Source of the DNA: Gammaproteobacteria bacterium | GTDB lineage: Bacteria; Pseudomonadota; Gammaproteobacteria; Eutrophobiales; Eutrophobiaceae | DNA: 64,000 bases | Direction of reading: 5' to 3' | Assembly (NCBI GenBank): GCA_021773235.1 | Contig: JAJFKL010000043.1 | Coordinates: 14,072-78,071, forward strand | Shown here: piece by piece, positions 1 to 64,000 of the stretch | How positions within the stretch are numbered: position 1 is the first letter of the stretch | Layout: every line of letters begins with the position of its first letter | Made by a program: the position numbers and the translations under genes | Notes under the pieces: generated by a model | Databases searched by the model: none | Told to the model about the DNA's origin: nothing | What the model saw: only the letters and a program-made list of their open reading frames with translations

Positions 1-226
1 GAATGTCATTATTCTTTTGATGTGTATTGAATTGATGTTGTTATCGGTGAATATGAACTTCATTGCTTTTTCTCATTTTCTTGGCGATATACATGGACAG
101 ATTTTTGTATTCTTCATATTGACTGTTGCCGCTGCTGAGGCAGCAATTGGGTTGGCGATTTTGGTTGTTATGTTTCGTAGCAAAGAATCGATTAATGTTG
201 ATGATCTGGATAGCATGAAAGGATAG
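1..226 (+). CDS. nuoK: NADH-quinone oxidoreductase subunit K, 5'-truncated by window edge
   Basis: Translation ...[32 protein letters not shown] matches the conserved C-terminal half of NuoK (about 100 aa). It lies immediately upstream of nuoL in canonical order. The true start is upstream of the window. Confidence 0.8.
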
Positions 227-229
227 TCA

Positions 230-2212
230 ATGATGAATAATATGGAACAAATCTATCTCGCTATTGTACTGGCCCCATTAATAGGCTCTTTGATTGCTGG
301 TCTATTTGGTAAGGTTATTGGAAGAAGTGGTGCGCATTGGGTCACTATAATTGGCGTTGGCGTATCCAGTATCCTTTCTATGGTGGCGTATAAATATCAT
401 ATGTTTGATGGTGGTGAGATTTATAATCAAACCTTATATACCTGGCTGAGTAGCGGTGGTATAGATTTTAAGATTGGATTTCTAATTGATTCACTCTCGG
501 TCACTATGATGGTCGTTGTAACGTTTGTTTCATGGATGATTCATATCTACACCATAGGTTACATGCATGATGACCCGGGTTATCAACGCTTCTTTAGTTA
601 CATTTCCTTATTTACTTTTGCCATGCTGATGTTAGTCATGTCAAATAACTTCCTGCAGTTGTTCTTTGGTTGGGAAGCAGTTGGCCTGGTCTCATACTTG
701 TTGATTGGTTTTTGGTATAAAAAAGAAACCGCCATTTTCGCAAACATGAAGGCGTTTCTGGTAAACCGGGTAGGGGACTTTGGTTTCTTACTGGGTATCG
801 CTGCTATTTTAATGACTTTCAATTCACTTGATTATGCCGAAATCTTTAGCAATGTAGCTCAGCATGCCGATTCAACCATAATCATACTTGGTGATGAGCC
901 TTGGTCATTAATGACCGTGATCTGTATCTGTTTATTCATTGGTGCAATGGGTAAGTCAGCACAAGTCCCACTGCATGTCTGGTTGCCTGACTCAATGGAA
1001 GGTCCAACACCTATCTCAGCATTGATTCATGCTGCGACGATGGTGACCGCTGGCATTTTCATGGTGTCGAGAATGTCGCCACTGTTTGAATTATCAGAAA
1101 CAGCACTTAGTTTTATATTGGTGATTGGATCGATCACCGCACTGTTCATGGGATTATTAGGCTTGGTGCAAAACGATATTAAACGTGTTGTGGCTTATTC
1201 CACTTTATCGCAGTTAGGTTATATGACTGTTGCTCTAGGAGCCTCAGCCTATGCAGCGGGAATGTTCCACTTGGTAACGCATGCGTTTTTCAAGGCATTG
1301 TTATTCCTTGGTGCCGGTGCAGTGATTATTGTCATGCATCATGAACAAGATATGAGAAAGATGGGCGGCTTATATAAAGTAATGCCAATCACCTGGATCA
1401 CTTGTTTATTTGGAACACTCGCATTGATTGGTTTTCCCGGCACGTCTGGTTTCTTTTCTAAAGATGCCATTATCGAAGCGGTTCACCACTCTACATTAGC
1501 AGGGTCTGGTTTCGCATATTTCTCAGTTATGGCCGGTGTGTTTATAACAGCCTTGTATAGTTTCCGATTATTTTTTATGACCTTCCACGGCAAGCAAAGG
1601 ATGGATATTGATACATGGAAGCATTTGCATGAAGCACCTGCTGTTGTGACCGTGCCGTTAATTGTTTTAGCTATTCCTTCGGTAATATTAGGCGCTTTCT
1701 TAATCGAGCCAATGTTATTCGGTGATTATTTTGGTGACGCAATTTATGTTGCGAGTACCGGTGACCATGACGTTCTTGCTCAGATGGGTGAAGGCTATCA
1801 TGGCATTGGCGGCTTTTTATTACACTCCATTCAGCATCCACTAGTCCTTATTTTGATGTCTTCAGGTATCTTTGTCGCTTGGCTATGTTATATCAAGTTC
1901 CCGGATGTCCCTGGAAAAGTCGTGAATAAAATAGGTCCTGTGCACAAATTACTGGTCAATAAATACGGTTTTGATGACTTCAATCAACTTGTATTCGCAA
2001 AAGGCTCGACAGGAATTGGTCAATTACTTTGGCGAATAGGTGATATCAATATTATTGATGGTTTTTTTGTCAATGGCACGGCGAGAAGTGTACGAATCTT
2101 TTCAAGTATTGTTCGTCATGTACAGTCTGGCTATCTTTATCATTACGCCTTTTCGATTATCATCGGCTTGCTTGTGCTGTTAGCTATATTTGTACATGGT
2201 GTTTTGGGTTGA
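230..2212 (+). CDS. nuoL: NADH-quinone oxidoreductase subunit L
   Basis: 660-aa polytopic membrane protein with antiporter-like NuoL hallmarks (WLPDSMEGPTPISALIHAATMVTAG) and typical length. Position K-L-M-N. Confidence 0.9.
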   Translation: MMNNMEQIYLAIVLAPLIGSLIAGLFGKVIGRSGAHWVTIIGVGVSSILSMVAYKYHMFDGGEIYNQTLYTWLSSGGIDFKIGFLIDSLSVTMMVVVTFVSWMIHIYTIGYMHDDPGYQRFFSYISLFTFAMLMLVMSNNFLQLFFGWEAVGLVSYLLIGFWYKKETAIFANMKAFLVNRVGDFGFLLGIAAILMTFNSLDYAEIFSNVAQHADSTIIILGDEPWSLMTVICICLFIGAMGKSAQVPLHVWLPDSMEGPTPISALIHAATMVTAGIFMVSRMSPLFELSETALSFILVIGSITALFMGLLGLVQNDIKRVVAYSTLSQLGYMTVALGASAYAAGMFHLVTHAFFKALLFLGAGAVIIVMHHEQDMRKMGGLYKVMPITWITCLFGTLALIGFPGTSGFFSKDAIIEAVHHSTLAGSGFAYFSVMAGVFITALYSFRLFFMTFHGKQRMDIDTWKHLHEAPAVVTVPLIVLAIPSVILGAFLIEPMLFGDYFGDAIYVASTGDHDVLAQMGEGYHGIGGFLLHSIQHPLVLILMSSGIFVAWLCYIKFPDVPGKVVNKIGPVHKLLVNKYGFDDFNQLVFAKGSTGIGQLLWRIGDINIIDGFFVNGTARSVRIFSSIVRHVQSGYLYHYAFSIIIGLLVLLAIFVHGVLG

Positions 2213-2266
2213 TACACAGAGCTTGAATAAAAAAATAGAAGAACTATAGAAAAATAAATTTAAACA

Positions 2267-3787
2267 ATGACATTAAATAGTTTACCCATTTTAAGCATCC
2301 TTATCTGGACTCCGATTATCGGTGGTATCTGGGCATTGATTGCGGGCGATCGACAGGAACAAACAGTTAAGTATTTTTCATTCGCAGTCTCCGTCATTAC
2401 CTTTATATTTTCTGTCATTCTATATTGTCAGTTCGATCCTTCTTATGCAGGCATGCAATTTATTGAAGAATCAGATTGGATAAAAGCCTTTGATATTAAA
2501 TATCACTTAGGCGTGGATGGGATTGCCCTACCATTAATAATGCTCACTAGTTTTACCACTATTCTCGTAATATTGGCGGCATGGGATGTGATTGAAAAAC
2601 ACATCTCTTATTATATGTGTGCCTTCTTGATATTGACTGGCTTAATGAACGGCGTCTTTGTCGCGCTCGATGCCATTTTGTTTTATGTCTACTGGGAAGC
2701 GATGTTAATACCGATGTTCTTGATCATTGGTATTTGGGGTGGGCCAAACAGGGTCTATGCCACAATCAAGTTTTTCCTATATACCTTCCTCGGCTCGGTA
2801 TTCATGTTGGTGGCTTTTCTCTATCTATACTCTCAAGCAAATAGTTTTAATATTGAAGCCTTACATGATGTACCACTGACGTTAACGGCTCAGAAATATA
2901 TTTTTGTGGCATTCTTTTTAGCGTTTGCGGTGAAGATTCCAATGTGGCCAGTGCATACATGGTTACCAGATGCACACGTAGAAGCACCAACCGGCGGTTC
3001 TGTGATCTTGGCAGCGATTATGTTGAAGATGGGTGGTTATGGTTTTCTGAGGTTCAGTTTGCCAATCACACCAGACGCGAGTCTTTTCTTTGATGATATG
3101 ATGATTGTTCTTTCACTCATTGCCATAGTCTATATCGGCTTTGTTGCACTGGTTCAGGAAGATATGAAGAAACTGATTGCCTATTCTTCTATATCGCATA
3201 TGGGATTTGTGACACTCGGGTTCTTTATACCTTTTAGTATTGTTGCCGCAAGCGGGTCATCATCAGGCGCTATCATGGGTATGGAAGGCGCAATGATGCA
3301 GATGATTTCGCATGGTTTTATCTCAGCAGCAATGTTCTTGTGTGTTGGTGTTATGTATGACCGCATGCATAGTCGAATGATTAAAGACTATGGTGGTGTG
3401 GTAAATAGCATGCCGTACTTTGCTGCCTTTATGATGTTGTTTGCGATGGCAAATGCTGGCTTACCAGGGACATCGGGATTTGTTGGCGAATTTCTAGTTA
3501 TCCTAAGTAGCTTCGAGGCCAGTTTCTGGATCGCGTTTACTGCAGCAATGACATTAATTTTAGGCGCCGCTTATACCTTATGGATGTATAAACGCGTTGT
3601 CTTTGGTGACGTTACTAAAGAATCTGTTGCCGAATTAAAAGATATTAACGGACGAGAAGCGTTCATTCTCTTCCTCTTGGCTGTAGTTGTTTTAACATTC
3701 GGTATTTGGCCTGCACCAATATTCGAAGTCATGCATGTGACAGTAGAACAACTGATCGAGCATGTACTCCAATCAAAGATTCTATAA
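2267..3787 (+). CDS. nuoM: NADH-quinone oxidoreductase subunit M
   Basis: 506 aa with motif WLPDAHVEAPTGGSVILAAIMLKMGGYG typical of NuoM. Follows nuoL. Confidence 0.9.
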   Translation: MTLNSLPILSILIWTPIIGGIWALIAGDRQEQTVKYFSFAVSVITFIFSVILYCQFDPSYAGMQFIEESDWIKAFDIKYHLGVDGIALPLIMLTSFTTILVILAAWDVIEKHISYYMCAFLILTGLMNGVFVALDAILFYVYWEAMLIPMFLIIGIWGGPNRVYATIKFFLYTFLGSVFMLVAFLYLYSQANSFNIEALHDVPLTLTAQKYIFVAFFLAFAVKIPMWPVHTWLPDAHVEAPTGGSVILAAIMLKMGGYGFLRFSLPITPDASLFFDDMMIVLSLIAIVYIGFVALVQEDMKKLIAYSSISHMGFVTLGFFIPFSIVAASGSSSGAIMGMEGAMMQMISHGFISAAMFLCVGVMYDRMHSRMIKDYGGVVNSMPYFAAFMMLFAMANAGLPGTSGFVGEFLVILSSFEASFWIAFTAAMTLILGAAYTLWMYKRVVFGDVTKESVAELKDINGREAFILFLLAVVVLTFGIWPAPIFEVMHVTVEQLIEHVLQSKIL

Positions 3788-3797
3788 ATGGTGAATT

Positions 3798-5228
3798 ATG
3801 AATGCTGACTTAATCATTGCACTACCAGAGATAACGCTACTTACATTGGCGTGTTTGGTATTGCTAGTGGATGCATTTAGTAAAGATCCATTACATCTGT
3901 TGACGTACTGGACTACTCAAGCAAGTTTGTTAGCTGTCCTGACGTTAGTATTGTATTACTTCCCAGACAATGCACAGATTGCTTTTAATGGTAGTTTTGT
4001 CAGTGATTCCATGAGCGCCATTCTTAAAGCATTTATGTGTGGTATTACCTTTGTGGTATTTCTCTATTCGCATGAATATCTAAAAGAACACAAATCCCTA
4101 AAAGGTGAATACTTCGTGCTTGGCCTGTTTGCAGTACTCGGCATGATGATTATGGCATCGGCCTATAGCTTATTATCTGTCTACCTTGGTCTTGAACTCT
4201 TATCGCTTTCTCTCTATGCCATGGTTGCCATGCAACGTGACTCAAAGACTGCTCCTGAAGCGGCTATGAAATATTTTGTTTTGGGTGCAATAGCATCAGG
4301 TATGTTGCTGTACGGTATTTCAATGATCTATGGTCTAACAGGCTCTCTGGATTTACTTACCATTGCTGAAAGAATTAATGTTGACGATACAAATCATATG
4401 TATCTGGTTTATGGCATGATATTTTTGATTATTGGTATTGCATTTAAACTAGGTGCTGCACCGTTTCATATGTGGGTACCGGACGTTTATCAGGGTGCTC
4501 CTACATCGGTGACCTTGTTTATCAGTACCGCACCTAAACTGGCGGCATTTGCTATGGCGATGCGCGTACTGGTTGATGGTTTAATGCCATTAGTTAGCGA
4601 TTGGCAATCAATCCTGATGATTTTAGCTGTGCTCTCCATGGCTACAGGAAATATTATTGCTATCGCGCAAACCAACATGAAACGCATGTTGGCTTATTCA
4701 ACTATCGCCCATGTTGGGTTCTTATTTCTGGGGCTGATTGCCGGAACAACATCGGGTTTTTCTGGCTCAATGTTTTATATCATCAGTTATGCATTAATGA
4801 GTATGGGTGCGTTCGGCATGATAATCCTGCTTGGCCGTAATGGTTTCGAAGCAGATATGCTTGACGATTTTAAGGGCTTGTCAGAAAGAAGTCCCTGGTT
4901 TGCCTTTGTAATGTTGTGCATCATGTTTTCAATGGCAGGGGTTCCTCCCTTCCTGGGTTTTTGGTCAAAATGGTTTGTATTAAAAGAACTCGTTGCATCA
5001 GGTTTTGTTGAGCTGGCAGCTATAGCCGTTTTATTTTCAATAATCGGTGCTTATTATTATCTTCGTATTATTAAATTAATGTATTTTGATAAACCAGATT
5101 CAATGACAGCGATTAAGTCATCAAAACAAATGCGCTTTGTTTTGAGTGTTAATGGTATTGCTATTCTTGCATTGGGGTTAGCGCCTAATGTATTGATGAG
5201 TCTTTGTTTGGTGGCATTAGCAGGGTAA
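3798..5228 (+). CDS. nuoN: NADH-quinone oxidoreductase subunit N
   Basis: 476-aa membrane protein, antiporter-like fold (APFHMWVPDVYQGAPT). Last gene of the nuo operon. Confidence 0.9.
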   Translation: MNADLIIALPEITLLTLACLVLLVDAFSKDPLHLLTYWTTQASLLAVLTLVLYYFPDNAQIAFNGSFVSDSMSAILKAFMCGITFVVFLYSHEYLKEHKSLKGEYFVLGLFAVLGMMIMASAYSLLSVYLGLELLSLSLYAMVAMQRDSKTAPEAAMKYFVLGAIASGMLLYGISMIYGLTGSLDLLTIAERINVDDTNHMYLVYGMIFLIIGIAFKLGAAPFHMWVPDVYQGAPTSVTLFISTAPKLAAFAMAMRVLVDGLMPLVSDWQSILMILAVLSMATGNIIAIAQTNMKRMLAYSTIAHVGFLFLGLIAGTTSGFSGSMFYIISYALMSMGAFGMIILLGRNGFEADMLDDFKGLSERSPWFAFVMLCIMFSMAGVPPFLGFWSKWFVLKELVASGFVELAAIAVLFSIIGAYYYLRIIKLMYFDKPDSMTAIKSSKQMRFVLSVNGIAILALGLAPNVLMSLCLVALAG

Positions 5229-5238
5229 ACGTTCTTGT

Positions 5239-5300
5239 CATTCCTGCGTAGGCAGGAATCCAGTCTTAATAATTACATTATTCTTTATTTTTAAATTGGT
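5239..5300 (+). terminator. putative rho-independent terminator of the nuo operon
   Basis: Inverted repeat attcctgc-GTAG-gcaggaat (8-bp stem) 11 nt after the nuoN stop, followed by a T-rich tract (ttctttattttt). Confidence 0.4.
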
Positions 5301-5879
5301 TTCGCCTACTACGGCGAGTCCGCTGCTCCTTCGCATCCATGCGATCGCAGCATAAGTACGTCCATGTACAAAACTTTTTATTGCTTGCCCAAGATATAAG
5401 TAATCAAAGACGACATACACGGATGTATTAGTGTCGCGAGAGGACAGGAGTCCGAAGCGATTAAGGGCACCCTAATGTCCTGTCCTGCGGATACCCTCAG
5501 CATTCTTCTATTTCAATGGCACGCGCATACGGACTCCTCGACTCTGTCTCCTGATTCGTTCTACCTCCTGCGTCCATGCAGTCGTGTCCTAATGCGCTCT
5601 CGCAACACACCCCTCAAGGGGGTACCGAGGTCCATGTTGCTCAACCATTGAAATACAAGAATGCCTCGGCAAGTCATAAGGGTATTGATTAAACCTACAC
5701 CATTTGAAGTATGTTAAGAGAGCGTAAAATTCATCCTTTTCGTTAAATTGAGTCAATACCAAATGATATTAACCACGTCTGCTTTTAGTGATGGGTTAAA
5801 ATGTTAATATTCAGCTACCGACCCAAAGCGGACATTATCGTTATAAAATAAAGTACATTTAAATTTTATATAGAATGCT

Positions 5880-6695
5880 TCATTCAGAACATTGACTAAC
5901 TTTATTGATAAGTTGCTTACTAATGCCATGTTCTTGATTGTGTTCTTGTAAGAATTTTGCTTCGATTGTATAAGCCAGTGCTTCCAGCTCGTTTTTACAT
6001 TCAGAATCATCATCAAGATTTTCTTGATACTGCAAATAATGTACTAACTCATGTAGTAGAATGCCTCGACCCACTTCAGTTTTCAAATCAACCGAATCAA
6101 GTAAGTAAATTGCTTCTTCATTAAAATTATATAGCCCGAGAATATTTAAATTCGATGCGTTAACACTAGCAGGAAGTTTTCCTCCAAATGCAACTTGGGC
6201 AATTATTTGTGGGTTAACAAAATTTAATTTCGGCAATTGTTCTATTTTATATTCGAATGATGAATGTTCATTAATCCAATCAAGCAACCCATGCATCAAT
6301 TGCTCAGAGGTAGAAAATATGCTTGTTTGTAAATCAATACGAGGATAAGTTTGTACTTGTTCTAAACTGTTATTTAATGTTACCTCATCTACAATACCAG
6401 TATTATCTGCGATAACATTTTGAGAGAGTATACTTGCAGTGAGTATCAATATTGTAATGACATTTGCAGAAGAGGGATCTTTAACGCGCTTTATTCCTTC
6501 TAAAAAATCAGCGCGTCTATCTTCCTTAATAATGTAATCGTTATTTTTAGCAAAATTAACTAAAGCTAGATAAGCTACAGGATGTTTGTATTCAAGGCCG
6601 CGTTCATAGATAAGAGATCGTTGTCCATTTAAAATACAGGGATGAACCATAAATCTTTTCTTAATCTCATCGATGCTGTTTTTTCTTTTTTTCAT
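5880..6695 (-). CDS. hypothetical protein with HExxH...E zinc-metallopeptidase-like motif
   Basis: 271-aa ORF. C-terminal HELVHYLQ...ELEALAY resembles a gluzincin HExxH + E arrangement. No other recognisable family. Confidence 0.45.
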   Translation of the reverse strand: MKKRKNSIDEIKKRFMVHPCILNGQRSLIYERGLEYKHPVAYLALVNFAKNNDYIIKEDRRADFLEGIKRVKDPSSANVITILILTASILSQNVIADNTGIVDEVTLNNSLEQVQTYPRIDLQTSIFSTSEQLMHGLLDWINEHSSFEYKIEQLPKLNFVNPQIIAQVAFGGKLPASVNASNLNILGLYNFNEEAIYLLDSVDLKTEVGRGILLHELVHYLQYQENLDDDSECKNELEALAYTIEAKFLQEHNQEHGISKQLINKVSQCSE

Positions 6696-6821
6696 ATATG
6701 TAGTAACAAATGAATATTTATATAGCAGGTTAATTAAATTGTCATCGATGAAATATGAGGAATATTTTTTAGATTAGCATTAGAGATTAAATACTGAACA
6801 GTAATTACCTATAATTTAATA

Positions 6822-7895
6822 CTAGTGAAGACCAAACTCTTTGCCGTTTAGCCTTCCATCCTCAACAAGCGTACATGCTGCTGAAAGCGATGGATGATGA
6901 TATTTGTTTGGTTCCTGTTTCATGATTTCAATGGCGTCTTTAAATGAAAGCGCTTGCCGGTATGGACGAACGCCCGCAATTGCTTCTAGAGAATCAGCAA
7001 CTGCAACAATCGAAACTTCGATTGGAATACTAGAGCCTATCAACCCATAAGGGTAACCCGAACCATCCTGATGTTCATGGTGTAACAATACTATATTTTT
7101 TATTTTTTCATCGAAGTCAACTTCACCAAGAATTTCATAGCCAACAACAGGGTGCCGCTTTATAAATTCCCATTCGAATGTTTCTAATGTAGAAGGTTTT
7201 GTTAAAATTTCGGTTGGTACAGAAATTTTTCCAATATCATGAATACTGGCACCGAGTTGAATCATATCTATAGACTCCTGATTCAAACCTAACAATTTGG
7301 CGATCTCAGTAGAGATTGCTGCAGTACGGCTCATATGCCCAACTGTATAGGGATCTCTTTTTTCAATAGTGGAAGTTAATGCAAATGCTGTTTTTTGTAA
7401 TGCTATAATAATATTATTATTTACATTAACTGTAGGAGTGTTGTCTATGAATTCTGCTAGTCGGTATGTGACATTATCAATATTGATAATTAACGGGGAT
7501 ACTGTCGTATATTTAGTATTAGATTCCTTAGTAAGCAAACGTAACTTGTAACGTCCTGGGTTATTTTCACGGATTCGCTTTAATACCATCTCCTGATCTT
7601 GTTTTAAAATTAAATTAGTTACACTTTTCTTATATAATTCATTCCGAGTATAACCGACCATATCTAAGAAAGATTCGTTAGCCGCAACAACTTTACCATC
7701 GACAGATACAACAAATGCTCCTATGACAAAGGGCAGACTATTAGCCATAGCTTCCACGCCACCCTGTCTAAAAACGCTCTCCATAAATATATTAAATACA
7801 TCTTTATACTTGCTATCAATAGATTTAAGTGATGAGCTCATTTGTGAATGTATATCCTTATAATTATTCAAGTCATGTATGTCAGGAGTGTGCAT
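6822..7895 (-). CDS. PAS-domain HD-GYP phosphodiesterase (c-di-GMP signalling)
   Basis: 357 aa. C-terminal HD-GYP signature (HDIGK...HHEHQDGSGYPYGL). N-terminal PAS-like region. Confidence 0.85.
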   Translation of the reverse strand: MHTPDIHDLNNYKDIHSQMSSSLKSIDSKYKDVFNIFMESVFRQGGVEAMANSLPFVIGAFVVSVDGKVVAANESFLDMVGYTRNELYKKSVTNLILKQDQEMVLKRIRENNPGRYKLRLLTKESNTKYTTVSPLIINIDNVTYRLAEFIDNTPTVNVNNNIIIALQKTAFALTSTIEKRDPYTVGHMSRTAAISTEIAKLLGLNQESIDMIQLGASIHDIGKISVPTEILTKPSTLETFEWEFIKRHPVVGYEILGEVDFDEKIKNIVLLHHEHQDGSGYPYGLIGSSIPIEVSIVAVADSLEAIAGVRPYRQALSFKDAIEIMKQEPNKYHHPSLSAACTLVEDGRLNGKEFGLH

Positions 7896-7914
7896 AGTGT
7901 TTCTAATATAAAGA

Positions 7915-8319
7915 CTAGTGTAGAAGATCTTTATTGTGAATTAATTTCAATATATCCAGTGTTGAAATTATACCGTTACATTCTTTTCCATTAATTTCTA
8001 TATCATTAACTAAAATATGATGAACATGATTATTTAACATTAGTGTAATGACATCATTGATACTTGCACCCTTAGAAACACTTAATAACTTATGACTACA
8101 TATTTCCCATGCATGGGTTGCTTTCGTATTTTTCTGTTCTTTTTCTGCGATTAAAATATTAGCTTCTGTTATTACGCCAAATATTTTCTTATCATCATCT
8201 ACCACTACTACGCAGGAATGGTTCAGCCAATCATTATTGTTTTTTATCTTTTCAATTGAGTCATTGAAGTCGGAGTATTTTATTGCGTTGGCTATATCAG
8301 AAGCGTAAATGTTATCCAT
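7915..8319 (-). CDS. CBS-domain protein
   Basis: 134 aa with two CBS-like repeats (VVVDDDKKIFGVITEANIL; HHILVNDIEINGKECNGIISTLDIL). Confidence 0.7.
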   Translation of the reverse strand: MDNIYASDIANAIKYSDFNDSIEKIKNNNDWLNHSCVVVVDDDKKIFGVITEANILIAEKEQKNTKATHAWEICSHKLLSVSKGASINDVITLMLNNHVHHILVNDIEINGKECNGIISTLDILKLIHNKDLLH

Positions 8320-8751
8320 GATATTTGTCCGTCCATGTGTAACTCAGATTTTACATTTTAGGTAATGTAAAAAAACATTGTTAAGTCCTTCAAAGTTCAA
8401 GGAATGACAGTTAACAACTACTGAATTTAAAAAATTCACAATTTGCTAGGATAAGTATAGTTCTTTATTGAAAATTAACAGAATTATTATTTAAAGTTCT
8501 GATATATAACAACTTATTATGCTACATAATTTTGATTATATTTAAGCTATAGAGCTCTATATTGCCTTTGCATCAACATGTAAAGTTGTCATAAGTGCGA
8601 TTAATGCTTTTGCAAAATGATACCCTTAGAGAATACATGAAATACCGCTTATGGCCGAATGCAGAGTTTTAATTTTAACGCTCCAAAGCGGAAGTTAAAT
8701 ATCTATTAATATGAAATGAAATAAATAGGGGTAGACCGCGATTTTCCTACG

Positions 8752-8970
8752 ATGCCAAAAATAATTCTAGAATCTGTGCTTACTTGCCCTGAATGTGATC
8801 ACTGTAAGTAGGAAACTATGCCTACTGATTCATGTTTGTATTTTTATGAGTGTGAATAGTGTCATTCGTTGCTTAAGCCACAAGCTGGGGGTTGTTGTGT
8901 GTTTTGTTCTTATGGGACTGTTAAATGCCCACCGATTCAAGAAGGGGGAAAGTCTTGTTGTAAATGGTAA
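8752..8970 (+). pseudogene. small Cys-rich GDCCVxC-type ORF interrupted by two in-frame TAG codons
   Basis: A single frame reads MPKIILESVLTCPECDHCK*ETMPTDSCLYFYECE*CHSLLKPQAGGCCVFCSYGTVKCPPIQEGGKSCCKW*. Both internal stops are TAG and there is no frameshift. Motifs CPxC, FYEC and GxCCVFCSYG recall the small Cys-rich GDCCVxC protein family. Confidence 0.4.
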
Positions 8971-9374
8971 TTAGTATTCAGCAAGAATAATGTTAATCGC
9001 TTCTTGCATGTGTTCTGTCCAGAGTGCTTCAAGTCCTGATGTGAATTCTGGGTCATGTTTCTTTACGGTTTCGCAAAGACTATCTAACCATAAATTATAA
9101 AGTTCTGGTTTTATATTGAGGTTATCTTCCTTGTGAGTCTTGGCCACCATTGCCAATGTATTTTGTGTTCTTTTGTCTTCCAATGGAAAACGTATCATGC
9201 TGGTGACGGTTGCCTTTAATAATTTCTTTTGTTTATAAAATCAGTATTGGCAAAGAGTGGTGGGATTTCATCTGAAATAGATAGAAAGAGATCATAAAAT
9301 GTATCGTAAAACCCATCTGTCTTTACACAGCGGTTGTAACTTTCTTTTACAATTTCGTATGTTTCTGTGCTCAT
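8971..9374 (-). pseudogene. single-domain globin-like gene, apparently frameshifted
   Basis: Minus-strand ATG at 9374 encodes MSTETYEIVKESYNRCVKTDGFYDTFYDLFLSISDEIPPLFANTDFINKRNY* (about 52 aa). A 75-aa ORF (8971..9198) in another frame continues ...KRTQNTLAMVAKTHKE...ALWTEHMQEAINIIL. Together they resemble a bacterial single-domain (Vitreoscilla-type) globin split by a frameshift near 9200-9230. Confidence 0.4.
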
Positions 9375-9422
9375 TATATGGTTATTGCGTATAGGGGAAG
9401 GGTGCGTTAAATAGTGATGTGA

Positions 9423-9839
9423 TCACTGATTACTGCGTGATCGAATGACTTCGGCCGGTATTCCTAATTGAAATATCAGATATTCTTTAAAGTCGGCTTC
9501 GTATGCTTGTTCATCAATACTTTCTTTCATACAAGTTAGCCATTGATCACGTTCATCTGTACCTATTGATAGATGTTGGTGTACAGAAGGGATGCTGATG
9601 GGGCCGTATTTTTCTTGATATCGTTTAGGGCCACCTAGCCAACCGCAGAGGAATCTTGCGAGTTTGTCGATTGATATTTCTATATCGTCGGGGTGCATAT
9701 TATAGATGGTGCTAAACCGAGGGTCGCTTCCCATACGGTCGTAAAAATTATCGACCAGTTTTCTTATGCCTTCTTCTCCTCCTGCTGCCTGAAAAGAGGT
9801 GTCTCCTGTGCCATAGCTCATATTATTTTCTTTACTCAT
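9423..9839 (-). CDS. glbO: group 2 truncated haemoglobin (trHbO)
   Basis: 138 aa with FYDRMGSDPRFSTIY...HQHLSIGTDERDQWLTCM characteristic of 2/2 haemoglobin group II. Confidence 0.8.
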   Translation of the reverse strand: MSKENNMSYGTGDTSFQAAGGEEGIRKLVDNFYDRMGSDPRFSTIYNMHPDDIEISIDKLARFLCGWLGGPKRYQEKYGPISIPSVHQHLSIGTDERDQWLTCMKESIDEQAYEADFKEYLIFQLGIPAEVIRSRSNQ

Positions 9840-9886
9840 TATTCAGTTCTTCACTTTTCCTAATTATTGTTGTTTATAAGCTAATG

Positions 9887-10687
9887 CTAGTTATTAGACT
9901 CTGTGCTTTGTTTTTCAGCAATAGCGGCTTCACTTGATGCCATCCAATAGCCAACCGCCATAAAGAGACTGCCACCGATAATATTTCCTATCGTGACCCA
10001 CAACAGGTTATAGAACATGCCTGCAAGGGAAATGGTGTCCGGGTGTTCAGATAACAGAGAGATACTTAGCAACGTCATATTAGCAACACTGTGTTCAAAT
10101 CCACTAGCTATAAAGGCAAGCAGACACCAAAAGATGGCGATACATTTTGCAACTTCATTTTTGAGTCTGGCTGCCATCCATAAGGCGAGACATACCAGCC
10201 AATTACATAGAACGGCTCTTGCAATAAGCTCAATCACTGGAGAATTCATTTTGTATTCGGCCACTTTATGTAGCAGGCCAATACCGCCGTGAAGTAATTC
10301 ACCACCGCCACCGGCAACAAACAATACGGCAAGCAACACAGAGCCAATAAGGTTTCCAATCCAAGCTGCAGTCCATACCTTGCTTAGATCTAGTAGGCTG
10401 GTCTGTTTCTTTAACCAACCGAGTACCATATACATGGTATGTCCGGTAAAGAGTTCGGAACCCGCAAATACTACTAATGTAAGGGCGATACCGAAGGTCG
10501 CTCCCATTATCAATTTTTGAAAAGCTGGTGGAACTTGTCCAGCGACACTGAATATCAAGATAATCCCTAGGCCAACATAGGCACCGGCCATCATTGCACC
10601 CACTAGAAAGGCCAATGGTGAATGTTTGAGTACTCTTGTCTTTTGAACTGCAACACCTGAAAAATAATCGATAGTTTCTGAATACAT
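9887..10687 (-). CDS. formate/nitrite transporter (FNT) family channel (NirC/FocA-like)
   Basis: 266 aa, 6 TM. FNT signatures (LALTLVVFAGSELFTGH; LCNWLVCLALW; FEHSVANM). Confidence 0.85.
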   Translation of the reverse strand: MYSETIDYFSGVAVQKTRVLKHSPLAFLVGAMMAGAYVGLGIILIFSVAGQVPPAFQKLIMGATFGIALTLVVFAGSELFTGHTMYMVLGWLKKQTSLLDLSKVWTAAWIGNLIGSVLLAVLFVAGGGGELLHGGIGLLHKVAEYKMNSPVIELIARAVLCNWLVCLALWMAARLKNEVAKCIAIFWCLLAFIASGFEHSVANMTLLSISLLSEHPDTISLAGMFYNLLWVTIGNIIGGSLFMAVGYWMASSEAAIAEKQSTESNN

Positions 10688-10791
10688 TAAATCTTCACCA
10701 TGGTTGTGATTTCAAAAATATGTTTTGACATATTAAAAGTTGCATATAAGATATAACAATAAATTATTCTTGGCAATATGGAGAACTGAAA

Positions 10792-11319
10792 ATGCAGGAA
10801 ATCGCTTGGACTATTACTTTGGTGTTGATGTTGGTCATTATCGCTACCTTTGTATTCGTTGTTCTAAACTCGGGGCAGGTAGCTGAATATGAACCTGTAA
10901 AGAAACGTTTTTATTCGGTACGTACTGGTTTGTTCTGGGTGCTTGCCGTTGGCTTTGTTGTCGTAATGTTAAGTTCATATCAAGGTATGCCATATGCTGC
11001 TCAGCATAGGTCTGAAAATCCTATTGGTACTCAGGTTATCGATGTTGAAGGTTTTCAGTGGTACTGGAAGTTAAGTAGTAATGAAGTAAAGGCAAACCAA
11101 CCAGTTGTTTTTAACGTCACCAGTGGTGATGCAAATCATGGTTTTGCAATCTATGACGAATCATTAACGTTGCTGGCACAAACACAAGCGATGCCGGGTT
11201 ATATCAATAAGCTTGAGTATGTATTCAAGGAGCCAGGTACTTATAAGATTCTTTGCTTAGAATATTGCGGTATGGCACACCATTCTATGGTGTCAGCTAT
11301 AGAAGTCGTAGCAGAATAA
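10792..11319 (+). CDS. haem-copper oxidase subunit II (CuA cupredoxin, single N-terminal TM; ba3-like)
   Basis: 175 aa with one TM helix then a cupredoxin domain. CuA ligand motif H...CLEYCGMAHHSM. Confidence 0.8.
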   Translation: MQEIAWTITLVLMLVIIATFVFVVLNSGQVAEYEPVKKRFYSVRTGLFWVLAVGFVVVMLSSYQGMPYAAQHRSENPIGTQVIDVEGFQWYWKLSSNEVKANQPVVFNVTSGDANHGFAIYDESLTLLAQTQAMPGYINKLEYVFKEPGTYKILCLEYCGMAHHSMVSAIEVVAE

Positions 11320-11334
11320 AATCAGGAGAATAAT

Positions 11335-12795
11335 ATGTCGTCATCAATTTCTGTAATTCATCCGAACTTAAGTGCAGGTGCTAGAAAGACGCTTTTAACT
11401 TATCTAGCAATCAGTGCCGTAGTATTTTTACTCATGATGGTATTTGGTGCGAGTATGCGCTATGAGCAAAGCGAGTGGCTAGGTATGGGGCCGCAGTATT
11501 TTTATCAGATCATGACCGCGCATGGTATCGGTATGATTGGTATAGTTGGCTTGGCTGCCAGTGCGGTAATGTGGTTTTTTCTGTCTCGTCACGTTCAGTT
11601 AAGTACGCCAATATTAGTTGCTAATCTGGTTTTCTTTTTGATTGGTGTTGTATTAATACTGGGTGCAATATTTATCGGTGGATTTGCAGCAGCCTGGACA
11701 TTTCTTTATCCGTTACCTGCGATGGGCAAAGGAGTATGGGGAAATCATGCCGCTGCCAGTTATTTAGTTGGCCTTTTGCTGATAGGCGTAGGCTTTCTAC
11801 TGCTCTATCTGGATACTGCACGCGGTATTATGAAGAAATATGGAAATCTCGGAAAAGCACTGGGGTGGCCACAATTGTTCTTTAATAGTCAGGATGAAGC
11901 ACCGCCATCGGCTGTTATTGCAAGTACCATGGTATTGATCGTCAATATTGCCGGTATAGCTGCAGGTGCAGTTGTGCTTGTACTAAGCTTGGTCAATCTT
12001 TATATGCCGTCATATGAACTGGATCCTTTATTAGTAAAGAATCTGATATATTTTTTCGGACATGTATTTATTAACGCTGCTATTTATCAGGCAGTCATCG
12101 CCGTGTATGAAATTTTACCGCTCTACACCAATCGGCCGTGGAAACCGACTAAGGTTTTTATATTGTCGTGGACCTTATCAACCTTGATGGTGATGTCGGT
12201 ATACCCTCATCATTTATTAATGGATTTCGCTATGCCTAAATGGGCACTCATCATGGGACAAATTATTTCTTATATGAGTGGTTTCCCGGTATTGGTTGTC
12301 ACGGCGATTGGTGCTTTGACCCTAATCTATCGTTCCGGGATTAAATGGGACGTGACATCACGTTTATTAATCTTATCTATGCTTGGTTGGGCTTGTGGTG
12401 TTATTCCGGCAATAGTTGATGGCACGATTAGCGTTAATAATGTTATGCATAATACCTTATGGGTACCGGGTCATTTTCATATCTATCTTTTATTAGGTTT
12501 ATTGCCGATGCTATTTGGATTTATGTATTACCTCGTTCAGAGTAATGGTAATAAAGTCGGTGCTGTCGATGATGTTGCATTTTGGTTTTATCTAGTAGGT
12601 GGGATGGGTTTTGTCACCATGTTTTTACTGAGCGGTAAAGAAAGTATTCCACGTCGCTGGGCGGCGCATTTAAGTGAGTGGGTGCCTTATGATCGAATTG
12701 CATCTGTTTTTGCAACGTTAGTTGTTATTGGTGCACTAGTTTTTGCCTATCGCTTTTTGACTCGACTAAGCCGGATAAATATCGCTACATCGTGA
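11335..12795 (+). CDS. haem-copper oxidase subunit I, B-family-like
   Basis: 486 aa, 12 TM. All six canonical His ligands are present (IMTAHG; FFGHVF; YPHHLL; VPGHFHIY). Short, with no subunit III gene, like ba3-type enzymes. In a gapless motif comparison from memory, the position of the cross-linked Tyr (H+4) is Asn (GHVFIN). Confidence 0.85.
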   Translation: MSSSISVIHPNLSAGARKTLLTYLAISAVVFLLMMVFGASMRYEQSEWLGMGPQYFYQIMTAHGIGMIGIVGLAASAVMWFFLSRHVQLSTPILVANLVFFLIGVVLILGAIFIGGFAAAWTFLYPLPAMGKGVWGNHAAASYLVGLLLIGVGFLLLYLDTARGIMKKYGNLGKALGWPQLFFNSQDEAPPSAVIASTMVLIVNIAGIAAGAVVLVLSLVNLYMPSYELDPLLVKNLIYFFGHVFINAAIYQAVIAVYEILPLYTNRPWKPTKVFILSWTLSTLMVMSVYPHHLLMDFAMPKWALIMGQIISYMSGFPVLVVTAIGALTLIYRSGIKWDVTSRLLILSMLGWACGVIPAIVDGTISVNNVMHNTLWVPGHFHIYLLLGLLPMLFGFMYYLVQSNGNKVGAVDDVAFWFYLVGGMGFVTMFLLSGKESIPRRWAAHLSEWVPYDRIASVFATLVVIGALVFAYRFLTRLSRINIATS

Positions 12796-13415
12796 ATCGA
12801 TACAGCCTTATTAGCACTACACTAGTTTTAATAATCTCTGCTGCCGTCTGGTGGCAGGGAACCAGTGGCTTTAAGGCTTTTACTAGCGAGGCGGCAAGAA
12901 GGATTGATGTTTTAGAATACCCGAGAAAGCTATCAGGACTAGATTTTGAGAATCAGACCTTTGAAAATATTAATTTTTCAGATTATAAAGGCAAGGTAGT
13001 TCTACTAGATTTCATCTATACCAGTTGTCCCGATATATGCTATGCCCTAGGTTTTTCTTTTAAATCAATCAAGGCAGAACTTGAAGAAGCAGGACTGCAA
13101 GAACAAATACAGATAGTTAATATTACTTTTAATCTTGAACAAGATACACCGGAAAGATTAAGCGCATATGTGCAACGTTATACGTCCGACCATGATATGT
13201 GGCACGGTCTTCGATTAAAAGATCCCGGTCAGTTAAAACAACTTTTGTCAGACTTTGGCGTTGTTGTCATTCCTAATGAACATGGTGGCTTTGACCATAA
13301 TGCAGCAATTCATATACTGGATAAAGAAGGTCGTCTGGTGGGTATTCACGATTATCAGTCTCAACAACAGATCGTTGCCCAGATACGTGAGCAAATTAGT
13401 GCAACTGTGTTATGA
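12792..13415 (+). CDS. SCO1/SenC family copper chaperone
   Basis: 207 aa. CxxxC motif (SCPDICYALG) and conserved His (DHNAAIHILD). GTG start overlaps the coxA-like stop (GTGA). Confidence 0.75.
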   Translation: MNRYSLISTTLVLIISAAVWWQGTSGFKAFTSEAARRIDVLEYPRKLSGLDFENQTFENINFSDYKGKVVLLDFIYTSCPDICYALGFSFKSIKAELEEAGLQEQIQIVNITFNLEQDTPERLSAYVQRYTSDHDMWHGLRLKDPGQLKQLLSDFGVVVIPNEHGGFDHNAAIHILDKEGRLVGIHDYQSQQQIVAQIREQISATVL

Positions 13416-14011
13416 GCCGCTCTATCTTGTTTTTCGTGTTGTTTTTATACCTGTTAAGTTATTCAATCATTGGTCAATGGTTTGAAGTCTCTATGGTAAG
13501 GCATGTATTAATTCAGATACCCTGTCTTGTTCTGGCGGGATACTTGTTTGGCCGTAAATCCCTTATTAATAATCGGTTTCTTATTTTAATAAACGATAAA
13601 GGCCTTGCCGGTATATTGATGTGTATTTTTATCGGTGGCTATTGGATGTTGCCACGTGCACTGGATGCGGCATTGGCAGGATCAAATATGGCATTGGTTA
13701 AATATATTTCATTACCATTTTTTGTAGGAATACCACTGGCAATTAGTTGGCAAAGAATTCACCCCATTGCCAGAGCAGTAATCAAGATTGAATTCCTGAC
13801 GATGTTGTTTCGTTTAGGTTGGCTCTATCTGGTTTCTCCAAATAGGCTGTGTAATTTTTACCAATTAAATGAACAAATAATTCTAGGTAAGTGTTTTCTT
13901 ATTATTGCTACATCGCTTTCGTTGTACTGGATTTTGCAATTGTTTGCAGAGGATTATCGAGAACAGGAAACGCTGAAAAAAAATAATCTATATGATCAGG
14001 CCAGTAGTTGA
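13412..14011 (+). CDS. polytopic membrane protein, possible cytochrome oxidase assembly factor (CtaG/Caa3-type?)
   Basis: 199 aa, about 6 TM. ATGA overlap with the upstream sco. Assignment is by context only. Confidence 0.35.
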   Translation: MSRSILFFVLFLYLLSYSIIGQWFEVSMVRHVLIQIPCLVLAGYLFGRKSLINNRFLILINDKGLAGILMCIFIGGYWMLPRALDAALAGSNMALVKYISLPFFVGIPLAISWQRIHPIARAVIKIEFLTMLFRLGWLYLVSPNRLCNFYQLNEQIILGKCFLIIATSLSLYWILQLFAEDYREQETLKKNNLYDQASS

Positions 14012-14415
14012 TTTAATTTAATTTTATTAGTGATGATGTCGTCCAGAGAATATCCATCAAGGACATTTAGAAAAGCCTCGGTTGCCTCATTTAGTACCGA
14101 CTTAAGGCTGCATGCAGGGACGAAAGGGCACGCAGGTTCTGAACAATTTACTACATCCAGTGTCTGTTCTGTATTACGTATTACTTCGCCAACGCTGAGT
14201 GAGTCGGGTTCGTATGCCAACTCAAGACCACCACCACGGCCGCGTTTGGAAATAACATAGCCCAGTTTTACCAGATGGTTGACCACCTTGATTAGATGGT
14301 TGCGGGAAATATTAAATGATTCGGCAATATCGGAAATATTGCCTAGTTTTTCGGGTCTTAATGCTAGATACATTAAGACTCGCAGAGAATAATCTGAATA
14401 GCGTGTTAGATGCAT
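13996..14415 (-). CDS. nsrR: Rrf2-family transcriptional regulator, NsrR-like
   Basis: 139 aa. N-terminal wHTH (MHLTRYSDYSLRVLMYLA). Three Cys with Cx4Cx5C spacing (CSEPACPFVPAC), the NsrR pattern as opposed to the IscR Cx5Cx5C pattern. Confidence 0.75.
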   Translation of the reverse strand: MHLTRYSDYSLRVLMYLALRPEKLGNISDIAESFNISRNHLIKVVNHLVKLGYVISKRGRGGGLELAYEPDSLSVGEVIRNTEQTLDVVNCSEPACPFVPACSLKSVLNEATEAFLNVLDGYSLDDIITNKIKLNQLLA

Positions 14416-14493
14416 AGTTATATTTTAGTCTATTAGACTAAATAAAGCATATTAAATGCAACATTAATGTGAGAGGTAAAATCTACACATAGA

Positions 14494-15372
14494 CTATGAC
14501 TTACCTAATATTTGTCCTACCTGAATAGCGTTCCCAGTAGCCAGATTCTCTAGCCAATTTAATTTATTCTTTTCAAACACAAGTATGACTGTTGAACCCA
14601 TGTTGAAGTGTCCAAATTCCTGTCCTTGTTCAAGGATTACTGGGTTATCTTTGTATTCTTTAATAATTAATTGACGGGTATAAGGTGGCGTTATCTGTCC
14701 TAACCATACGGTTTCCATGCTGCCGACGAAGATGGCACCGACCATAATCTGGGCCATTAGTCCTAAGTCCGTTTCAAAAATAGTAATAAATCGTTCGTTA
14801 CGCGCAAATAGGTTATCAACGTTTCTAACTGTCGCATTATTTACCGCGAATAAATCACCAGGGACATAGATTGATTTTATCAATTTGCCTCTAACTGGCA
14901 TGTGTATGCGGTGATAGTCTCTAGGTGATAGATATAAGGTCGTAAACAATCCATCGCTTAGTTTTGCGATGGTGTCTGTATCGTTGGCCAAGAGTGTATC
15001 GAGAGTATAGGTTTTCCCCTTGGCTTGTATTATGTTGTTGTTATCCAATTTTCCAATTTGACTAATGGCACCATCTACTGGACTAAGGATACTGCTTTTA
15101 TTCAAGTTCCATGTTCTTGCAGATTGTTTCAGATGACGTGTAAAGAAATCATTAAACGAAATATAGTCTTCTGCAGTTTCTCTTTCAGCTTGATTCAGCT
15201 CGACATTGTATAGATTGACAACTTGATTGATTAACAGGTTTTTCCAGGGCTTAAATTGAATCCTCGTTAGCCAATACATTAGCTTTGATAAACTATGTTG
15301 TGGAATAAGGTATTGAGGCCAGACTTTAATACAATCCATTATTCCAGAATTAGATGTTGGTGTTTCAGACAT
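14494..15372 (-). CDS. psd: phosphatidylserine decarboxylase proenzyme
   Basis: 292 aa. Conserved FFTR and the C-terminal GST autocleavage site (FGHFNMGSTVIL). Confidence 0.85.
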   Translation of the reverse strand: MSETPTSNSGIMDCIKVWPQYLIPQHSLSKLMYWLTRIQFKPWKNLLINQVVNLYNVELNQAERETAEDYISFNDFFTRHLKQSARTWNLNKSSILSPVDGAISQIGKLDNNNIIQAKGKTYTLDTLLANDTDTIAKLSDGLFTTLYLSPRDYHRIHMPVRGKLIKSIYVPGDLFAVNNATVRNVDNLFARNERFITIFETDLGLMAQIMVGAIFVGSMETVWLGQITPPYTRQLIIKEYKDNPVILEQGQEFGHFNMGSTVILVFEKNKLNWLENLATGNAIQVGQILGKS

Positions 15373-15374
15373 AA

Positions 15375-15863
15375 TTAATGATGGTGATGTGAGTGATCTT
15401 CACTGCTATGGTCATGACTAGTTCGGCGTTCTACTTTTGCTTCTATGGTTTGATTGTGTCCATCAGAAAATGAAAAGTTGAGTGTTGCAGTATCGCCGGA
15501 GCGTAACGGCTTATCTGGATCAAATAACATCAGATGCAAATCGCCAGGAGATAACGTAAGAGTATTCTTTGCAGGTATTTCTAATGATTCTTGTTTTTCC
15601 ATAGAAACCATATCGCCATTTAATACGCTACGGTGGATTTCAACCTTAGAAAAGTTTGGGCTAGAAACGGATATTAGTGTTATTGGTTTATCTGAGGCAT
15701 TGTGAATATTTGCATATCCTGCAAGGACAGATAGCGTTGGAGGTGCCTCACTAATCCATGCATCAGAAAAACTAACTGCCACATTTTCATTGGTAAATGC
15801 AGAGCTGGAAAAAAGTATTTGAAAAATAAATGTAATCAGTAGAAATAAATTAACTTTGTTCAT
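15375..15863 (-). CDS. periplasmic copper chaperone PCu(A)C (DUF461)
   Basis: 162 aa with signal peptide. H(M)x10M...HxM motif (EIHRSVLNGDMVSM...DLHLMLF). His-rich tail HDHSSEDHSHHHH. Confidence 0.6.
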   Translation of the reverse strand: MNKVNLFLLITFIFQILFSSSAFTNENVAVSFSDAWISEAPPTLSVLAGYANIHNASDKPITLISVSSPNFSKVEIHRSVLNGDMVSMEKQESLEIPAKNTLTLSPGDLHLMLFDPDKPLRSGDTATLNFSFSDGHNQTIEAKVERRTSHDHSSEDHSHHHH

Positions 15864-16503
15864 TTATGAAGTTTTTTATTGTAGTGAACTGTTGGATGAT
15901 TTTGTTTTTCTCGTGAGGTGGAGATAGTTTGCCAACCATTCGACCTAAAGGGTCGATTAGAAATATTGAAGCTGAATGATCCACCAGATAGTCTTCAGCT
16001 TGATTCTCGTTATTCAAATAATAAGCAACGCCGATTTGGCCTGTGAGGCTAGTTATCATTTCATTAGTACCACCGAGACCAATAAAATCGGGATTGAAAT
16101 AACTGACATACTGGGACAGTATTTCTGGTGTATCGCGTTCCGGATCGACTGATGCAAATATAAGCTGTAGATCATTATTATCGCCGACAAGCTCTTTATA
16201 GGAGTCGGCCATCACAGACATTGTCACTGGACAGACATCCGGGCAATGGCTGTAACCAAAAAAAATGAAAGACCATTTACCCTTTATCTGGTTTAAACCA
16301 AAACCATTCCCATCTTGATCAAGAACAGAAAACTCATTTATTTGTTTTGGGTTTGGCCAAAACAAGCCCTCTATATTGGAAACAGCTTGCTGAGACTGTT
16401 GTGATTGTTTTACTGAAATATAGAATCCTGCACTGGTCGCTAACATGGCGAGAATGGCCATTGCCGGGATTAAAAATTTGCTATTGCTGAGTTTATTTAA
16501 CAT
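15850..16503 (-). CDS. SCO1/SenC family copper chaperone (second paralog)
   Basis: 217 aa. FGYSHCPDVCP CxxxC motif and DHSASIFLIDP. Confidence 0.8.
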   Translation of the reverse strand: MLNKLSNSKFLIPAMAILAMLATSAGFYISVKQSQQSQQAVSNIEGLFWPNPKQINEFSVLDQDGNGFGLNQIKGKWSFIFFGYSHCPDVCPVTMSVMADSYKELVGDNNDLQLIFASVDPERDTPEILSQYVSYFNPDFIGLGGTNEMITSLTGQIGVAYYLNNENQAEDYLVDHSASIFLIDPLGRMVGKLSPPHEKNKIIQQFTTIKNFINEQS

Positions 16504-16852
16504 TGCAGTATTATACCTGAACTAGACAATGGGTTGATGTTCTTAAAAGACCTGCTTTTTGTGAATTACTGCGAAAATTTTAAAGAAAATGAAATAGAAC
16601 CCGTTATATTCACTATGAATTCATGGTGATTAAGCTAGATGATGTCAATTTATTAATATTTGGCTCATCTAACGTTTCAATTTTGACCGTATAAGAGCTT
16701 GATACGTTCAAATTTGATATATGTGATTATCCTGCTAAATCAATGATTTATTGAACTAAATATTTAATAAATAAGGTTAAGTGTGGCATCATTGGTCTTA
16801 CTAAGACGCACCACGGTAACAAATACGGAATGCAATAATCAGGGGTTATGCA

Positions 16853-18331
16853 ATGAGAGTTAATATGAAGGCAATTTCAATTTCGATTTTATCGATATTT
16901 TTATCATTTCCTAATGTTGTTTTGGCAGCGGGCGATGCACACTTGCAGGATTTTACTGCTCATTGGGCAGGCATCGTTTGCCTTGTCGTTTTTGTTCTCG
17001 CCTATAGTCTGGTTGTTTTTGAAGACCAACTTCATATGCGAAAGTCTAAACCGGTGATGGTTGCTGCGGGTATTATCTGGATGTTTGTTGCCATTGTTTA
17101 TACACAAAGTGGTGATCAACATACGGCTGAAATTATGATTCGTCATAACCTGCTTGAATTCGGTGAATTATTTCTGTTTTTACTTGCTGCGATGACCTAT
17201 ATCAATACCATGGCGGAACGTAATGTATTTGATGCCTTACGTGCTTGGCTGGTATCACAAGGATTCTCATTAAGAACTATTTTCTGGATAACTGGCGTTA
17301 TATCTTTTCTTTTATCTCCTATAGCTGACAACCTTACTACGGCATTATTGATGTCGACCGTGGTGATGGCAGTAGGGGGTACTAATACAAAATTTATTGC
17401 AATTGCCTGTATCAATATTGTGGTAGCTGCTAATGCAGGCGGTGCATTTAGCCCGTTTGGCGATATAACTACCTTAATGGTCTGGCAAAAAGGTGTTATT
17501 CCTTTCGCAACTTTCTTTGCCTTAGTAATTCCTTCAGTGGTCAACTGGATAATACCTGCAGTGATCATGTCAATGTTTGTTGCTAAAGATAGGCCAGATG
17601 CGATTGATGAAAAGGTTGAATTAAAAGAGGGTGCTTTTATTGTTGTTGGTATGTTCATCATGACTATCAGCATGGCGGTTAGTGCACATAATTTCCTACA
17701 TTTACCACCGGTCATAGGCATGATGACGGGATTGGGTTTACTCAAACTGTTTGGTTATTATCTGAAGATGAAGAATATGCGTGCTCTAAAACAGAAAAAA
17801 CAAGCGTATGAATACACTCCTGGTGCCGGTGCATTAGATGCAGAATCAATTAGTGCGAGCGATCATACTGAAGAAGAAACCTATGATATCTTTGGGATAT
17901 TGGCAAAGGCCGAGTGGGATACGCTGATGTTTTTCTATGGTGTTATTTTATGTGTCGGTGGTCTGGGTACCATGGGTTATCTTGCTGCACTCTCTCAGTT
18001 TATGTATATCGATCTGGGACCAACAACGGCCAACGTACTAGTTGGTATCGTGTCAGCCATCATTGATAATATTCCGGTAATGTTTGCGGTGTTAACTATG
18101 ATGCCGGAGATGGATTCAGCGCAATGGTTGTTAGTGACATTAACTGCAGGTGTAGGTGGCTCATTACTCTCTGTTGGTTCTGCTGCGGGCGTTGCGGTAA
18201 TGGGACAAGCTAGAGGCATATATACCTTTTTTGCCCATCTTAAATGGACTTGGGCAATTGCATTAGGTTATGCCGCTAGCATTTGGGTACACTTCTTGGT
18301 TAATGGCCGTTTTATAGGTGTGCCAGTTTAA
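16853..18331 (+). CDS. nhaD: Na+/H+ antiporter NhaD
   Basis: 492 aa, about 12 TM, NhaD/ArsB-superfamily architecture. N-terminal region as in vibrio NhaD. The start may lie at a downstream Met. Confidence 0.75.
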   Translation: MRVNMKAISISILSIFLSFPNVVLAAGDAHLQDFTAHWAGIVCLVVFVLAYSLVVFEDQLHMRKSKPVMVAAGIIWMFVAIVYTQSGDQHTAEIMIRHNLLEFGELFLFLLAAMTYINTMAERNVFDALRAWLVSQGFSLRTIFWITGVISFLLSPIADNLTTALLMSTVVMAVGGTNTKFIAIACINIVVAANAGGAFSPFGDITTLMVWQKGVIPFATFFALVIPSVVNWIIPAVIMSMFVAKDRPDAIDEKVELKEGAFIVVGMFIMTISMAVSAHNFLHLPPVIGMMTGLGLLKLFGYYLKMKNMRALKQKKQAYEYTPGAGALDAESISASDHTEEETYDIFGILAKAEWDTLMFFYGVILCVGGLGTMGYLAALSQFMYIDLGPTTANVLVGIVSAIIDNIPVMFAVLTMMPEMDSAQWLLVTLTAGVGGSLLSVGSAAGVAVMGQARGIYTFFAHLKWTWAIALGYAASIWVHFLVNGRFIGVPV

Positions 18332-18357
18332 TAATTAATAGCGTTTTCAATTAATTA

Positions 18358-18393
18358 AAAAGTCGAATGTCTTCTGGCATTCGACTTTTTTTA
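18358..18393 (+). terminator. rho-independent terminator after nhaD
   Basis: aaaagtcgaatgcc-agaa-ggcattcgacttttttt: perfect 10-bp stem followed by a T7 run. Confidence 0.65.
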
Positions 18394-18644
18394 TGTCTGA
18401 GTATTAATGTAAGAATCCAATGATCCATTTGGATTAGTTCTTAGAGAGTAGTGATTACCTGCAAAAAAATCCCCAATTGAGGTAATAGACCTAGTCTAAA
18501 TAGATGGTTATATTATTGACACAACAAGGATGTTGCTTGTGATTAAAGCTTAGTCTCTGATTGCTCGAATCTGACGGATACGGTCACGGAAGAATGAGCG
18601 CTAAGGATGGCGCAACCAACTATATCTTTTTACCGCAAACGCAT

Positions 18645-19631
18645 CTATTTGTAGTTCTCTGCATTGAACCATTTTATAGCATCTTCAAGACCTTCAATTC
18701 CGGGTCTTGATTGATAGTCTAATTTATCTTTTGCCTTATTACTGGAAAAAAACATAATTTTTTTAGACATTTTGACACTCTCTACAGTGGCTCTAGGTTC
18801 ATTATGAGTAATGCTGGCAATACGTTCCATTAGCCAGGCAATAGGCAAAACTAAATTATGGGGTAAGCTGATAGAAGGCGGCTTCATTCCTTGATTGATA
18901 CAAATATATTTCAATATCTGTGCTAACGACATATTGTCGCCACCAAGAATATAACGTTCACCAATGGTTCCTTTTTCCAATGCAAGTAAATGTCCATTCG
19001 CAACATCATCAACATGCACAATATTTAAACCCGTTTCGACATAGGCCGGCATGCGATTACGAATTGTATCAAGGACGATTCTCCCTGTAGGTGTAGGTTT
19101 GATATCGCGTGGCCCGACTGGCGTTGAAGGATTAACAATAACAACTGGGCTGGCCATATCTTTAACTAGTTTATGTACTTCTTGCTCAGCCAGGTATTTT
19201 GAACGCTTATAATGGCCAATCATATCTTCAAGTGTTACCGGCGTAGTCTCATCAGAAGGAGTGCCATCTTTATTAATGCCCAAGGTTGCGACACTACTGG
19301 TATAGACAATTTTATCAACACGGGCTTTAGTAGCAGCGATAATTAAATCGCGTGTCCCGTCTACATTTGTGGCATACATAGGAGCTGGATCAGGCAGCCA
19401 TAAGCGGTAGTCTGCAGCAATATGAAACAAAGTATCACATCCTGTGACAGCACTTTGTAAAGAATTAGAATCTCGTAGATCACCTTCAATAACTTCCAGG
19501 TCAATGCCATCAAAGTTACGTCTATCCGAACCTGGCCTGACCAATGCACGTACTTCGTGTCCGTTTTTAATGAGTAGTCGTAAGACGGAAGATCCTACAA
19601 ATCCATTCGCGCCAGTTATTAATGTTTTCAT
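18645..19631 (-). CDS. hpnA: hopanoid-associated NAD-dependent sugar epimerase (HpnA-like)
   Basis: 328 aa. Rossmann GxxGxxG (ITGANGFVGSSV) and YxxxK (YKRSKY). Typical HpnA size. Sits in the hopanoid cluster. Confidence 0.65.
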   Translation of the reverse strand: MKTLITGANGFVGSSVLRLLIKNGHEVRALVRPGSDRRNFDGIDLEVIEGDLRDSNSLQSAVTGCDTLFHIAADYRLWLPDPAPMYATNVDGTRDLIIAATKARVDKIVYTSSVATLGINKDGTPSDETTPVTLEDMIGHYKRSKYLAEQEVHKLVKDMASPVVIVNPSTPVGPRDIKPTPTGRIVLDTIRNRMPAYVETGLNIVHVDDVANGHLLALEKGTIGERYILGGDNMSLAQILKYICINQGMKPPSISLPHNLVLPIAWLMERIASITHNEPRATVESVKMSKKIMFFSSNKAKDKLDYQSRPGIEGLEDAIKWFNAENYK

Positions 19632-19649
19632 ATAGAACAGTTATCGATT

Positions 19650-22280
19650 TCAATCACGGTTTAACAATCTAGGACTCATTGAATTTAGCCATATTAATAG
19701 TGCAGGTAGTACTAGTAATGTAGAGATCATCATTGAGGCTAGCCCTAATGATAATAGTAATCCCATGCTTGCAGTACCTTGATGCGACGAAAAGGCCAAG
19801 TTCCCGATGCTACAGATAGTTGTCAATGAACTAACAATAACGCCACGAGAAGAACTAGTCATAAAAATATTTCTTTTAGTTTGCTGTTCCTGACGAAACC
19901 GGTCGGCAATATGAATGCCACTGTCGACACCAATACCTAGTAGCAAAGGTAGGCCAATAATGTTTGCAAAATTGAGTGGGATGTTAAATAACAGCATAAA
20001 GCCAAAGGTAAACGTGCCACCAATTAAAACAGATAGTAATATGATTAATGCATCTATTTTAATTTTCATTAACAAAATTAATAATATTGATATAGCAATA
20101 AATGCATAAGTAAATGCTGATTTGAACGCGGTTATAACAGCATCACCTGCTTCAATACTAATTACCGGGGAACCGATAACATTGTTATTAAATGCTTGTA
20201 GTTGTTTTACAAATCTTTTCATTGCAGCATTATTATTAAGGTTCTCAACAGGTAAAACTTGTAATTTGTAATGATTATCACTGACCCAACGATCATGGAT
20301 TTCAGCAGGGATATTGTTTGAACCTACTTCCTCGGCATTGAGGGCATCAGCTAAAGATCGCATCCTGCCAGGGAAACTATTCAACAATTGTTGTTCCACC
20401 AATTTAATTTCTTCGTTATTTTTAGACGTATTTAATTTTAGTAATAAATTATGCAGGTTGTTTTTTAGAGACAACAGCTCTTCATTTGCCGTATCTGCTG
20501 ACATGGACTCAAGCTTTTTGATTAATTTTTTTATTGTATCAAGTCGTTCGTCATTATTAATTCCAGAGATTGTGCCAGATGATGTGAGCGTTCCTAATAA
20601 TAAATTCATGTCATCAATAATAAATAATTTATCTTCCTGCTCTTCAGGTATAAAGCTATTTAGAGAAACGACATCATCTACTAATGACAATGATGTAACA
20701 TCATTTTTAGTTGATTGGATCTCAGCAGAATTTTTGTTAAGTAAAATACCACTCCATGGCGATGTTTTACTGTCTTTTAATAAATCACGATAGGTCTGTA
20801 CAGATTCATTATCAGGATCTTGAAGATTTAATGTGTTTGTATCGAAACTTATTTTATTATATTGAGAGCTCAGGCCAAGAATAATTATTAATGTGAGTAG
20901 TAGTATTTTTTTAGTATGTTTATAAGGAATGTTAATTATTATTTCTAATACAGGGTTGATGTGCTTATTCTGGGTGTCTAGCCTTGGTTTTGAATGAATA
21001 AAAGTTAAAAGTGCAGGTAATAATGTAAAAGTAAATATTAAACTGATAAACATGCCACTACCGGCAATCCAGCCTAATTCAGCCACGCCCAGATAATCAG
21101 TTGGGATAAAAGAATAAAAACCAATTGCCGTTGTTATCGCACAAAGGATTAATGACTTAAAAATATGGGTTATTGCCATTTGCAATGCATGACTACTATC
21201 AGCTATCGAAAGCTTCTCTTCTCGAAAACGCAATAGTAAGTGGATTGCAAAATCAATCCCCAGACCGATATACAGAACGGCGAATGCGACTGAGATAAGA
21301 TTTAACTCACCAATTGTTGCAGTTGCAAAAGCAGTAGTAGCGATTAAGCCAAATAGTAATGTAGTCAAACATGCAGAGACTAGCGATAGTGAGCCCAGTC
21401 CTATGGATAGAATAATCGCAACCAGGATCAAGGAGATTAAAATAGCTTGAATATTCGCTTCAGAGACACTCTTTAATTCTTCATAAGAAAGGACAGTGCC
21501 GCCTGTCAACCGGACTTGAATCGAAATATTATTAGCTAATTTTATTGACTCTATAGTTGTTCGGACATGTTCTATTATATCTTCGTCAGGTAATAAAGAA
21601 TTACTGTTATCTTTAACTTGCAAGACAATGAATTCACGATAAGTATCTTCAATCTCATCGTCAGGATTCATTAATCGTTGCCAGGATACTTGATGGCTTT
21701 CATCTTCGAGTGCGTGATTAATTTCAAGTAACAAAGGCTTAATGTTTATATCTTCGCCATCTTGTTTTGCCTGAATTGCATCGTTCAACATATTAAACAA
21801 GCCGCGTAGATTCTGGTCTTCTATCAAGGTCCCCAGGAAAGGCTGGATCGTTGCTAATCGATCAGACAGGTCTTGCAATTCATCAAGCTCTAGAAACAGA
21901 AAAGCGGACTGACGAAAGTAGGGCAAGATTGCGGGGTAATAGATATCGTTCAAGAACGTCGAATCATTTTTAAACTCGGAATACAATAGCTCTGCTGTGT
22001 CACGTGCCTGATCAGGCGTCTTTGCTTCTACAACAACAAGGATATTATCGTTAAATTGTGGAAATAATCTTTCGTACTCAATATCAAGTTGTCGCCAATG
22101 CAGATCCTTTGACAGCATGTCAGTGGTACTGGTACTCATATCAAGATTATCTTTGATATAAAATACGGCGGCGATGGTGAGCGCAACAATGCCAATGATT
22201 ATTGGAACCCGAAATTTCTCAATGAATTGCAACCAGCAAAGTATCATACGTTCGGATGCCGATGTATGGGTTTGATTCAT
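19650..22280 (-). CDS. hpnN: hopanoid biosynthesis-associated RND/MMPL transporter HpnN
   Basis: 876 aa. Two 6-TM bundles separated by large periplasmic loops, MMPL-type. Adjacent to shc and hpnG. Confidence 0.75.
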   Translation of the reverse strand: MNQTHTSASERMILCWLQFIEKFRVPIIIGIVALTIAAVFYIKDNLDMSTSTTDMLSKDLHWRQLDIEYERLFPQFNDNILVVVEAKTPDQARDTAELLYSEFKNDSTFLNDIYYPAILPYFRQSAFLFLELDELQDLSDRLATIQPFLGTLIEDQNLRGLFNMLNDAIQAKQDGEDINIKPLLLEINHALEDESHQVSWQRLMNPDDEIEDTYREFIVLQVKDNSNSLLPDEDIIEHVRTTIESIKLANNISIQVRLTGGTVLSYEELKSVSEANIQAILISLILVAIILSIGLGSLSLVSACLTTLLFGLIATTAFATATIGELNLISVAFAVLYIGLGIDFAIHLLLRFREEKLSIADSSHALQMAITHIFKSLILCAITTAIGFYSFIPTDYLGVAELGWIAGSGMFISLIFTFTLLPALLTFIHSKPRLDTQNKHINPVLEIIINIPYKHTKKILLLTLIIILGLSSQYNKISFDTNTLNLQDPDNESVQTYRDLLKDSKTSPWSGILLNKNSAEIQSTKNDVTSLSLVDDVVSLNSFIPEEQEDKLFIIDDMNLLLGTLTSSGTISGINNDERLDTIKKLIKKLESMSADTANEELLSLKNNLHNLLLKLNTSKNNEEIKLVEQQLLNSFPGRMRSLADALNAEEVGSNNIPAEIHDRWVSDNHYKLQVLPVENLNNNAAMKRFVKQLQAFNNNVIGSPVISIEAGDAVITAFKSAFTYAFIAISILLILLMKIKIDALIILLSVLIGGTFTFGFMLLFNIPLNFANIIGLPLLLGIGVDSGIHIADRFRQEQQTKRNIFMTSSSRGVIVSSLTTICSIGNLAFSSHQGTASMGLLLSLGLASMMISTLLVLPALLIWLNSMSPRLLNRD

Positions 22281-22329
22281 TATTTGTTATCCAGTTTTGA
22301 CAAGCTAAACGGAGCTTGTCTGATAATCA

Positions 22330-23076
22330 CTAGACTCTAAACACGTATTCTTTTTCATCATCGCGTTCTATATCAGGTGGGTAACTGAGACGTTTGTCAT
22401 CATAATACTGTCTTCGATGATCGCCTTCAGCTGCAGCATTATATGTGACGTAAAGTACTCTTCGTTGCTCATTCGTCATATTTGGTTCTGAACGGTGTGG
22501 TGCAAATGAATCAAAAAAGACAGCATCGCCCGGATTGGTTGTTACTGATACATAATCCAGAGCATCTTCTTCAAGTGGTTTCCATGCTTCGCCTATTAAA
22601 CCCTTATCGTGATATCCGCTTGCCATTTGTAGACAACCATTTTCAATGGTAGAAGCATCAACACTGACTAAGGCAGTAATATGTAATTTGGAATAACGAT
22701 CCCAACCGGCTTGTACATCTTGATGCGCTTTAAAACCATCACCGCCAGGCATCTTGAAATTGATTTTGTCTTTAAACAAGATTGCTTCATCATTAAATAG
22801 TTGTGATGTAATTTGTTGTATCTCACCACGCATGAAAAGGTCGCTGAAGCCCTGGTGAAAGGGTTCAATATCTTCCATTCGTGACAATATGCGATCTCCT
22901 GAGGCCAGTTTACTTTTTTCGAAATACATCATGTATTTACCGGGGACTTCAGGATAATTTGTAACTTCTTCAGTCCATTCAATAATTTCCTGCATTCGCT
23001 CAGCGTTATATAAATCTCGTATAACTAGAAATCCTGTGCTGTTGAATTCTTCGATTTGTTCGTTGCTTATTTTCAT
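22330..23076 (-). CDS. phytanoyl-CoA dioxygenase (PhyH) family Fe(II)/2-oxoglutarate oxygenase
   Basis: 248 aa. HxD...H facial triad (KAHQDVQ ... FAPHRSEPN). Confidence 0.65.
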   Translation of the reverse strand: MKISNEQIEEFNSTGFLVIRDLYNAERMQEIIEWTEEVTNYPEVPGKYMMYFEKSKLASGDRILSRMEDIEPFHQGFSDLFMRGEIQQITSQLFNDEAILFKDKINFKMPGGDGFKAHQDVQAGWDRYSKLHITALVSVDASTIENGCLQMASGYHDKGLIGEAWKPLEEDALDYVSVTTNPGDAVFFDSFAPHRSEPNMTNEQRRVLYVTYNAAAEGDHRRQYYDDKRLSYPPDIERDDEKEYVFRV

Positions 23077-23150
23077 GATAGATGGTGTTTTAAATTAATA
23101 ATGTCGCTCTTATAAACCAGTTAGTAATCTATGACAAGTGACAGTAACAA

Positions 23151-23870
23151 TTAACTGTCAGAATAGAGAAAATGACTGTCTTTTAGTAGTTGTGCAATTT
23201 CTGATAAAGATGCCAGTCCTTTTTTATAACCGCTTGCCAATGAAGATATCTCTCGAATTTGTTTAGGTTTCAAAATACAGGACAACATAAAATTAAAAAT
23301 TCTGGGCTGCCCCAGATTGTTGGTGTGTTTCAAAATCGCCTCCGGTATGGCTGTGTCAGCATCATCAGAAATTGTTCGTATCACAAGTAGGTCAAGGTTG
23401 TTTTCCGTTGCCGTTTCTGCAATCGCTGCGCTTTCCATATCCACGGCCAAGGCCCCTGTGTTTTGTGATAGATGTTGCTTGTCCGCTATGGACGCACAAA
23501 TTTCTTTACATGATGCAATATCACCACTAAAGATATTAGGTTCTGACGGAAGAAAATGTTCCGATACTCGGCTTAGCCAATCCTCGGATACCGAATAACG
23601 ATTCTCCCCATTAATAATGGAACTAGCCAGAATAACATCGCCTGACTTTAAAGAATTATCAATTGCTCCCGCGACTCCCCAACTTATCAAGGCATCTACT
23701 TTTAAAGCGACTAGTTTTTTTGCAGCAAAGAGAGCGGATTCATGACCAATACCAGACAGACATAAAAAAACATCTTGCTGTATTTCGATAGGCAGACCAG
23801 CTTTTAATTTTTTACTAGAAAGACACTTTGCCTCTGCAGGTAAAGCTGCAATGATGCCAATTCTGCTCAA
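23151..23870 (-). CDS. hpnG: hopanoid-associated phosphorylase/nucleosidase HpnG (PNP/MTAN fold)
   Basis: 239 aa. N-terminus RIGIIAALPAEA like MTA/SAH nucleosidases. The apparent start is TTG at 23870. Confidence 0.65.
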   Translation of the reverse strand: MSRIGIIAALPAEAKCLSSKKLKAGLPIEIQQDVFLCLSGIGHESALFAAKKLVALKVDALISWGVAGAIDNSLKSGDVILASSIINGENRYSVSEDWLSRVSEHFLPSEPNIFSGDIASCKEICASIADKQHLSQNTGALAVDMESAAIAETATENNLDLLVIRTISDDADTAIPEAILKHTNNLGQPRIFNFMLSCILKPKQIREISSLASGYKKGLASLSEIAQLLKDSHFLYSDS

Positions 23871-23887
23871 GACTTAATGTAGGGCGT

Positions 23888-24009
23888 GTCTAAAAATAGT
23901 GGTTTTTTCGTGAGTGCAAGGGTGCTTCGCGCGGAGAACCGGAGTGTATTAACTACACATGAGGATTCGAGCACGAGACAGCCACAGCAATCGTGGAAAA
24001 AATGCATTT
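23888..24009. repeat. intra-operon repeat element, copy A (between shc and hpnG)
   Basis: About 75% identical to 45505..45656. Shared blocks: gtgagtgcaagg, cgcgc-gaaccgga, tacatgagga, caatcg-ggaaaaa. Internal hairpin gtgta-ttaac-tacac here versus atgtat-aaata-atacat in copy B (compensatory change). Confidence 0.6.
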
Positions 24010-25977
24010 TTAGGTGTGCCCTGTGAGATTGCGGTAACGGGCTAGTGCCCAAAGCGGAAAATATTTCGTGTAACCATGATATTTTAAATAGAACACACGT
24101 GGAAATCCTGGTGCCGTATAACTGTCATCATACCAATGACCATCCGTAGACTGGTTTGCTATGAGATAGTTAATGCCGCGTTTTACAGCATCTGTTTCTG
24201 CTTCGCCGACTGCTAATAATGAAAGTAAAGCCCATGCCGTTTGGAAGGCGGTGCTTTTATATGGGCGGTAATGTCTTGGTGGGTAATAACTATCATTACT
24301 CTCTCCCCAGCCACCATCTTCATTTTGTATTTCTTGAAAGTACGTAACGGCTTTTCTAATGTATTCCTGTTGAGGATCTTCATCAGTCAGTTCAAGTGCC
24401 GTCAGTACCGACCAGGTACCATAGATATAATTTGTTCCCCAACGACCAAACCAGGAACCATCTTCTTCCTGATCCGATTTTAAAAATTTAATGGCATCGC
24501 TGATAGTTGTTGCATATTTCTCTTTATCGGCGAGGGACAATAATGCGATTACACGACCGGTTACATCGGCCGTAGGCGGATCGAGTAGGGCGCCATGATC
24601 TGCGAAGGGAATGGCATTGAGATAATACTGGGTATTATTCACTTCAAATGATCCAAAACCGCCACCGCTGGATCGCATACCCGCCACCCAAACTGCTGCT
24701 CGTTCAATAGCTTCCGTATACTTCTCATTGCCAGTACGATGCATCGCCCAGGCGACCATGGAAGTATCATCCAGATCAGGGTAAAAATAATTACTGTATT
24801 GAAACGCCCAGCCTCCACCAGCAAGATGCGGTCTTGGTATGCGCCAATCACCGGGTTCATCGCTTAGCTGTCGATCTTTAAGCCAATCGAGAGCATGTTC
24901 AATCTCCGGGGTGATGTTTGCTTCGGTTTCCGTTTCGATCATTGCCTGTCCGGCCAAACATGTGTCCCATACGGGAGATACACATGGTTGAACATACATG
25001 CTATTACCGCGTTTGGTTAATAATGCATCAATAGCTTGTCGTGCCAGCTTGCGATCAGGATGCTCTTTCGGATAACCCAAAGCGACCATCGACTCAAACA
25101 CATTAACCATTGCTGGAAAAATACCACCAATGCCATGTTCTTCATTCATCCGCGCCAGGAACCATTGTTCACATTTACGGATAGAGTATTGGCGTATAAA
25201 TTTTGGTACTAGTTTTTCTGCCATGCGACCAATATTGTCAAGCAACAGAAAAGCTCTACTAAGCGTTGTGGTTACTTTGAAATAATGTTGCTCATCTTCA
25301 GGCGGTGTTATGAATAATTCTCTAATATCAATGCCGCGAGAATTTACAGCTAAGGGTTTCATCGTGCATAAAACAAATAGAGGCACCATTACCGTACGTG
25401 ACCAATAAGAAACCTTGTCTATATGGAATGGAAACCACTTCGGTAAAATAATCACTTCTGCAGGAATAAAGGGAACCGCTCTCCACGGGACCTGGCCAAA
25501 TAAAGCCATCGTGATTCGTGTAAATACATTGGCGTGTGACGCGCCGCCATGATTCAAGATCATATTCTTGGCTCGAACCATGTGTTCATCGTGTGGGTCA
25601 TCGCCTGTGATCTTCAAGGCATAGTAAGCTTTGACTGAACAGCTGATATCAAAATCACCACCGGTATAGAGAGACCAACCACCTTCTTCATTTTGTTGGT
25701 CACGTAAATATTGTGCGATCTTTTGTTCGGTTTCATCGTCGATTTCACCGACGAAGTGATTCATTAAAATATATTCAGCAGGGATAGTGCAGTCGGCTTC
25801 GAGTTCATAGACCCAATGACCGTCATCGTGTTGTTGCTCAAGTAATTTTTCTTTAGCAGATGATATAGTTTCATCCAGATTATTTATGTTTTTAGATGAG
25901 TGAGATTCATCTAATGGATGATTGGTGATATTTTCGTTTCTTGTTTCGAGGTTCATTACTATCGTTTGACAATCCAC
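24010..25977 (-). CDS. shc: squalene-hopene cyclase
   Basis: 655 aa. Multiple QW motifs. Catalytic DxDDT motif (PDLDDTSMV). Terpene cyclase size. Confidence 0.9.
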   Translation of the reverse strand: MDCQTIVMNLETRNENITNHPLDESHSSKNINNLDETISSAKEKLLEQQHDDGHWVYELEADCTIPAEYILMNHFVGEIDDETEQKIAQYLRDQQNEEGGWSLYTGGDFDISCSVKAYYALKITGDDPHDEHMVRAKNMILNHGGASHANVFTRITMALFGQVPWRAVPFIPAEVIILPKWFPFHIDKVSYWSRTVMVPLFVLCTMKPLAVNSRGIDIRELFITPPEDEQHYFKVTTTLSRAFLLLDNIGRMAEKLVPKFIRQYSIRKCEQWFLARMNEEHGIGGIFPAMVNVFESMVALGYPKEHPDRKLARQAIDALLTKRGNSMYVQPCVSPVWDTCLAGQAMIETETEANITPEIEHALDWLKDRQLSDEPGDWRIPRPHLAGGGWAFQYSNYFYPDLDDTSMVAWAMHRTGNEKYTEAIERAAVWVAGMRSSGGGFGSFEVNNTQYYLNAIPFADHGALLDPPTADVTGRVIALLSLADKEKYATTISDAIKFLKSDQEEDGSWFGRWGTNYIYGTWSVLTALELTDEDPQQEYIRKAVTYFQEIQNEDGGWGESNDSYYPPRHYRPYKSTAFQTAWALLSLLAVGEAETDAVKRGINYLIANQSTDGHWYDDSYTAPGFPRVFYLKYHGYTKYFPLWALARYRNLTGHT

Positions 25978-26086
25978 AGCGATGTTAAATTAGGGCACAT
26001 AGTGACAATCATTAAAAATTATTAATGTTTGTCGCTACTCTCTTTCCCCTCATTCTTATCAGTGTTTGTCATGCAACGCGCTGATA

Positions 26087-27145
26087 TCAACAGAGTTTCT
26101 CATGAATGTCTGCCATAGGCAAACGACGGCCACTGAATCGGAAAAGGGTCTTTAAAGCCCACTCATTGCCAACAAAGAGGCTGGTGAAAAATATCGTCGC
26201 TTTGACGCTGCGGCGGCTTATTTTTACTTCTTGACCGGTAGTAAAATTAGGCTTTTGCCGGATCTTTTCAAGCGTTAATACAGCCATTCCCAAAGCCCAT
26301 AGACAAAAACGACGCAGGCCCTTTTCTTTAGCAGGTATTTTCAGGGTATACAGTAAGGCATTGTGAATATGAGCATGCGCAACACCAAGCAATTCAATCA
26401 AGGCCTCATCAAACCCGGCTTCATTTTTGCCAAGTACCTTATGGCGTATATCGACCCCATATTTATTGAAAATATCACGTGGTAACCAGCAAGCCCCGCG
26501 TTCATGGTCTTCCCAGATGTCCTTCAAAATATTGGTCATTTGCAATCCCTGACCAAATGACACGCCTAATTGCATCATTTCTTCTCTTTGGGCATCAATT
26601 TCAGGGGAATAATCACAGAATAATTCGGTCAGCATCTCTCCAACCACGCCGGCAACGTAATAACAATATTGCCCCATGTCTTTCAAGTCAGCCATTCCAT
26701 CCAGCGTCTCGGCATCTTGATAACGAACCATGCCCTCGGCCATGATTGAGACACAGCGTTCGAGTGCTGTTCGCTGTCGTTCATTAAAACCATGGGTGAT
26801 TCGAATCACTGGAGCTGTATTGGCAATTAGATCATGCTCTGCCTCAGTGGCGGTTGGGGATAATAAAGGAAACAGGCCTTCAGCAAAGGTTTCAGCGCCA
26901 TCAGTACCTTTCACTACTTGAATAAATTGCTCAGCGTATTCACGTTTCAAGGCGGCCGTCATCAATTTATCATCTTCAATCGTATCGGCTATACGACATA
27001 AGAGATAGGCATTGCCAACAACCTCACAGAGTGATTCTGGTAATTGTGGAATGGTCAGTGCAAATGTACGGGAGACGTGCTGCAATATCTCATTCTGATA
27101 GGCGATATCATCCAGCTCGGTCGTAAATTCGTTTTTAGACTTCAT
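26087..27145 (-). CDS. squalene synthase (trans-isoprenyl diphosphate synthase, head-to-head; SQS/HpnC-D family)
   Basis: 352 aa. Asp-rich motifs CRIADTIEDD and NILKDIWED, plus YCYYVAGVVGEM. Its length fits a single-enzyme squalene synthase. Confidence 0.75.
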   Translation of the reverse strand: MKSKNEFTTELDDIAYQNEILQHVSRTFALTIPQLPESLCEVVGNAYLLCRIADTIEDDKLMTAALKREYAEQFIQVVKGTDGAETFAEGLFPLLSPTATEAEHDLIANTAPVIRITHGFNERQRTALERCVSIMAEGMVRYQDAETLDGMADLKDMGQYCYYVAGVVGEMLTELFCDYSPEIDAQREEMMQLGVSFGQGLQMTNILKDIWEDHERGACWLPRDIFNKYGVDIRHKVLGKNEAGFDEALIELLGVAHAHIHNALLYTLKIPAKEKGLRRFCLWALGMAVLTLEKIRQKPNFTTGQEVKISRRSVKATIFFTSLFVGNEWALKTLFRFSGRRLPMADIHEKLC

Positions 27146-27439
27146 TCTTTAAAATAATCCATTAAAAAACAATGTGTTATAAAAAGCAGCTATAATATTA
27201 AGCCCTATCAGCATGAATCTTGTGCAAAGCATCAGAAATCATGATGTTACCGGGTATAATTCCAGAAAAATGATACAATTCAACAATTAGGGCGATTCGG
27301 TGCTGCACATTACAGCCTCAATTATACGGATGCAAATAATCAATTCTGAATCCCCAAGACTAATTTTAATGAATGGAATTTAAATGTCTGATAATTTTCC
27401 GGCATTTCACACACCTTATATATAAAAGAGAGTAAAAGA

Positions 27440-29119
27440 GTGAATTCAGTTTCTGACATCATTCCGTCGGCAGGCATTACTGACGCTGATAATCAACCGA
27501 AGCAAATTGATTGGCATGCCGGTTCAAATGGACAGTTATTTGAAGTAGAAGCCTTGCCGGAAAGACTCTGCTCGCTTGATGTGCCATTTTCACTGGTATC
27601 AGATCAATCTCAAATCAAATTAGGGCTCGGTGGCTCAATCCATCTCGATGATAAAGTTGAGGATGAAAACGCTTATCAACATTTGGCCTTTGTACCGAAG
27701 CAAACGATCCAGGCATTGGGCAATAAACAGTTTTGTCATGATTATGCGATTAAGTATCCGTACATGACGGGTGCCATGGCAAATGGTATCGCCTCTGTCG
27801 AATTAGTCGAGGCCATAGCCAAGGCGGATATGCTGGCATCATTTGGTGCTGCAGGTTTATCGTTGGCAGAAGTTGAAAAAGCAATTCAGCGTATACAAGC
27901 CTCTATCCCAAACAAACCATTTTGTTTTAACCTTATCTATAGTCCGAATGAAAAGGGTCATGAAGATGCCGTAGTCGATCTCTATCTACGCTATGGTGTT
28001 GATCTGGTAGAAACCTCAGCTTACATGAAACTCACTTTACCGGTGGTACGTTATCGTGTGAAAGGTATTCATAAAGATGCACAAGGTAATATCGTTGTTC
28101 CAAATCGAATTATTGCCAAGGCATCACGTGTTGAACTGGCGAGTAAATGGTTTAGTCCTCCACCAGAAAAATTACTCAATGAGTTAGTAGCTCAGGGCGC
28201 AATTACTGAAGCAGAAGCTGGGCTAGCCAAAGATATTCCGATGGCACAGGATCTGACTGTCGAAGCTGACTCAGGCGGACACACAGATAATCGTCCAGCA
28301 ATAACACTACTACCAACGATGTTGGCCTTACGTGATCAAATACAAGCGGAATATAATTATGCACATGAACTGCGTGTTGGTGCAGCAGGCGGTATTGCAA
28401 CACCTGCTTCTGCCCTAGGCGCCTTTGCGATGGGTGCGGCGTATATTGTTACAGGCACGGTAAATCAAGCCTGCAAAGAATCAGGTTCATCGGATATTGT
28501 CAGAGAGATGTTAGCCAATACAGGACAAGCCGATGTGACGATGGCGCCGGCAGTTGATATGTTTGAAATGGGTGTGAAGTTACAAGTTTTAAAACGCGGT
28601 TCTATGTTTGCCATGCGTGGGAATAAACTTTATGAGCTATACAAAAAATACGCATCGATTGATGAAATACCAGAAAAGGACAAAGCCAATATAGAAAAAA
28701 CAATTTTTAAAATGTCCTTAGAGGATGTTTGGCAAAAGACCTATGATTTTTTTAGTGAACGCGATCCTTCACAAGTAGAAAAAGCAAAGAATGACCCGAA
28801 ACATAAAATGGCATTAATTTTTCGCTGGTACCTTGGCTTATCATCGCGTTGGGCAAATGCCGGCGTAGCAGATCGTCAAGTGGATTATCAAGTCTGGTGT
28901 GGCCCTGCCATGGGTGCCTTCAATGAATGGACACGTGATACGTTTTTGGCAACAACGGAGAAACGTGATGCAGTAACGGTTGCAATGAATATTATGTTTG
29001 GTGCGGCATTCTTAAGTCGTGCGAATGGAATTTTAAAACAAGGTGTTGAGCTTGCTGGTGTATTAACCCAGTTCCAACCGATGCAACTTGATGCAATAGA
29101 AAAATATTTAACTGAGTAA
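27440..29119 (+). CDS. pfaD: PfaD-family trans-acting enoyl reductase (FMN/TIM-barrel, 2-nitropropane dioxygenase-like)
   Basis: 559 aa. Highly conserved PfaD block KYPYMTGAMANGIASVELV. Confidence 0.9.
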   Translation: MNSVSDIIPSAGITDADNQPKQIDWHAGSNGQLFEVEALPERLCSLDVPFSLVSDQSQIKLGLGGSIHLDDKVEDENAYQHLAFVPKQTIQALGNKQFCHDYAIKYPYMTGAMANGIASVELVEAIAKADMLASFGAAGLSLAEVEKAIQRIQASIPNKPFCFNLIYSPNEKGHEDAVVDLYLRYGVDLVETSAYMKLTLPVVRYRVKGIHKDAQGNIVVPNRIIAKASRVELASKWFSPPPEKLLNELVAQGAITEAEAGLAKDIPMAQDLTVEADSGGHTDNRPAITLLPTMLALRDQIQAEYNYAHELRVGAAGGIATPASALGAFAMGAAYIVTGTVNQACKESGSSDIVREMLANTGQADVTMAPAVDMFEMGVKLQVLKRGSMFAMRGNKLYELYKKYASIDEIPEKDKANIEKTIFKMSLEDVWQKTYDFFSERDPSQVEKAKNDPKHKMALIFRWYLGLSSRWANAGVADRQVDYQVWCGPAMGAFNEWTRDTFLATTEKRDAVTVAMNIMFGAAFLSRANGILKQGVELAGVLTQFQPMQLDAIEKYLTE

Positions 29120-29124
29120 TAGTA

Positions 29125-32100
29125 ATGTCTAAAAAAGAAAATAATCAGATGAAACCTCTTGCCATCGTAGGCATAGGTTGTCTCTTCCCTAAAGCAAATA
29201 ACGCCGAAGAATATTGGGCCAATATTCGAGAAGGCGTTGATGCGATTACAGATATTCCAGAATCACATTGGAAGCCTTCGGATTATTTTGACGAAGACAA
29301 ATCAGCACCAGACATGACCTACGGTAAACGCGGTGGTTTTATCAATGCGATGGATTTCAATCCACTGTTATACGGAATGAGTCCAAACAATATAGAAGCG
29401 ACAGACACGACTCAGTTACTCGGAATGATGGTCGCACGACAAGCTCTATTGGATGCGGGTTACTCAACAGGTAAGGATGCAGGCGATGGTCGTGAGTTCG
29501 ATCGTGATCGTACCAGTGTTATTCTCGGTATCACCGGTACTTTAGAATTAGTCATCCCATTAGGCGCAAGGCTCGGACACCCTATCTGGCGCAAAGCACT
29601 TGCCGATGCCGGCGTAGATCCTGAAACTACCGAAGATGTTGTCCAACGTATCGCTGATGGTTATGTGCCTTGGCAAGAAAATTCATTCCCGGGTTTATTA
29701 GGTAATGTTGCTGCAGGAAGAATAGCGAATCGTTTTGATCTTGGTGGTACTAACTGCGTGGTCGATGCAGCTTGTGCGAGTTCATTAAGTGCGGTTCATC
29801 TCGCAGCATTAGAACTCAGTGCTGGTCGTGTAGACATGGCCATAACCGGTGGTATGGATACATTCAACGATATCTTTATGTATATGTGTTTTAGTAAAAC
29901 ACCTGCATTATCACCAACGGGAAACAGTCGACCGTTTGCAAAAGAAGGAGACGGTACGATTCTTGGTGAAGGCTTGGGTGCCGTTATATTGAAACGATTA
30001 GAAGACGCTGAACGAGATGGCGATAAAGTCTATGCTGTTTTAAAAGGCATGGGTTCCTCTTCCGATGGCAAGGGTAATGCGATCTACGCACCCAGTGCAG
30101 AAGGACAAACCAAGGCGCTATGGAACGCGTATCGCGAAGCAGATGTTACGCCAAGAAGTATAGAGTTAGTTGAAGCACATGGTACCGGGACATCTGTCGG
30201 TGATGCAGTTGAAGCCAAGGCCTTGTCCGGTGTTTACAGTCAGGATAATGAAGATGAAACCTGGTGTGCCGTTGGTTCAGTAAAGTCGATGATAGGGCAT
30301 ACCAAGGCAGCAGCAGGTGTCGCCGGACTTATAAAAACGGCAATGGCATTAAAATATAAAGTCTTACCGCCAAGCATAAAGGTTGATGAGCCTTTAGAGA
30401 TTATTAATCCCGGAACGGCACCCATTTATCTTAACTCAGTAAAGCGCCCTTGGTTAAAAACACAAGCGACACCACGGCGTGCAGCGTTGAGTGCATTTGG
30501 TTTTGGTGGTAGTAATTTCCATTGCGTGTTGGAAGAAGCAGAAGAAACAAAGACAGAGATAGAATGGGACGGGCAAGTATTAATTATTGCACTCAGTGCC
30601 GATTCGAAAGCAGAATTAATAAATAGATTACCGGATGCTGCCATATTAGCTTCGCCAGAGCAGCTTCGATTCTTTGCCTATGATTCATGTCAATCATTTA
30701 AGGTTGATGCAGCTCATCGTTTAACCATTGTTGTTGATAAGACAAATACAGATGTCACAAAACACATTGCAGATGTTAAACAACAACTAAATGAATCATC
30801 TGAAACAACATGGCAAAGACCAAACGGAGTGATGTATAGCTCCGGTGAAACAGATAATAAAATTGCCTTTGTTTTTCCTGGACAGGGATCTCAATACGTA
30901 GGGATGTGTCGTGATCTGGCTTGTCAGTTTCCGCAATTCTCAGGGGCACTTGAAGAAGCAAACCATCTCTTTATTGAAGCGACAGGTAAACAAAGTCTAG
31001 CAGATGTCTTATATCCTATTCCTGTCTTTTCCAAGACGGATGAAAAAGAACAGGAAAGTACATTACGCCAAACACAGAATGCACAACCTGCAATTGGTGC
31101 GGTGAGTGTTGGTGTGTTAAATATATTAAATCATTTTTCTGTTGAACCAACGGCAGCGATTGGCCATAGCTATGGTGAACTTACCGCTCTTTCTGCAGCG
31201 GGAGTATACAATACAGAAACCTTACATCGTTTATCACGAATCCGTGGTGAACTCATGGCCGCAGGCGAGGGTGATCGAGGATCAATGTTGGCGGTGGTTG
31301 CGTCATATGAACAAGTCGAATCATTGCTCAAAGAAAATAATATAGAGCTGATTATTGCCAACCATAATTCGCCGAGTCAGGTTGTCCTTTCTGGCGCGAC
31401 AGATCAAGTTGAACGTTTTGCCAAGATCGCAAAAGTTGAAAAAATTCGTGCGATTAAACTACCCGTTGCAGCTGCCTTTCATAGCCCCTTTGTTGCTGAT
31501 GCAGCTAAACCCTTCGGGGAGGCGTTAGTGCCATTTAAATTTTCAACAAATAAATATCAGGTGCTTTCAAACACAACAACAGAAGCCTATCCAAAAGAAG
31601 CTGATGCAGCAAAGCAGCTACTAGCAAACCAGTTAGCAGCGCCGGTTCGGTTTGTTGAGCAAGTAGAAAGATTGTATGCGGAAGGGTTTAATACCTTTGT
31701 TGAAGTAGGACCAGGCAAAACATTGACGGGGCTCGTTGGTGCAATCCTGGCAGATAAAGATTTTACTGCTATTGCTGTAGACGCATCTGCAGGCAAGAAA
31801 CAAGGACAATATGACTTGGCTATGGCATTGGCCAGTCTCGCGACAAAGGGAGTTAATGTTGATCTAACAAAATGGGATGCACGATGTTCGGAGTTAGAAA
31901 GACCCGCAAAAGACGCCAAGCCAGCAATGACAGTATCGATCAGTGGTGCCAATGTAATGTTACCGCGAGAATCCAGATCACCAAGCAAACCCCGGCCACC
32001 CAGTAAACCAAAGAAGACCATTATCAATATGACGGATGAAGTAAAACAAATTCCACAAACGACTACTCCTGTTGTACCACAACAAAATAATGGCTTATTA

Positions 32101-35100
32101 CAAGCAACTCAGGAAAGTATTCTTGCCTTGCAAAAAATGCAGGAACAAACAGCGCGGTTACATCAGCAATATCTTGAAGGACAGGAAACAGCACAAAAAT
32201 CTATTCAGTCATTATTAGAACAACAACAACGATTGATGTCTGGGCAACCATTAGCTGCAGTACCTCAACAAGCAGCGCAACAGCCCACACAACAACAAAT
32301 AAAATTAAATGTCCCTGCTCAAGAAATAAGTGTTTCACCAGCACAGGTTGAAAAACCAATTGTTAAAGAAAGCGAAGAATCAAAACAAACAAGTTCTATA
32401 ACTACTGAACAATCAGATGTTGATATTAATAACCTGTTATTAAACGTGGTCTCAGAAAAAACCGGTTACCCACTAGAAATGCTAAGTCTCGATATGAGTC
32501 TGGATACAGATCTTGGTATTGATTCGATCAAACGCGTGGAAATTTTATCGGCACTGCAAGAAAAGTTACCCTGGTCGGCAGCAGTAAACCCGGAAGAATT
32601 AGGGACCTTTCAGTTCTTGCAACACATCGTTGAGTTTATTGTTGCTGGAAGACCTGCTCATGAAGCATCAACACAGATAGCGGTAGTAGTAGAGGCAAAA
32701 CAAGTTGTCGCAACCGATAGTAATTTTGAAAAAACACTATTGAATATAGTCGCAGAAAAAACGGGCTACCCGATCGAGATGTTGGATCTGGAAATGAATC
32801 TCGATAGCGATTTGGGGATTGACTCGATTAAGCGCGTAGAGATCTTGTCGGCATTGCAAGAAGCCATGCCAGAATTACCAGTGGTTAGTCCAGATGAATT
32901 GGGGCAGTTACAAACACTACGGTCAATAACAGAATTATTTGATTCAGAACAAACTGTAGCAACATCAGAACCATCTATACAGACTGCATCGTCAGCAACA
33001 ACTCAAAACAGTGGCTTTGCAGAAACATTATTAGAAGTTGTTGCAGATAAAACGGGTTATCCAACTGACATGTTAAGTCTAGATATGAATCTAGATAGTG
33101 ATTTGGGTATTGATTCAATTAAGCGAGTAGAAATACTCTCGGCCATACAAGAACGACTTCCTGAATTGCCTGCTGTAAGCCCAGATGAAATGGCCGCTTT
33201 GCAAACACTGCAATCTATCGTTGATGTATTTAATGTGGCTGACGTTGTTACATCGAGCGCACCGCAAAAAGCTGATTCAGACCTATCAGTAATTTTACTT
33301 GAGGTTGTTGCAGATAAAACAGGTTACCCCGCCGAGATGTTAAATCTGGAAATGAATCTGGATAGTGATTTAGGCATAGATTCTATCAAACGAGTTGAAA
33401 TCTTATCAGCATTGCAAGATAAAATGCCAAATCTCCCGGTAGTTGCCGCAGATGACCTTGCCGCCTTACAAACCCTGCAACAAATCATAGACTATATGAA
33501 TGAGCAAACGGGCGAGAAGGCCCCAGAAACGTATCAGGGACAACAGGTAGAAATAAGCAAGAGCAATGATGCCAAAGAATCAAGACTGGTTCGCAGTGTT
33601 GTACATACTACTCCTATCGAACATGCGGAGAAAAGAAAGACGATTGCATTTGATCAGGCTAAAGAGATTTGGTTAAGCAAAAACGGTGGTGCGTTAGCTA
33701 AGCAATTAGCAGAAGAATTAAAAAGCCATGGTTATAAGACACGACTCGTTGGCAAGAATGTAAAACCCAATGACAAGCAGGGTGCTTTAATTCTCTTTGC
33801 TGATAATAAGTCAGGTAAACAAGACCTGCTGGATGCTTTTACATTAATGCAAATATGCAGCGCATCGCTTAAAAAATCTAAAGGACTTCTGATTTCGATT
33901 ACTACACTGGGTGGTCGTTTTGGTTTCGATGGCAATATAAGCGGTAATGCTGAACAAGCAGGACTTTACGGGCTTATAAAAACAGCAGATAAGGAATGGG
34001 ATGACGTTAGTTGTAAATCAATTGATGCTGATTCAAGTACATTATCTATCCCCTTACTCTATGAAGAGGTCTTTCTTGAGGGTCCATTGGAAACAGCTCT
34101 GGTAGATGATGAGATTATCGAATTAACCTTACATGAAGAAGCATTTGGTGGACTTGAAACTGAACATACCCTGCTAAGTGAAAAAGATTTAATCGTCATA
34201 TCAGGTGGGGCACGTGGTGTAACAGCGGAGGTGGCAGTAAAAATTGCAGAGTCCTACCAATGTAATCTTTTATTGTTGGGTCGTAGTCCTGAACCGGAAG
34301 ACGAAGCAGAATGGTTGATGACATTAACTGATCCAGCAGCGATAAAAAAAGCAATTCTCGATAATTCAGATGAAAAGCTTAAACCGGCTGAATTGGAAAA
34401 GCGTTATCAATCGGTACTAGCCAATCGTGAGATAAGAAAGTCTTTACAACGCATTCAACAAACTGGCGCGAATGTTCAATACGCGTCAGTCGATGTTACT
34501 GATAATGACGCTGTTGCCAATGTAATTGATATGGCACGTATTGAGTTAGGTAATGTGACCGGCATAATCCATGCAGCCGGCGTTTTGGCAGATCGAATAA
34601 TTGAAGACAAGACGACTGAACAATTTAATTCGGTTTATTCTACTAAGGTCGATGGATTGCAAAGCTTACTCTCCGCAACACGAGATGATGAATTGAAACT
34701 AATGGTGTTGTTTTCATCGACCACGGCACGTCTGGGACGTAAGGGGCAGGTTGATTATGCCGCAGCGAATGAAGTACTGAATAAAATCGCGCAAACAGAA
34801 AATCAACAACGCAAAAACTGTAAGGTGCTGTCGGTTAACTGGGGTCCATGGGACGGTGGCATGGTAACACCTGCCTTGAAAAAACTATTCGCAGAAGAGG
34901 GCGTTGGTGTCATTGGTCTAAATGCTGGTGCAGATTATTTAATACAAGAGATAGAATCAACTGGTCCAGTTGAAACAGTTGTCCTCGGTGAAGCAGATAA
35001 TGTCCTTAAGAAAATACCATTAAATAATTCATTAGCCATAGAAGAACGTGGTGATTTAGCAATCGCCTTTGAGCGAGATCTATCTGTTAGTTCGTATGAC

Positions 35101-35907
35101 TTTCTAAATTCACATGTGATGAATGGTCAAGCGGTTCTACCTGTTGCGGTAATTGTTGAGTGGTTCGCTCATGGCGCATTGCATTTAAATCCGGGGATGC
35201 AATTTCATGGGTTTGATGATTTCCGTGTTTTAAAAGGAATTACCTTAAAGGCGAATGAAAATATTCATTTAAGAATTCTGGCAGGGACTATGGTACAGCA
35301 AGGCAATCTATCGCTGGTGCCTGTTGAGTTACGTTCGGATGAATTGTTACATGCTAGTGCCGTCATGGTATTGGTAGATGCTTATGAAAAAAATGCGTTA
35401 CCAAAATTGAAAGCAGTAAAAGGCACTTATCAATATCAACAAGGCGAGTATTATAAAAATGGACAACTATTCCATGGGCAACATCTACATGGCATACGAG
35501 AAGTAACACACTGTAGTGAAAAAGGTATTGTTGCCAATGTGAATTCTGCACCACCACCAACGGCATGGATGAAGCAACCAATTCGGTCCAGTTGGCTAAC
35601 CGATCCGCTAATATTGGATTCAGCATTTCAGATGATGATCTTATGGAGCTTTGAACAACAAGGGATTGGTTCATTACCGACTGCAATAGCACATTATCGT
35701 CAATTTCAACGCAGCTATCCAAAAGATGGTGCGAAGGTAATTGCTGATGTGATTGAGCAAACGAACCATCGTGCTAATGCATCAATCGAATTTCTTAATA
35801 GCAAAGGTACTTTAATTGCATTAATGGAAGGATACGAATGCGTGCGTGATAGTTCATTACAAACTGCATTTGGCGATAATGAACTGCTTGGCAAAGAAAA
35901 CGTATAG
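29125..35907 (+). CDS. pfaA: PfaA-like multidomain PUFA/PKS-type synthase (KS-AT-ACPx4-KR-DH)
   Basis: 2260 aa. KS active-site region DAACASSL and HGTGT. AT motif GHSYGE. Four tandem ACPs (DLGIDSIKRVEILSALQE x4, about 32440-33480). KR Rossmann ISGGARGVTAEV. PKS-type DH HxxxGxxxxP (HVMNGQAVLP). Confidence 0.9.
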   Translation: MSKKENNQMKPLAIVGIGCLFPKANNAEEYWANIREGVDAITDIPESHWKPSDYFDEDKSAPDMTYGKRGGFINAMDFNPLLYGMSPNNIEATDTTQLLGMMVARQALLDAGYSTGKDAGDGREFDRDRTSVILGITGTLELVIPLGARLGHPIWRKALADAGVDPETTEDVVQRIADGYVPWQENSFPGLLGNVAAGRIANRFDLGGTNCVVDAACASSLSAVHLAALELSAGRVDMAITGGMDTFNDIFMYMCFSKTPALSPTGNSRPFAKEGDGTILGEGLGAVILKRLEDAERDGDKVYAVLKGMGSSSDGKGNAIYAPSAEGQTKALWNAYREADVTPRSIELVEAHGTGTSVGDAVEAKALSGVYSQDNEDETWCAVGSVKSMIGHTKAAAGVAGLIKTAMALKYKVLPPSIKVDEPLEIINPGTAPIYLNSVKRPWLKTQATPRRAALSAFGFGGSNFHCVLEEAEETKTEIEWDGQVLIIALSADSKAELINRLPDAAILASPEQLRFFAYDSCQSFKVDAAHRLTIVVDKTNTDVTKHIADVKQQLNESSETTWQRPNGVMYSSGETDNKIAFVFPGQGSQYVGMCRDLACQFPQFSGALEEANHLFIEATGKQSLADVLYPIPVFSKTDEKEQESTLRQTQNAQPAIGAVSVGVLNILNHFSVEPTAAIGHSYGELTALSAAGVYNTETLHRLSRIRGELMAAGEGDRGSMLAVVASYEQVESLLKENNIELIIANHNSPSQVVLSGATDQVERFAKIAKVEKIRAIKLPVAAAFHSPFVADAAKPFGEALVPFKFSTNKYQVLSNTTTEAYPKEADAAKQLLANQLAAPVRFVEQVERLYAEGFNTFVEVGPGKTLTGLVGAILADKDFTAIAVDASAGKKQGQYDLAMALASLATKGVNVDLTKWDARCSELERPAKDAKPAMTVSISGANVMLPRESRSPSKPRPPSKPKKTIINMTDEVKQIPQTTTPVVPQQNNGLLQATQESILALQKMQEQTARLHQQYLEGQETAQKSIQSLLEQQQRLMSGQPLAAVPQQAAQQPTQQQIKLNVPAQEISVSPAQVEKPIVKESEESKQTSSITTEQSDVDINNLLLNVVSEKTGYPLEMLSLDMSLDTDLGIDSIKRVEILSALQEKLPWSAAVNPEELGTFQFLQHIVEFIVAGRPAHEASTQIAVVVEAKQVVATDSNFEKTLLNIVAEKTGYPIEMLDLEMNLDSDLGIDSIKRVEILSALQEAMPELPVVSPDELGQLQTLRSITELFDSEQTVATSEPSIQTASSATTQNSGFAETLLEVVADKTGYPTDMLSLDMNLDSDLGIDSIKRVEILSAIQERLPELPAVSPDEMAALQTLQSIVDVFNVADVVTSSAPQKADSDLSVILLEVVADKTGYPAEMLNLEMNLDSDLGIDSIKRVEILSALQDKMPNLPVVAADDLAALQTLQQIIDYMNEQTGEKAPETYQGQQVEISKSNDAKESRLVRSVVHTTPIEHAEKRKTIAFDQAKEIWLSKNGGALAKQLAEELKSHGYKTRLVGKNVKPNDKQGALILFADNKSGKQDLLDAFTLMQICSASLKKSKGLLISITTLGGRFGFDGNISGNAEQAGLYGLIKTADKEWDDVSCKSIDADSSTLSIPLLYEEVFLEGPLETALVDDEIIELTLHEEAFGGLETEHTLLSEKDLIVISGGARGVTAEVAVKIAESYQCNLLLLGRSPEPEDEAEWLMTLTDPAAIKKAILDNSDEKLKPAELEKRYQSVLANREIRKSLQRIQQTGANVQYASVDVTDNDAVANVIDMARIELGNVTGIIHAAGVLADRIIEDKTTEQFNSVYSTKVDGLQSLLSATRDDELKLMVLFSSTTARLGRKGQVDYAAANEVLNKIAQTENQQRKNCKVLSVNWGPWDGGMVTPALKKLFAEEGVGVIGLNAGADYLIQEIESTGPVETVVLGEADNVLKKIPLNNSLAIEERGDLAIAFERDLSVSSYDFLNSHVMNGQAVLPVAVIVEWFAHGALHLNPGMQFHGFDDFRVLKGITLKANENIHLRILAGTMVQQGNLSLVPVELRSDELLHASAVMVLVDAYEKNALPKLKAVKGTYQYQQGEYYKNGQLFHGQHLHGIREVTHCSEKGIVANVNSAPPPTAWMKQPIRSSWLTDPLILDSAFQMMILWSFEQQGIGSLPTAIAHYRQFQRSYPKDGAKVIADVIEQTNHRANASIEFLNSKGTLIALMEGYECVRDSSLQTAFGDNELLGKENV

Positions 35908-36019
35908 TTACAACATTCGTCTATTTCTTATTAAAAAAAGCTTTGTTTTAAAATCGGTAGGGGAGCTTGAAAGCTATTTCGCACTGCTTAGACTCATAAA
36001 CCGAGAATAGAATTTAATA

Positions 36020-37432
36020 ATGGTAAAACAAAATAAAGGATTAATTCGACCTTATAGCAGTTTAATGGCTGCGATATTTAGAGGTGCGGATATATTAATT
36101 GTTGGCGGTAGTCTTTGGGCGTTAACATGGTTCTTAAATATTCCTTGGAGTGATTTTTATACCATAGCGACATTCGCAGCTATGATCTTATTTATTTTGG
36201 TATCTGAAATTTCTGGCTTATATGGTTCATGGCGTTTTTCCTATTTGCAACAAGAGATATCACAAGTCTTTGTGACCTGGTTCTGGGTTGTCTTCGGATT
36301 GTTGATTTTGGCTTATGCAACCAAGACATCATCTATCTATTCAAGAAGAATACTACTGACGTGGATCTTTCTTACACCAATATTTTTGTCTTTTCTAAGG
36401 GTTTTCATACGAAAAATATTACATGAGATCCGAAACAGGGGAAGGAATACCCGGTCTGTTGCAATTATCGGCGCGGGTGACCAGGCGACTCAGGTAGCAA
36501 AAGAATTAGAACGGTTATCCTGGCTCGGCATAAATATAGTGGGTTACTTTGACGATGATTTCTCTGGTGGATACCGCCCTATTACCGGGGATAAAATAGA
36601 AGTCATTGGTAACACAATGGATGTTGTAAATCGTGCCAAAAATAATGAATTCGATATTATCTTTATCGCATTACCGATGTCGTATGAATCAACAATTAGT
36701 AGTCTTGTTGGGGAACTTTCAGATACCACAGCGATTACTTATATCGTTCCTGATTTATTTATTTCTGGTCTATTGCAGACCCGTTGGGGTTATATGGGAA
36801 ATATTCCATTTTTGAGCATTCATGACAGACCGTTTAATGATATTGATGGATGGGTAAAACGCGCTGAGGATATTATTCTCGCCAGCCTCATATTTGTATG
36901 TATATCCGTTCCTATGTTGATCATTGCGATGTTAATAAAACTCACTTCGACAGGTCCCGTAATCTTTAAACAAAAACGATATGGTCTTTCGGGCGATGAG
37001 ATACGCGTTTGGAAGTTTCGAACGATGCATGTTAAAGAAGACGGCGATCATATAAAACAAGCGGAAAAAAACGATGCACGTCTAACAAAACTCGGGAAGT
37101 TCTTAAGAAGAACATCACTCGATGAACTTCCACAATTCATTAATGTAATTCAAGGAAAGATGTCGATAGTCGGTCCAAGGCCGCATGCCGTTGCGCATAA
37201 CGAGCAATATAGAAAGGAAATCTTTGGCTATACATTACGTCACACGATCAAACCCGGTATCACCGGTTGGGCGCAGGTCAATGGCTGGCGTGGTGAGACC
37301 GACACCTTAGACAAAATGGAAAATCGAGTCGATCATGACCTTTGGTACATCAATAACTGGAGCCTGTTACTCGATTTCAAGATAATCTTCCTGACCATAA
37401 CCCGTGGTTTTGTTGGAGAAAATGCGTATTAA
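36020..37432 (+). CDS. polyprenyl-phosphate hexose-1-phosphate transferase (WbaP/WcaJ-like initiating sugar transferase)
   Basis: 470 aa. N-terminal TM helices, CoA-binding-like Rossmann segment (IIGAGDQATQVAKEL), C-terminal bacterial sugar transferase domain (DELPQFINVIQGKMSIVGPRP). Confidence 0.85.
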   Translation: MVKQNKGLIRPYSSLMAAIFRGADILIVGGSLWALTWFLNIPWSDFYTIATFAAMILFILVSEISGLYGSWRFSYLQQEISQVFVTWFWVVFGLLILAYATKTSSIYSRRILLTWIFLTPIFLSFLRVFIRKILHEIRNRGRNTRSVAIIGAGDQATQVAKELERLSWLGINIVGYFDDDFSGGYRPITGDKIEVIGNTMDVVNRAKNNEFDIIFIALPMSYESTISSLVGELSDTTAITYIVPDLFISGLLQTRWGYMGNIPFLSIHDRPFNDIDGWVKRAEDIILASLIFVCISVPMLIIAMLIKLTSTGPVIFKQKRYGLSGDEIRVWKFRTMHVKEDGDHIKQAEKNDARLTKLGKFLRRTSLDELPQFINVIQGKMSIVGPRPHAVAHNEQYRKEIFGYTLRHTIKPGITGWAQVNGWRGETDTLDKMENRVDHDLWYINNWSLLLDFKIIFLTITRGFVGENAY

Positions 37433-37560
37433 TTAATTAGTTGATGTTGCCTAATAGATGACATACATTTTTATCTCTGGACGGTAATGTATATGACTAT
37501 TCCCAATTGAACAGAAGCCCTCTTAATTATATAGCTTAATTGCTTAAGATATACTTCAAT

Positions 37561-37890
37561 GAAAAAGGCATTGTTGTTAATGTAAACTCAGCACCACCAT
37601 CGTCGGCTTGGATGAAATAACGTATGCTCTCTTATTAGACTCTTTCAGGTGATGATCTTGTGGAACGGTTGAGCAACTGGGGATTGGTTCATTACTCACT
37701 GTAATAGCGCCTTATTGCCAATAATATTGTAGCTAGCCGAAGGATGGTACAAAGGTTCTCTGATGTAATCGAACATTAAGACAATCGTGCTAATTCAACT
37801 ATTGAGTTGATAGATGATAAAGGGCAGTTAATCGCATTGATGAAGGGTGATGAATGTGTGCGTGATAGTTTGTTTCAGACTGCAGTTAAA
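37561..37890 (+). pseudogene. degenerate duplicate of the 3' end (DH-domain tail) of the PfaA-like gene
   Basis: About 70-75% nucleotide identity to 35518..35880. Translates to EKGIVVNVNSAPPSSAWMK*...HCNSALLPIIL*...IALMKGDECVRDSLFQTA versus the original EKGIVANVNSAPPPTAWMKQ...IALMEGYECVRDSSLQTA. Contains stops and indels. Confidence 0.7.
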
Positions 37891-37999
37891 GAATATAAAT
37901 TCAGTAATAGAAAATATTCTAATAGCTCTCACAATCTCTGTGTAAGGTAATGTTATAAAAAAGTTTAGAAATCAGTTTATTAATATGGAATATCAAAAG

Positions 38000-40141
38000 C
38001 TATATATGCGGTAAGTGCTCAAGTTTACGTCGGAATTCATCCGTTATTTTTTTTGCATCTACGTTATTACGCACAACACGAGGAGTTAATAGGACAACTA
38101 GCTCCGTTCGTCTTTTTTCGACACTTGTATTACCAAATAATTTTCCTATAAATGGAATTTTATACAAACCGGGGATGCCACCTTCATTTTCCGACTCAGA
38201 ATTACGTATTAAGCCACCTAAAACAATGGTTTGTCCTGTATTGATCGCGACAGTACTTTCTATTTGTCGTTGCTGAATGGTGGGGGCATCAATATTTGAT
38301 GATGTTGTCGCTACGGCATTACTGACCTCTTGGCGAATATCCATAGTAACAAGACCACTATTATTCACGCGAGGGGTAACTTCAAGTGTGACACCCGTAT
38401 TTCTGAATTGGATTTCATTAACCGTTGGCGCATTTGGATCCACATTACTGCTTGATTGCCGAGTAGGCACAGGTATTTCATCACCAACATTAATTGTTGC
38501 TGTCTGATTATCTAAAACCATTAATGACGGAGCGGAAAGGACATTAACTTCTGATTCAGTTTCTAATGCATTTAAAGCAACTTTAATATTTGATGCACTA
38601 TTAACAATGGAATAAGAAAATCCCGGTGCCAATGCCGACAAGCCTGCTGTGCCTGAATCGAGTTGCCCCTGACCAGTTCGACTTCGACCAACTTGATTGT
38701 TGAAGAACCATTCGACGCCATAACTTAAATCACCATTTAACGTGACTTCCAAAATGCTTGCTTCAATAAGTACTTGTAGCGGGATTACATCCAGCTTTCT
38801 AATTGCGGCTGCAACCATTTTATAATCACGCGAAGAGGCGAGTATGACTAATGCATTACGTGTGTCGTCTGCAATGATCTCTACGGAGCTATTAGAGTTA
38901 ATAGAAAGTCCTGAGTCACCAACGCTGACCGGTGCTATAGGTGTCGATGTTGTATTTTCGTTAGCATTTGCATTTTCGTCTGTGGTTATTTCAACAGGTG
39001 TCGTTCCTGGCGCCAATTGAGGTGCTGTCGATGACGATGTTGACGTGTCACCATCAAAGATATTACCCAAGATTTCGGCAATTTCTATTGCTTTGGCATT
39101 TTGTACATTATAAACATAGAGGTTTTGGCCTACTTGTTCGCCTTGTCTATCCAGCCGGTAGAGCCAAATTTCTGCTTCACGAAGGGCGGCTTGTGTTGAA
39201 CTGATTAATAATATTGAATTTAATCGTTCTAGTGCAACACTGCGTACCAAACCATCTAATAATTCATTAGAAGATGAGCCTTCAACGCCGCCTAATATTT
39301 CATCCAGTTCTGTTTTTAATGTTTCTGGATCCACATAATCAAGTGGATAGAGTCCGACAGACATGCCACGTAACCAATCGACATCAAAGATGTTAATGGT
39401 TTCCTGAAGCTGTTGTAGTTCATCAGGTGTACCGCCAATAATTAGCATATTTCTTTGCTTATCTACTCTGAGCTCACCACCGTCGGTTATGAAAGGCTCA
39501 AGTATTTTTTGCATTTCCTGAGCGGCAATAAATTCTAAGGGAACAATTCTGACACTGTACCCACTTTGAACTGATACTTCAGGAGTGGTAGGCGAGAGAT
39601 TTCCTTTTACAACTTTGGATTTTGGTAAGACTTTATAAATACCATTCGATTCTATTATTGCAGCATTGTTAATCGATAAGAGCTCTTCCAGTAGCGGGAA
39701 TAATTGTTCTTTCTTTAAAGGGTTTGCTGTTTCTATTGTGACTGAACCGCTTACTTGAGGGTCGATAACAAAATTTACATTAAGGACATCACTTAGAATA
39801 ACTTTGACGAACTCATTAATATCAGTACCTTGAAAATTAAGTGTAATGTCGCCTGCATCAGTTTGTGTAGTCGTTATGTCTTTAGGTGTCGATTCTCCAA
39901 CATATTTACCATCGCCAATTTCAATTATTTGTTGGCGTTTATCATTAACAGGATCCGAATTTCCGATTAATACTTCATCTTGAACAATAGGTTCAAATTT
40001 TTCTGATTGGGTAGTGCTGGCGGGTACTGGATCTTCCTTAACAATAGTTGGCGCTATCGTATATCCGAACATATTGCAGCCCGTTACTAGAACTAGGGTA
40101 GCACTAGATATGACAATTAAATTTAACAGCTTCTTCTTCAT
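38000..40141 (-). CDS. gspD: type II secretion system secretin GspD (XpsD-like), lipoprotein-type signal
   Basis: 713 aa. Lipobox LVTGC. N-domain repeats. C-terminal secretin motif GGIPGLYKIPFIGKLFG. Last gene of the gsp operon. Confidence 0.85.
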   Translation of the reverse strand: MKKKLLNLIVISSATLVLVTGCNMFGYTIAPTIVKEDPVPASTTQSEKFEPIVQDEVLIGNSDPVNDKRQQIIEIGDGKYVGESTPKDITTTQTDAGDITLNFQGTDINEFVKVILSDVLNVNFVIDPQVSGSVTIETANPLKKEQLFPLLEELLSINNAAIIESNGIYKVLPKSKVVKGNLSPTTPEVSVQSGYSVRIVPLEFIAAQEMQKILEPFITDGGELRVDKQRNMLIIGGTPDELQQLQETINIFDVDWLRGMSVGLYPLDYVDPETLKTELDEILGGVEGSSSNELLDGLVRSVALERLNSILLISSTQAALREAEIWLYRLDRQGEQVGQNLYVYNVQNAKAIEIAEILGNIFDGDTSTSSSTAPQLAPGTTPVEITTDENANANENTTSTPIAPVSVGDSGLSINSNSSVEIIADDTRNALVILASSRDYKMVAAAIRKLDVIPLQVLIEASILEVTLNGDLSYGVEWFFNNQVGRSRTGQGQLDSGTAGLSALAPGFSYSIVNSASNIKVALNALETESEVNVLSAPSLMVLDNQTATINVGDEIPVPTRQSSSNVDPNAPTVNEIQFRNTGVTLEVTPRVNNSGLVTMDIRQEVSNAVATTSSNIDAPTIQQRQIESTVAINTGQTIVLGGLIRNSESENEGGIPGLYKIPFIGKLFGNTSVEKRRTELVVLLTPRVVRNNVDAKKITDEFRRKLEHLPHI

Positions 40142-40245
40142 GAAGATGAAACTCCTTTAAGATTACCGTTTTATATTATTATTATTACTTTATTCTATGC
40201 TTTCTCAGCTGAATATAAAGCATTATTAGCAATGTATTACCAAAT

Positions 40246-40887
40246 TTATGTGCCAGGCGGTGTTGATGTTTTGATGGGGATTGGGGGTGTTTTTTTAGTT
40301 TGTTGGTTTATTCCTTCTTTAGGACTCGTTTTGTTATTTTTCGTAGCCGGCTGTTTTTGAGGTTTGCTAGTTTTTATTTCGAGTTCAAGGTTTTTAGTTT
40401 CATTCCCTTTTTTTAGCAATACTGCTCGTGGTTCGATGGTTTCTAATATCCAGCCTTCTATTTCTTCACCGAGAGCAAGACGTTGTAATGTCTTGCTCCG
40501 ATCGGACTGAATGATGGCGAGTTGTCTTCCTGGCGTGATGATTACTGCATTTAATGAATATTGTTCAGTTTTTTTCGGAGTCGCTTTTTTCTTTTGCTTT
40601 GACGGTTTGGTCTGCTTTACAGGTGCAACATAAACGTAAGGTTTTCTATCTGCGAAAAACAAAGGTCGATTGATGACTTCATCGAATTCTGAAATATCGG
40701 GCGCTACATACTGGATTGCTTCAGCTGGTGCTGCGTTGGTAATAGTAGGTTTTTTTTCAACATAAATACTGTTCGGTATCGCTACAGTGTTATTTAAATC
40801 TGCCCAGAGTAGGTAACCTAATATACAACACGTAAATAACAGTGTTATTTTTAAAAAAGTTAATCTAGATTGAGCTGGTTTATTCAT
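40246..40887 (-). CDS. T2SS inner-membrane component GspC/XpsN-like
   Basis: 213 aa. One N-terminal TM. HR-like segment (AVIITPGRQLAIIQSDRSKTLQRLALGEEIEGWILETIEPRAVLL). Lys/Pro-rich linkers. Positioned as xpsN, immediately before gspD. Confidence 0.5.
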   Translation of the reverse strand: MNKPAQSRLTFLKITLLFTCCILGYLLWADLNNTVAIPNSIYVEKKPTITNAAPAEAIQYVAPDISEFDEVINRPLFFADRKPYVYVAPVKQTKPSKQKKKATPKKTEQYSLNAVIITPGRQLAIIQSDRSKTLQRLALGEEIEGWILETIEPRAVLLKKGNETKNLELEIKTSKPQKQPATKNNKTSPKEGINQQTKKTPPIPIKTSTPPGT

Positions 40888-41462
40888 GCGGCAACTCGAT
40901 TCAAATACCCGGTAACATCAAAACGCACCTCTAGTAGTCCTGTATTTTTATTTTGTCTTTTTGATGAAACGTGTCGACGTTGTATCAATAGGTTGTCTGT
41001 AAACAAAAGTGGTTTATTATTTGTTAGTTTGTATAACACTGCTTGCAGTGCTTTCATGTCAACTTGCATGTGTACTTTTATGGTGACTTTAGGATAAACA
41101 TCATCATCTTTACCTGTAATAGCATGCGTGCTAACCAGATTTCCGCCGCTGGCTTCAACGATAGTTTTTAGCTTTTTTTGTAGTTCAGCTGCAATAATGG
41201 CGGGCACATCGCCTGTTAGAAAGTCCGCTTTATTCGCATTATTGTTGTTAAGTGTTTTAATTTCGTTTTCCAATACTTTTATGTTTCCAGCAGCCCCTGA
41301 AAACTTGCTCAATTGAAATGTAAGATCCTCGATGCGGTCAACATTCGCTTTTCTAGTTGTAAGGGCAGGTTGTATGAGAACAAAATAAAATACAGCGACA
41401 GTGATTAATGAAATTCCTGCGGAAAATAGACCGTGTTGCCAATGGGAGAGTTTTGTTTTCAT
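40884..41462 (-). CDS. gspM: T2SS protein GspM-like
   Basis: 192 aa bitopic protein between gspL and gspC/N. Assignment by position and topology. Confidence 0.55.
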   Translation of the reverse strand: MKTKLSHWQHGLFSAGISLITVAVFYFVLIQPALTTRKANVDRIEDLTFQLSKFSGAAGNIKVLENEIKTLNNNNANKADFLTGDVPAIIAAELQKKLKTIVEASGGNLVSTHAITGKDDDVYPKVTIKVHMQVDMKALQAVLYKLTNNKPLLFTDNLLIQRRHVSSKRQNKNTGLLEVRFDVTGYLNRVAA

Positions 41463-42535
41463 ATTCTCTCCTGTTTGAATTTAGCTGATAAATGAAATTT
41501 ATCTTTGCCAGTTGATCTATTTTGTGTGACAGGTGATCTGAATTGTACTTTGGTAAAGTATGCAGAAGAATCCAGTGTTTGAATAAGTGATGAAGCGTTA
41601 CTTGATTCACCCTGTAATTGCAAATCACCGGTTTTCATAACAAAACGTGTTAACCAGGTATCGTCGGGAATAATTTGTGTCACCTCATCGATGAGTTTGA
41701 GGCTACTTATTTCATTTGCGCGTTTATTTTTCAGAAATTGCATTTGCCCCAATATCTTTTCTTTGTCTTGTCGGAGTTCTTGTAAACGCATAGCCGTTTT
41801 TCTTTGTTTGACTATTTCCGATTCAAGCAGACTTAGATTCTTTTGTTGGTTAATTATTGGAGCAAATAACAGGGCGACTAAAAGTAAGCATGTTGTTGTC
41901 ACCAAAATAAGTAAGGCATTGTCAGATTTGACATTTTCCTGAGGTCTTTTTTCAGCCGAGAGCAGGTTAAGACGTGGGTTGTCATATTGGCTTACAGGTT
42001 TAATTGAGTCTAGTTCAATATCCCACGTGTTCAGTTCGCCGAGTATACTGTCAATTCGATCACGTGGTACTAAAAACAATTCAAGATGAACTTTATCTGA
42101 ATCTACATTATTTTCATTTAAAAGATAATCATAATAGGTTTGTTCTGGTGTGAATGGAGTTTTTCGATTCATTTCAAACGAAAGCACTTCTCTTAAATTT
42201 GAACTTGCTGCTTTGGGGAAGGCCATTTTTTTTGTTAAAAAGAGTTCGTCAGGAATTATCAGTGAGACATAACAATTGTGTTGTAAGTTTTCCTGTAACC
42301 AACTCAAAACAACAGCACGTTCTATATCATCAGTTTTAACAAACTGTCGTATCTCACTGGCTTCTTTTAAACTATTTGAGTATCGCTTAAATAAAACCTG
42401 CTGCTCTTTGAATTCTATCGTGATCAATGCAGGAACAGGGTTAAATACCTTGCTTATTGAAGCAGGGCAGAGGTAGCCTAGACCTTCTGTCCACCATGCA
42501 ATCGCATCATTAAACTTTAAAATACCAAACATCAA
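41459..42535 (-). CDS. gspL: T2SS protein GspL-like
   Basis: 358 aa. Cytoplasmic domain, one TM, periplasmic domain. Position between gspK and gspM. Confidence 0.6.
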   Translation of the reverse strand: MMFGILKFNDAIAWWTEGLGYLCPASISKVFNPVPALITIEFKEQQVLFKRYSNSLKEASEIRQFVKTDDIERAVVLSWLQENLQHNCYVSLIIPDELFLTKKMAFPKAASSNLREVLSFEMNRKTPFTPEQTYYDYLLNENNVDSDKVHLELFLVPRDRIDSILGELNTWDIELDSIKPVSQYDNPRLNLLSAEKRPQENVKSDNALLILVTTTCLLLVALLFAPIINQQKNLSLLESEIVKQRKTAMRLQELRQDKEKILGQMQFLKNKRANEISSLKLIDEVTQIIPDDTWLTRFVMKTGDLQLQGESSNASSLIQTLDSSAYFTKVQFRSPVTQNRSTGKDKFHLSAKFKQERI

Positions 42536-43486
42536 TTAGCTCTCTGTTTCTTCAAATTCTGATTCACTTTCTTTTTTACTACTTTCTGAGGATTCTTGCC
42601 ATGATAAAATGGAATAAGGTCTATTTATATATTGCTTCATTAACACAATAACTTCGAGTTTTGCATGTGTATCGTGAATGATTCCTTCACTGGAAATTGA
42701 AAAAATCTGGCCGATGGATTTAGACAAGTGCTTCGAGTCTATACCAATCAAGGGAGGAGGAGTCTGTGTGTCGGTAATATTCAACCTTGATTCTATAAAA
42801 TCATCCACTTGTTCCACACTGATGCCAGGTATCGCTAGTAATGCTTCTCTTGGAGCAGAATTTGGATTTATGCCGGCTTGATGTGAATGTATAGTTAGCG
42901 CAGGCTTCAATCTATTATAGATAGTAGTGGTCATGCCTAAAACCAATTGCAATTCATCCAATGAATTAAATGAACCGTCTTTTGCACCATACTCATAGTC
43001 GAGACGTTGATAATCATCATCTTCAGCACCATTAGTGCGTACTAAATTATCCTTGTCACGCCAGTCGAGAATTGCCTGTAGCAGTTGCAAATGATCTTCT
43101 TCGGTTGATTCAGAAGCATCGCTTGATTGAATTAAACCATACAAGAGATCGGAGCGGGCTGTATTTAAATCTATTTTTCCCGATTCATCAATTATTTTTA
43201 AGTTGATATTGCCTTGTTTAAATTCATGTGAATAATTAGTTCCGTCAGTTTTCCAGATCTGCTCTACCCTCGGTTTTAATAGCTCAGATACGGCCTGCCA
43301 TACACCCGCTTCTGCAATGGCTTTTGCTTGGTTTGAATGAACAAGGTTTGCAGTTAACCCGGTTTCTATTCTAACCATACGGCTATAACCAGTAGCTAAT
43401 ATAATGAGTAACGACAGCATCCACAGCACAATCACAAGAGCGATACCTGATTGACGACTTTTAGATTGAATTACTTTTTGTGTCAT
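42536..43486 (-). CDS. gspK: T2SS minor pseudopilin GspK
   Basis: 316 aa. N-terminal SGIALVIVLWMLSLLIILA hydrophobic segment typical of GspK. Confidence 0.75.
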   Translation of the reverse strand: MTQKVIQSKSRQSGIALVIVLWMLSLLIILATGYSRMVRIETGLTANLVHSNQAKAIAEAGVWQAVSELLKPRVEQIWKTDGTNYSHEFKQGNINLKIIDESGKIDLNTARSDLLYGLIQSSDASESTEEDHLQLLQAILDWRDKDNLVRTNGAEDDDYQRLDYEYGAKDGSFNSLDELQLVLGMTTTIYNRLKPALTIHSHQAGINPNSAPREALLAIPGISVEQVDDFIESRLNITDTQTPPPLIGIDSKHLSKSIGQIFSISSEGIIHDTHAKLEVIVLMKQYINRPYSILSWQESSESSKKESESEFEETES

Positions 43487-43490
43487 CTGA

Positions 43491-44168
43491 TTAAATTGGA
43501 GATTGAGAGGTTTTACTCAGAACAAATTGCGCTTGTCCTCTGACAAAATGTGAGTGCAACGGGATCTTTAGTTCAGGCCAGTCTTGATTTTCATCTGTGC
43601 CGAGAATTTTTATACTGATAAGAAGAGGTAAAAATTGATCGTTCTGCCATTCATCTTGCCATTGCGGTGATTGATCTGCTTTTTCACGACCAAAGTAGGC
43701 GATTTCAATATCTTTTATATCTTCCAATAGCGTTACTTGCTCAAAATTTTCATTATCAAATGGATAAACATCTCCTCCAGCATGACGGTAATAGAAATCA
43801 AGATGATTCATGTCATCAGTGTTATTTATTTTCAGCGAGACCAGTTGTACGCCACCACCACCACGATGAGCAGGCAAAGTTGTTGTAAAACTTATTTCAT
43901 TATTTTTACCAGAAAACAGGAGTTTTTGCTTTTTATTGTCAGACCATAACAATGGCGTCATTTGAGTGAGCTGTCGTTGAATAAACTGAGCCACAATTCT
44001 GGTCTCATCATTGAGTGCTATTTTACGTTCAGTTGACTGCCAACTTTTGTTTGCAGTGAAAATAGTGCTAAAGAGTAAGACTAATATTAAACTGAGCAAG
44101 GTCATTGCGATGATTACTTCAATCAAGGTAAAGCCACTAGCGATTTTTATTTTAATATTATTCTTCAT
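43491..44168 (-). CDS. gspJ: T2SS minor pseudopilin GspJ
   Basis: 225 aa. Prepilin-type N-terminus GFTLIEVIIAMTLL. Confidence 0.75.
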   Translation of the reverse strand: MKNNIKIKIASGFTLIEVIIAMTLLSLILVLLFSTIFTANKSWQSTERKIALNDETRIVAQFIQRQLTQMTPLLWSDNKKQKLLFSGKNNEISFTTTLPAHRGGGGVQLVSLKINNTDDMNHLDFYYRHAGGDVYPFDNENFEQVTLLEDIKDIEIAYFGREKADQSPQWQDEWQNDQFLPLLISIKILGTDENQDWPELKIPLHSHFVRGQAQFVLSKTSQSPI

Positions 44169-44593
44169 GAGACTGGAATCATTTTTAAAGTGCTCAATTT
44201 AATGGAGCGAGTTTTTCCAAGGCTGTCCCAGCTTACTTCAACTTCGACCTCACGTTTGACAATACGAAATCTAGTTTCAAGTGTTCCATAATCATCGTCT
44301 GGTATCTGAATATTAGTGTTCCAGTGGTATTTGTTATTTTCAACGCCTGAAAGCACGCCATTATCAGATAGTTCGTCTATTCCGATGCTAGCCAATTTAG
44401 ATTGAGCCACAATTACTGCGCGCGAATATTCATCACTTAATACCGTTGAACGTGCGCCAGTACTATAGATTTGAAAAATAACACCAAGGCTTAAGGCAAA
44501 TATAGAGAAAGCAACCAACACCTCTAGTAATGAAAACCCTTTATGCTTCTTAATCATGTTTTGGGAAGGATCTTGATTTTCCCGGTTAACCAA
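44165..44593 (-). CDS. gspI: T2SS minor pseudopilin GspI
   Basis: 142 aa. Prepilin-type N-terminus KGFSLLEVLVAFSIFAL. Confidence 0.75.
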   Translation of the reverse strand: MVNRENQDPSQNMIKKHKGFSLLEVLVAFSIFALSLGVIFQIYSTGARSTVLSDEYSRAVIVAQSKLASIGIDELSDNGVLSGVENNKYHWNTNIQIPDDDYGTLETRFRIVKREVEVEVSWDSLGKTRSIKLSTLKMIPVS

Positions 44594-45009
44594 TTTACAT
44601 CGATCAAATACTCTTTCTTTTCAAAAGCTAGTTTTATTTGACCACCGGTTGAACTGCCGTCTGGAAAAAAACGGATACGACCTTCCTTTTCAGATAGTTG
44701 CTCTGAACGGGCTGTAATTATAGAAAGGGAGGACGATTCAGGAATGGTTAATGTTTTTTCTTTTTCATCAACAGTGAATGTTTTATTTTCTATGTTTAAA
44801 CTGAGTGTTGTTTCATGCTGACGGGATATCGCAAGGCTACGCGTTTTCTTTAGATTAGAGGCTAACTCTCGCGTTGCTGTTTTAGTTTGACTGCTAGCAA
44901 TTACATTCGGTAAAAAGGGTGGCACTATAGTCAATATCAATGCGAGTATGACAAAAACAACCAAAAGCTCGAATAGTGTGAATCCAGTATTGGTGTGTTT
45001 GATTCTCAT
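44554..45009 (-). CDS. gspH: T2SS minor pseudopilin GspH
   Basis: 151 aa. Prepilin-type N-terminus GFTLFELLVVFVILAL. Confidence 0.75.
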   Translation of the reverse strand: MRIKHTNTGFTLFELLVVFVILALILTIVPPFLPNVIASSQTKTATRELASNLKKTRSLAISRQHETTLSLNIENKTFTVDEKEKTLTIPESSSLSIITARSEQLSEKEGRIRFFPDGSSTGGQIKLAFEKKEYLIDVNWLTGKIKILPKT

Positions 45010-45033
45010 AAGGTATTACACATCGCCGGATGT

Positions 45034-45456
45034 CTATTCCCAGTTATTAATGTCCTTATCATCTTTTTCCCCGCCAGTTGTATTATCAGCACCTAAGGTA
45101 TAGAGATCATAGGGGCCATTTTGACCTGGCTCGACATAATGATATGGATTACCCCAGGGGTCGGTCGGTACTTTCTTTTTCTTTAAATAGGGGCCATTCC
45201 AACTTTCAAACCCTGCCGGTTGCGTGGAGAGAGCCTGCAAGCCTTCATCAGAGCTTGGGTAACGACTATTGTCGAGATAAAACAGATCAAGTGCAGCGCC
45301 TATATCTTCAATTTGCAGTCTGGCGGTATCAGATTTTGCCCCACCTACGTACTTCATGACCTGAGGTCCGACTAAGCCAGCCAATAAGCCAAGAATGACA
45401 AGCACAACAAGTAATTCAATTAAGGTAAAGCCAATCTGTTTTTTTGTATTCATCAT
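45034..45456 (-). CDS. gspG: T2SS major pseudopilin GspG
   Basis: The track ORF (196 aa) is over-extended. The start is probably the internal MMNTKKQIGFTLIELLVVLVILGLLAGLVGPQVM (about 141 aa), the classic GspG N-terminus. Confidence 0.85.
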   Translation of the reverse strand: MMNTKKQIGFTLIELLVVLVILGLLAGLVGPQVMKYVGGAKSDTARLQIEDIGAALDLFYLDNSRYPSSDEGLQALSTQPAGFESWNGPYLKKKKVPTDPWGNPYHYVEPGQNGPYDLYTLGADNTTGGEKDDKDINNWE

Positions 45457-45504
45457 AAAATTAATATTAACCATGTGACAATTTATATTTAAGTTAAGGA
45501 TGCT

Positions 45505-45656
45505 TCTATAAATAGTAATTTTTCTGTGAGTGCAAGGAATCATTGCGCGCAGAACCGGAATGTATAAATAATACATGAGGAGATCCTGCTCTGTGAGCAT
45601 TTGAGCACAGTGTTGACACCGCAATCGCGGAAAAAGTGTATTTATAGAGGTGTTCT
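45505..45656. repeat. intra-operon repeat element, copy B (between gspF and gspG)
   Basis: Homologous to 23888..24009. Both copies abut the stop codon of the upstream minus-strand gene. Carries an extra about 25-nt insert relative to copy A. Confidence 0.6.
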
Positions 45657-46889
45657 TTAGACAACAAGTTCATTTAGTCCCAATATTGCAACAAGAATAG
45701 ATAATATAATGACTGCAATCATACCACCAAGCCCAAGTATAAGAACGGGTTCGACTAAGGTCAGCATGCGTTTAATCAAAGAGTTTGTTTCCTGATCATA
45801 AATATCGGCAATTTTTAATAGCATATTCTCTAATTGCCCGGTTTCTTCGCCTACTGCTATTAATTGTATCGCGAGTTGAGGAAAGCGTTGTTCTTTACTT
45901 AATGCTTCTGCAAGTCGACCGCCTTGTTCAAGATTGTGTGTGACCGTGTCCATTACTTCAGCAATGATGCGGTTATTGATAACCTCGCGCACGATGGACA
46001 CACCCATTAATAAAGGAACGCCATTACTGAGTAGCGTACCTAAAGTACGGGAGAATCGTGACACTTCAATTTTCGAGATCAATTCACCATAAAGCGGTAT
46101 TGAAAGAAGAAAGTTATCCCAGCGCCAACGTTTTTCTGGATCTTCAAGTTGTCGTTGAAATAACCAATAGCCACCCACAGCTAATATAGGAAAGGCCCAC
46201 CAAAAACTTTGGAATAGTTCTGCTGTTCCAAACACAAGCTGTGTTGATAAGGGGAGTGCTTGACCGACATCTTCAAATAAAGGCACAAATTGAGGCACGA
46301 CAAACACCATTAACGCGATCACAGATATTATGGCAATGAAAAATAAAATTAGTGGATATATTAATGCAGAAATAATGGTTGAACGCATTTCAGCGCTGCG
46401 CTCAAGATAATCTGATAATCGTTGTAAGACTACTTCTAATGCACCACCAGCTTCACCCGCACGGATCATGTTGAGATAGAGGCGACTAAAACTTTTGCCT
46501 TGCGCTTCCATTGCATCTGACAAGGATGAACCGCCTTGAACGCGGGTATAAATATTATTCACCAAAGAGGCAACAACCGGGTTAGAGCTGACACCTTCTA
46601 AGGTTTGTAAGGCCTGATCAAGTGGTAACCCTGCATGCAAGAGTGTAGCGAGTTCTCTTGTCATGATCGTAATATGATTGGCATTTAATTGACCGTTATT
46701 AAAACGCGGTAATTTGAATGAACGATTTGTATTTCTCTTTACTTTAGAGGCTTCAATTGCGCTGATTGGGATATGACCAGAGTTCTGTAATTTTTCAATC
46801 GCAATAGACTGCGAAGCAGCCTCCATTTCACCTTCCAATTTTTTGCCGCTACTCGTTACAGCTTTATAGAAATAAGTGGGCATGATCAT
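45657..46889 (-). CDS. gspF: T2SS inner-membrane platform protein GspF
   Basis: 410 aa. Two GspF repeats. 3 TM. Confidence 0.9.
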   Translation of the reverse strand: MIMPTYFYKAVTSSGKKLEGEMEAASQSIAIEKLQNSGHIPISAIEASKVKRNTNRSFKLPRFNNGQLNANHITIMTRELATLLHAGLPLDQALQTLEGVSSNPVVASLVNNIYTRVQGGSSLSDAMEAQGKSFSRLYLNMIRAGEAGGALEVVLQRLSDYLERSAEMRSTIISALIYPLILFFIAIISVIALMVFVVPQFVPLFEDVGQALPLSTQLVFGTAELFQSFWWAFPILAVGGYWLFQRQLEDPEKRWRWDNFLLSIPLYGELISKIEVSRFSRTLGTLLSNGVPLLMGVSIVREVINNRIIAEVMDTVTHNLEQGGRLAEALSKEQRFPQLAIQLIAVGEETGQLENMLLKIADIYDQETNSLIKRMLTLVEPVLILGLGGMIAVIILSILVAILGLNELVV

Positions 46890-48613
46890 TCACGAGTAAC
46901 GCGCATAACATCGTCTATTGTTGTAATGCCTTTTAGCGCTTTTTTAATGCCATCGATTTGCATGGTGTCCATGCCTTCATTAATCGCTTCACTTTGTAAG
47001 GTCGTGCCGTCAGCATGAGATAAGATAAGTCGTCGTATGGATTCAGAAATTAATAAAAATTCATTTATAACACTGCGGCCAAGATAACCATTATCCATAC
47101 AACCAACACACCCCACCGGCTCGTATAAGGTTATCTCATTACTTGTTTCATACTGGTCAAGTTTTAACTCGTCGATTAACTCTGGCAGAGGCTGAAAAGA
47201 TTTTCGGCATGCGCCACACAATACTCTCACCAGACGTTGTGCAAGAATGCCATTTAAGGTGGAGGTTAAGAGATAATCTTCAACTCCCATATCGAGTAAG
47301 CGAGTAAGCGAACTACCCGCATCGTTAGTGTGCAATGTAGAAAAGACAAGATGGCCGGTCAAAGCTGATTGCACAGCAATACTCGCCGTTTCAAGATCAC
47401 GCATTTCGCCAATCATTATAACATCGGGGTCTTGTCGGACAATGGAGCGCAGCGCATCACCAAAGTTAAGACCAATCTGCGGTTTTACCTGAATTTGATT
47501 GACCCCTTCGAGTTGATACTCCACAGGATCTTCTACCGTAAGTATTTTTTTGTCTGGCGTATTGAGTTGGTCTAGTGCGGTGTATAGCGTGGTCGTTTTA
47601 CCACTACCTGTCGGACCCGTGACTAAAATAATGCCATGCGGAAGTTTTAAAACTTCCTGCACCTTTTCTTTATTCGCTTTAGAAAAGCCGAGTGAATCAA
47701 AACTAAGACTGACATGTTCTTTATCAAGGATACGCATTACCAGACTTTCACCATGCATGGTCGGAACAGTCGACACACGTAAATCAATCAATTTACCTTG
47801 TGTACGTATCTGAATACGTCCGTCCTGTGGTAATCGACGCTCAGCGATATTCATCTTTGCCATAATCTTGACTCTGGAGATAACAGCAGCAGTTGAACGG
47901 GCAGGGGGTGCTTCAGCTTCCTGCAAAACACCATCAATGCGATAGCGTATTTTTAAGCGACTTTCAAAGGGTTCAATGTGAATATCTGAGGCACGTGACT
48001 CAATAGCATTATTAATGACTAAGCTAACGAGTCTTATAACGGGCGCTTCAGCAGCCAAATCTTTTAAGCGTTCAATTGAATCATCCTCAGTGCCATTCTG
48101 GTCAATATCAATCTCTTCAACGATATCTGCGAGTTTTGTTTGACCATCGCCATAGAATCGTTCCAACGCATTTTCAATTTGTGAAATTGAAGCAATCTTT
48201 GGAATGACTTCTTTATTCGTTGCCAGTTTAATTGCTTGCAATGTATAAGAATCGGTTGGGTCTGCCATTGCGACAACAAGACTTTCCTCCTGTTGTTCAA
48301 TTGGAATAACAAAATATTCTTTTAAAAATTTTGCAGGAAGAGCATCTTCCAATAGAGGTGTATTAGGGAAATCATCATTATTTATTTCAGCAAGATTAGT
48401 GACCTTGCTAAGAGTCGACGCCATGTCACGGTCGGAGATAAGTCCTAATTGAACCAAAAGAATACCTAAAGCAGTGCCATTTTCATTATGTAGTTCTATT
48501 ATTCGTGTTAATTCATCCTGCTTCAATTTTCCTTCAGACAGTAGGAATTGAATGACGTCGCCATTGTCAGCATTCTCAGTAGAAGTCTTTTGTTCAGGTA
48601 AAGTCATTAACAT
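46886..48613 (-). CDS. gspE: T2SS ATPase GspE
   Basis: 575 aa. Walker A GPTGSGKTT. Tetracysteine CGAC...CVGC. Asp and His boxes. Confidence 0.9.
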   Translation of the reverse strand: MLMTLPEQKTSTENADNGDVIQFLLSEGKLKQDELTRIIELHNENGTALGILLVQLGLISDRDMASTLSKVTNLAEINNDDFPNTPLLEDALPAKFLKEYFVIPIEQQEESLVVAMADPTDSYTLQAIKLATNKEVIPKIASISQIENALERFYGDGQTKLADIVEEIDIDQNGTEDDSIERLKDLAAEAPVIRLVSLVINNAIESRASDIHIEPFESRLKIRYRIDGVLQEAEAPPARSTAAVISRVKIMAKMNIAERRLPQDGRIQIRTQGKLIDLRVSTVPTMHGESLVMRILDKEHVSLSFDSLGFSKANKEKVQEVLKLPHGIILVTGPTGSGKTTTLYTALDQLNTPDKKILTVEDPVEYQLEGVNQIQVKPQIGLNFGDALRSIVRQDPDVIMIGEMRDLETASIAVQSALTGHLVFSTLHTNDAGSSLTRLLDMGVEDYLLTSTLNGILAQRLVRVLCGACRKSFQPLPELIDELKLDQYETSNEITLYEPVGCVGCMDNGYLGRSVINEFLLISESIRRLILSHADGTTLQSEAINEGMDTMQIDGIKKALKGITTIDDVMRVTRE

Positions 48614-48845
48614 TTTTTAATTAGTGTTTCAGATAGAATACTACGCATAAATTCATATTATATAAAACAGTGTTTAATCAAAATGTCTTAATCAATTTTA
48701 TCAGGTTAATTCCTAACCATACTCTGTGTTGGGTAGTTAATTCCACATTTTAATTCATCAATTTAGAGGATACCTCTAACCATACCCCATGTGTTCTAAT
48801 TCGTAGCAATAAAGCGACATAACAATAAATAACAAGATAACGGGG

Positions 48846-49841
48846 ATGTCTATATTGATGGGATGGAGTAAACAAATAATCTCTGCTTCGAAGTTATTAT
48901 TCATTTCTTTATTATGTCTGAGCTTACACTCATATGCTGATACGCAACGTATTATTGAATATGGATACGATGGTGCAGGTAATATAATCAGTATTAGCTC
49001 GACAAGAAATTTAAACTCGCCTGTCATCTCAGATGTATCACCAAACCGTGTGCGCATCAACTCAAACATAGCCTTTACAGCAACAGGTACTGATCTGAAT
49101 AACACGCACGTAACGACTGATCACGTTGACTTAGTCGTTAGTAATGTTAATACCGCTGCCACGACAATCACGTTTGAACTAGATGCCGCAAACAGTGTTC
49201 CACTAGGACAGCATACGTTAACATTTACGACGCTACTCGGTAGTGTAACAGCACTGGTTGAAGTAGTATCCGAGATTCCAACTATTATGGTATTACCATC
49301 ACCTCTTACGTTGGAACCGGGTGGTGAAGTTATTACACTCGATGTTTTTTTTACCGCCAGTGATATAGTTGATCAGACATTAAGCATTTCTATCCCTGAT
49401 CCAAACATTGCGACTGTCAATGTTAGCAGCATTACGATCCTTGCCGGGCAAACCAGCGCAGCACAAACGATTCAGATCACCAGTAATAATCTCGGTTTTA
49501 CTTCACTGGATATTACAACGCCTGATTTGGTGGATGGGCATGTCAATCTATTTGTCACAGATCGTTTCGTTCCCGGAGTAGGGACACACACAACAAATGC
49601 AAAACCTATAAGTTTATTTATTCCTTCAGCTATCAGTGGACAAGGAACCACACAGATATCGCCATTGGTCAGCCCAGTACTCAGTGTCAATGTTGCCGAC
49701 AGTGCAAACGAAGATGTGGTGGTGTCGCCGGTTGTCTCACCCGTGCTGAGTGTGTTGATCAGTAATGAGACAACAACAACTAATTTAATAAGCCCAGTTG
49801 TCACACCTGTAATCAGTATTTTAAAGGAAGAAACGCCATGA
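48846..49841 (+). CDS. secreted protein with N-terminal YD-like motif and Ig/IPT-like domains
   Basis: 331 aa. Signal peptide. RIIEYGYDGAGNIISI resembles an RHS YD repeat. Beta-rich Thr/Val repeats. C-terminal SPVxSPV repeats. First gene of the operon that ends in the giant RHS gene. Confidence 0.6.
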   Translation: MSILMGWSKQIISASKLLFISLLCLSLHSYADTQRIIEYGYDGAGNIISISSTRNLNSPVISDVSPNRVRINSNIAFTATGTDLNNTHVTTDHVDLVVSNVNTAATTITFELDAANSVPLGQHTLTFTTLLGSVTALVEVVSEIPTIMVLPSPLTLEPGGEVITLDVFFTASDIVDQTLSISIPDPNIATVNVSSITILAGQTSAAQTIQITSNNLGFTSLDITTPDLVDGHVNLFVTDRFVPGVGTHTTNAKPISLFIPSAISGQGTTQISPLVSPVLSVNVADSANEDVVVSPVVSPVLSVLISNETTTTNLISPVVTPVISILKEETP

Positions 49842-49903
49842 ACAATTCACTTCAATTTATTACGATTAAATTCATCAAACCCCGGTTTAATGGGAGGACA
49901 ATT

Positions 49904-51415
49904 ATGGAAACCTTGAATAATAAAAATCACTTGTCAGCAACCATTGGCGCATTACTGTTGGTATTAAGTCAATCAGTCACTGCGTTTGACAGTGGCAGTA
50001 CCGGTGCCGATGGTGTCTTAAACCCGACCATAGATACAGTATTAAATGTGCCCGAGCCAGACGGTATTTTTAATTTCACCAGTGTTAATATTCCCTTAGG
50101 TGTGACAGTGACCTTCGCACCTAATACGACCAATACACCAGTGACTTTTTTGTCTAGCGGTGATGTCCAAATTGATGGGACGCTAAGCGTGAATGGCGGT
50201 GATTCTTTTGATGTGGGTACTGCAGGTGATAGTAATCTTGCTGATGATGGGCAACCTGGGTTAGGTGGGCCTGGTGGCTTTAATGGTGGTACTGGCGGAG
50301 ATTTTGGAGCCTCCGAGCGTGGTAGTGATGGACAAGGACCTGGTGCCGGCGGTGGCGGACGATTTCGTACTGGCACCACAGGTTGCGGCGGTGCCGGCGG
50401 CAGCTTTTCGACTTCTGCTGACGATGGAAGTGTAGTTGGTTTTGGTTGTGTTGGAAATAACGGCTTACGTGGGCCGAATTATGGGACAAACGAGCTTTCC
50501 CCGTTGATTGGCGGTTCTGGCGGCGGCGGTGCTGCTAGTGGGACTGTCTATAGAGGTTCTGGCGGCGGCGGTGGCAGCGGCGCGATTCTTATTGCAGCAA
50601 CCGGCATTATTACTGTGAATGGTCTACTTAGCGCGAGAGGTGGAAACTCAGGCGATAGTGCTGGCACGAGTGTGGAAGGTATCGGTGGTACCGGTGGTGC
50701 CGGTAGTGGTGGTGCAATTCGCCTAATCGCTACAGAAATAACAGGTGTAGGTACGTTAAATGTTGAAGAAGGTGTACCCGGTGATTCCATATCACAAAAC
50801 GGAAGAGAAGGTGGAAAGGGTGGCCGCGGACGCATTAGACTGGAATCGCCTTTAGCCACGTTTGCAGGCAGTATAATTCCATCCAATAGCTCAAGTATCT
50901 TTTCTCTTAGCAGTGTTCCGGGCAACGTCTTTGTCGCCGGCATGCCCAGTTTGTCAATCACCACAGTTGATGGCCAAACTGCACCAGTGTTGCCTACCGG
51001 TAATCTTGATCCAGCTAATACCGACATTACCTTGCCGGTCAGCACAGTAAATCCTGTAACAATCAATTTTGCGACTACGAATGTACCTGTGAATGGTACG
51101 ACAGCCGTCGACTTAACAGTTGTCCCAGAGTTTGCAACTGCAATAACAGTAACTTCAACAGTCTTAGCAGGGGATACAAATTCAGCCACAGCCAGTGCAT
51201 CCGTGTCTATCCCGCCGGGATTAAGTGTGTTGCAAGCCGAACTGAGTTTCACTGTGACGGTGGCGATGGGTGAAGAATTTTCTCGCTTTGCAGAAGGTGA
51301 GCAGGTTGCAAAAGTAAAGCTTAATGTCAATCCTGAAGGTCAATCCGAAACAACGTTTGTCACAATCAGTGGGGAAGAATTTACCTTTCTCTCGAATGCT
51401 ATCGCAATGCGCTGA
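49904..51415 (+). CDS. secreted glycine-rich (GGxGG) beta-helix-like protein
   Basis: The track ORF starts at 49838 (ATGA overlap with the upstream gene). The signal peptide begins at an internal Met (METLNNKNHLSATIGALLLVLSQSVTA). Contains long GGxGGxG tracts. Confidence 0.55.
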   Translation: METLNNKNHLSATIGALLLVLSQSVTAFDSGSTGADGVLNPTIDTVLNVPEPDGIFNFTSVNIPLGVTVTFAPNTTNTPVTFLSSGDVQIDGTLSVNGGDSFDVGTAGDSNLADDGQPGLGGPGGFNGGTGGDFGASERGSDGQGPGAGGGGRFRTGTTGCGGAGGSFSTSADDGSVVGFGCVGNNGLRGPNYGTNELSPLIGGSGGGGAASGTVYRGSGGGGGSGAILIAATGIITVNGLLSARGGNSGDSAGTSVEGIGGTGGAGSGGAIRLIATEITGVGTLNVEEGVPGDSISQNGREGGKGGRGRIRLESPLATFAGSIIPSNSSSIFSLSSVPGNVFVAGMPSLSITTVDGQTAPVLPTGNLDPANTDITLPVSTVNPVTINFATTNVPVNGTTAVDLTVVPEFATAITVTSTVLAGDTNSATASASVSIPPGLSVLQAELSFTVTVAMGEEFSRFAEGEQVAKVKLNVNPEGQSETTFVTISGEEFTFLSNAIAMR

Positions 51416-51420
51416 GTAAT

Positions 51421-54400
51421 ATGCGCGTAAGGGACAAGGCACTAAGTAAAATGAACAAACAACAGAGTGAGACTAAACACACGACGTTATCGCGACGCGT
51501 GTCAATACGGAAGCGTAAATGGTTAGTCGGTGTAACAGCGATGACAATTATTGCTGGTATTACAGCAACAGCCGTTTTGGATTTTAGTAAACAACGCTCG
51601 CTTAAAAATGCTAAAACAGTCACGCCTGCTCACGTGACTGTTAATAATAAACTTGCTCAAGCTGCTCTTATTAATAATTACGCTCAACTCCCCTTACAGT
51701 TCGAACAAAACCGTGGTCAAACCAATGACGAAGTGGAATACGTCTCACGTGGCTCTGGTTATACCTTATTTCTAACCCCAACTGAAACCGTGCTGACGTT
51801 ACAACGAAGCAGCGGCAAACAAAACGAGCAAGCCGTTGTTAGAACCTCCTTTGTCAATGCCAATGTGCCAGTAGTCTTTAATGGCAACAACGTCTTGCCC
51901 GGCAAAGTGAATTACCTCATTGGCCGTGATGAAAGCAAATGGCTCACCGATATCCCGACCTATACCGATGTCATCGCCAAAGAGATCTACCCTGGCATCG
52001 ACCTGCGTTATCACGGTGACCAAAGGCAACTCGAATATGATTTTATTGTTGCACCGGGAGTCAATACCGATGACATCCAACTACAGTTTAGTGGCGTTGA
52101 CCTATTACGTATCGGTGAAGAAGGGCAGTTAGTTATCGAAACAGCACAAGGCACACTGCAGCACAAAAAACCGATCGTCTATCAAGACATCAGCGGTGAA
52201 CGAATTACTGTCGAAGGTAACTACCTTCTGAGTGAAAATAAAATAGTAAGTTTTAAGTTAGGGCAATACGATCCAAACCATGAACTAATAATCGATCCTA
52301 TCCTCGACTACTCGACGTACCTTGGAGGTGAAGCGGATGACAGAGGCCTAGCCATAGCGGTTGATGATGCAGGCAATGCTTATGTTGCGGGCACCACCGT
52401 ATCGGCAAGTTTCCCGGTCGTGAATGCTTACCAAACAAGCCTTAGTGGGAGTAAAGATACCTTTATCGCCAAACTGAATGCCAATGGTGATGCTTTGGTC
52501 TACGCGACCTACTTTGGTGGCAGTGGTGATGAAGATGACGACGATGATGATGATAGTGATGATGACTACGGTGAAGACGACGAAGACGATAATGACGAAG
52601 GCGATTCTGATAAAGATACCGGTAAAGACATTACTGTTGATGCCAATGGATATCTTTATATTACTGGCAGCACCAACTCCGATACTGACTTCCCCATCGT
52701 CAATGCCGTACAAAGTACTTACGGCGGTGGTGATCGCGATGCTTATGTCGCCAAACTCTCGGTCGATGGCAGCAGCTTACTTTTTTCCACCTACCTCGGT
52801 GGAAGTAATAAAGACAAAGGCTTTGGCATTGCTTTAAGCAATAATGGTAACGTCTTTGTTACGGGTAAGACCAAATCAAACAACTTCCCAACGACGGCCA
52901 ATGCTTATCAAACCAGCCATGCCGGTAACGGCGATGCGTATGTTGTGCAACTGGCGGGCGACGGTTCACAACTCAACTATGCTACCTACTTGGGTGGCTC
53001 TAAATCCGATAATGCAAAAGCCATTGCAATAGATAGTTCAGGGAATGCTGCTATCACTGGTGTTACCAAATCCAAGAATGATTTTCCGTTACACAATGCC
53101 CTGCAACCGAGCTTTGGTGGTGGCGGACGCGATGCCTATGTCGCACAACTCAATGCCAGTGGTAATGCACTAAACTACTCCACCTATTTAGGCGGTGCCA
53201 AAAAAGACAAAGGCCGCGGAATTACGATCGATAGTCATGACAACGTTATCGTAGTTGGTTTAACAAAATCCAAGACCGACTTTCCCTTAGTCAATTCTCT
53301 ACAGTCCACCTATGGTGGTGGCAGTGATGACGGCTTCATCAGCAAACTCAACAGTGCAGGCAGTGGCCTAACTTTCTCTACCTACCTCGGTGGTGAAAAG
53401 ACCGACAGACTAAATAGTGTTGTGGTCGATAGCAACGATGACATCTATGTTGTCGGCACCACCAAATCTACCAACGGAATTCCGACCACTGATGCCGAGC
53501 AGGCACAACTGTCTGGTAGCAAACGCGATGCCTTTATTACCAAACTGAGTCATGATGGCAGTAGTGTTATTTATGGTACTTACCTAGGGGGTAGCAAGAG
53601 CGACCGCGGTAAAGATATCGCCGTTGATGGACAAGATGCCTACATCACCGGTGTCACCAAATCCGATATTGATTTCCCCACCCTGAATGCTCTGCAACCT
53701 CTATTCGGCGGCAGTAATAAAGATGCGTTTGTTGTCAAAATAGCCGAAGAGGTTACCAATCAAGATCCAGAAATTACATCAACACCAATAACCGATGCAT
53801 TGGCAGGACAACTCTATAGCTATGATGTCGATGCGACCGATGCAGATGAAGACGATGTTTTAGTTTACAACCTACAAGTCTTCCCCACAGGTATGGTTAT
53901 TGATACCAACACAGGACTCATTAGTTGGACGCCGACTGTAATCGGGGTAGTCAATGTCACTGTTCAAGTCGATGACGGTAACAATGGTACTGCAACACAA
54001 AGTTACAGTATTAATGTTACCGATTCAGATGTGATCGCACCAACGATCACGATTACCTCACCGCAAGAGGGTTTAAACACCAATCAGGCAAACCAGACAA
54101 TCACGGGCACACTTGATGAAACGGCGACATTGACATTGAATGGTAATTTGGTTGCCGTTAATCTGGACTTAAGCTTTAGTGCTACTGTTACTCTAGTTGA
54201 AGGTGTAAATAGTTATACTTTTGAAGCCACCGATGCAGCAACCAATTTTGGTGCAGCGTCACTAACATTGAATTTGGATACAGTCTTACCTGTCGTCACG
54301 ATTACATCGCCACAAGATGGACTCGTTACTAATCAAACCACACAAACGATCATCGGTAGTCTAAGTGAACCTGCAACATTCACGATCAATGGACAAGCAG

Positions 54401-57400
54401 TTACCGTTAACCCTGATCTCAGTTTTAGCACTAATGTCATCTTAGTCGAAGGTGCGAATGCAATCACCATTGAAGCGACGGATGCCGTAAGCAATGTCGG
54501 CAATGCTGCGTTAACTTTAAACCTCGATACCGAACCACCCGTTATTACGATTAACGCACCACAAGATGGATTAATTACGAATCAATCAGCACAAACCATA
54601 ACCGGTAGTTTAAGCGAAACAACTACGTTAACGATCAATGGACAAACAGTCACGGTTAATCCTGACTTAACCTTTAGTACAGATGTCACCTTAGTTGAAG
54701 GTGCAAACAGTTATACTTTTGAAGCCACCGATGCAGCAACCAATCTTGATGCAGCGTCACTAACATTGAATTTGGATACAGTCTTACCTGTCATCACGAT
54801 TACATCGCCACAAGATGGACTCATTACTAATCAAACCACACAAACGATCATCGGTAGTCTAAGTGAACCTGCAACACTCACGATCAATGGACAAGCAGTT
54901 ACCGTTAACCCTGATCTCAGTTTTAGCACTAATGTCATCTTAGTTGAAGGTGCGAATGCAATCACCATTGAAGCGACGGATGCCGCAAGCAATGTGGGGA
55001 ATGCAAGCTTAACCTTAATCCTTGATACGGTTGCACCGGATATCACAATTACTGATCCGCTTGATGGCAGTTTAACCAACCTTGTTGATCAAACCATTAC
55101 CGGTAATTTGGATGAAATAGCAACACTGACATTTAATACGGCCAGCGTACCCGTTAACCCGGACAATACATTTAGCGTTGGCCCGGTTGCATTAATAGAA
55201 GGGGGTAACACGTTTACCTTTGAAGCGACAGATACGGCAGGCAATGTTAGCACACAATCGATAACAGTCACACTCGATACCATTGCGCCTGCCATTACCG
55301 TGAACGATCCGGTCGATGGCAGTGTCACCAATCAAGCAAACCAAACTATTACTGGCTCGGTTGATGAGGCTGGTGCCTTTAGGATTAACGGTACTGCTGT
55401 GACACTAAACTCGGACAATACTTTTAGTTCCGATGTGCTCTTGGTTGAAGGCGAAAACACGTTTACGCTTGAGATCACCGATGCGACAATGAATGTTAAT
55501 ACTCAAACCTTAACGGTAACATTAGATACTGTTGCAGCAGTAATCACAGTGGTAAGCCCACAAGAGGGGTTGGTTACCAACCAGGCAGCACAAACCATAA
55601 CGGGTAGCATAAACGAAACCGCAAGCCTAACAATTAACGGGCAAGCTGTGTCCATCAACCCGGACAATACTTATAGTTTTGCCGTTACCTTAATGGAAGG
55701 TGTCAATAGCTTTACTCTGGAAGCGATAGATACGGGGACAAACACAAGCACACAAAACCTAACTCTGAACCTGGATACCATTACACCGGTAGTCACGATT
55801 ACCAATCCGGCTGATGGTTTACTATCTAATAACCCAAGTCAACTGATAACGGGTAGTGTTAGTGAAGTGGCATCGTTAACCATTAATGGACAAGCAGTAA
55901 GCCTAAACCCGGACAATAGTTTTAGCTTTGGCCCAATCACTATGGCAGAAGGTGCGAATACCATCACCGCGATTGCGACGGATGCGGCAACGAATAGCAC
56001 AACCACTACCATTAATGTAAGTCTCGATACCGTGGCTCCGGTGATTAGCGTTACCAGCCCAGTTGATGGTGCGTTGACGAATCAAAGTCAAATTGTTGTA
56101 GCAGGGAGCTTAAGTGAACAAGGTAACCTCACAATAAATGGACAAGCTATCACAGTAAATCTGGATGGCAGTTTTAGTGCGATAGTTAGCCTTGTTGAAG
56201 GTGCAAATACAGTTACCTTAACGGCAAGCGATGCAGCAACGAATGTCAGTCAAAGTGTTCTAACCGTCAATAGTGATACGATTGCACCGATCATTAACAT
56301 TACGACGCCAATCAATCGCAGTAGCACTAACCAAGCAGCGCAATTGGTCACAGGCTCATTAAGTGAAGCAGCAACCTTATTAATAAACGGTCAGGCAGTC
56401 ACAGTGAACCCCGACTTAAGCTTTAGCTTTGGTCCGATCACATTGGCCGAAGGGGCAAACTCGATCAGCGTAAGCGCGACCGATGCGGCAACGAACAATA
56501 GTGCGGGTAACGTCAGTGTCACCCTGGATACAGTCATACCCACGTTAATCTTGGATAGCCCAACAGGGGACATCCTCACTAACCAATCAACCGTTAGCTT
56601 TAGCGGTAGCGTAGATGAAACGGTAAGTCTTACGATTAATGGTCAAGCGGTAACCCAAAATCCGGACAATACCTTTAGCGCAAATGTCACGGTAGCTGAA
56701 GGCAGTAATGTAGTCGATGTTGTTGCAACCGATGCAGGTGGTAATAGCGTCACACAAAGCATCAACATCACTATCGATACGATTGCACCAAGCACGCCGA
56801 TTATTAGCTTAACCAATCGCGGTAATCCGCTAAATGGAATCGTTATGGTGACGGGTTTACCCGGTGCCGCTGAGCCGGGAACATTAATACACGTTATTAA
56901 TCCCGTCACCAATTATGAAGCCTTGGTCTTGGCACAAAGCGATGGTAGCTTTAGTACCGATGTTGCTGGTTTCGCCAATGATATCTTTTCTATCATTACG
57001 ATGGATGCGGCAGGTAATATCAGCGCACCTGTAGTTTTGATTCCAAACCCACCATTAGCATTAACGCTGGATGCCATTGGTAACAAAACCGCGCCCTTAG
57101 GGCAAATTACTCGCTTTACGGTAACTGCAAATGACAGTGAAGGTAATGTAATCGCCTTAGGTTTAACGCCACTTCCATTACCCGCTGGTATGGAATACAA
57201 CATCGCAACAGGTGAATTCAGTTTCCGACCAACAAGCGGACAAGAAGGGGACTATAATTTAACCTTTAGTGCCTTATCGGGTGATGAGCGTGTAGTTGAA
57301 AATGTCACCGTTAATGTATCTGCACCAAACGCAGCAGATCCAACCGATTTAACCGGTCGTATTTTAGATGCCAGTAGCATGCAAGGTGGCACGATTGAAC

Positions 57401-60400
57401 CGATTGTCGGTGCAACCGTATCATTCCTCGCGACAGGCGTGAGTACAACGACGGATACACAAGGCTTCTTTACCTTAAGTGGTTTGCCTGCGAATGCAGA
57501 AGTATTTGATATCGATACCAGCACGGCACAAGCAGGACCGGGCGGTACCAGCTATGCCGGTTTCCGTGAACAGTTTCCGTTAGTGATTAACGTAACGAAT
57601 ATTGTTGAGCGACCGTTCTACTTACCACGGTTGGCAGCGGAAAGTTTAACTACCGTTGATCCTCTGGTAGAAACGATTGTTAATAACCCAACATTAGGCA
57701 TTGATTTAAGTATCGCTGCAGGAAATGCGATTAATGATTCAGATGGGCAACCGTTTACCGGACAGGTTTCGATTTCGGAAGTACCGCGTAATCTGGCACC
57801 AGCTAACTTACCCGAGTTTATGGATCCGACTTTATTATTCACAATCCAACCGGTCGGTGTGAGTTATACCGTACCCGCACCAATTACTATCGCCAACACT
57901 GAAGGCCATGCGCCTAATAGCGAAGTGGATCTCTGGTCGGTTGATCCGGATCTGGGTCAATTTGTGATCGTAGGTACCGGACAAGTTTCAGCAGATGGGT
58001 CTGAGATCGTAACGATCTCAGGTGGTATCCGTGCTAATGATTGGCATGCATTCCAGCCACCGAATCCGAATACCGGTGGTTCTGGTACTAATGGGAAGAA
58101 ACCATGCCCAACGTGTCCTGAGGAAGATCTTACTTCTACGGTTAGTTTGAACGACGGTCATATGGGAACGCGACATACGCTGCCAGCATATCGTTCGTTA
58201 GAAACTTCACGTGCGTTAACTTTTAGCTATCGCACCTTCAGAGCCTATCCGAGTCCATCAATTCCATATAATAGTGCTATCGATGTCCGTAGTACGGTAC
58301 CAGCAACAGTCTCTTATGATCTGGAAGTCGGTGGCCTGAAACAAGGTCAGGAAGTCTTTATTGATACTTCCGGCTTCAGTGAAGGACTAACTGAAGCATT
58401 TAGTACAGCGATATCATTTGATGCAGCAGAATTTGATTCAGGAATGTATGACTATCGTTTGAAAGTTACCAGTAATTTTAATGGCGGTTCACGTCAAAGT
58501 TTGATTGTTGAAGATGTCGTAATGGTTGTGAATGAACAGCAAAGTCCTTTTGGTGCAGGCTGGATGCTAGAAGGTTTGTATAGCCTTCGGTTTAATGAAG
58601 ATAACAGTGTCACCATGATTGCGCCGAATGGTAACTCCATTTCTTATGATGCCACAGCGACACCGGATCTGTTTGATTCTCCAGACAGCGATTACGCTGT
58701 TTTCAACCGTAACCCGGATGGCAGCTACACCCATACTGAAAAAGATGGTGTCAAAATGCACTTTAATGCCGAAGGACAAATTACCGAGCATGAAGATCGT
58801 AATAACAATATCACGGCTTATGCCTATGATGTTGACGGTAAGTTAATAACGATTACTGATCCAGTGGGCTTAATCACGACCTTTGCTTATGACATAAATG
58901 GCTTGTTAGAAACAGTAACTGATCCAGCTACACGTGTGACTAACTTTGAATACGATGCCACGGGTAATATGACCAAGGTAACTTATCCTGACAATACCTT
59001 CGAGACCTATGAATACGATAATCGTCACTTGATGACGGCACACGAAGATGAACGCCAAAATCGTTTTACCGATCGTTACGATGCCTTTGGTCGAATTATT
59101 GATGGTACCTTGCCGGATGGTACGGTTCGCGCGGGAATTGGACAGAACTCAGCAGCATTAATTGATGTTTCCAGCGGCGTTGGTACAAGTGTCAATCCAG
59201 CACCCGTCATGCGTCCAGCAGATGTTGATGGTGAATACGTTGATGGTCGTGGCAATCCTTCTAATAAAGAACTAGATCCACAGGGCCGTGCAACATTAGA
59301 AATGGACGAAATAGGGCGTATGACATTGCATACGCGCGACGCCGATTCCAATCCAACACAGACAACACGTCCGATAGGTTCCGTTGTAACTCGAACCTTT
59401 GATACCTTCGGTAATGTGCTAACGCAGAAAGAAGAGTTTAATACGGCGACGACAACGTATACCTACGATCCATTTAGTTTGGTAACAACAGTAACAAACC
59501 CACGTAACCACACGACAACAATCACGCGTGATCCGGCTGATGGTAACCCATTAACAATTGTAAATGAGTTAGGTCATACAACGACCATGGTTTATGACAG
59601 CCGCGGCCTTGTTACCTCAATGACCAGCCCGAACGGATTAGTAACGACGTATACGTACAACACCGAAGGCCTCATGGACACCAAGACTGAAACACCGCCA
59701 GTCAGTAGCCCGGGTAATGTGCGTCTTTGGACTTATGCCTATTACCCAACGGGACTTTTACAAACTGTGAATACACCCGATGGGATTACACTGACCTATA
59801 CTTATGATGACCGTAGCTTCCTGACCAGTGTTACCGATAATCTCAATCAATCGATTATCTACACCTACGATGACCATAAAAACGTGACTCGAACAGAAAC
59901 GCGCAGTAGCGATGGTAGCTTGGCCTTGCTCGTTGACAGCATCTACGATAATCGTAATCGCCTGACACAGACTAAAGCGCCGCACGTTGGCATCGAAGAA
60001 TCCATCACGCAACGCATACTCGATGAAAATAGTAATTTGATTGGCTTAATTGATCCAAACGGTAATCCCCGCAGTAATGTCTATGATGCTTTCAATCGAC
60101 TCGATAATAACACCCATAGAGAGGGGGGTATTACGGACTACACTTATGATGATCAAGATCGTATTACCAAAGTCGAAGCCCCGAACGGTGTCGTTACTGA
60201 CTATGAATACGACATCATCAGTCGTCGCACCAAAGAGATAAGCCCAGACCGAGGCACGATTACTTATGTGTATGACTTGGCTAACAACGTCACCACCATC
60301 ACCGAGGGCAGAGGCATTGTTGCCAGCATGACCTATGATGAATTGGAACGTGTGGGCACCAAGACCTACCCGAACACCATCATTGGTAAAAATGAGAATG

Positions 60401-62082
60401 TCACCTATACCTATGATACCTGTAACTTTGGTTTAGGCTTTCTCTGTACCCGTGCCGATGAATCGGGAACGTATGACTACAACTACGATGCCTATGGCAA
60501 TATGACCGATGGCACCTTCACCGAGATCGAAGGCACCGTCTATACTATGAGTTACCTGTATGACGATGGTGACCATATCATCCAAAGCACCTATCCAAGT
60601 GGCAGGGTCGTTGATTATGCAAGAGATGGCGTACGCCGTGTCGAAGCAATCGACACCACACTGAATGGCACAGCACAGAGTATCGTCAGCAACATCCAAT
60701 ACCGGGGTGACAACCAAATCACACAATGCACCTTTGGTAATGGATTGATTGATGAAAGAAGCTATGATCTACAAGGACGACTCACCAATCAATTACTGCG
60801 AGATGCCTTGAATACACTGATTGACGACAGGACATATACCTACGACAAAAATAGCAACGTGTTAAACATTGCGACGAACGTAGAGGATAATGCGTATCTG
60901 TACGACAAGTTAGATCGACTAACGAGCGACACCATTGATAACAACACACCGTTCGACTTCAGTTATGACTTGAACGACAATCGCTTGACTAAAAACTTAC
61001 AAGACCTGACCTTGCAAGAATTCTTTGAGCAACAGGAAAATAGTAATCGCATCAGCATACTGGAAACCGTGCAAGCGGGCGCGACGCCGATAGATACCAC
61101 CCCCAATCGCGACCTCATCTATAACGACGTGGGCAGACTCTATCAACTGATAGAAGAGGGCACCTTAAAGGCCGAATACATCTACAACGATGCGGGGCAA
61201 CGAACAAGGAAAACAAACTACCAAGCTGATGGTATCACTGTAGACAATATCACCATCTACCACTACGACCATATGGGTTATTTGATAACGGAAACGACAG
61301 AGCTTGGTGACCTTATCAAAGATTACATTTGGCAAGAAGGTATGACACCTGTTGCCCAAATCGACAACAACGCCGGAACAGAGAGTATTGTTTATTTGTA
61401 TACAGATCATTTGATGACGAACCGACTTGCAACAGACGACACACAAGCAGTTGTATGGCGTTGGGAAGGGGAAGCGTTTGGGAATACGGCGGCGCAGGAA
61501 ATCTCAGGAGTAAGTGTTAATCTCCGATTCCCCGGACAGTACTTTGATTCTGAGACGAATCTGCATTACAACATGGCTCGCTATTACGACCCACAACTTG
61601 GAAGATATATAACAAGTGACCCAATTGGGTTAAATGGTGGATTAAATACGTATGTGTATGTTAACCAAAATCCTATTCTATCTTCTGATCCAGAAGGTCA
61701 AGCATCGATTGGTGGAGTAGCTGCAACTGTTGTACTTGCTGTCGGAGCCGCAGCTAGGTTATGTAGTAAATTTCCCAAAGCTTGTAACAAAGCTCTTAAA
61801 TGTATGAGGAATCCAAAACTATGTAGAAAAAAAGCATGTAATAAGGTTAACAGGGCTATGCATAAAGTATGTGATTCAGCACGTTCTTGTAAAGGCGGTG
61901 ACTCATGCATGGTTATAATTAGAAAAGCTGCGCATTTATCTTCATGTTTAGCAATGAGATATGCAGTAAGATTATGTCATGGTCGTAATAACGACCCAAG
62001 ACCAACAGGCCATGCGCAAGCAATACGGGAAACTAAAGGTAGAATTAAAGATTGTTGGGATAAGTTTAAATGTTGCTCTTAA
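51421..62082 (+). CDS. giant RHS-family polymorphic toxin (SBBP beta-propeller repeats + Ig-like repeat array + YD repeats + RHS core + C-terminal toxin domain)
   Basis: 3553 aa. N-terminal signal-anchor. SBBP-type repeats (YVAGTTVSASFPVVNAYQT..., 52320-53730). Cadherin-like/putative-Ig segment. About 12 Ig-like repeats of about 80 aa (54016-56790). CarbopepD-reg-like segment. Many YD repeats (58740-61320). RHS core PGQYFDSETNLHYNMARYYDPQLGRYITSDPIGL (DPxGL at about 61618). Then an AT-rich, Cys-rich C-terminal domain of about 135 aa. Confidence 0.9.
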   Translation: MRVRDKALSKMNKQQSETKHTTLSRRVSIRKRKWLVGVTAMTIIAGITATAVLDFSKQRSLKNAKTVTPAHVTVNNKLAQAALINNYAQLPLQFEQNRGQTNDEVEYVSRGSGYTLFLTPTETVLTLQRSSGKQNEQAVVRTSFVNANVPVVFNGNNVLPGKVNYLIGRDESKWLTDIPTYTDVIAKEIYPGIDLRYHGDQRQLEYDFIVAPGVNTDDIQLQFSGVDLLRIGEEGQLVIETAQGTLQHKKPIVYQDISGERITVEGNYLLSENKIVSFKLGQYDPNHELIIDPILDYSTYLGGEADDRGLAIAVDDAGNAYVAGTTVSASFPVVNAYQTSLSGSKDTFIAKLNANGDALVYATYFGGSGDEDDDDDDDSDDDYGEDDEDDNDEGDSDKDTGKDITVDANGYLYITGSTNSDTDFPIVNAVQSTYGGGDRDAYVAKLSVDGSSLLFSTYLGGSNKDKGFGIALSNNGNVFVTGKTKSNNFPTTANAYQTSHAGNGDAYVVQLAGDGSQLNYATYLGGSKSDNAKAIAIDSSGNAAITGVTKSKNDFPLHNALQPSFGGGGRDAYVAQLNASGNALNYSTYLGGAKKDKGRGITIDSHDNVIVVGLTKSKTDFPLVNSLQSTYGGGSDDGFISKLNSAGSGLTFSTYLGGEKTDRLNSVVVDSNDDIYVVGTTKSTNGIPTTDAEQAQLSGSKRDAFITKLSHDGSSVIYGTYLGGSKSDRGKDIAVDGQDAYITGVTKSDIDFPTLNALQPLFGGSNKDAFVVKIAEEVTNQDPEITSTPITDALAGQLYSYDVDATDADEDDVLVYNLQVFPTGMVIDTNTGLISWTPTVIGVVNVTVQVDDGNNGTATQSYSINVTDSDVIAPTITITSPQEGLNTNQANQTITGTLDETATLTLNGNLVAVNLDLSFSATVTLVEGVNSYTFEATDAATNFGAASLTLNLDTVLPVVTITSPQDGLVTNQTTQTIIGSLSEPATFTINGQAVTVNPDLSFSTNVILVEGANAITIEATDAVSNVGNAALTLNLDTEPPVITINAPQDGLITNQSAQTITGSLSETTTLTINGQTVTVNPDLTFSTDVTLVEGANSYTFEATDAATNLDAASLTLNLDTVLPVITITSPQDGLITNQTTQTIIGSLSEPATLTINGQAVTVNPDLSFSTNVILVEGANAITIEATDAASNVGNASLTLILDTVAPDITITDPLDGSLTNLVDQTITGNLDEIATLTFNTASVPVNPDNTFSVGPVALIEGGNTFTFEATDTAGNVSTQSITVTLDTIAPAITVNDPVDGSVTNQANQTITGSVDEAGAFRINGTAVTLNSDNTFSSDVLLVEGENTFTLEITDATMNVNTQTLTVTLDTVAAVITVVSPQEGLVTNQAAQTITGSINETASLTINGQAVSINPDNTYSFAVTLMEGVNSFTLEAIDTGTNTSTQNLTLNLDTITPVVTITNPADGLLSNNPSQLITGSVSEVASLTINGQAVSLNPDNSFSFGPITMAEGANTITAIATDAATNSTTTTINVSLDTVAPVISVTSPVDGALTNQSQIVVAGSLSEQGNLTINGQAITVNLDGSFSAIVSLVEGANTVTLTASDAATNVSQSVLTVNSDTIAPIINITTPINRSSTNQAAQLVTGSLSEAATLLINGQAVTVNPDLSFSFGPITLAEGANSISVSATDAATNNSAGNVSVTLDTVIPTLILDSPTGDILTNQSTVSFSGSVDETVSLTINGQAVTQNPDNTFSANVTVAEGSNVVDVVATDAGGNSVTQSINITIDTIAPSTPIISLTNRGNPLNGIVMVTGLPGAAEPGTLIHVINPVTNYEALVLAQSDGSFSTDVAGFANDIFSIITMDAAGNISAPVVLIPNPPLALTLDAIGNKTAPLGQITRFTVTANDSEGNVIALGLTPLPLPAGMEYNIATGEFSFRPTSGQEGDYNLTFSALSGDERVVENVTVNVSAPNAADPTDLTGRILDASSMQGGTIEPIVGATVSFLATGVSTTTDTQGFFTLSGLPANAEVFDIDTSTAQAGPGGTSYAGFREQFPLVINVTNIVERPFYLPRLAAESLTTVDPLVETIVNNPTLGIDLSIAAGNAINDSDGQPFTGQVSISEVPRNLAPANLPEFMDPTLLFTIQPVGVSYTVPAPITIANTEGHAPNSEVDLWSVDPDLGQFVIVGTGQVSADGSEIVTISGGIRANDWHAFQPPNPNTGGSGTNGKKPCPTCPEEDLTSTVSLNDGHMGTRHTLPAYRSLETSRALTFSYRTFRAYPSPSIPYNSAIDVRSTVPATVSYDLEVGGLKQGQEVFIDTSGFSEGLTEAFSTAISFDAAEFDSGMYDYRLKVTSNFNGGSRQSLIVEDVVMVVNEQQSPFGAGWMLEGLYSLRFNEDNSVTMIAPNGNSISYDATATPDLFDSPDSDYAVFNRNPDGSYTHTEKDGVKMHFNAEGQITEHEDRNNNITAYAYDVDGKLITITDPVGLITTFAYDINGLLETVTDPATRVTNFEYDATGNMTKVTYPDNTFETYEYDNRHLMTAHEDERQNRFTDRYDAFGRIIDGTLPDGTVRAGIGQNSAALIDVSSGVGTSVNPAPVMRPADVDGEYVDGRGNPSNKELDPQGRATLEMDEIGRMTLHTRDADSNPTQTTRPIGSVVTRTFDTFGNVLTQKEEFNTATTTYTYDPFSLVTTVTNPRNHTTTITRDPADGNPLTIVNELGHTTTMVYDSRGLVTSMTSPNGLVTTYTYNTEGLMDTKTETPPVSSPGNVRLWTYAYYPTGLLQTVNTPDGITLTYTYDDRSFLTSVTDNLNQSIIYTYDDHKNVTRTETRSSDGSLALLVDSIYDNRNRLTQTKAPHVGIEESITQRILDENSNLIGLIDPNGNPRSNVYDAFNRLDNNTHREGGITDYTYDDQDRITKVEAPNGVVTDYEYDIISRRTKEISPDRGTITYVYDLANNVTTITEGRGIVASMTYDELERVGTKTYPNTIIGKNENVTYTYDTCNFGLGFLCTRADESGTYDYNYDAYGNMTDGTFTEIEGTVYTMSYLYDDGDHIIQSTYPSGRVVDYARDGVRRVEAIDTTLNGTAQSIVSNIQYRGDNQITQCTFGNGLIDERSYDLQGRLTNQLLRDALNTLIDDRTYTYDKNSNVLNIATNVEDNAYLYDKLDRLTSDTIDNNTPFDFSYDLNDNRLTKNLQDLTLQEFFEQQENSNRISILETVQAGATPIDTTPNRDLIYNDVGRLYQLIEEGTLKAEYIYNDAGQRTRKTNYQADGITVDNITIYHYDHMGYLITETTELGDLIKDYIWQEGMTPVAQIDNNAGTESIVYLYTDHLMTNRLATDDTQAVVWRWEGEAFGNTAAQEISGVSVNLRFPGQYFDSETNLHYNMARYYDPQLGRYITSDPIGLNGGLNTYVYVNQNPILSSDPEGQASIGGVAATVVLAVGAAARLCSKFPKACNKALKCMRNPKLCRKKACNKVNRAMHKVCDSARSCKGGDSCMVIIRKAAHLSSCLAMRYAVRLCHGRNNDPRPTGHAQAIRETKGRIKDCWDKFKCCS

Positions 62083-62563
62083 ATTAAATCGAGATTTTAA
62101 TATTGTGAATAAAGATGAATTATTAAATTGCTTAGAGAGTGCTTTTGCTAACATAGCTTACCCGAAGAATAGAGATTTCTATAAAGCTATAGCTGAAAAA
62201 GAATATGAAGATTATATTGACCCTGGGGAGAATAAAAGGTGGGAAGATCTTTCGAAAGATGAACTACAAAAGCATTACGATTTTATTTATTACCTGGATT
62301 CTGATGCTAAAGTTTATTACTTGCCTTCCTATATAAAATTAATTCTTGAAAACAGTAAGTGTAAAGAAGATGAACATTTTATAGATTTGTGCACAAGTTG
62401 TTTGTTTACACTGTTATCTGAGATTGATATCAAAACCTTAAATGCTAGGCAGCTTCAAATTATTAATCATTTTTTGAATTATTGCCGAGAGATTATTTAT
62501 CCAATATTTGATTTAAATATAACTCATTTAAAAAAAATACAGAAACATTTAGAAGGGAATTAA
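62012..62563 (+). CDS. candidate cognate immunity protein for the RHS C-terminal toxin
   Basis: ORF immediately 3' of the toxin gene. No in-frame ATG after the RHS stop, so the start is either ATG 62012 (71-nt overlap) or GTG 62105. AT-rich like the C-terminal domain. Confidence 0.4.
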   Translation: MRKQYGKLKVELKIVGISLNVALKLNRDFNIVNKDELLNCLESAFANIAYPKNRDFYKAIAEKEYEDYIDPGENKRWEDLSKDELQKHYDFIYYLDSDAKVYYLPSYIKLILENSKCKEDEHFIDLCTSCLFTLLSEIDIKTLNARQLQIINHFLNYCREIIYPIFDLNITHLKKIQKHLEGN

Positions 62564-62582
62564 CATATTAATAGAGACAAAT

Positions 62583-62936
62583 ATGTTATCAGAATATACA
62601 AAAAAGAGAGTCTCAATTGTATTATTGTTTTTTTGTTTTTCAACCAGCGTTCTATATTCCTATATACTATCATTTTCTGAACGTGGCCTTCCTTTTCTTG
62701 ATTGGTTCAACATTTCTCTCTATATTATATGGTTTGGAATACTGGCTTGGATTGCATGGAATATTCATAGAGATAAACCAAGAGCGAAAGATGTGGTTTT
62801 ATTTTTTTCTTGCCTAGTAATATTATTAACAGGGTTTGACCTTTATGAGAAAGATGGTTCTTTACTACTGGCAGGAATTAGTTTGATTGAAGCATCGTTT
62901 CTTTTTTCAGTCTATGTACTTCTTAAGCAAGAATAA
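62583..62936 (+). CDS. small membrane protein (3-4 TM), possible orphan immunity protein
   Basis: 117 aa, hydrophobic. Located in the toxin/immunity graveyard downstream of the RHS gene. Confidence 0.35.
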   Translation: MLSEYTKKRVSIVLLFFCFSTSVLYSYILSFSERGLPFLDWFNISLYIIWFGILAWIAWNIHRDKPRAKDVVLFFSCLVILLTGFDLYEKDGSLLLAGISLIEASFLFSVYVLLKQE

Positions 62937-62995
62937 TAATGATAAAAAGGTGTCGGTGATATATTTTAACCATCAAAACTATAGCAGCTATCAAC

Positions 62996-63142
62996 ATGAC
63001 AAAAGAAAAGACAGGCAAAGACAAACCTGAAGATAAGCCGAAACCACATTACGAGTTGGATGAACTCCTCGCTAAAATCACTCCGGAAAATATGCACCCT
63101 GAAATCTCGATCGGTCCACCTGTCGGAGATGAACTTCTATAA
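62996..63142 (+). pseudogene. MazE/PemI-family antitoxin, C-terminal fragment only
   Basis: 48 aa ...ELDELLAKITPENMHPEISIGPPVGDELL resembles the C-terminal tail of MazE ([28 protein letters not shown]). Lacks the N-terminal AbrB-type domain. No toxin gene adjacent. Confidence 0.35.
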
Positions 63143-63200
63143 GAGCTCACTGAGCTTCCCAGACATTACAGAATAATTTAGATGATTCTTCTAAATGGTC

Positions 63201-63473
63201 TTATTCATGGTCACATTCGCCATCAAATTTGGAAGCTTCTTCTGGAATAGAAACAGTAAGAAATTCTTCTATCACTTTTTCAGGTAATTCATGCGTATAT
63301 AAAATTTGGCGATCCAAGGATTTCAGTCGAATAAACTCTTTAATAGAGAGCAGCACAACATCATCGTGGCCCCGGTGCGTAATCACAACGGGATTACTTT
63401 GAGCTTCTTTTCTATACCGACCAAATTCTTTTCGTAATTCTGATGCGCTTATTCTATTCATAATAGATTCCAC
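63201..63473 (-). CDS. Phd/YefM-family type II antitoxin (no adjacent toxin)
   Basis: 90 aa with ISASELRKEFGRY...NPVVITHRGHDDVVLLSIKEF typical of Phd/YefM. No Doc/YoeB/ParE-like ORF downstream. Confidence 0.65.
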   Translation of the reverse strand: MESIMNRISASELRKEFGRYRKEAQSNPVVITHRGHDDVVLLSIKEFIRLKSLDRQILYTHELPEKVIEEFLTVSIPEEASKFDGECDHE

Positions 63474-63804
63474 TTCTCAACATCGACTAGATGCCTGATG
63501 GCTAATAATCATATCGATTAATCACTATTTTGAATAGAAGCTCTTAGTGAAATTTTTTATTGTCTGCGATTTAATTGGAACACTACAGCACGATGGAACG
63601 GCATCACCAGAATCAGTGGAACGGGTTAACCAGCACAGTGGAATATTTGGGTCAGCGCATGCAACTGCGTATTCCGGTTAAATGTTCCAGTCGTTCTGTT
63701 TTGATTGGTTCATCAATTCTGGTTTGATTGGCCCACCATTATTGAATGTGCCATGCTGTATATAATAATTATTAATAGTTAGTTATCGTTAGACGATTTA
63801 TAAT

Positions 63805-64000
63805 ATGGCTATGACAAGGAATGCGCTAAGTCGAACATCTCACCTTAAGCGAACATCTGTATCTCGACGTTCCTCCTGGAATAATTCATCGTTAAATCAT
63901 CGTGGATACAGACGAAAATCTGTCGTAATTACGACAAATAAATTCAAAGCACTTCCCGGCCAGTACTTTGATGCGGAGACCAATCTGTATAATAGGGGAC
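63805..64000 (+). CDS. orphan rhs C-terminal fragment (3'-truncated by window edge)
   Basis: ORF reaching the window end encodes ...KFKALPGQYFDAETNLYNRG. It matches the RHS core motif of the main gene (LRFPGQYFDSETNLHYN) at the nucleotide level (63952..64000 versus 61531..61580). The upstream about 45 aa show no RHS similarity. Confidence 0.5.
   Translation, partial: MAMTRNALSRTSHLKRTSVSRRSSWNNSSLNHRGYRRKSVVITTNKFKALPGQYFDAETNLYNRG

Follow-up and report, generated by a model that had tools for sequence, protein, structure and literature searches.

A further norS-norY-senC-orf1 (sNOR) cluster, flanked by NirC-type channel and NsrR-like regulator genes in an uncultured gammaproteobacterium

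The sNOR of ammonia and nitrite oxidisers, also described as 'type II qCuANOR' (Stein 2007; Hemp & Gennis 2008; Heylen & Keltjens 2012; Murali et al. 2024), is known from Bacillus azotoformans and Geobacillus thermodenitrificans as well. No sNOR has been purified (PMC11214002). Nitrococcus mobilis produces N2O with an sNOR as its sole recognisable NO reductase (PMC5665590), and in Nitrosococcus oceani an NsrR gene adjoins the sNOR genes (Noc2967-2971; PMC3772326). The NsrR regulons of Gamma- and Betaproteobacteria (hmp, nnrS, norB, nirK) combine a three-Cys Rrf2 repressor with palindromic boxes over the promoters of NO-detoxification genes, and have recruited nitrite transporters and, in Legionella, a truncated globin (Rodionov et al. 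2005).

Here, a 64 kb stretch of DNA (the window) from an uncultured marine-type gammaproteobacterium with a GC content of about 40 % was analysed. The genes that the original prediction had listed are all present as open reading frames at the positions given there (Table 1). They include a compact operon with the translational coupling that had been proposed: 15 nt separate the first two genes, and the later junctions are overlaps of GTGA and ATGA.

Table 1. Genes and candidate regulatory sites in and beside the cassette
Feature	Position	Strand	Description
Single-domain globin, PA3967 type	8971-9374	-	Frameshifted; two ORFs in different frames
Group II truncated haemoglobin (trHbO)	9423-9839	-	PF01152, E 1.5e-25
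NirC-type FNT channel	9887-10687	-	PF01226, E 3.6e-68
norS promoter	10725-10752	+	TTGACA-16-TAAGAT
Candidate Rrf2/NsrR operator	10739-10757	+	GTTGCATATAAGATATAAC; overlaps norS promoter
FNT promoter (weaker)	10776-10748	-	TTGCCA-17-TATCTT; overlaps the box at 10739-10757
NorS	10792-11319	+	COX2/CuA-binding subunit II, PF00116
NorY	11335-12795	+	COX1, catalytic haem-copper-superfamily subunit I, sNOR type; PF00115, E 8e-50
SenC	12792-13415	+	SCO1/SenC, PF02630, E 4.8e-17
Orf1	13412-14011	+	Five- to six-helix membrane protein
NsrR-like Rrf2 repressor	13996-14415	-	PF02082, E 2.3e-34
Second candidate operator	14444-14462	-	GTTGCATTTAATATGCTTT; 29-47 nt upstream of rrf2

NorS has two N-terminal transmembrane helices, predicted as hydrophobic segments, and a complete CuA site (H116, C155, E157, C159, H163 and M166, kept in 78-79 of 79 homologues). 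At 486 aa and with 12 transmembrane helices, NorY is typical of a family in which subunit I is 475-499 aa long with 12 helices and subunit II has two. All six haem and metal histidines are present: H63 and H382 for the low-spin haem, H380 for the high-spin haem, and H243, H292 and H293 for the B-site metal. The position of the cross-linked Tyr, Tyr237 in the aligned ba3 oxidase of T. thermophilus, is taken by Asn247, and all 79 homologues have Asn there. These residues and also Y251 and E259 are invariant in the 79 homologues, the only exceptions being two gaps in the alignment at H63.

These features agree with published descriptions of sNOR and 'type II qCuANOR' (PMC11214002; PMC3475470; PMC4940428), which share with the window the identical four genes and gene order, a SenC paralogue, a membrane protein of four to six helices, a CuA subunit II with two transmembrane helices, a short subunit I of 12 transmembrane helices, the six-histidine signature, the replacement of Tyr by Asn and an invariant Glu in the K-channel region. 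While the match to the sNOR of nitrifiers is by published descriptions, the sequences were compared directly with the 'type II qCuANOR' locus of G. thermodenitrificans, to which NorY is 56 % identical and which includes a divergent haem A synthase gene, as reported for GTNG_1516-1520. Judged on sequence, the operon at 10792-14011 is the norS-norY-senC-orf1 cluster already described for the sNOR family (PMC4940428, PMC11214002, PMC3475470), and the cassette in the window is a clear further example of this described family and not a new system. The reading as a new ba3-like oxidase was rejected, and the label 'ba3-like oxidase' in the original prediction gives way to the family name.

There are differences from the sNOR loci of nitrifiers. 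No nitrifier marker is present in the 64 kb, nor was a nitrite reductase or other N-oxide gene found there. The window cassette adds a divergent gene for a NirC-type channel (plus trHbO); an NsrR gene is adjacent, as in N. oceani, but rrf2 is convergent with orf1, with an overlap of 16 nt, and the operator is a variant with TTGCAT for ATGCAT. Bacillus azotoformans has a bNOR (qCuANOR), an electrogenic NO reductase that has been purified. It resembles the window enzyme in its B-family derivation, CuA subunit, His3 and Asn pattern, and linked genes for SenC and a multi-helix membrane protein. However, its subunit I is longer (about 568 aa, 13 helices), an extra gene for a 46-aa subunit lies upstream where the window has no space for a small ORF, its K channel is ba3-like, and it is confined to the Bacillales and forms a separate clade according to Murali et al. 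The closest solved structure to NorY is the B-family O2 reductase ba3 of T. thermophilus (E 4e-7), though sequence similarity is very low. It shares the CuA subunit II and the haem and CuB histidines, and its K-channel Y248 corresponds to Y258 of NorY, whereas conservation across the family does not extend to S309 and T312 and NorY is about 80 residues shorter C-terminally, in addition to the Tyr237 to Asn change.

The senC start overlaps the norY stop. SenC is a divergent protein of the Sco type, either a copper chaperone or a thiol-disulfide protein, in which C79-x3-C83 and H169 are invariant across 71 homologues. A PCuAC-Sco pair is also encoded near the operon. Orf1 is present in 78 of the 79 loci. 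The window Orf1 has no Pfam match of its own, 22 of 45 homologues match PF07185 (best E 7e-7), and the sequences suggest a remote relationship to DUF1404. Its AlphaFold model is all-helical (pLDDT 92.4), and a Foldseek search of the PDB with this model returned no match. Residues W78, P81, D85, W113, Y139, R145, C147 and Y150 are invariant, and Orf1 may be a third subunit or an assembly factor.

The four-gene module is retained in 68-78 of the 79 homologous loci, in this order, across Gamma-, Beta- and Alphaproteobacteria, Bacillota and Gemmatimonadota. About 20 loci from gammaproteobacteria also have the rrf2 gene on one flank and, on the other, the FNT gene divergent from norS. Given this retention and these flanks, the clustering is not due to chance, and the association of genes for NO and nitrite handling that had been noted recurs across bacterial classes. 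The conserved unit comprises only the six genes from FNT to rrf2 (about 9938-14458, 4.5 kb), and DNA similarity of the window to loci L082 and L083 is limited to 9938-14458. Among close relatives the cassette is found in at least five distinct flanking contexts and hence is a portable gene set. On the megaplasmid of Ruegeria pomeroyi DSS-3 the gene set recurs, rearranged, with genes for Rrf2, subunits II and I (HVFINASIY), SCO, Orf1, FNT, a cytochrome c and a truncated haemoglobin, and with a perfect 13-1-13 palindrome at the promoter. The proposed NO/nitrite island thus stands from FNT to rrf2, but the globins do not belong to its conserved part.

The channel passes the NCBIfam NirC equivalog NF008595 (297.9 bits against a cut-off of 293). 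The trHbO gene is 47 nt downstream of the FNT gene with no predicted terminator between them and is probably co-transcribed with it; its product has group II truncated haemoglobins as best PDB matches (4UUR, 1UX8, 2XYK, 2BMM and 1NGK). A gene in the matching position was found only in the nearest relatives (L080, L081 and L087).

The Rrf2 protein carries the cysteines C91-x4-C96-x5-C102 and, as had been anticipated, groups with NsrR rather than IscR or RirA. NsrR is the best NCBIfam score at 138 bits, below the cut-off of 182, with RirA at 118 and IscR at 50, and the best PDB match is NsrR of S. coelicolor (ScNsrR, 5N07; E 5e-18, against 3.5e-8 for IscR). In the alignment with 5N07 the Cys and Asp8 ligands line up, and C91, C96, C102 and D8, invariant in 20 homologues, are predicted to hold a [4Fe-4S] cluster. 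E. coli NsrR numbering underlies the comparison of the Cx4Cx5C motif and Asp8.

A search for NsrR and FNR boxes had been proposed for the norS and FNT promoters. No FNR box was found in either promoter region and the canonical NsrR matrix gave no match of at least 4 bits in the window's own promoter region, but a variant NsrR-like box is present. The norS promoter that it overlaps shares the top sigma-70 score (10/12) in 8300-16900 with one other match, and the promoter and box are conserved as a block in the window, L080, L082, L083 and L087, with looser conservation in L086. The 64 kb contain exactly two copies of GTTGCATNTAANAT, one in the norS promoter region and one upstream of rrf2, where the candidate operator includes the window's sole GCAT-W5-ATGC and could possibly serve autoregulation. 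In the window clade only the variant GTTGCAT-N5-ATAYAAC, a pattern built from the very two sites it was later found to match, is present, where it covers the norS -10 element and lies upstream of rrf2; relative to the boxes of NsrR regulons its second position is T instead of A and its right half is degenerate, and its target here is an sNOR operon. The rrf2-upstream counterparts in L082 (GTTGTAT-ATTAT-ATACATT) and L080 (GTTTCAT-TTTAT-ATACATT) approach the NsrR consensus gATGyAT-N5-ATrCATc (PMC1274295). More distant gammaproteobacterial loci have one or two strong palindromes in the FNT-norS spacer that fit this consensus, with PWM scores of 19-27 bits against a maximum of 17.1 over 20 Markov-shuffled 64-kb windows.

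Taken as a whole, the locus is probably best explained as a self-contained six-gene cassette (about 9.9-14.5 kb) for the sensing and removal of NO. Electrons from a periplasmic donor would enter at the CuA centre of NorS and, by way of the bis-His low-spin haem (H63/H382), reach a binuclear site formed by the high-spin haem (H380) and a metal on H243, H292 and H293. Because Asn247 replaces the redox-active Tyr of oxygen reductases, four-electron O2 reduction would be disfavoured, and the active site suggests as the likely reaction 2 NO + 2 e- + 2 H+ -> N2O + H2O, serving either detoxification or energy-conserving partial denitrification. The protons may come from the cytoplasm via a modified K-type channel with the invariant Y258 and E259. 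SenC (CxxxC...H) would load or reduce the CuA site and Orf1 would be an obligatory membrane partner; nitrite or HNO2 would cross the membrane through the NirC-type channel, and the truncated haemoglobin may scavenge NO or O2. Rrf2 would act as an NsrR-type [4Fe-4S] repressor, released upon nitrosylation of its cluster by NO, at the box over which the norS and FNT promoters have their -10 elements face to face, and at the box before its own gene.

It seems unlikely to us that the enzyme serves mainly in hypoxia, as a terminal O2 reductase of high affinity that tolerates NO, with the NsrR, NirC and haemoglobin genes nearby only because low O2 and NO coincide. The sNOR genes of N. europaea were up 2.7- to 10.8-fold under O2 limitation, and the authors of that study prefer a role as high-affinity oxidase, arguing from B-family ancestry (bioRxiv 10.1101/765727); the nearest solved structures are ba3 oxidases, and a CuA site, a Sco protein and the nearby PCuAC-Sco pair fit an oxidase. 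Nevertheless, the cross-linked Tyr is absent from every homologue, O2 reduction in the haem-copper superfamily is held to need the His-Tyr cofactor, and NO reductase activity has been demonstrated for bNOR, whose active site is the same (PMC11214002). Y251 is invariant, yet lies two helical turns from H243, and Murali et al. found no migrated Tyr (PMC11214002). The view in the original prediction of an NO-reductase-like enzyme in an NO/nitrite context, not a housekeeping oxidase, is thus retained.

We consider it decidedly unlikely that Rrf2 senses iron, Fe-S status or redox, as RirA, IscR and RsrR do, and places the cassette under metal or redox control, although its NsrR score is under the curated cut-off with RirA just 20 bits lower, the operator of the window clade is off the NsrR consensus, and in R. 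pomeroyi the counterpart differs in both its Cys spacing and its palindrome. The Cys spacing and Asp8 fit NsrR, ScNsrR leads the solved relatives by a wide margin, orthologous rrf2 genes in the same position accompany canonical NsrR boxes in other gammaproteobacteria, and the N. oceani neighbour is annotated as NsrR (PMC3772326). It is very improbable indeed that globins, channel and operon are adjacent by accident and form no functional island. The trHbO gene is missing from L082, L083, L085 and L086 and the split globin is within a 4.2-kb insertion absent from L080, the nearest relative, but accidental adjacency is valid for the globins alone, as FNT, norSY-senC-orf1 and rrf2 travel together through the different contexts and recur together in an alphaproteobacterium.

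The frameshifted globin is unrelated to the cassette and outside the conserved unit. Its C-terminal part (8971-9198) matches PF00042 (E 1.6e-5), and the remainder (9216-9374) is in another frame. Repair of a 1-nt shift near 9235-9239 restores a globin of 134 aa, which can be aligned over its whole length (residues 8-132, E 5.5e-20) with P. aeruginosa PA3967 (PDB 1TU9), and the split may reflect a pseudogene or a sequencing error.

The ORF list for this region reproduced exactly every gene of the original prediction, and the Pfam and NCBIfam assignments agree with it. The tightly coupled coxB-coxA-sco-membrane protein operon described there corresponds to norS-norY-senC-orf1, in which a 15-nt gap follows the first gene and the remaining junctions are start/stop overlaps (GTGA, then ATGA).

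Genes of the NorSY region of the window and their family assignments
Feature	Position	Strand	Assignment
C-terminal globin fragment	8971-9198	-	PF00042
Globin fragment, different frame	9216-9374	-	
Bacterial 2-on-2 globin, trHbO	9423-9839	-	PF01152
FNT channel, NirC-type	9887-10687	-	NCBIfam NirC equivalog
COX2-type subunit, NorS	10792-11319	+	PF00116
COX1-type subunit, NorY	11335-12795	+	Pfam
SCO1/SenC protein	12792-13415	+	Pfam
Orf1 membrane protein	13412-14011	+	no family match (Pfam, NCBIfam)
Rrf2 regulator	13996-14415	-	PF02082

When NorY was aligned with the Thermus thermophilus ba3 cytochrome c oxidase, the six haem and metal histidines were found to be common to both, namely the low-spin haem ligands H63 and H382 (ba3 H72 and H386), the high-spin haem ligand H380 (H384), and the ligands of the B-site metal, CuB, H243, H292 and H293 (H233, H282 and H283). 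The position of the cross-linked tyrosine, ba3 Tyr237, is occupied by Asn247. In the homologue set (n=79, drawn from GTDB genomes, with 78 loci, plus several metagenome contigs), asparagine is found here in 79/79, Tyr251 and Glu259 are likewise kept in 79/79, and the six histidines are conserved in 77-79, with exceptions only at H63, where the alignment has two gaps. In NorS, the CuA ligands (H116, C155, E157, C159, H163 and M166) are conserved in 78-79 of the 79. Subunit I ranges from 475 to 499 aa across the family and has 12 hydropathy segments, and hydropathy places two helices at the N-terminus of NorS; both features set sNOR apart from bNOR and ba3. The published description of the sNOR K-channel has the ba3 S309 equivalent not conserved and a family-specific glutamate, for which Glu259 is a candidate; here, S312 takes the place of S309, with S in 61 homologues and G in 17, and the equivalent of ba3 T312 is N in 50 and S in 25. 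Tyr251 (window approximately 12085-12087), which is Leu in ba3, lies four residues past Asn247 and eight past the B-site ligand His243, and is too distant along the helix for a classical cross-link.

Replacement of the active-site Tyr by Asn, as in bNOR, is a criterion for sNOR (PMC11214002, PMC3475470). Several NO reductase families, sNOR among them, have been delineated in recent work and are thought to lie behind much of the environmental capacity to form N2O. The genes norSY-senC-orf1, with norSY formerly known as coxB2A2 (bioRxiv 10.1101/765727), encode the 'other NOR' of ammonia oxidisers and have the same order in AOB (PMC4940428). The 'type II qCuANOR' reported by Heylen & Keltjens in B. 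azotoformans and G. thermodenitrificans likewise has its genes in this order; its subunit I has 12 helices and the Tyr to Asn change, its CuA subunit has two helices, and a SenC paralogue and a protein of 4-5 helices complete the set (PMC3475470). In the G. thermodenitrificans locus in our set (56 % identity), a divergent haem A synthase gene adjoins the four genes, and this matches the haem A synthase gene reported beside the type II cluster (GTNG_1516-1520), tying the family of the window enzyme to that published cluster. The order norS-norY-senC-orf1 is kept in 68-78 of 79 loci, which come from Gamma-, Beta- and Alphaproteobacteria, Bacillota, Gemmatimonadota and one cyanobacterial bin. On these comparisons, in which the Nitrosomonas and Nitrosococcus NorY entered by description only, the window enzyme appears to belong to sNOR rather than being a new ba3-like oxidase.

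Several other identities were considered. bNOR shares the Tyr to Asn active site with the window enzyme, but has a 568-aa subunit I and an extra gene for a 46-aa subunit, and is found only in Bacillales. NorY also falls outside the other B-family-derived NORs (the nNOR, gNOR and eNOR group). By published criteria (PMC11214002), nNOR is rejected because it has His/Met low-spin haem ligands and a cNOR-like Glu site whereas both of these ligands in NorY are His, and gNOR because it has Asp for one B-site His and lacks CuA whereas here all of the B-site His and a full CuA site are present. A B-family (ba3-type) oxygen reductase was rejected as the His-Tyr cofactor on helix VI is absent, with Asn247 in its place.

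The role of sNOR, no member of which has been purified or biochemically characterised (PMC11214002), is disputed, the main rival to an NO reductase being a high-affinity, NO-tolerant oxidase. Though transcript data from N. europaea (bioRxiv 10.1101/765727) speak for such an oxidase, the tyrosine cofactor has been lost invariantly and the physiology of Nitrococcus argues indirectly against it (PMC5665590). The locus examined here adds to the comparative case for an NO role: the sNOR genes of gammaproteobacteria and, rearranged, those of Ruegeria pomeroyi are accompanied by a repressor and operators of NsrR type, by a nitrite channel and by a truncated haemoglobin. The best-supported reading is an sNOR module that would be induced by NO. 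What was observed directly is which genes are present, the pattern of the active site, how far the module is conserved and portable, and the operator-like motifs; NO reductase activity of NorY is predicted from the active-site pattern. In substance, this supports the earlier interpretation of an NO-reductase-like enzyme in an NO/nitrite context. No nitrite reductase or other N-cycle gene was found among the window ORFs scanned, which were those outside 29125-35907, 51421-62082 and 62583-62936, and detoxification and partial denitrification are therefore indistinguishable from the window.

The SenC residues C79-x3-C83 and H169 are kept in 71/71 homologues and Orf1 is present in 78/79 loci. A database search with Orf1 retrieved 57 relatives, all unnamed. 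Weak matches to DUF1404 (PF07185) were obtained from 22 of 45 aligned Orf1 members (best E 7e-7), and window Orf1 itself had no PF07185 match. The AlphaFold model built on that alignment is all-helical with a pLDDT of 92.4, and Foldseek found no PDB match for it. The invariant polar residues, which include D85, R145, C147 and Y150, form no recognisable copper motif, and Orf1 may be either a subunit or an assembly factor. A 314-aa SenC-Orf1 'fusion' (P0152) was rejected as Rosetta-stone evidence, since it is without the SenC C-terminus and the Orf1 N-terminus, and it is a deletion or an assembly artefact.

Among the NCBIfam models, NsrR gave the best score with the Rrf2 regulator (138 bits), ahead of RirA (118) and IscR (50), though this is under the NF008240 equivalog cut-off of 182 bits. 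Among solved structures, its closest relative is S. coelicolor NsrR (E 5e-18; IscR, 3.5e-8). C91, C96, C102 and D8 align to the cluster ligands of that protein (C93, C99, C105 and D8), in line with the NsrR-type Cys pattern noted earlier, and are invariant in 20 Rrf2 genes adjoining sNOR loci. The regulator thus appears to group with NsrR; a grouping with IscR or RirA was to count against the original prediction. In N. oceani, the NsrR gene Noc2967 adjoins senC-norY-norS (PMC3772326). Linkage of NsrR to sNOR is therefore already on record, and the window system is of a kind that has been described before. In the window, rrf2 is convergent with orf1, with a 16-nt overlap, and the only plus-strand terminator-like hairpin after the operon (14323-14343) lies within rrf2, so that read-through from the operon would run antisense to rrf2. 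In more distant gammaproteobacteria, rrf2 is co-directional and follows orf1.

The FNT-norS spacer of the more distant gammaproteobacterial loci contains one or two strong palindromes, AAyATGyA-N7-TACATrTT, that are the same as the published NsrR consensus gATGyAT-N5-ATrCATc (PMC1274295), and canonical NsrR boxes are present in loci L001-L003, L005, L006, L042, L062 and L067. A canonical matrix built from ten sites in relatives gave no score of 4 bits or more in the window promoter region, and its best score elsewhere in the window (11.8 bits) was no better than in shuffled sequence. In the window clade (the window and its relatives L080, L082, L083, L086 and L087), there is a conserved block, TTGAC ... 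AAAGTTGCATATAAGATAYAAC. Two sigma-70 matches share the top score (10/12) in 8.6 kb, and one of them, TTGACA-16-TAAGAT (10725-10752), lies in this block. A variant box, GTTGCAT-N5-ATAYAAC, overlies the -10 element within this block, and a weaker minus-strand FNT promoter overlaps the same box. Of the NsrR and FNR boxes envisaged upstream of norS and the FNT gene, only this variant was found, and no FNR box (TTGAT-N4-ATCAA, with up to 2 mismatches) is present in 10688-10791 or 14416-14493.

The norS box of the window is GTTGCAT-ATAAG-ATATAAC and the rrf2 box, 29-47 nt upstream of rrf2, is GTTGCAT-TTAAT-ATGCTTT. Both match gATGyAT/ATrCATc at 11-12 of 14 positions and the core ATGCAT/ATrCAT at 9-10 of 12. 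The rrf2 box holds the only GCAT-W5-ATGC in the 64-kb window, and its equivalents in L082 (GTTGTAT-ATTAT-ATACATT) and L080 are nearer to the consensus. The sequence GTTGCATNTAANAT occurs exactly twice in the window, at the norS and rrf2 promoters, each copy facing its gene; this pair of candidate operators is suggestive only, as the pattern was derived from the same two sites. The palindrome AATATGT-N4-ACATATT (approximately 10719-10736) was rejected as an operator because it is not kept in L080 and contains the -35 element. A perfect palindrome, TTTAGTCTA-T-TAGACTAAA (14424-14442), lies 9-27 nt upstream of the rrf2 start, over the expected ribosome-binding region, is partly kept in L080 and L082, and may serve as a further operator or form a hairpin in the RNA. 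No Rfam RNA family was detected in window 5000-17000.

The FNT channel passes the NCBIfam NirC equivalog (297.9 bits, cut-off 293) and scores well under the cut-offs of the FocA models. We found no paper linking sNOR specifically with a neighbouring nirC. The group 2 assignment of the truncated haemoglobin was upheld, as the top PDB matches are all group II (E 1e-17 to 1e-9; group I, about 3e-4). The second globin gene proved to be truly frameshifted, as had been proposed: once a 1-nt shift near 9235-9239 is bridged, the two frames read as one protein of 134 aa that aligns without a break to P. aeruginosa PA3967 (1TU9, E 5.5e-20).

A counterpart with the same gene set, rearranged, was found in R. 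pomeroyi DSS-3 (megaplasmid NC_006569.1, 190.9-204.3 kb), in the order group III truncated haemoglobin, ccoNOQP, divergent Rrf2, subunit II, subunit I, SCO, Orf1, FNT and cytochrome c, the Orf1 homologue being the hypothetical protein after SCO. Rearranged recurrence across classes is good evidence that the genes work together. Its subunit I (53 % identity) contains HVFINASIY and VYEILP, and the promoter has a perfect 13-1-13 palindrome, ATATTAGGTATTT-A-AAATACCTAATAT, directly downstream of a TTGACA box. RefSeq labels this subunit 'cbb3-type cytochrome c oxidase subunit I', and 'cbb3-type/cytochrome c oxidase subunit I' labels again appear to conceal an NO reductase. The enzyme genes there are SPO_RS20745-20760, and we found no paper that places an NO reductase on the R. 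pomeroyi megaplasmid. R. pomeroyi DSS-3, Thauera aromatica and G. thermodenitrificans are tractable cultured carriers.

The window and its nearest relative, L080 (NorY 93 %), are collinear from nuoL to beyond psd except for window 5225-9444, a 4.2-kb insertion that has 120 bp in its place in L080 and contains orf271, a PAS/HD-GYP protein, a CBS-pair protein, a GDCCVxC ORF and the frameshifted globin. Nucleotide similarity to L082 and L083 (72-75 %) is restricted to 9938-14458, from the FNT gene to rrf2. The six-gene set was found in at least five distinct flanking contexts, with transposase genes a few kb away in two. A trHbO gene after the FNT gene is confined to the window, L080/L081 and L087, and in other gammaproteobacteria a second Sco gene is found after the FNT gene. 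Hence, the FNT-sNOR-rrf2 unit of the predicted NO/nitrite island holds, and the split globin, which is in the insertion, and the sparsely distributed trHbO are not part of it. What is added here is incremental: uncultured gammaproteobacteria are seen to have a clean six-gene FNT-sNOR-NsrR cassette, there is evidence for the cassette moving as a unit, and its operator is a clade-specific variant. It is possible, but on balance doubtful, that FNT, norS-norY-senC-orf1 and rrf2 constitute a horizontally mobile, self-regulating 4.5-kb cassette that would convert NO to N2O in otherwise non-denitrifying aerobic marine bacteria, with Orf1 obligatory (e.g. as third subunit or B-site metal selector) and an rrf2 antisense feedback loop in this clade.

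Repeats delimiting or flanking the 4.2-kb insertion were not found in a repeat search. Within it, orf271 has weak DUF3579/DUF6647 matches, the PAS+HD-GYP (6822-7895) and CBS-pair (7915-8319) genes are accompanied by an AT-rich non-coding stretch of approximately 430 nt, and the GDCCVxC ORF and the gene for the PA3967-like globin are both disrupted. The GDCCVxC ORF (8752-8970, plus strand) scores 98 bits on the NCBIfam (seleno)protein domain (cut-off 40) with its Cys pattern intact, includes two in-frame TAG codons (8809-8811 and 8857-8859) and may have become a pseudogene recently. In L087, a TehB-like gene (PF09313) lies between the FNT and truncated haemoglobin genes (3893-5381). L085 (5018-5846) has its FNT gene in two pieces and no called norS, so that this copy of the cassette may be decaying.

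Adjoining the cassette in the window is a Sco-PCuAC-phosphatidylserine decarboxylase string (14494-16503, minus strand) common only to L080/L081. This Sco scores 142 bits on the Sco family, against 63 bits for the operon SenC, and the C-terminal tail of the PCuAC protein, HDHSSEDHSHHHH, is rich in His. Elsewhere, the window carries nuo, hopanoid, polyketide-like and type II secretion genes. ORFs 48846-49841 and 49838-51415 had no Pfam match. The stretches 24010-35907 and 48846-62082 include squalene-hopene cyclase, squalene synthase-like and FabD/enoyl-reductase-type genes, followed by giant ORFs of 2260 and 3553 aa, presumably of a polyketide or adhesin-like type. A complete type II secretion cluster (secretin, GspM/L/K/J/I/H/G-like, GspF and GspE) occupies 38000-48613 on the minus strand.

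Follow-up and report, generated by a model that had tools for sequence, protein, structure and literature searches.

The locus described here most probably encodes an sNOR-type heme-copper NO reductase, specified by the genes for NorS, NorY, SenC and orf1. It lies within a 64,000-nucleotide stretch of gammaproteobacterial DNA, referred to below as the window. The catalytic subunit, subunit I, carries an asparagine where heme-copper O2 reductases carry the tyrosine of the His-Tyr cross-link, and this one replacement, the operon around it and the neighboring genes together form the basis of our reading.

Active-site residues of subunit I

11335..12795, + strand: subunit I (NorY/CoxA2-like), 486 aa, 12 TM helices (Pfam COX1 8e-50, AF2, Foldseek, hhalign)
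12061..12075, + strand: codons of H243-V-F-I-N247, the first CuB/FeB-ligand His and the Asn at H+4 (equivalent of ba3 H233...Y237)
12085..12111, + strand: codons of Y251-E259 in helix VI, with Y251 (H+8), Y258 and E259, a putative modified K-type proton pathway (hhalign mapping, conservation)

The CuB-helix motif FFGHVFINAAIYQAVIAVYEILP spans residues 240-262 of subunit I (nt 12052-12120); the codons of H243 and N247 lie at nt 12061-12063 and 12073-12075, respectively. A first reading of the DNA had proposed that Asn replaces the cross-link Tyr at H+4, and three alignments with an identical gapless register bear this out. Pairwise HMMER against Thermus ba3 chains sets the query GHVFIN over GHPIVY, gap-free, so that N247 falls on Y237; the same gap-free register was returned by a 118-sequence profile searched with HMMER against the PDB, and again by hhalign profile-profile comparison with Tyr-bearing B-family oxidases headed by ba3 (probability 100%, 466 columns). 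None of these alignments puts a Tyr at the cross-link position. The gapless comparison on which the preliminary description relied stands because the GH-to-ILP spacing is equal in both proteins, but that spacing is 16 residues, and the 18 it gave is reached only by counting the G and the H. Its statement that the six metal-ligand His are intact holds as well: H63, H243, H292, H293, H380 and H382 are all present, and all six are invariant across 118 close homologs. The AF2 model (pLDDT 88, pTM 0.90) has 12 long helices, and Foldseek matches its fold to subunit I of bo3, aa3 and ba3 oxidases at TM ~0.8. Sequence, profile and fold searches of the PDB returned no solved structure of an Asn-type NOR.

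N247 is conserved in all 118 close homologs and in 32/32 full-length clade representatives that reach down to ~30% identity. Judged by this conservation, it is neither a one-off substitution nor a sequencing error. The loss of the Tyr is real, but it is not the oddity suggested when it was called atypical, being the published trait by which a family of several hundred known proteins is defined.

Two conserved Tyr lie near the site: Y251, which aligns to ba3 L241, and Y290, which is two residues ahead of H292 and aligns to ba3 G280. From the alignment register and helix geometry, neither shares a helix with a ligand His at the i/i+4 spacing. In the AF2 model the helix spanning residues 231-265 carries H243; Y251 lies two helical turns from it, and therefore no i/i+4-type His-Tyr cross-link is expected to form. 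This speaks against the H+8 Tyr, which had been considered a possible occupant of the cross-link position. The Murali et al. survey likewise describes no migrated Tyr in these Tyr-less families (PMC11214002). Y251 is nevertheless a marked feature of the group, being invariant in close homologs and present at H+8 in 28/32 Asn-type as against 0/8 Tyr-type representatives.

The surroundings of the site are remodeled along the predicted K-type path. Against ba3, hhalign pairs L241 with Y251, Y244 with V254, T249 with E259 and S309 with V319, and the K-channel residues common to the two proteins are Y248 (Y258 in subunit I) and T312 (T323). Conservation of E259 among close homologs exceeds 90%. A Ser occupies the ba3 S309 column in all 8 Tyr-type sequences but in only 5 of the 32 Asn-type ones. 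For sNOR, Murali et al. describe the absence of S309 together with a newly placed conserved Glu (PMC11214002). The predicted loss of S309 and the presence of E259 match this published description, E259 being presumably the Glu that is meant there.

Placement in the sNOR family

A neighbor-joining tree of 32 Asn-type and 8 Tyr-type representatives splits the Asn-type sequences exactly from the Tyr-type B-family oxidases, ba3 included, and Tyr-type representatives appear among the homologs of subunit I only below ~170 bits. Grouping with bona fide ba3 oxidases, which would have spoken for an ordinary oxidase, was thus not what the tree gave. The suggestion that the protein belongs to an NO-reductase offshoot of the B family has become more specific, as the evidence places it in the sNOR family, which was proposed in 2007-2008 (Hemp & Gennis 2008) and surveyed in 2024 by Murali et al. 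(PMC11214002). The features of that family found here are the heme-copper fold with six His, the Tyr-to-Asn replacement, a CuA subunit II, a modified K-channel, a four-gene operon and the tree grouping. By sequence, subunit I is a new member of a known family, and its Tyr-to-Asn replacement is an already published hallmark.

A link to described systems is given by Geobacillus thermodenitrificans (L075), one of 78 named genomes with the operon, whose cluster GTNG_1517-1520 shows 56% identity and full synteny. That cluster has been published under the name 'qCuANOR type II' and has Asn in place of Tyr, 12 TMH, a 2-TMH subunit II, SenC and a 4-5 TMH protein, and the same replacement is the active-site signature of Bacillus CuA-NORs of types I and II (PMC3475470). 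In ammonia oxidizers the corresponding operon is norSY-senC-orf1, as in Nitrosomonas europaea NE0683-86 (PMC4940428). According to Murali et al., the active site of sNOR is the same as that of bNOR, and Bacillus azotoformans is said to hold qNOR, sNOR and bNOR together (PMC11214002).

Other families were considered and set aside. A ba3-type B-family O2 reductase does not fit the Asn at the Tyr position or the separate clade. Identity as bNOR (qCuANOR type I) is contradicted by the 486-aa length, the 12 helices, the two-TM subunit II and the proteobacterial host. In published descriptions (PMC11214002, PMC3475470), gNOR has one metal-ligand His changed to Asp and a subunit II without CuA, nNOR has a Glu site like that of cNOR and a heme ligated by Met, and eNOR has a different active-site substitution. 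The three metal His, both low-spin heme His and the intact CuA site seen here exclude gNOR and nNOR, and eNOR was set aside on the published statement that Asn marks bNOR and sNOR. As to cNOR and qNOR, whose NorB fold is related to the C family, searching the PDB with the protein at E<=0.01 and with the profile at E<=0.001 brought up no NorB chain, and NorY is described as being without the NorB glutamates (PMC6967387).

A conserved four-gene operon

10725..10752, + strand: sigma-70-type promoter TTGACA-16-TAAGAT for the sNOR operon (promoter scan, 10/12 match)
10792..11319, + strand: subunit II (NorS/CoxB2-like), 175 aa, two N-terminal TM helices and a cupredoxin domain (Pfam COX2 4e-09, TIGR02866 CoxB 5e-21)
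12792..13415, + strand: SenC/SCO1-family copper chaperone, 207 aa, C79-x3-C83 and H169 (Pfam SCO1-SenC 5e-17)
13412..14011, + strand: orf1, 199-aa membrane protein with 5 hydrophobic segments (position, conservation)
15375-15863, - strand: PCu(A)C copper chaperone with a His-rich tail (Pfam PCuAC 6e-31)
15850-16503, - strand: second SCO1/SenC (Pfam SCO1-SenC 1e-41)

The locus has the gene order CuA subunit II, subunit I, SenC/Sco, orf1. Subunit II has two hydrophobic segments (7-25 and 42-60) and a complete CuA site, H116-x34-C155-x-E157-x-C159-x3-H163-x2-M166, each ligand of which is at least 90% conserved among 76 subunit II orthologs. Overlaps of 4 nt join the senC start to the subunit I stop codon and the orf1 start to the senC stop. 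The Cys and His residues of SenC are at least 90% conserved in relatives. The stretch from the promoter to subunit II need not hold a small ORF, a point that bears on the comparison with bNOR.

The last gene, orf1, has no Pfam or NCBIfam match even at E<=10, and it retains the conserved residues W78xxPRxxD85, K97, W113, W137xY139 and C147N148xY150. It corresponds to the 'orf1' of norSY-senC-orf1 (PMC4940428) and to the 4-5 TMH protein of the Bacillus type II cluster (PMC3475470), and is a candidate third subunit or assembly factor. Across 78 named genomes, which represent four phyla or classes, subunit I is present in 78, orf1 in 77, subunit II in 75 and senC in 67. The PCu(A)C chaperone and the second SCO1/SenC occur in one close relative (L080) and are absent from two others (L081 and L082); they are possibly general CuA-assembly helpers that lie outside the conserved module.

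Neighboring genes and regulation

9423..9839, - strand: truncated hemoglobin (Bac_globin), 138 aa (Pfam PF01152 1.5e-25)
9887..10687, - strand: NirC-type nitrite channel (FNT family), 266 aa (NF008595 NirC 297.9 bits, cutoff 293; Pfam Form_Nir_trans 4e-68)
13996..14415, - strand: Rrf2-family regulator, NsrR-like, 139 aa, Cys91/Cys96/Cys102 (Pfam Rrf2 2e-34)
14442..14464, no strand assigned: candidate NsrR operator ATAAAGCATATTAAATGCAACAT, lying 27-49 bp ahead of the nsrR start (11-1-11 consensus scan)

The operon is flanked by genes related to NO and nitrite. The nirC gene is divergently transcribed from it, with a 104-bp intergenic region to subunit II; close NirC orthologs (57-70% identity) adjoin the operon in 14 gammaproteobacterial loci, and nirC is likewise adjacent in all three closest relatives. 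The truncated hemoglobin (trHb) gene lies downstream of nirC on the same strand, as it does in L080 and L003. On the other side, the nsrR-like gene is transcribed convergently and shares 16 nt with the end of orf1, a convergent arrangement repeated in the three closest relatives; in most relatives nsrR is co-directional with the operon, unlike the convergent gene here. Among NCBIfam models the Rrf2 protein matches the NsrR equivalog NF008240 best, but its 138 bits fall short of the cutoff of 182. Its Cys spacing, read from the sequence, is C-x4-C-x5-C, and we take C91, C96 and C102 to be the Cys positions in E. coli NsrR numbering.

In the closest relatives the NsrR-like, NirC and trHb genes are kept adjacent although the flanks are unrelated, which suggests that the operon, NirC, the truncated hemoglobin and the NsrR-like gene form a portable module. 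Ruegeria pomeroyi DSS-3 (megaplasmid NC_006569.1, ~195.7-198.8 kb) has the order Rrf2, then II-I-SCO-orf1-FNT. A cbb3 high-affinity oxidase adjoins this cluster, and a group III trHb gene with an Rrf2-type palindrome upstream lies near it. Within the window there are no nir, nos, amo or hao genes, and an Rfam scan of all 64 kb gave no rRNA or other RNA family match.

Of 15 nsrR-adjacent loci, 9 have an NsrR box of at least 15/22 within ~170 bp upstream of subunit II; where nsrR is lacking the proportion is 4/59 (Fisher p = 2.3e-5), and in coding controls it is 1/296. The Ruegeria pomeroyi intergenic region contains a perfect 23-bp palindrome, with a near copy upstream of the trHb gene. Relatives in two proteobacterial classes thus have predicted NsrR-type operators ahead of the operon. 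For the operon in this genome, PWM and consensus scans of the upstream region found no convincing full NsrR palindrome, the best PWM score being 6.2 bits on a scale where the training sites in relatives reach 14.7-27.2 and the mean maximum of shuffles is 12.7. The promoter region does hold the conserved AAGTTGCATAT, which agrees with one NsrR half-site at 9/11 positions, in a promoter block conserved in four genomes at 83-100% protein identity. The 7-4-7 palindrome AATATGTtttgACATATT at 10716-10733 was rejected as an operator: its half-site is right, but the spacer is 5 bp too short and it is not conserved in L080-L082.

Upstream of nsrR, the candidate site ATAAAGCATATTAAATGCAACAT matches 16/22 and is joint-best in the window, where three sites reach 16 and ~0.55 are expected, so that its score alone is not above chance. 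The corresponding region has 15/22 matches in L080 and L082 (second-best and joint-best in their loci), and no NsrR-box match was found upstream of nsrR in L081. Autoregulation of nsrR through this candidate site is possible, and NsrR control in this genome is putative.

Proposed function

We propose that electrons pass from a periplasmic donor, a cytochrome c or cupredoxin, to the CuA of subunit II, and from there through a bis-His low-spin heme (H63/H382) to a binuclear site that would consist of a high-spin heme (H380) and a metal held by H243, H292 and H293. Asn247 would replace the redox-active His-Tyr cofactor, the source of the fourth electron for O2 cleavage; with that cofactor replaced, the site would suit 2NO + 2e- + 2H+ -> N2O + H2O and not O2 reduction. 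Protons would probably come from the cytoplasm through a remodeled K-type pathway (E259, Y258, Y251, T323, N247), and if so the reaction may be electrogenic. The metal at the active site, be it Fe or Cu, is presumed, and the route of the protons and the electrogenicity are predicted. NO is the presumed substrate because the Tyr is missing and because of the analogy with bNOR. To date no sNOR has been purified or assayed, according to Murali et al. (PMC11214002). N2O is produced by Nitrococcus mobilis, whose only recognizable NOR is an sNOR (PMC5665590). Its association with NirC, a truncated hemoglobin and a putative [Fe-S] NO sensor of NsrR type suggests that in this organism the enzyme detoxifies or respires NO when oxygen is low or nitrosative stress prevails.

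Several observations speak against this reading. The site has three His of the CuB type and no fourth Glu ligand of the kind found in cNOR and qNOR; the operon here has no convincing NsrR operator upstream, its nsrR-like gene is convergent, and the Rrf2 protein scores under the NsrR cutoff; and the window holds no nir, nos, amo or hao source of NO.

Alternative explanations

The protein could instead be a high-affinity, NO-tolerant terminal B-type O2 reductase that works without a His-Tyr cross-link, perhaps with Tyr251 as a non-cross-linked electron and proton donor, which we consider unlikely. In Nitrosomonas europaea norSY-senC is induced 2.7- to 10.8-fold under O2 limitation, and Sedlacek et al. 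2020 argue for an oxidase (PMC6967387). The retained three-His CuB-type site and CuA subunit, the K-type channel analogue, and the covariation of the H+8 Tyr with the H+4 Asn all agree with that argument. Yet all characterized O2-reducing heme-copper enzymes need the cross-linked Tyr, and Murali et al. predict the six Tyr-less families to be non-O2-reducing (PMC11214002); from helix geometry, a residue at H+8 is too far from H243 for a cross-link of the known type; and NO is what bNOR, whose active site is identical, reduces. In Ruegeria, a second high-affinity oxidase would be redundant beside the true cbb3 enzyme next to the cluster. The NsrR, NirC and trHb context, together with the NsrR operators in relatives, favors NO reduction over high-affinity O2 reduction.

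A related proposal is an O2 or dual O2/NO reductase without a covalent His-Tyr, in which Y251, one helical turn beyond H+4, would serve as a non-cross-linked redox and proton donor. We regard it as very improbable. If true, it would reconcile the hypoxic, oxidase-like induction in Nitrosomonas with the missing Tyr, and would overturn the cross-link requirement for O2 reduction by heme-copper enzymes.

It is quite improbable that the enzyme mainly carries out another N-oxide or small-molecule reaction (nitrite or N2O reduction, NO dismutation) or is chiefly an NO sensor or scavenger. The sNOR family is biochemically uncharacterized, a nitrite channel gene adjoins the operon, and further Tyr-less heme-copper offshoots have been proposed as NO dismutases or N2O reductases, but the survey that reports them assigns those activities to qNOR/cNOR-related clades and not to the B family (PMC11214002). 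The active site is moreover that of bNOR, a demonstrated NOR, and Nitrococcus produces N2O with sNOR only (PMC5665590). The remaining reading, that Asn is a lineage-specific loss of function or an error in an ordinary ba3-type oxidase, in a decaying or misassembled gene, finds a parallel in degenerate relatives (P0132, P0161) that have Ser here and have lost several ligand His, but has practically no chance and is already refuted by conservation across the sequences, with the ORF intact, its neighbors overlapping and translationally coupled, N247 and the ligands invariant in the 118 homologs and 32 divergent representatives, an identical subunit I protein in an independent assembly (L079) and the operon kept across four phyla or classes.

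Significance

sNOR is widespread, occurring in ammonia oxidizers, denitrifying Bacillota and numerous marine Proteobacteria, and possibly adds to N2O emission. Whether it works as an NO reductase or as a high-affinity oxidase is a matter of open dispute. The locus and its relatives provide independent genomic evidence for the NO side of this dispute in the repeated association with NsrR-like, NirC and trHb genes and in the NsrR-type operators of relatives; in the literature searched, we found no earlier report linking the sNOR operon to NsrR, NirC or trHb. Public databases annotate these proteins as "cbb3-type cytochrome c oxidase subunit I", so that NO-reducing potential systematically escapes notice in marine genomes. 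Ruegeria pomeroyi DSS-3, which is genetically tractable and has the same module, offers a practical test system.

Comparison with known systems

The NorB-type enzymes cNOR and qNOR are likewise without the cross-link Tyr and probably have the reaction 2NO -> N2O in common with the enzyme proposed here. They differ in an FeB with a fourth Glu ligand, in conserved glutamates and in a cytochrome c subunit or fusion, and they are without CuA and without a cytoplasmic proton channel. Thermus thermophilus ba3 (1EHK, 1XME) has the same fold (TM ~0.73-0.8), the six His, a CuA subunit and the K-channel residues Y248 and T312, and its helices VI-VII align gap-free with those of subunit I. Here, however, Y237 is replaced by N247, there are 12 and not 13 TM helices, identity is 18-19%, and the protein falls in a separate clade.

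The bNOR of Bacillus azotoformans, described by Murali et al. as a biochemically proven, electrogenic CuA-containing NO reductase (PMC11214002), has GH-x3-N, three His, a CuA subunit II, linked SenC and membrane protein genes and a B-family origin in common with our locus. It differs in a subunit I of ~568 aa with 13 TMH, a 46-aa third peptide (CbaC), a one-TMH subunit II, the retention of a ba3-like K channel and its restriction to Bacillales. By the same account bNOR is not closely related to sNOR (PMC11214002), and the common active site is therefore convergent.

With the sNOR family itself the locus has in common the Tyr-to-Asn replacement at H+4, the three metal-ligand His and both sets of heme His; 12 TMH in ~480-495 aa, a two-TM CuA subunit II and the order II-I-SenC-orf1; and the missing equivalent of ba3 S309 with a conserved Glu in the K-channel region. 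The likeness to the norSY-senC-orf1 operon of ammonia oxidizers is drawn from its published description. What distinguishes our locus from described sNORs is its host, an uncultured low-GC (~40%) marine proteobacterium with nitrifier and denitrifier genes absent from the window, and the apparently portable module that the operon forms with NirC and with an NsrR-like gene in convergent orientation.

Subunit I and its family

The open reading frame at 11335-12795 (+) was confirmed; Pfam COX1 (8e-50) identifies its 486-aa product as subunit I of a heme-copper oxidoreductase (HCO). As the preliminary description had held, all six canonical ligands are intact: H63 and H382 (low-spin heme), H380 (high-spin heme) and H243, H292 and H293 (CuB/FeB). 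Within the motif FFGHVFINAAIYQAVIAVYEILP (residues 240-262, nt 12052-12120), G-H243-V-F-I-N247 aligns without a gap on G-H233-P-I-V-Y237 of the ba3 O2 reductase of Thermus thermophilus, which places Asn at the position of the cross-link Tyr (H+4 from the first CuB His), again as first described. The same register was obtained in three independent alignments: phmmer against Thermus ba3 chains, a family profile of 118 sequences against the PDB, and an hhalign profile-profile comparison with ba3-headed, Tyr-bearing B-family oxidases (probability 100%, 466 aligned columns). The ba3 fragment rebuilt from the HMMER output gives the canonical numbering H233/Y237/H282/H283/H384/H386. The spacing from GH to ILP is indeed equal in both proteins, but 16 residues lie between, not 18. 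The substitution is genuine rather than noise: neither N247 nor any of the six His varies among 118 homologs (60-93% identity), and an independent assembly carries an identical protein.

Across 1.84 billion representatives, an exhaustive HMMER search returned only 561 proteins at E<=0.001. Down to about 30% identity, all full-length representatives carry GH-x3-N and, save a few truncated or degenerate sequences, the six ligand His as well; Tyr-type oxidases with GHPVVY show up only below about 170 bits. A neighbor-joining tree of 42 sequences splits eight Tyr-type sequences, ba3 included, exactly from the Asn/Ser-type sequences, so the protein does not group within bona fide ba3 oxidases, the placement that had been named as counting against an NO-reductase reading. 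In fold and ligands, Asn247, the CuA subunit, the K-channel region, gene order and tree placement it shows the defining features of sNOR, and we consider it likely that the locus encodes an sNOR, a predicted NO reductase. The proposal of an NO-reductase offshoot of the B family was thus right, whereas Asn247, thought atypical, is an already published hallmark of the sNOR family, of which this protein is a further member. Two sNOR-like representatives from the search, P0132 and P0161, have Ser where Asn247 would stand and lack several of the His that bind heme and copper (e.g. Q63, L292/Y293, Q382); from their sequences they appear to be degenerate relatives, probably non-catalytic.

Operon, flanking genes and regulation

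The subunit I gene is the second of four closely packed genes.

Genes of the sNOR operon
10792-11319: subunit II, two TM helices, complete CuA motif
11335-12795, +: HCO subunit I
12792-13415: SenC/Sco copper chaperone, with C-x3-C and His
13412-14011: orf1, 199-aa membrane protein with five hydrophobic segments, outside Pfam families

Among 78 named genomes encoding a relative, the adjoining genes include subunit II in 75, SenC in 67 and orf1 in 77, orf1 being more constant than SenC across sNOR loci. Orf1 matched no Pfam or NCBIfam family; it has strongly conserved motifs (W-x2-P-R-x2-D, K97, W113, W-x-Y, C-N-x-Y) and is a candidate third subunit or assembly factor.

Divergent from the operon lies a NirC nitrite channel (NF008595, 297.9 bits, over cutoff), followed by a truncated hemoglobin gene; convergent with it is an Rrf2 regulator with Cys91/96/102, best matched by NsrR (138 bits, under the cutoff of 182). 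The arrangement nirC, II-I-senC-orf1, Rrf2 is kept in the nearest three relatives, at 93, 86 and 83% identity, despite unrelated flanks, so these six genes travel together as one module. The 64-kb window contains no nir, nos, amo or hao genes.

Beyond a phosphatidylserine decarboxylase gene, 1.4 kb downstream of the module, 15375-16503 encodes a PCu(A)C copper chaperone, whose C-terminal tail is rich in His (…HDHSSEDHSHHHH), and another SCO1/SenC, so that two Sco paralogs occur within 4 kb of genome. On the other side, about 4.2 kb (5229-9422, including a 271-aa ORF) is missing from L080, the relative with 93% identity, in which the truncated hemoglobin directly follows nuoN. Within this segment, a PAS + HD-GYP protein (6822-7895) weakly resembles a 'NosR-family' c-di-GMP phosphodiesterase linked to NO, and a CBS-pair protein is found at 7915-8319. 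A 75-aa C-terminal globin fragment, also in the segment (8971-9198), is probably a pseudogene, since stops interrupt the frame upstream.

Ruegeria pomeroyi DSS-3, a cultured model bacterium of the Alphaproteobacteria, has the same partners on its megaplasmid NC_006569.1 (53% identity), but in another arrangement: a divergent Rrf2, then II-I-SCO-orf1-FNT-cytochrome c, FNT being the NirC-type channel family. The divergent intergenic region contains a perfect 23-bp palindrome, ATTAGGTATTTAAAATACCTAAT, with a near copy upstream of a group III truncated-hemoglobin gene (Rrf2/sNOR cluster, palindrome and near copy fall, between them, at locus positions 877, 5882-10820 and 6434). A genuine cbb3 oxidase operon (ccoNOQP) adjoins the cluster. 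In RefSeq, subunit I there goes under 'cbb3-type cytochrome c oxidase subunit I', as sNOR subunit I does systematically; its subunit II is entered as 'cytochrome C oxidase subunit I'.

Adjacent nsrR occurs in 15 of the 78 loci. A scan of roughly 170 bp before the subunit II gene with an 11-1-11 NsrR consensus gave matches of at least 15/22 in 9/15 nsrR-adjacent loci vs 4/59 without nsrR (Fisher p = 2.3e-5), and in 1/296 coding-region control windows; the best matches, in nsrR-adjacent loci, reach 19/22, at -38 and -47. In the window, no convincing full NsrR operator lies upstream of the sNOR operon, whose conserved sigma-70 promoter (TTGACA-16-TAAGAT, 10725-10752) has one half-site-like AAGTTGCATAT inside. 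The top consensus match of the window scores 16/22, as do two other sites; it lies at 14442-14464, 27-49 bp upstream of nsrR, and is alone not above chance; the close relatives L080 and L082 have 15/22 matches upstream of nsrR too. Overlapping the sNOR promoter's -35 region is a 7-4-7 palindrome, AATATGTtttgACATATT (10716-10733). Both arms agree with the cores of NsrR half-sites in relatives (e.g. AATATGTATTTTATATACATATT in L042), with a spacer 5 bp shorter, and the palindrome is not conserved in the three closest relatives. The NsrR/NirC/truncated-hemoglobin association of sNOR is seemingly undescribed in the literature searched.

From the induction of norSY-senC in Nitrosomonas europaea under O2 limitation, Sedlacek et al. 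argued for a possible role of sNOR as a high-affinity oxidase (PMC6967387). However, the operon is repeatedly associated with NO and nitrite genes, and this recurrence favours an NO-related function. Indirect evidence of NOR activity in Nitrococcus was given by Füssel et al. (PMC5665590).

Active site and proposed mechanism

The AlphaFold model of subunit I is of high confidence (pLDDT 88, pTM 0.90) and has 12 long helices, and its Foldseek matches are oxidase subunit I structures only (TM about 0.8). We found no solved structure of an Asn-type enzyme in the PDB. At the level of sequence, the residue mapping agrees with the sNOR description of Murali et al. (PMC11214002).

Residues of ba3 and their counterparts in subunit I (hhalign)
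Y237, N247: cross-link Tyr replaced
L241, Y251: Tyr at H+8
Y244, V254
Y248, Y258: K-channel Tyr retained
T249, E259: Glu >90% conserved
G280, Y290
S309, V319: Ser absent
T312, T323

Y251 is invariant in close homologs, and H+8 is Tyr in 28/32 Asn-type representatives vs 0/8 of the Tyr-type, where F or L takes its place. On helix VI (231-265 in the model) Y251 is two helical turns away from H243 and so cannot form an i/i+4-type cross-link; more plausibly it would line a proton path between E259/Y258 and N247. Y290, two residues ahead of H292 at the helix VII kink, is Tyr in 23/32 Asn-type sequences. No migrated cross-link Tyr occurs in these families according to Murali et al. (PMC11214002). 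An O2 reductase that dispenses with the cross-link and uses Y251 instead is judged very improbable.

For an NO reductase, we propose that electrons would enter via CuA and pass through the low-spin heme to the binuclear site. As the redox-active Tyr is missing, this site would have no fourth electron for O-O cleavage and could perform the two-electron reduction of 2 NO to N2O, as in bNOR with the same site. A remodelled K-type path (E259, Y258, Y251, T323, N247) may render the reaction electrogenic. The active-site metal is Fe in characterised NORs and Cu in oxidases.

Rest of the window

The host is an uncultured marine proteobacterium. The rest of the window carries nuoLMN, hopanoid, PKS/PUFA-like and type II secretion genes. 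The hopanoid cluster (18645-27145) comprises an HpnA-like epimerase, an MMPL/HpnN-like transporter, PhyH, a PNP-family protein, squalene-hopene cyclase and squalene synthase; the nearest relatives of the cyclase are all marine metagenome sequences, TARA among them. A PfaD-like enoyl reductase and a 2260-aa, putatively PUFA/PKS-like ORF follow at 27440-35907, the type II secretion system at 38000-48613, and a 3553-aa ORF, where GC is higher (44-49%), at 51421-62082.

Comparison with known systems

The sNOR family is still biochemically uncharacterised. The operon is the same as norSY-senC-orf1 of ammonia oxidisers (PMC4940428). It is equally the cluster called 'qCuANOR type II' in Bacillus azotoformans and Geobacillus thermodenitrificans, for which Heylen and Keltjens reported Tyr->Asn in a shorter subunit I of 12 TMH, along with a CuA subunit II of two TMH, a SenC paralog and a further protein with 4-5 TMH (PMC3475470). 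G. thermodenitrificans itself is among our loci, with 56% identity and full synteny. Murali et al. (2024) set sNOR apart from bNOR (568 aa, 13 TMH), which has been purified from B. azotoformans (PMC11214002) and from which our protein differs in size, TMH number and subunit II topology. It lacks the cross-link Tyr of ba3 oxidases, the ligand substitutions of gNOR/nNOR and the defining features of cNOR/qNOR.

Follow-up and report, generated by a model that had tools for sequence, protein, structure and literature searches.

Hopanoids rank among the major molecular fossils, and little is known about the organisms that make them in the oxic ocean. Bacteria reportedly reach squalene, the starting point of these lipids, either through a single squalene synthase (SQS) or through the HpnCDE route. 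In canonical hpn clusters, such as those of Rhodopseudomonas palustris TIE-1, Zymomonas and Burkholderia, the squalene-forming enzyme is encoded together with co-oriented shc, hpnG, hpnN and hpnA. A second set of systems relevant to the locus described here concerns phosphonates. PhnY (2-aminoethylphosphonate [AEP] dioxygenase), PhnY* (methylphosphonate hydroxylase) and FzmG are 2-oxoglutarate-dependent hydroxylases of the carbon next to phosphorus. The 'Burkholderiales_CDP-OH' phosphonolipid family comprises seven genes, a 2-oxoglutarate oxygenase among them, and its predicted product is 1-hydroxy-AEP (PMC8942020). Linkage of shc to ppm in Roseomonas led the authors to propose an 'undiscovered terpene-phosphonate' (Guzman et al. 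2021, PMC8776678). In the supplementary tables of a hopanoid genomics survey (10.1101/2025.07.29.667474), the occurrence of SHC across Gammaproteobacteria correlates with that of PEP mutase (r = 0.43, possibly Burkholderia-driven) and that of Ppd (r = 0.38), and a CDP-alcohol phosphatidyltransferase family occurs near shc as often as hpnG does; the hopanoid-phosphonate link visible in these tables is not discussed in the main text. Our literature searches returned nothing relevant that joins hopanoids to a phytanoyl-CoA dioxygenase or to a phosphonolipid, and those on PhnY, PhnZ and methylphosphonate likewise returned nothing relevant.

We analyzed a stretch of 64 kb from an uncultured marine gammaproteobacterium (hereafter the window), and we conclude that positions 18645-27145 probably represent the core operon of a multi-locus hopanoid pathway in the UBA4486/UBA7359 lineage, in which the fourth gene is a biosynthetic member of the PhnY/PhnY* family. 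Judged by its genes, this is a known kind of cluster with a previously unrecognised, putative phosphonate-tailoring component. As summarized in Table 1, all six open reading frames are intact and co-oriented. Their families and motifs agree with the sequence-only reading of this DNA, which had recognised a hopanoid cluster in nuo/gsp surroundings, and nuoLMN and gsp genes indeed lie around it. The six genes are bracketed by a promoter-like site and a terminator-like hairpin. The former matches 10 of 12 consensus positions and was the best site of the scan in the 294-bp divergent intergenic region between sqs and pfaD, a region in which promoter-like sites are overall rarer than in shuffled sequence. 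The hairpin lies between the convergent nhaD (ending at 18331) and hpnA (ending at 18645). At the distal end of the operon, only 18 bp separate the end of hpnN from the start of hpnA.

Table 1. Features of the hopanoid cluster and its borders (positions within the window).
Feature	Position	Strand	Remarks
sqs	26087..27145	minus	first operon gene, 352 aa; Pfam SQS_PSY 194 bits
shc	24010..25977	minus	655 aa from GTG start, true start possibly a few codons downstream; TIGR01507
hpnG-like purine-nucleosidase/phosphorylase	23151..23870	minus	239 aa, TTG start; TIGR03468
PhnY/PhnY*-family Fe(II)/2-oxoglutarate dioxygenase ('phyH')	22330..23076	minus	248 aa; Pfam PhyH
hpnN, RND (HAE3/MMPL-type) hopanoid transporter	19650..22280	minus	876 aa; TIGR03480
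hpnA, hopanoid-associated NAD-dependent SDR ('sugar epimerase')	18645..19631	minus	last operon gene; TIGR03466
sigma-70-like promoter candidate	27321..27350	minus	upstream of sqs; TTCAGA-18-TATAAT, consensus match only
bidirectional intrinsic-terminator-like hairpin	18357..18390		15-bp stem, A-run and T-run flanks

The product of the first gene is a single eukaryote-type SQS, predicted to be active, that stands in place of HpnC, HpnD and HpnE. This arrangement had been proposed from the sequence and is supported. The best NCBIfam match was squalene synthase TIGR01559 (119 bits, below the cut-off of 287), while the rival families HpnD (70 bits), HpnC (45 bits) and CrtB (45 bits) all scored lower. 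Both Asp-rich motifs, DTIEDD and DIWED, align with those of solved squalene synthases; at the position of the eukaryotic VKI(T/R)K region the protein reads VKISRR, which may correspond to the region of the NADPH half-reaction. Within the annotated cluster and its flanks, sqs was the sole SQS_PSY gene, and none of the open reading frames scanned there matched an HpnE-type amine-oxidase. The gene adjoins shc in 60 related loci.

The squalene-hopene cyclase (SHC) passes TIGR01507 (792 bits versus a cut-off of 431), and its residues 37-650 align to the enzyme of A. acidocaldarius (1gsz) with E = 3e-126. In this alignment the DLDDTS motif at residue 401 corresponds to D374-x-D376-D377 (DVDDTA), and so the catalytic Asp residues that were expected from the DxDDT motif are retained. 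Six distinct Q-x(2-5)-G-x-W (QW-type) repeats were found, one of which fits the strict QW pattern. By its motifs the enzyme is catalytically intact, with hopene/diplopterol as its predicted product. The assignment of HpnN and HpnA was likewise upheld, as both exceed their family cut-offs (TIGR03480, 849 bits versus 752, and TIGR03466, 494 bits versus 368, respectively); HpnN scored 583 bits against the strict equivalog NF052374, below its cut-off of 1100. The nucleosidase is HpnG-like, with a score slightly below threshold (TIGR03468, 170.5 bits versus 187.1); the next family, PRK07077, scored 103.

The fourth gene had been labelled 'phyH', a name that did not withstand closer analysis. The Pfam PhyH match (73 bits) is to a generic domain, whereas among named families and fusions the nearest are those of phosphonate hydroxylases, and we therefore rejected the identification as a phytanoyl-CoA 2-hydroxylase. 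The only strong NCBIfam match was methylphosphonate hydroxylase PhnY* (NF052437); its 197 bits are far below the cut-off of 500, and a bona fide PhnZ-fused family member scores just 231 bits to the same model. Fusions to a PhnZ HD domain occur in relatives that are 39-45% identical, and close homologues carry the JGI name '2-aminoethylphosphonate dioxygenase'. Among solved structures the best sequence match reached 30 bits, to unrelated PhyH-fold enzymes. The 2-His-1-carboxylate triad (H118, D120 and H194), the 2-oxoglutarate-binding R205/R206 and a set of basic residues are invariant, and candidate substrate-binding residues are shared with the PhnZ-fused enzymes. Most likely, the protein belongs to a biosynthetic subclade of the PhnY/PhnY* family and is predicted to hydroxylate the carbon next to phosphorus.

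The neighbourhoods of its orthologues provide a second line of evidence. Across 80 metagenome loci (51-97% identity), 16 orthologues were hopanoid-linked, another 16 lay beside Ppm and/or Ppd, and 10 adjoined a nucleotidyltransferase only. In two loci (L082 and L087), sqs-shc-hpnG-PhyH-hpnN-hpnA-HpnL-(CDP-OH)-NTP transferase-Ppm/PntC-Ppd form one block. On a Rokubacteria contig an HpnN-like gene is followed by PhyH, PMT and CDP-OH, and a tblastn search of plasmids revealed a cytidylyltransferase, PhyH and LicD in a row on a Rhizobium rhizogenes plasmid; that search gave no Burkholderia matches. Because about 16 related hopanoid clusters are without the dioxygenase, and three loci read sqs-hpnG-PhyH-hpnN-hpnA with no shc in between, the coupling of dioxygenase and hopanoid genes is not obligatory. 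The 64-kb window contains no ppm, ppd, pntC or CDP-OH transferase gene, such that of the seven-gene phosphonolipid core the oxygenase alone is present.

Genes beyond the window were viewed through the congeneric metagenome-assembled genome (MAG) 20100303_Bin_105 (GTDB g__UBA7359, 99.3% complete), which shares synteny with the window across nuoL to pfaA. Its gene identities are Pfam calls of the annotation table in the PMC8371827 supplement rather than sequence comparisons, and it is from these calls that the hpnH, ppm, ppd, pntC and CDP-OH genes of the source genome are projected. Contig NODE_444 of this MAG carries MlaA, MlaC, GT2, a radical-SAM+DUF3463 gene, dxs, an AEP transaminase, Ppd, Ppm-PntC and PntC; the MlaA/MlaC-like genes, situated beside a gene of HpnH architecture, are of the hpnS/hpnM type. 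Contig NODE_2 carries, at 364-371 kb, CDP-OH, YdjC (HpnK), a B12 radical-SAM gene (HpnJ), GT21, LPG_synthase_TM (HpnL) and a further CDP-OH.

We considered whether the dioxygenase instead has a new function on the hopanoid itself, one unrelated to phosphonates in this bacterium. It might, for example, introduce the C-30/C-31 hydroxyls of pentol- or hexol-type bacteriohopanepolyols, or oxidise the (phospho)ribosylhopane arising from HpnG. To our knowledge, no enzymes have been assigned to the extra side-chain hydroxyls of bacteriohopanepolyols, which leaves room for such a role. More than 40 species have the gene placed between hpnG and hpnN, the window holds no phosphonate genes in its 64 kb, and in the closest relatives the dioxygenase is under stronger constraint (95-97% identity) than hpnG or hpnN (81-88%). 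In addition, it bears a clade-specific loop, HQDVQAGWDxY, that differs from the PhnZ-fused enzymes. This same loop, however, is invariant in both the hopanoid and the Ppm contexts, and hopanoid-embedded copies are 53-58% identical to copies that lie beside Ppm-Ppd-PntC or pst/phoU without nearby hopanoid genes. The hopanoid-embedded and Ppm-linked copies also interleave in a neighbour-joining tree (without support values) in which the PhnZ-fused sequences form the outgroup, and Bin_105 encodes the whole AEP pathway. We consequently regard a phosphonate-independent role on the hopanoid as unlikely, and favor a PhnY/PhnY*-type hydroxylase.

A separate question is whether the cluster supports C35 side chains. 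The statement that hpnH is not in the window was correct, as tblastn found no HpnH homologue in the 64 kb, and none lies within 10 kb on either side of the cluster in any gammaproteobacterial relative. This absence, together with the subthreshold score of the HpnG-like protein and its standing as the fastest-evolving product of the cluster, would fit a pathway that makes C30 hopanoids only (diploptene/diplopterol), in a genome without hpnH and with the HpnG-like protein as a relic or general nucleosidase. Several observations make this improbable. The VDMES and SDD motifs of the HpnG-like protein align to the Glu/Met/Glu and Asp197 positions of MTAN, and these catalytic motifs are conserved in 64 orthologues. 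More distant relatives have genes for modifiers of C35 side chains on the flanks of the cluster, namely hpnJ (745 bits), hpnK and hpnL. Whether hpnH resides elsewhere in the genome was examined through the congener: in Bin_105 the radical-SAM+DUF3463 gene adjoins the MlaC/MlaA-like genes and dxs at a second locus. The corresponding Pfam architecture (PF04055+PF11946) was present in 120 of the 120 matches listed when a Defluviicoccus HpnH was searched against a 5.8-billion-protein database; these best 120 matches were all Rhodospirillales-like and so uninformative for this lineage. Finally, in the published survey the occurrence of HpnH in Gammaproteobacteria follows that of SHC with r = 1, and every genome with HpnG had both SHC and HpnH (10.1101/2025.07.29.667474). 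Because Bin_105 has a gene of HpnH architecture and hpnI/J/K/L at other loci, the lineage is expected, as far as gene content can tell, to make C35 bacteriohopanepolyols.

We likewise asked whether the dioxygenase could be a catabolic PhnY-type enzyme that scavenges phosphorus from dissolved phosphonates, carried as a passenger in the operon. The family does include catabolic PhnY/PhnY* and PhnZ fusions, and one orthologue follows pstSCAB-phoU. A PhnZ/HD-oxygenase partner was nevertheless absent from the window and from all 80 metagenome loci, and without PhnZ no phosphate would be released. The outgroup position of the PhnZ-fused sequences and the retention of the gene inside hopanoid operons across distant lineages, including Rokubacteria, also argue against scavenging. 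With PhnZ absent throughout, we rejected this role as very improbable and retain the biosynthetic one.

A search with SHC recovered 75 loci, and nearly all of the ~70 that are gammaproteobacterial show the order sqs-shc-hpnG-(phyH)-hpnN-hpnA. This arrangement is shared by ~70 species-level genomes of uncultured marine Gammaproteobacteria (GTDB order UBA4486, genus UBA7359 and allies), so that, on this comparative evidence, the cluster is best described as an ancient trait passed on by vertical descent rather than recently imported. The sequence-only reading had instead considered such clusters uncommon in AT-rich marine-type gammaproteobacteria and had raised horizontal acquisition as a point to test; although the nearest SHC outside the lineage are ~50-58% identical and come from Alphaproteobacteria and high-G+C Gammaproteobacteria, recent transfer is scarcely credible and was rejected, since the cluster, at 0.35-0.43 G+C, does not differ from the window in composition, synteny with the congeneric MAG extends over the flanks (nuo, psd, sco1, nhaD and pfaDA), and the identities of the six genes fall together along the graded series of ~70 genomes, as vertical descent predicts. 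An exact match to nuoL was found in one 6-kb Logan contig only.

The neighbouring Pfa-like module is transcribed divergently from the hopanoid cluster, and this adjacency is kept in closer relatives only (26 of ~70 loci). In the window it comprises PfaD (TIGR02814, 640 bits) and a PfaA-like KS-AT-4xACP-KR-DH protein, with no pfaB, pfaC or pfaE and thus less than a full PUFA synthase set; Bin_105 has a KS+FabA (PfaC-like) gene 11 kb beyond it. The coordinated membrane-lipid engineering that the sequence-only reading saw in this adjacency is therefore conjectural.

In the pathway that we propose, SQS would convert two molecules of farnesyl diphosphate to squalene, from which SHC would form diploptene/diplopterol. 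HpnH, encoded elsewhere, would add an adenosyl side chain, and HpnG would take off adenine to yield ribosylhopane, the precursor of bacteriohopanepolyols, while HpnN would move hopanoids towards the outer membrane. With Fe(II), 2-oxoglutarate and O2, the dioxygenase would place a hydroxyl on the phosphorus-bound carbon of a 2-aminoethylphosphonate-type head group, which might be free, CMP-activated or already lipid-bound. Candidate partners are Ppm-PntC, Ppd, the AEP transaminase, PntC, the CDP-alcohol phosphatidyltransferases and HpnL, whose genes lie beside hopanoid genes in relatives and adjoin hpnH and hpnIJK in Bin_105. Either a hopanoid or a glycerolipid might receive the phosphonate. 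We tentatively raise the possibility, which we hold to be the less probable outcome, that the AEP genes, CDP-alcohol phosphatidyltransferases and HpnL attach a (1-hydroxy-)2-aminoethylphosphonate head group to bacteriohopanepolyol, giving a phosphonate-bearing hopanoid, a lipid class never described.

Whatever the acceptor, the widespread planktonic order UBA4486 has a conserved hopanoid system that looks complete and begins with a single SQS, and its 'phyH' gene reveals that hopanoid genes are repeatedly linked to genes for aminoethylphosphonate head groups. If this link is functional, a new lipid, or failing that a co-regulated phosphonolipid, is to be expected, HpnL and the CDP-alcohol transferases near shc gain a function that can be tested, and the uncharacterised 'Group 1' phosphonolipid clusters gain a possible product; if it is not, the locus is an ordinary hopanoid cluster in a new host. 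Were the phosphonate-hopanoid real, its makers would be the abundant marine UBA4486, with other versions in high-G+C Gammaproteobacteria, Rokubacteria, Roseomonas and perhaps Burkholderia, and HpnL would gain a function, as the most frequent family among uncharacterised ppm gene neighbourhoods would gain a product.

Compared to canonical hpn clusters, the present locus has one SQS replacing hpnC/D/E, no adjacent hpnH and a PhnY-family dioxygenase inserted between hpnG and hpnN, with hpnI/J/K/L, hpnM/S-like genes and hpnH at other loci in the congeneric MAG; a Defluviicoccus locus, by contrast, retains the classical order hpnC-hpnD-hpnE-shc-hpnG-hpnH. The SQS resembles the bacterial single-enzyme SQS of Methylococcus capsulatus and Thermosynechococcus in its length of ~350 aa, both Asp-rich motifs and a position directly upstream of shc, but is divergent (119 bits versus the TIGR01559 cut-off of 287, and ~25-30% identity to solved SQS). 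With PhnY, PhnY* and FzmG the dioxygenase shares the PhyH fold and the HxD...H triad plus Arg, and it has most conserved polar and basic residues in common with PhnZ-fused members. It differs in falling below the equivalog cut-off, in lacking a PhnZ partner and in forming its own subclade, marked by the invariant loop, whose neighbours are biosynthetic (Ppm/Ppd/PntC/LicD/CDP-OH) or hopanoid genes. The Roseomonas shc-ppm 'hybrid' clusters are alike, by description rather than by sequence, in that hopene cyclase and PEP mutase genes are physically linked; they are from Alphaproteobacteria, are known from genome mining only, and were reported with no discussion of a PhnY-type gene. In the 'Burkholderiales_CDP-OH'/Group 1 neighbourhoods (Li & Horsman 2022, PMC8942020; Yu et al. 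2013), the core consists of a Ppm-PntC fusion, Ppd, an AEP transaminase, a 2-oxoglutarate/Fe(II) oxygenase, a second PntC and two phospholipid-type genes. In gene content, as distinct from the sequence of the Burkholderia oxygenase, this parts list matches the set that stands alongside hopanoid genes in L082, L087 and Bin_105. In contrast to Group 1, the oxygenase stands alone in our window, inside a hopanoid operon; Bin_105 has the remaining parts dispersed beside hpnH and hpnIJK, and in L082 and L087 the core is contiguous with the hopanoid genes.

An earlier, sequence-only reading had named six ORFs as a hopanoid cluster, and all six were recovered exactly where it had placed them, on the minus strand and with intergenic gaps of 18 to 139 bp. 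SHC, HpnN and HpnA scored above their curated cut-offs (431 bits for TIGR01507, 752 for TIGR03480 and 368 for TIGR03466), while the HpnG-like protein fell just under that of TIGR03468 (187.1). SQS was below the TIGR01559 cut-off (287), yet squalene synthase was its top NCBIfam match, followed by HpnD (70 bits), HpnC (45) and CrtB (45). The catalytic aspartates of SHC, on which the sequence-only reading had made its case depend, are present: the alignment of SHC to its Alicyclobacillus counterpart spans residues 37-650 (E = 3e-126), its protonating DxDD motif is intact (DLDDTS at residue 401), and it carries six Qx2-5GxW repeats. Both Asp-rich motifs of SQS are likewise intact (DTIEDD and DIWED), and in the alignment its VKISRR stretch occupies the position of the VKI(T/R)K region of eukaryotic enzymes. 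The HpnG-like protein carries the VDMES and SDD signatures of MTA/SAH nucleosidases, which hold across 64 orthologues even though no other protein of the cluster evolves as fast overall. The promoter-like site and the hairpin, both of them consensus matches only, would fit a single transcription unit running from sqs to hpnA. We consider it very likely that the six genes constitute a functional hopanoid operon.

Features of the window, and of loci of relatives where an L number is given
Feature	Position	Strand	Remarks
sqs	26087-27145	-	1st in transcription order; Pfam SQS_PSY 194 bits; TIGR01559 119 bits
shc	24010-25977	-	2nd; TIGR01507 792 bits
HpnG-like gene	23151-23870	-	3rd; TIGR03468 170.5 bits
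PhyH-fold gene	22330-23076	-	4th; best named family PhnY*, 197 bits
hpnN	19650-22280	-	5th; TIGR03480 849 bits
hpnA	18645-19631	-	6th, last; TIGR03466 494 bits
Promoter-like site	27350-27321	-	upstream of sqs; strongest in region; consensus match only
Bidirectional hairpin, 15-bp	18357-18390	both	between hpnA and convergent nhaD; consensus match only
pfaD and PfaA-like megasynthase, then Bac_transf/CoA_binding_3 sugar-phosphate transferase	27440-37432
Block missing from Bin_105	5880-14415		PAS-HD-GYP regulator, CBS protein, truncated globin, NirC-like nitrite/formate channel, divergent COX2/COX1 pair, SCO1, ORF without known family, Rrf2 regulator
3553-aa protein	51421-62563		DUF7948, beta-propeller, eleven Glucodextran_B/Ig-like repeats, RHS repeats
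DUF6714 ORF	61979-62563		small; overlaps end of 3553-aa protein gene
Dioxygenase orthologue and NTP_transf_3 gene	L086, 1203-10644		directly after phoB-phoR-pstSCAB-phoU
sqs-hpnG-PhyH-hpnN-(CDP-OH)-hpnA	L099, 8128-14388; L100, 1951-6199; L102, 7070-14008		metagenome; without shc, no sqs/hpnG gap
Small CDP-alcohol phosphatidyltransferase-like insert	L007, L012, L017, L018, L020, L022-L025, L059, L062; also L092, L093, L100-L102		between hpnN and hpnA

An SHC scan of one genome per species returned 75 loci, ~70 of which belong to uncultured marine Gammaproteobacteria (top match 96% identical) labelled Thiotrichaceae bacterium UBA973, UBA7357, UBA7359 or UBA4486, 'Legionellales' MAGs and others. 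In the supplement of Francis et al. 2021, MAGs of this kind are assigned to GTDB o__UBA4486; g__UBA7359 and are small (~2.5 Mb) North Sea bacterioplankton. UBA4486 makes up nearly 1% of the bacterioplankton there before the bloom, and the MAGs of UBA7359 include UBA973, UBA7357, FRAM18_bin315 and Bin_105. The order sqs-shc-hpnG-(phyH)-hpnN-hpnA is held in nearly all of the ~70 gammaproteobacterial loci, the identity of all six proteins falls in step along a graded series of relatives, and the G+C of the cluster (0.35-0.43) equals that of the window. MAG 20100303_Bin_105 (Bin_105 for short; g__UBA7359, 99.3% complete), whose full annotation table we read, is syntenic with the window from nuoL to pfaA, by way of psd, PCuAC, sco1, nhaD, the six genes and pfaD, and the lengths of the genes are the same or nearly so. 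Because order, graded identities, G+C and flanks all agree, the cluster is, as judged from these comparisons, a long-standing feature that the lineage has passed on vertically. The rarity noted by the sequence-only reading was therefore not borne out within this lineage, nor was a recent form of the horizontal acquisition that it had raised for testing; its observation stands, while its interpretation is supported only in part.

The absence of hpnH from the window, also part of that reading, held up. As query we used a bona fide HpnH (TIGR03470, 540 bits) from a Defluviicoccus locus with the classical order hpnC-D-E-shc-hpnG-hpnH; it found no homologue in the 64-kb window, nor in the 10 kb flanking the gene on each side in any of the gammaproteobacterial relatives. 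Around the same cluster, more distant relatives carry hpnJ (745 bits), hpnK (336 bits) and hpnL (259 bits), together with a gene for a class-III aminotransferase and one that resembles CDP-alcohol phosphatidyltransferases. Genes of this kind act on C35 side chains. On contig NODE_444 of Bin_105 we found, by Pfam annotation, MlaA (hpnS-type), MlaC (hpnM-type), a GT2 glycosyltransferase and a 376-aa radical-SAM protein, then dxs; the radical-SAM protein has the architecture (PF04055+PF11946) of all 120 HpnH proteins among the matches listed. On NODE_2, ~40 kb beyond the shc operon, lie a CDP-OH transferase, YdjC (HpnK), a B12 radical-SAM gene (HpnJ), GT21, LPG_synthase_TM (HpnL) and a second CDP-OH transferase. 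The Bin_105 annotation table settles the presence of hpnH at the genus level. In the hopanoid survey of Lawrence et al. (10.1101/2025.07.29.667474), HpnH occurs in nearly all SHC genomes, HpnG only alongside both SHC and HpnH, and the SHC-HpnH correlation within Gammaproteobacteria is 1; of the five genomes from order UBA4486, two have HpnH and one has SHC. From the genes of relatives, the Bin_105 loci and this co-occurrence, we infer that the host would make extended bacteriohopanepolyols, with hpnH encoded elsewhere.

Transcribed divergently from sqs are pfaD (TIGR02814, 640 bits) and a gene for a 2260-aa, PfaA-like KS-AT-4xACP-KR-DH protein, an adjacency present in 26 loci, mostly of closer relatives; co-regulation of both sets through their common 294-bp intergenic region is possible. 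No pfaB, pfaC or pfaE was found in the 64-kb window. Bin_105 has a KS+FabA (PfaC-like) gene 11 kb further on, beyond an island of variable content with toxin-antitoxin and O-antigen genes. Beyond hpnA, the window and close relatives have NhaD, while many more distant relatives (L007-L025 and others) have Mrp/Nuo-type antiporter subunits (Proton_antipo_M) ~7-12 kb downstream of shc, so the hopanoid cluster repeatedly has a Na+/H+ antiporter beside it, of one or the other of two non-homologous types. Lawrence et al. found hopanoid genes to correlate with osmotic-stress functions.

Two further regions of the window deserve mention. The block missing from the otherwise syntenic Bin_105 may be a nitric-oxide-related heme-copper oxidase module; its COX1 scored 170 bits with Pfam and only 65 with the CtaD equivalog. 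The 3553-aa protein looks, from its domains, like a polymorphic toxin, and the DUF6714 ORF could be a candidate immunity protein.

The fourth gene of the operon, labelled phyH, encodes a 248-aa protein whose sole strong NCBIfam match was methylphosphonate hydroxylase PhnY*, at a score far below the 500-bit cut-off of that narrow equivalog model. When 1.84 billion representative proteins were searched exhaustively, 216 relatives reached E <= 1e-30, and outside the protein's own cluster identity did not exceed 47%. Several relatives of 39-45% identity carry a fused HD domain; in one (P0136) this domain is PhnZ (TIGR03276, 204 bits), and its dioxygenase part reaches 231 bits with the PhnY* model used above. 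Since the window dioxygenase reaches 197 bits, it equals genuine PhnZ-PhnY fusions in PhnY*-likeness. Close homologues bear the JGI name '2-aminoethylphosphonate dioxygenase', and a PDB sequence search found no close solved structure. The metal triad (H118, D120, H194) and R205/R206 are common to the dioxygenase and the PhnZ-fused enzymes, as are R66, K102, K104, K108, R195 and K228 (basic/polar), whereas only the subclade has Q122, W125, D126 and Y128. Hopanoid-embedded copies and copies linked to PEP mutase (Ppm) have in common an invariant FKAHQDVQAGWD loop and 75 invariant positions, and they interleave in a neighbour-joining tree, drawn without support values, in which PhnZ-fused enzymes form the outgroup.

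Gene neighbourhoods were sampled by exact look-up of homologues, from one annotated plasmid, and from 80 metagenome loci (family-alignment search) with orthologues 51-97% identical to the window dioxygenase. Hopanoid genes lie nearby in 16 of the 80; another count of 16 have the gene directly beside Ppm and/or phosphonopyruvate decarboxylase (Ppd), usually with a nucleotidyltransferase; 10 have a nucleotidyltransferase alone; and PhnZ is near it in none. All 13 loci of at least 61% identity with enough flanking sequence are hopanoid-linked, as are three of 55-56% (L129, L132, L139), with shc-hpnG-hpnH 5 kb away. Two contigs from high-G+C Gammaproteobacteria (L082 and L087, whose SHC shares 58% identity with that of the window) carry a single block, sqs-shc-hpnG-PhyH-hpnN-hpnA-HpnL-(CDP-OH)-NTP transferase-Ppm/PntC fusion-Ppd, and in L044 and L054 of the SHC scan Ppm-PntC and/or Ppd adjoin hopanoid genes. 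A Rokubacteria contig has an HpnN-like MMPL gene followed by PhyH, PMT, CDP-OH, SDR and amine oxidase; on a Rhizobium rhizogenes plasmid, cytidylyltransferase, PhyH and LicD are consecutive. In Bin_105, hpnH and dxs have the genes of a complete aminoethylphosphonate (AEP) route as their immediate neighbours (class-V AEP transaminase, Ppd, Ppm-PntC and PntC). The 64-kb window has no phosphonate genes, some orthologues stand in purely phosphonate contexts, and ~16 related hopanoid clusters lack the dioxygenase.

Among individual loci, L086 hints at phosphate-starvation control in some lineages. In the three shc-less loci, either shc lies elsewhere or the gene set can function without cyclisation. 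The ~200-aa insert of many relatives, which the window lacks, has archaetidylinositol-phosphate synthase as its best named match, at only 50 bits.

By the C1 hydroxylation chemistry of PhnY, PhnY* and FzmG, as summarised in PMC8942020, the phyH product would be a C1 hydroxylase of an AEP-type head group, which we prefer as the most economical reading; the dioxygenase is probably a phosphonate alpha-hydroxylase acting in a head-group pathway. Several observations argue for a functional tie between phosphonate and hopanoid genes. In UBA7359 the phosphonate genes are interleaved with three hopanoid loci, and elsewhere both sets are joined in a single block. A shc-ppm linkage was noted independently in Roseomonas (PMC8776678), whose authors proposed an 'undiscovered terpene-phosphonate'; culturable carriers of linked clusters include Roseomonas aerilata, R. 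nepalensis and R. oryzae. In supplementary tables of Lawrence et al., SHC is correlated within Gammaproteobacteria with PEP mutase (r = 0.43, p = 3e-58) and with Ppd (r = 0.38). The tables also place a CDP-alcohol phosphatidyltransferase family near shc 1409 times, against 1398 for hpnG; their text is silent on both points. A literature search joining phosphonolipid with hopanoid returned nothing relevant, and we know of no phosphonate-bearing hopanoid. This, together with the ~16 clusters, the purely phosphonate contexts and the gene content of the window, disfavours strict coupling, and we regard a phosphonate head group on the hopanoid itself as rather unlikely.

The hopanoid cluster itself is of an already known kind, and its host belongs to a little-studied but widespread marine order; new here are the embedded PhnY-type oxygenase and the recurrent hopanoid-phosphonate gene linkage that it revealed. 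'Burkholderiales_CDP-OH' (Group 1 phosphonolipid) neighbourhoods, never characterised, were predicted in PMC8942020 to yield a 1-hydroxy-AEP lipid. The parts list found with these dioxygenases is the same as the seven-gene core of that group: a Ppm-PntC fusion, Ppd, AEP transaminase, a second PntC, a 2-oxoglutarate oxygenase, a CDP-alcohol phosphatidyltransferase and an LPG-synthase-TM protein.
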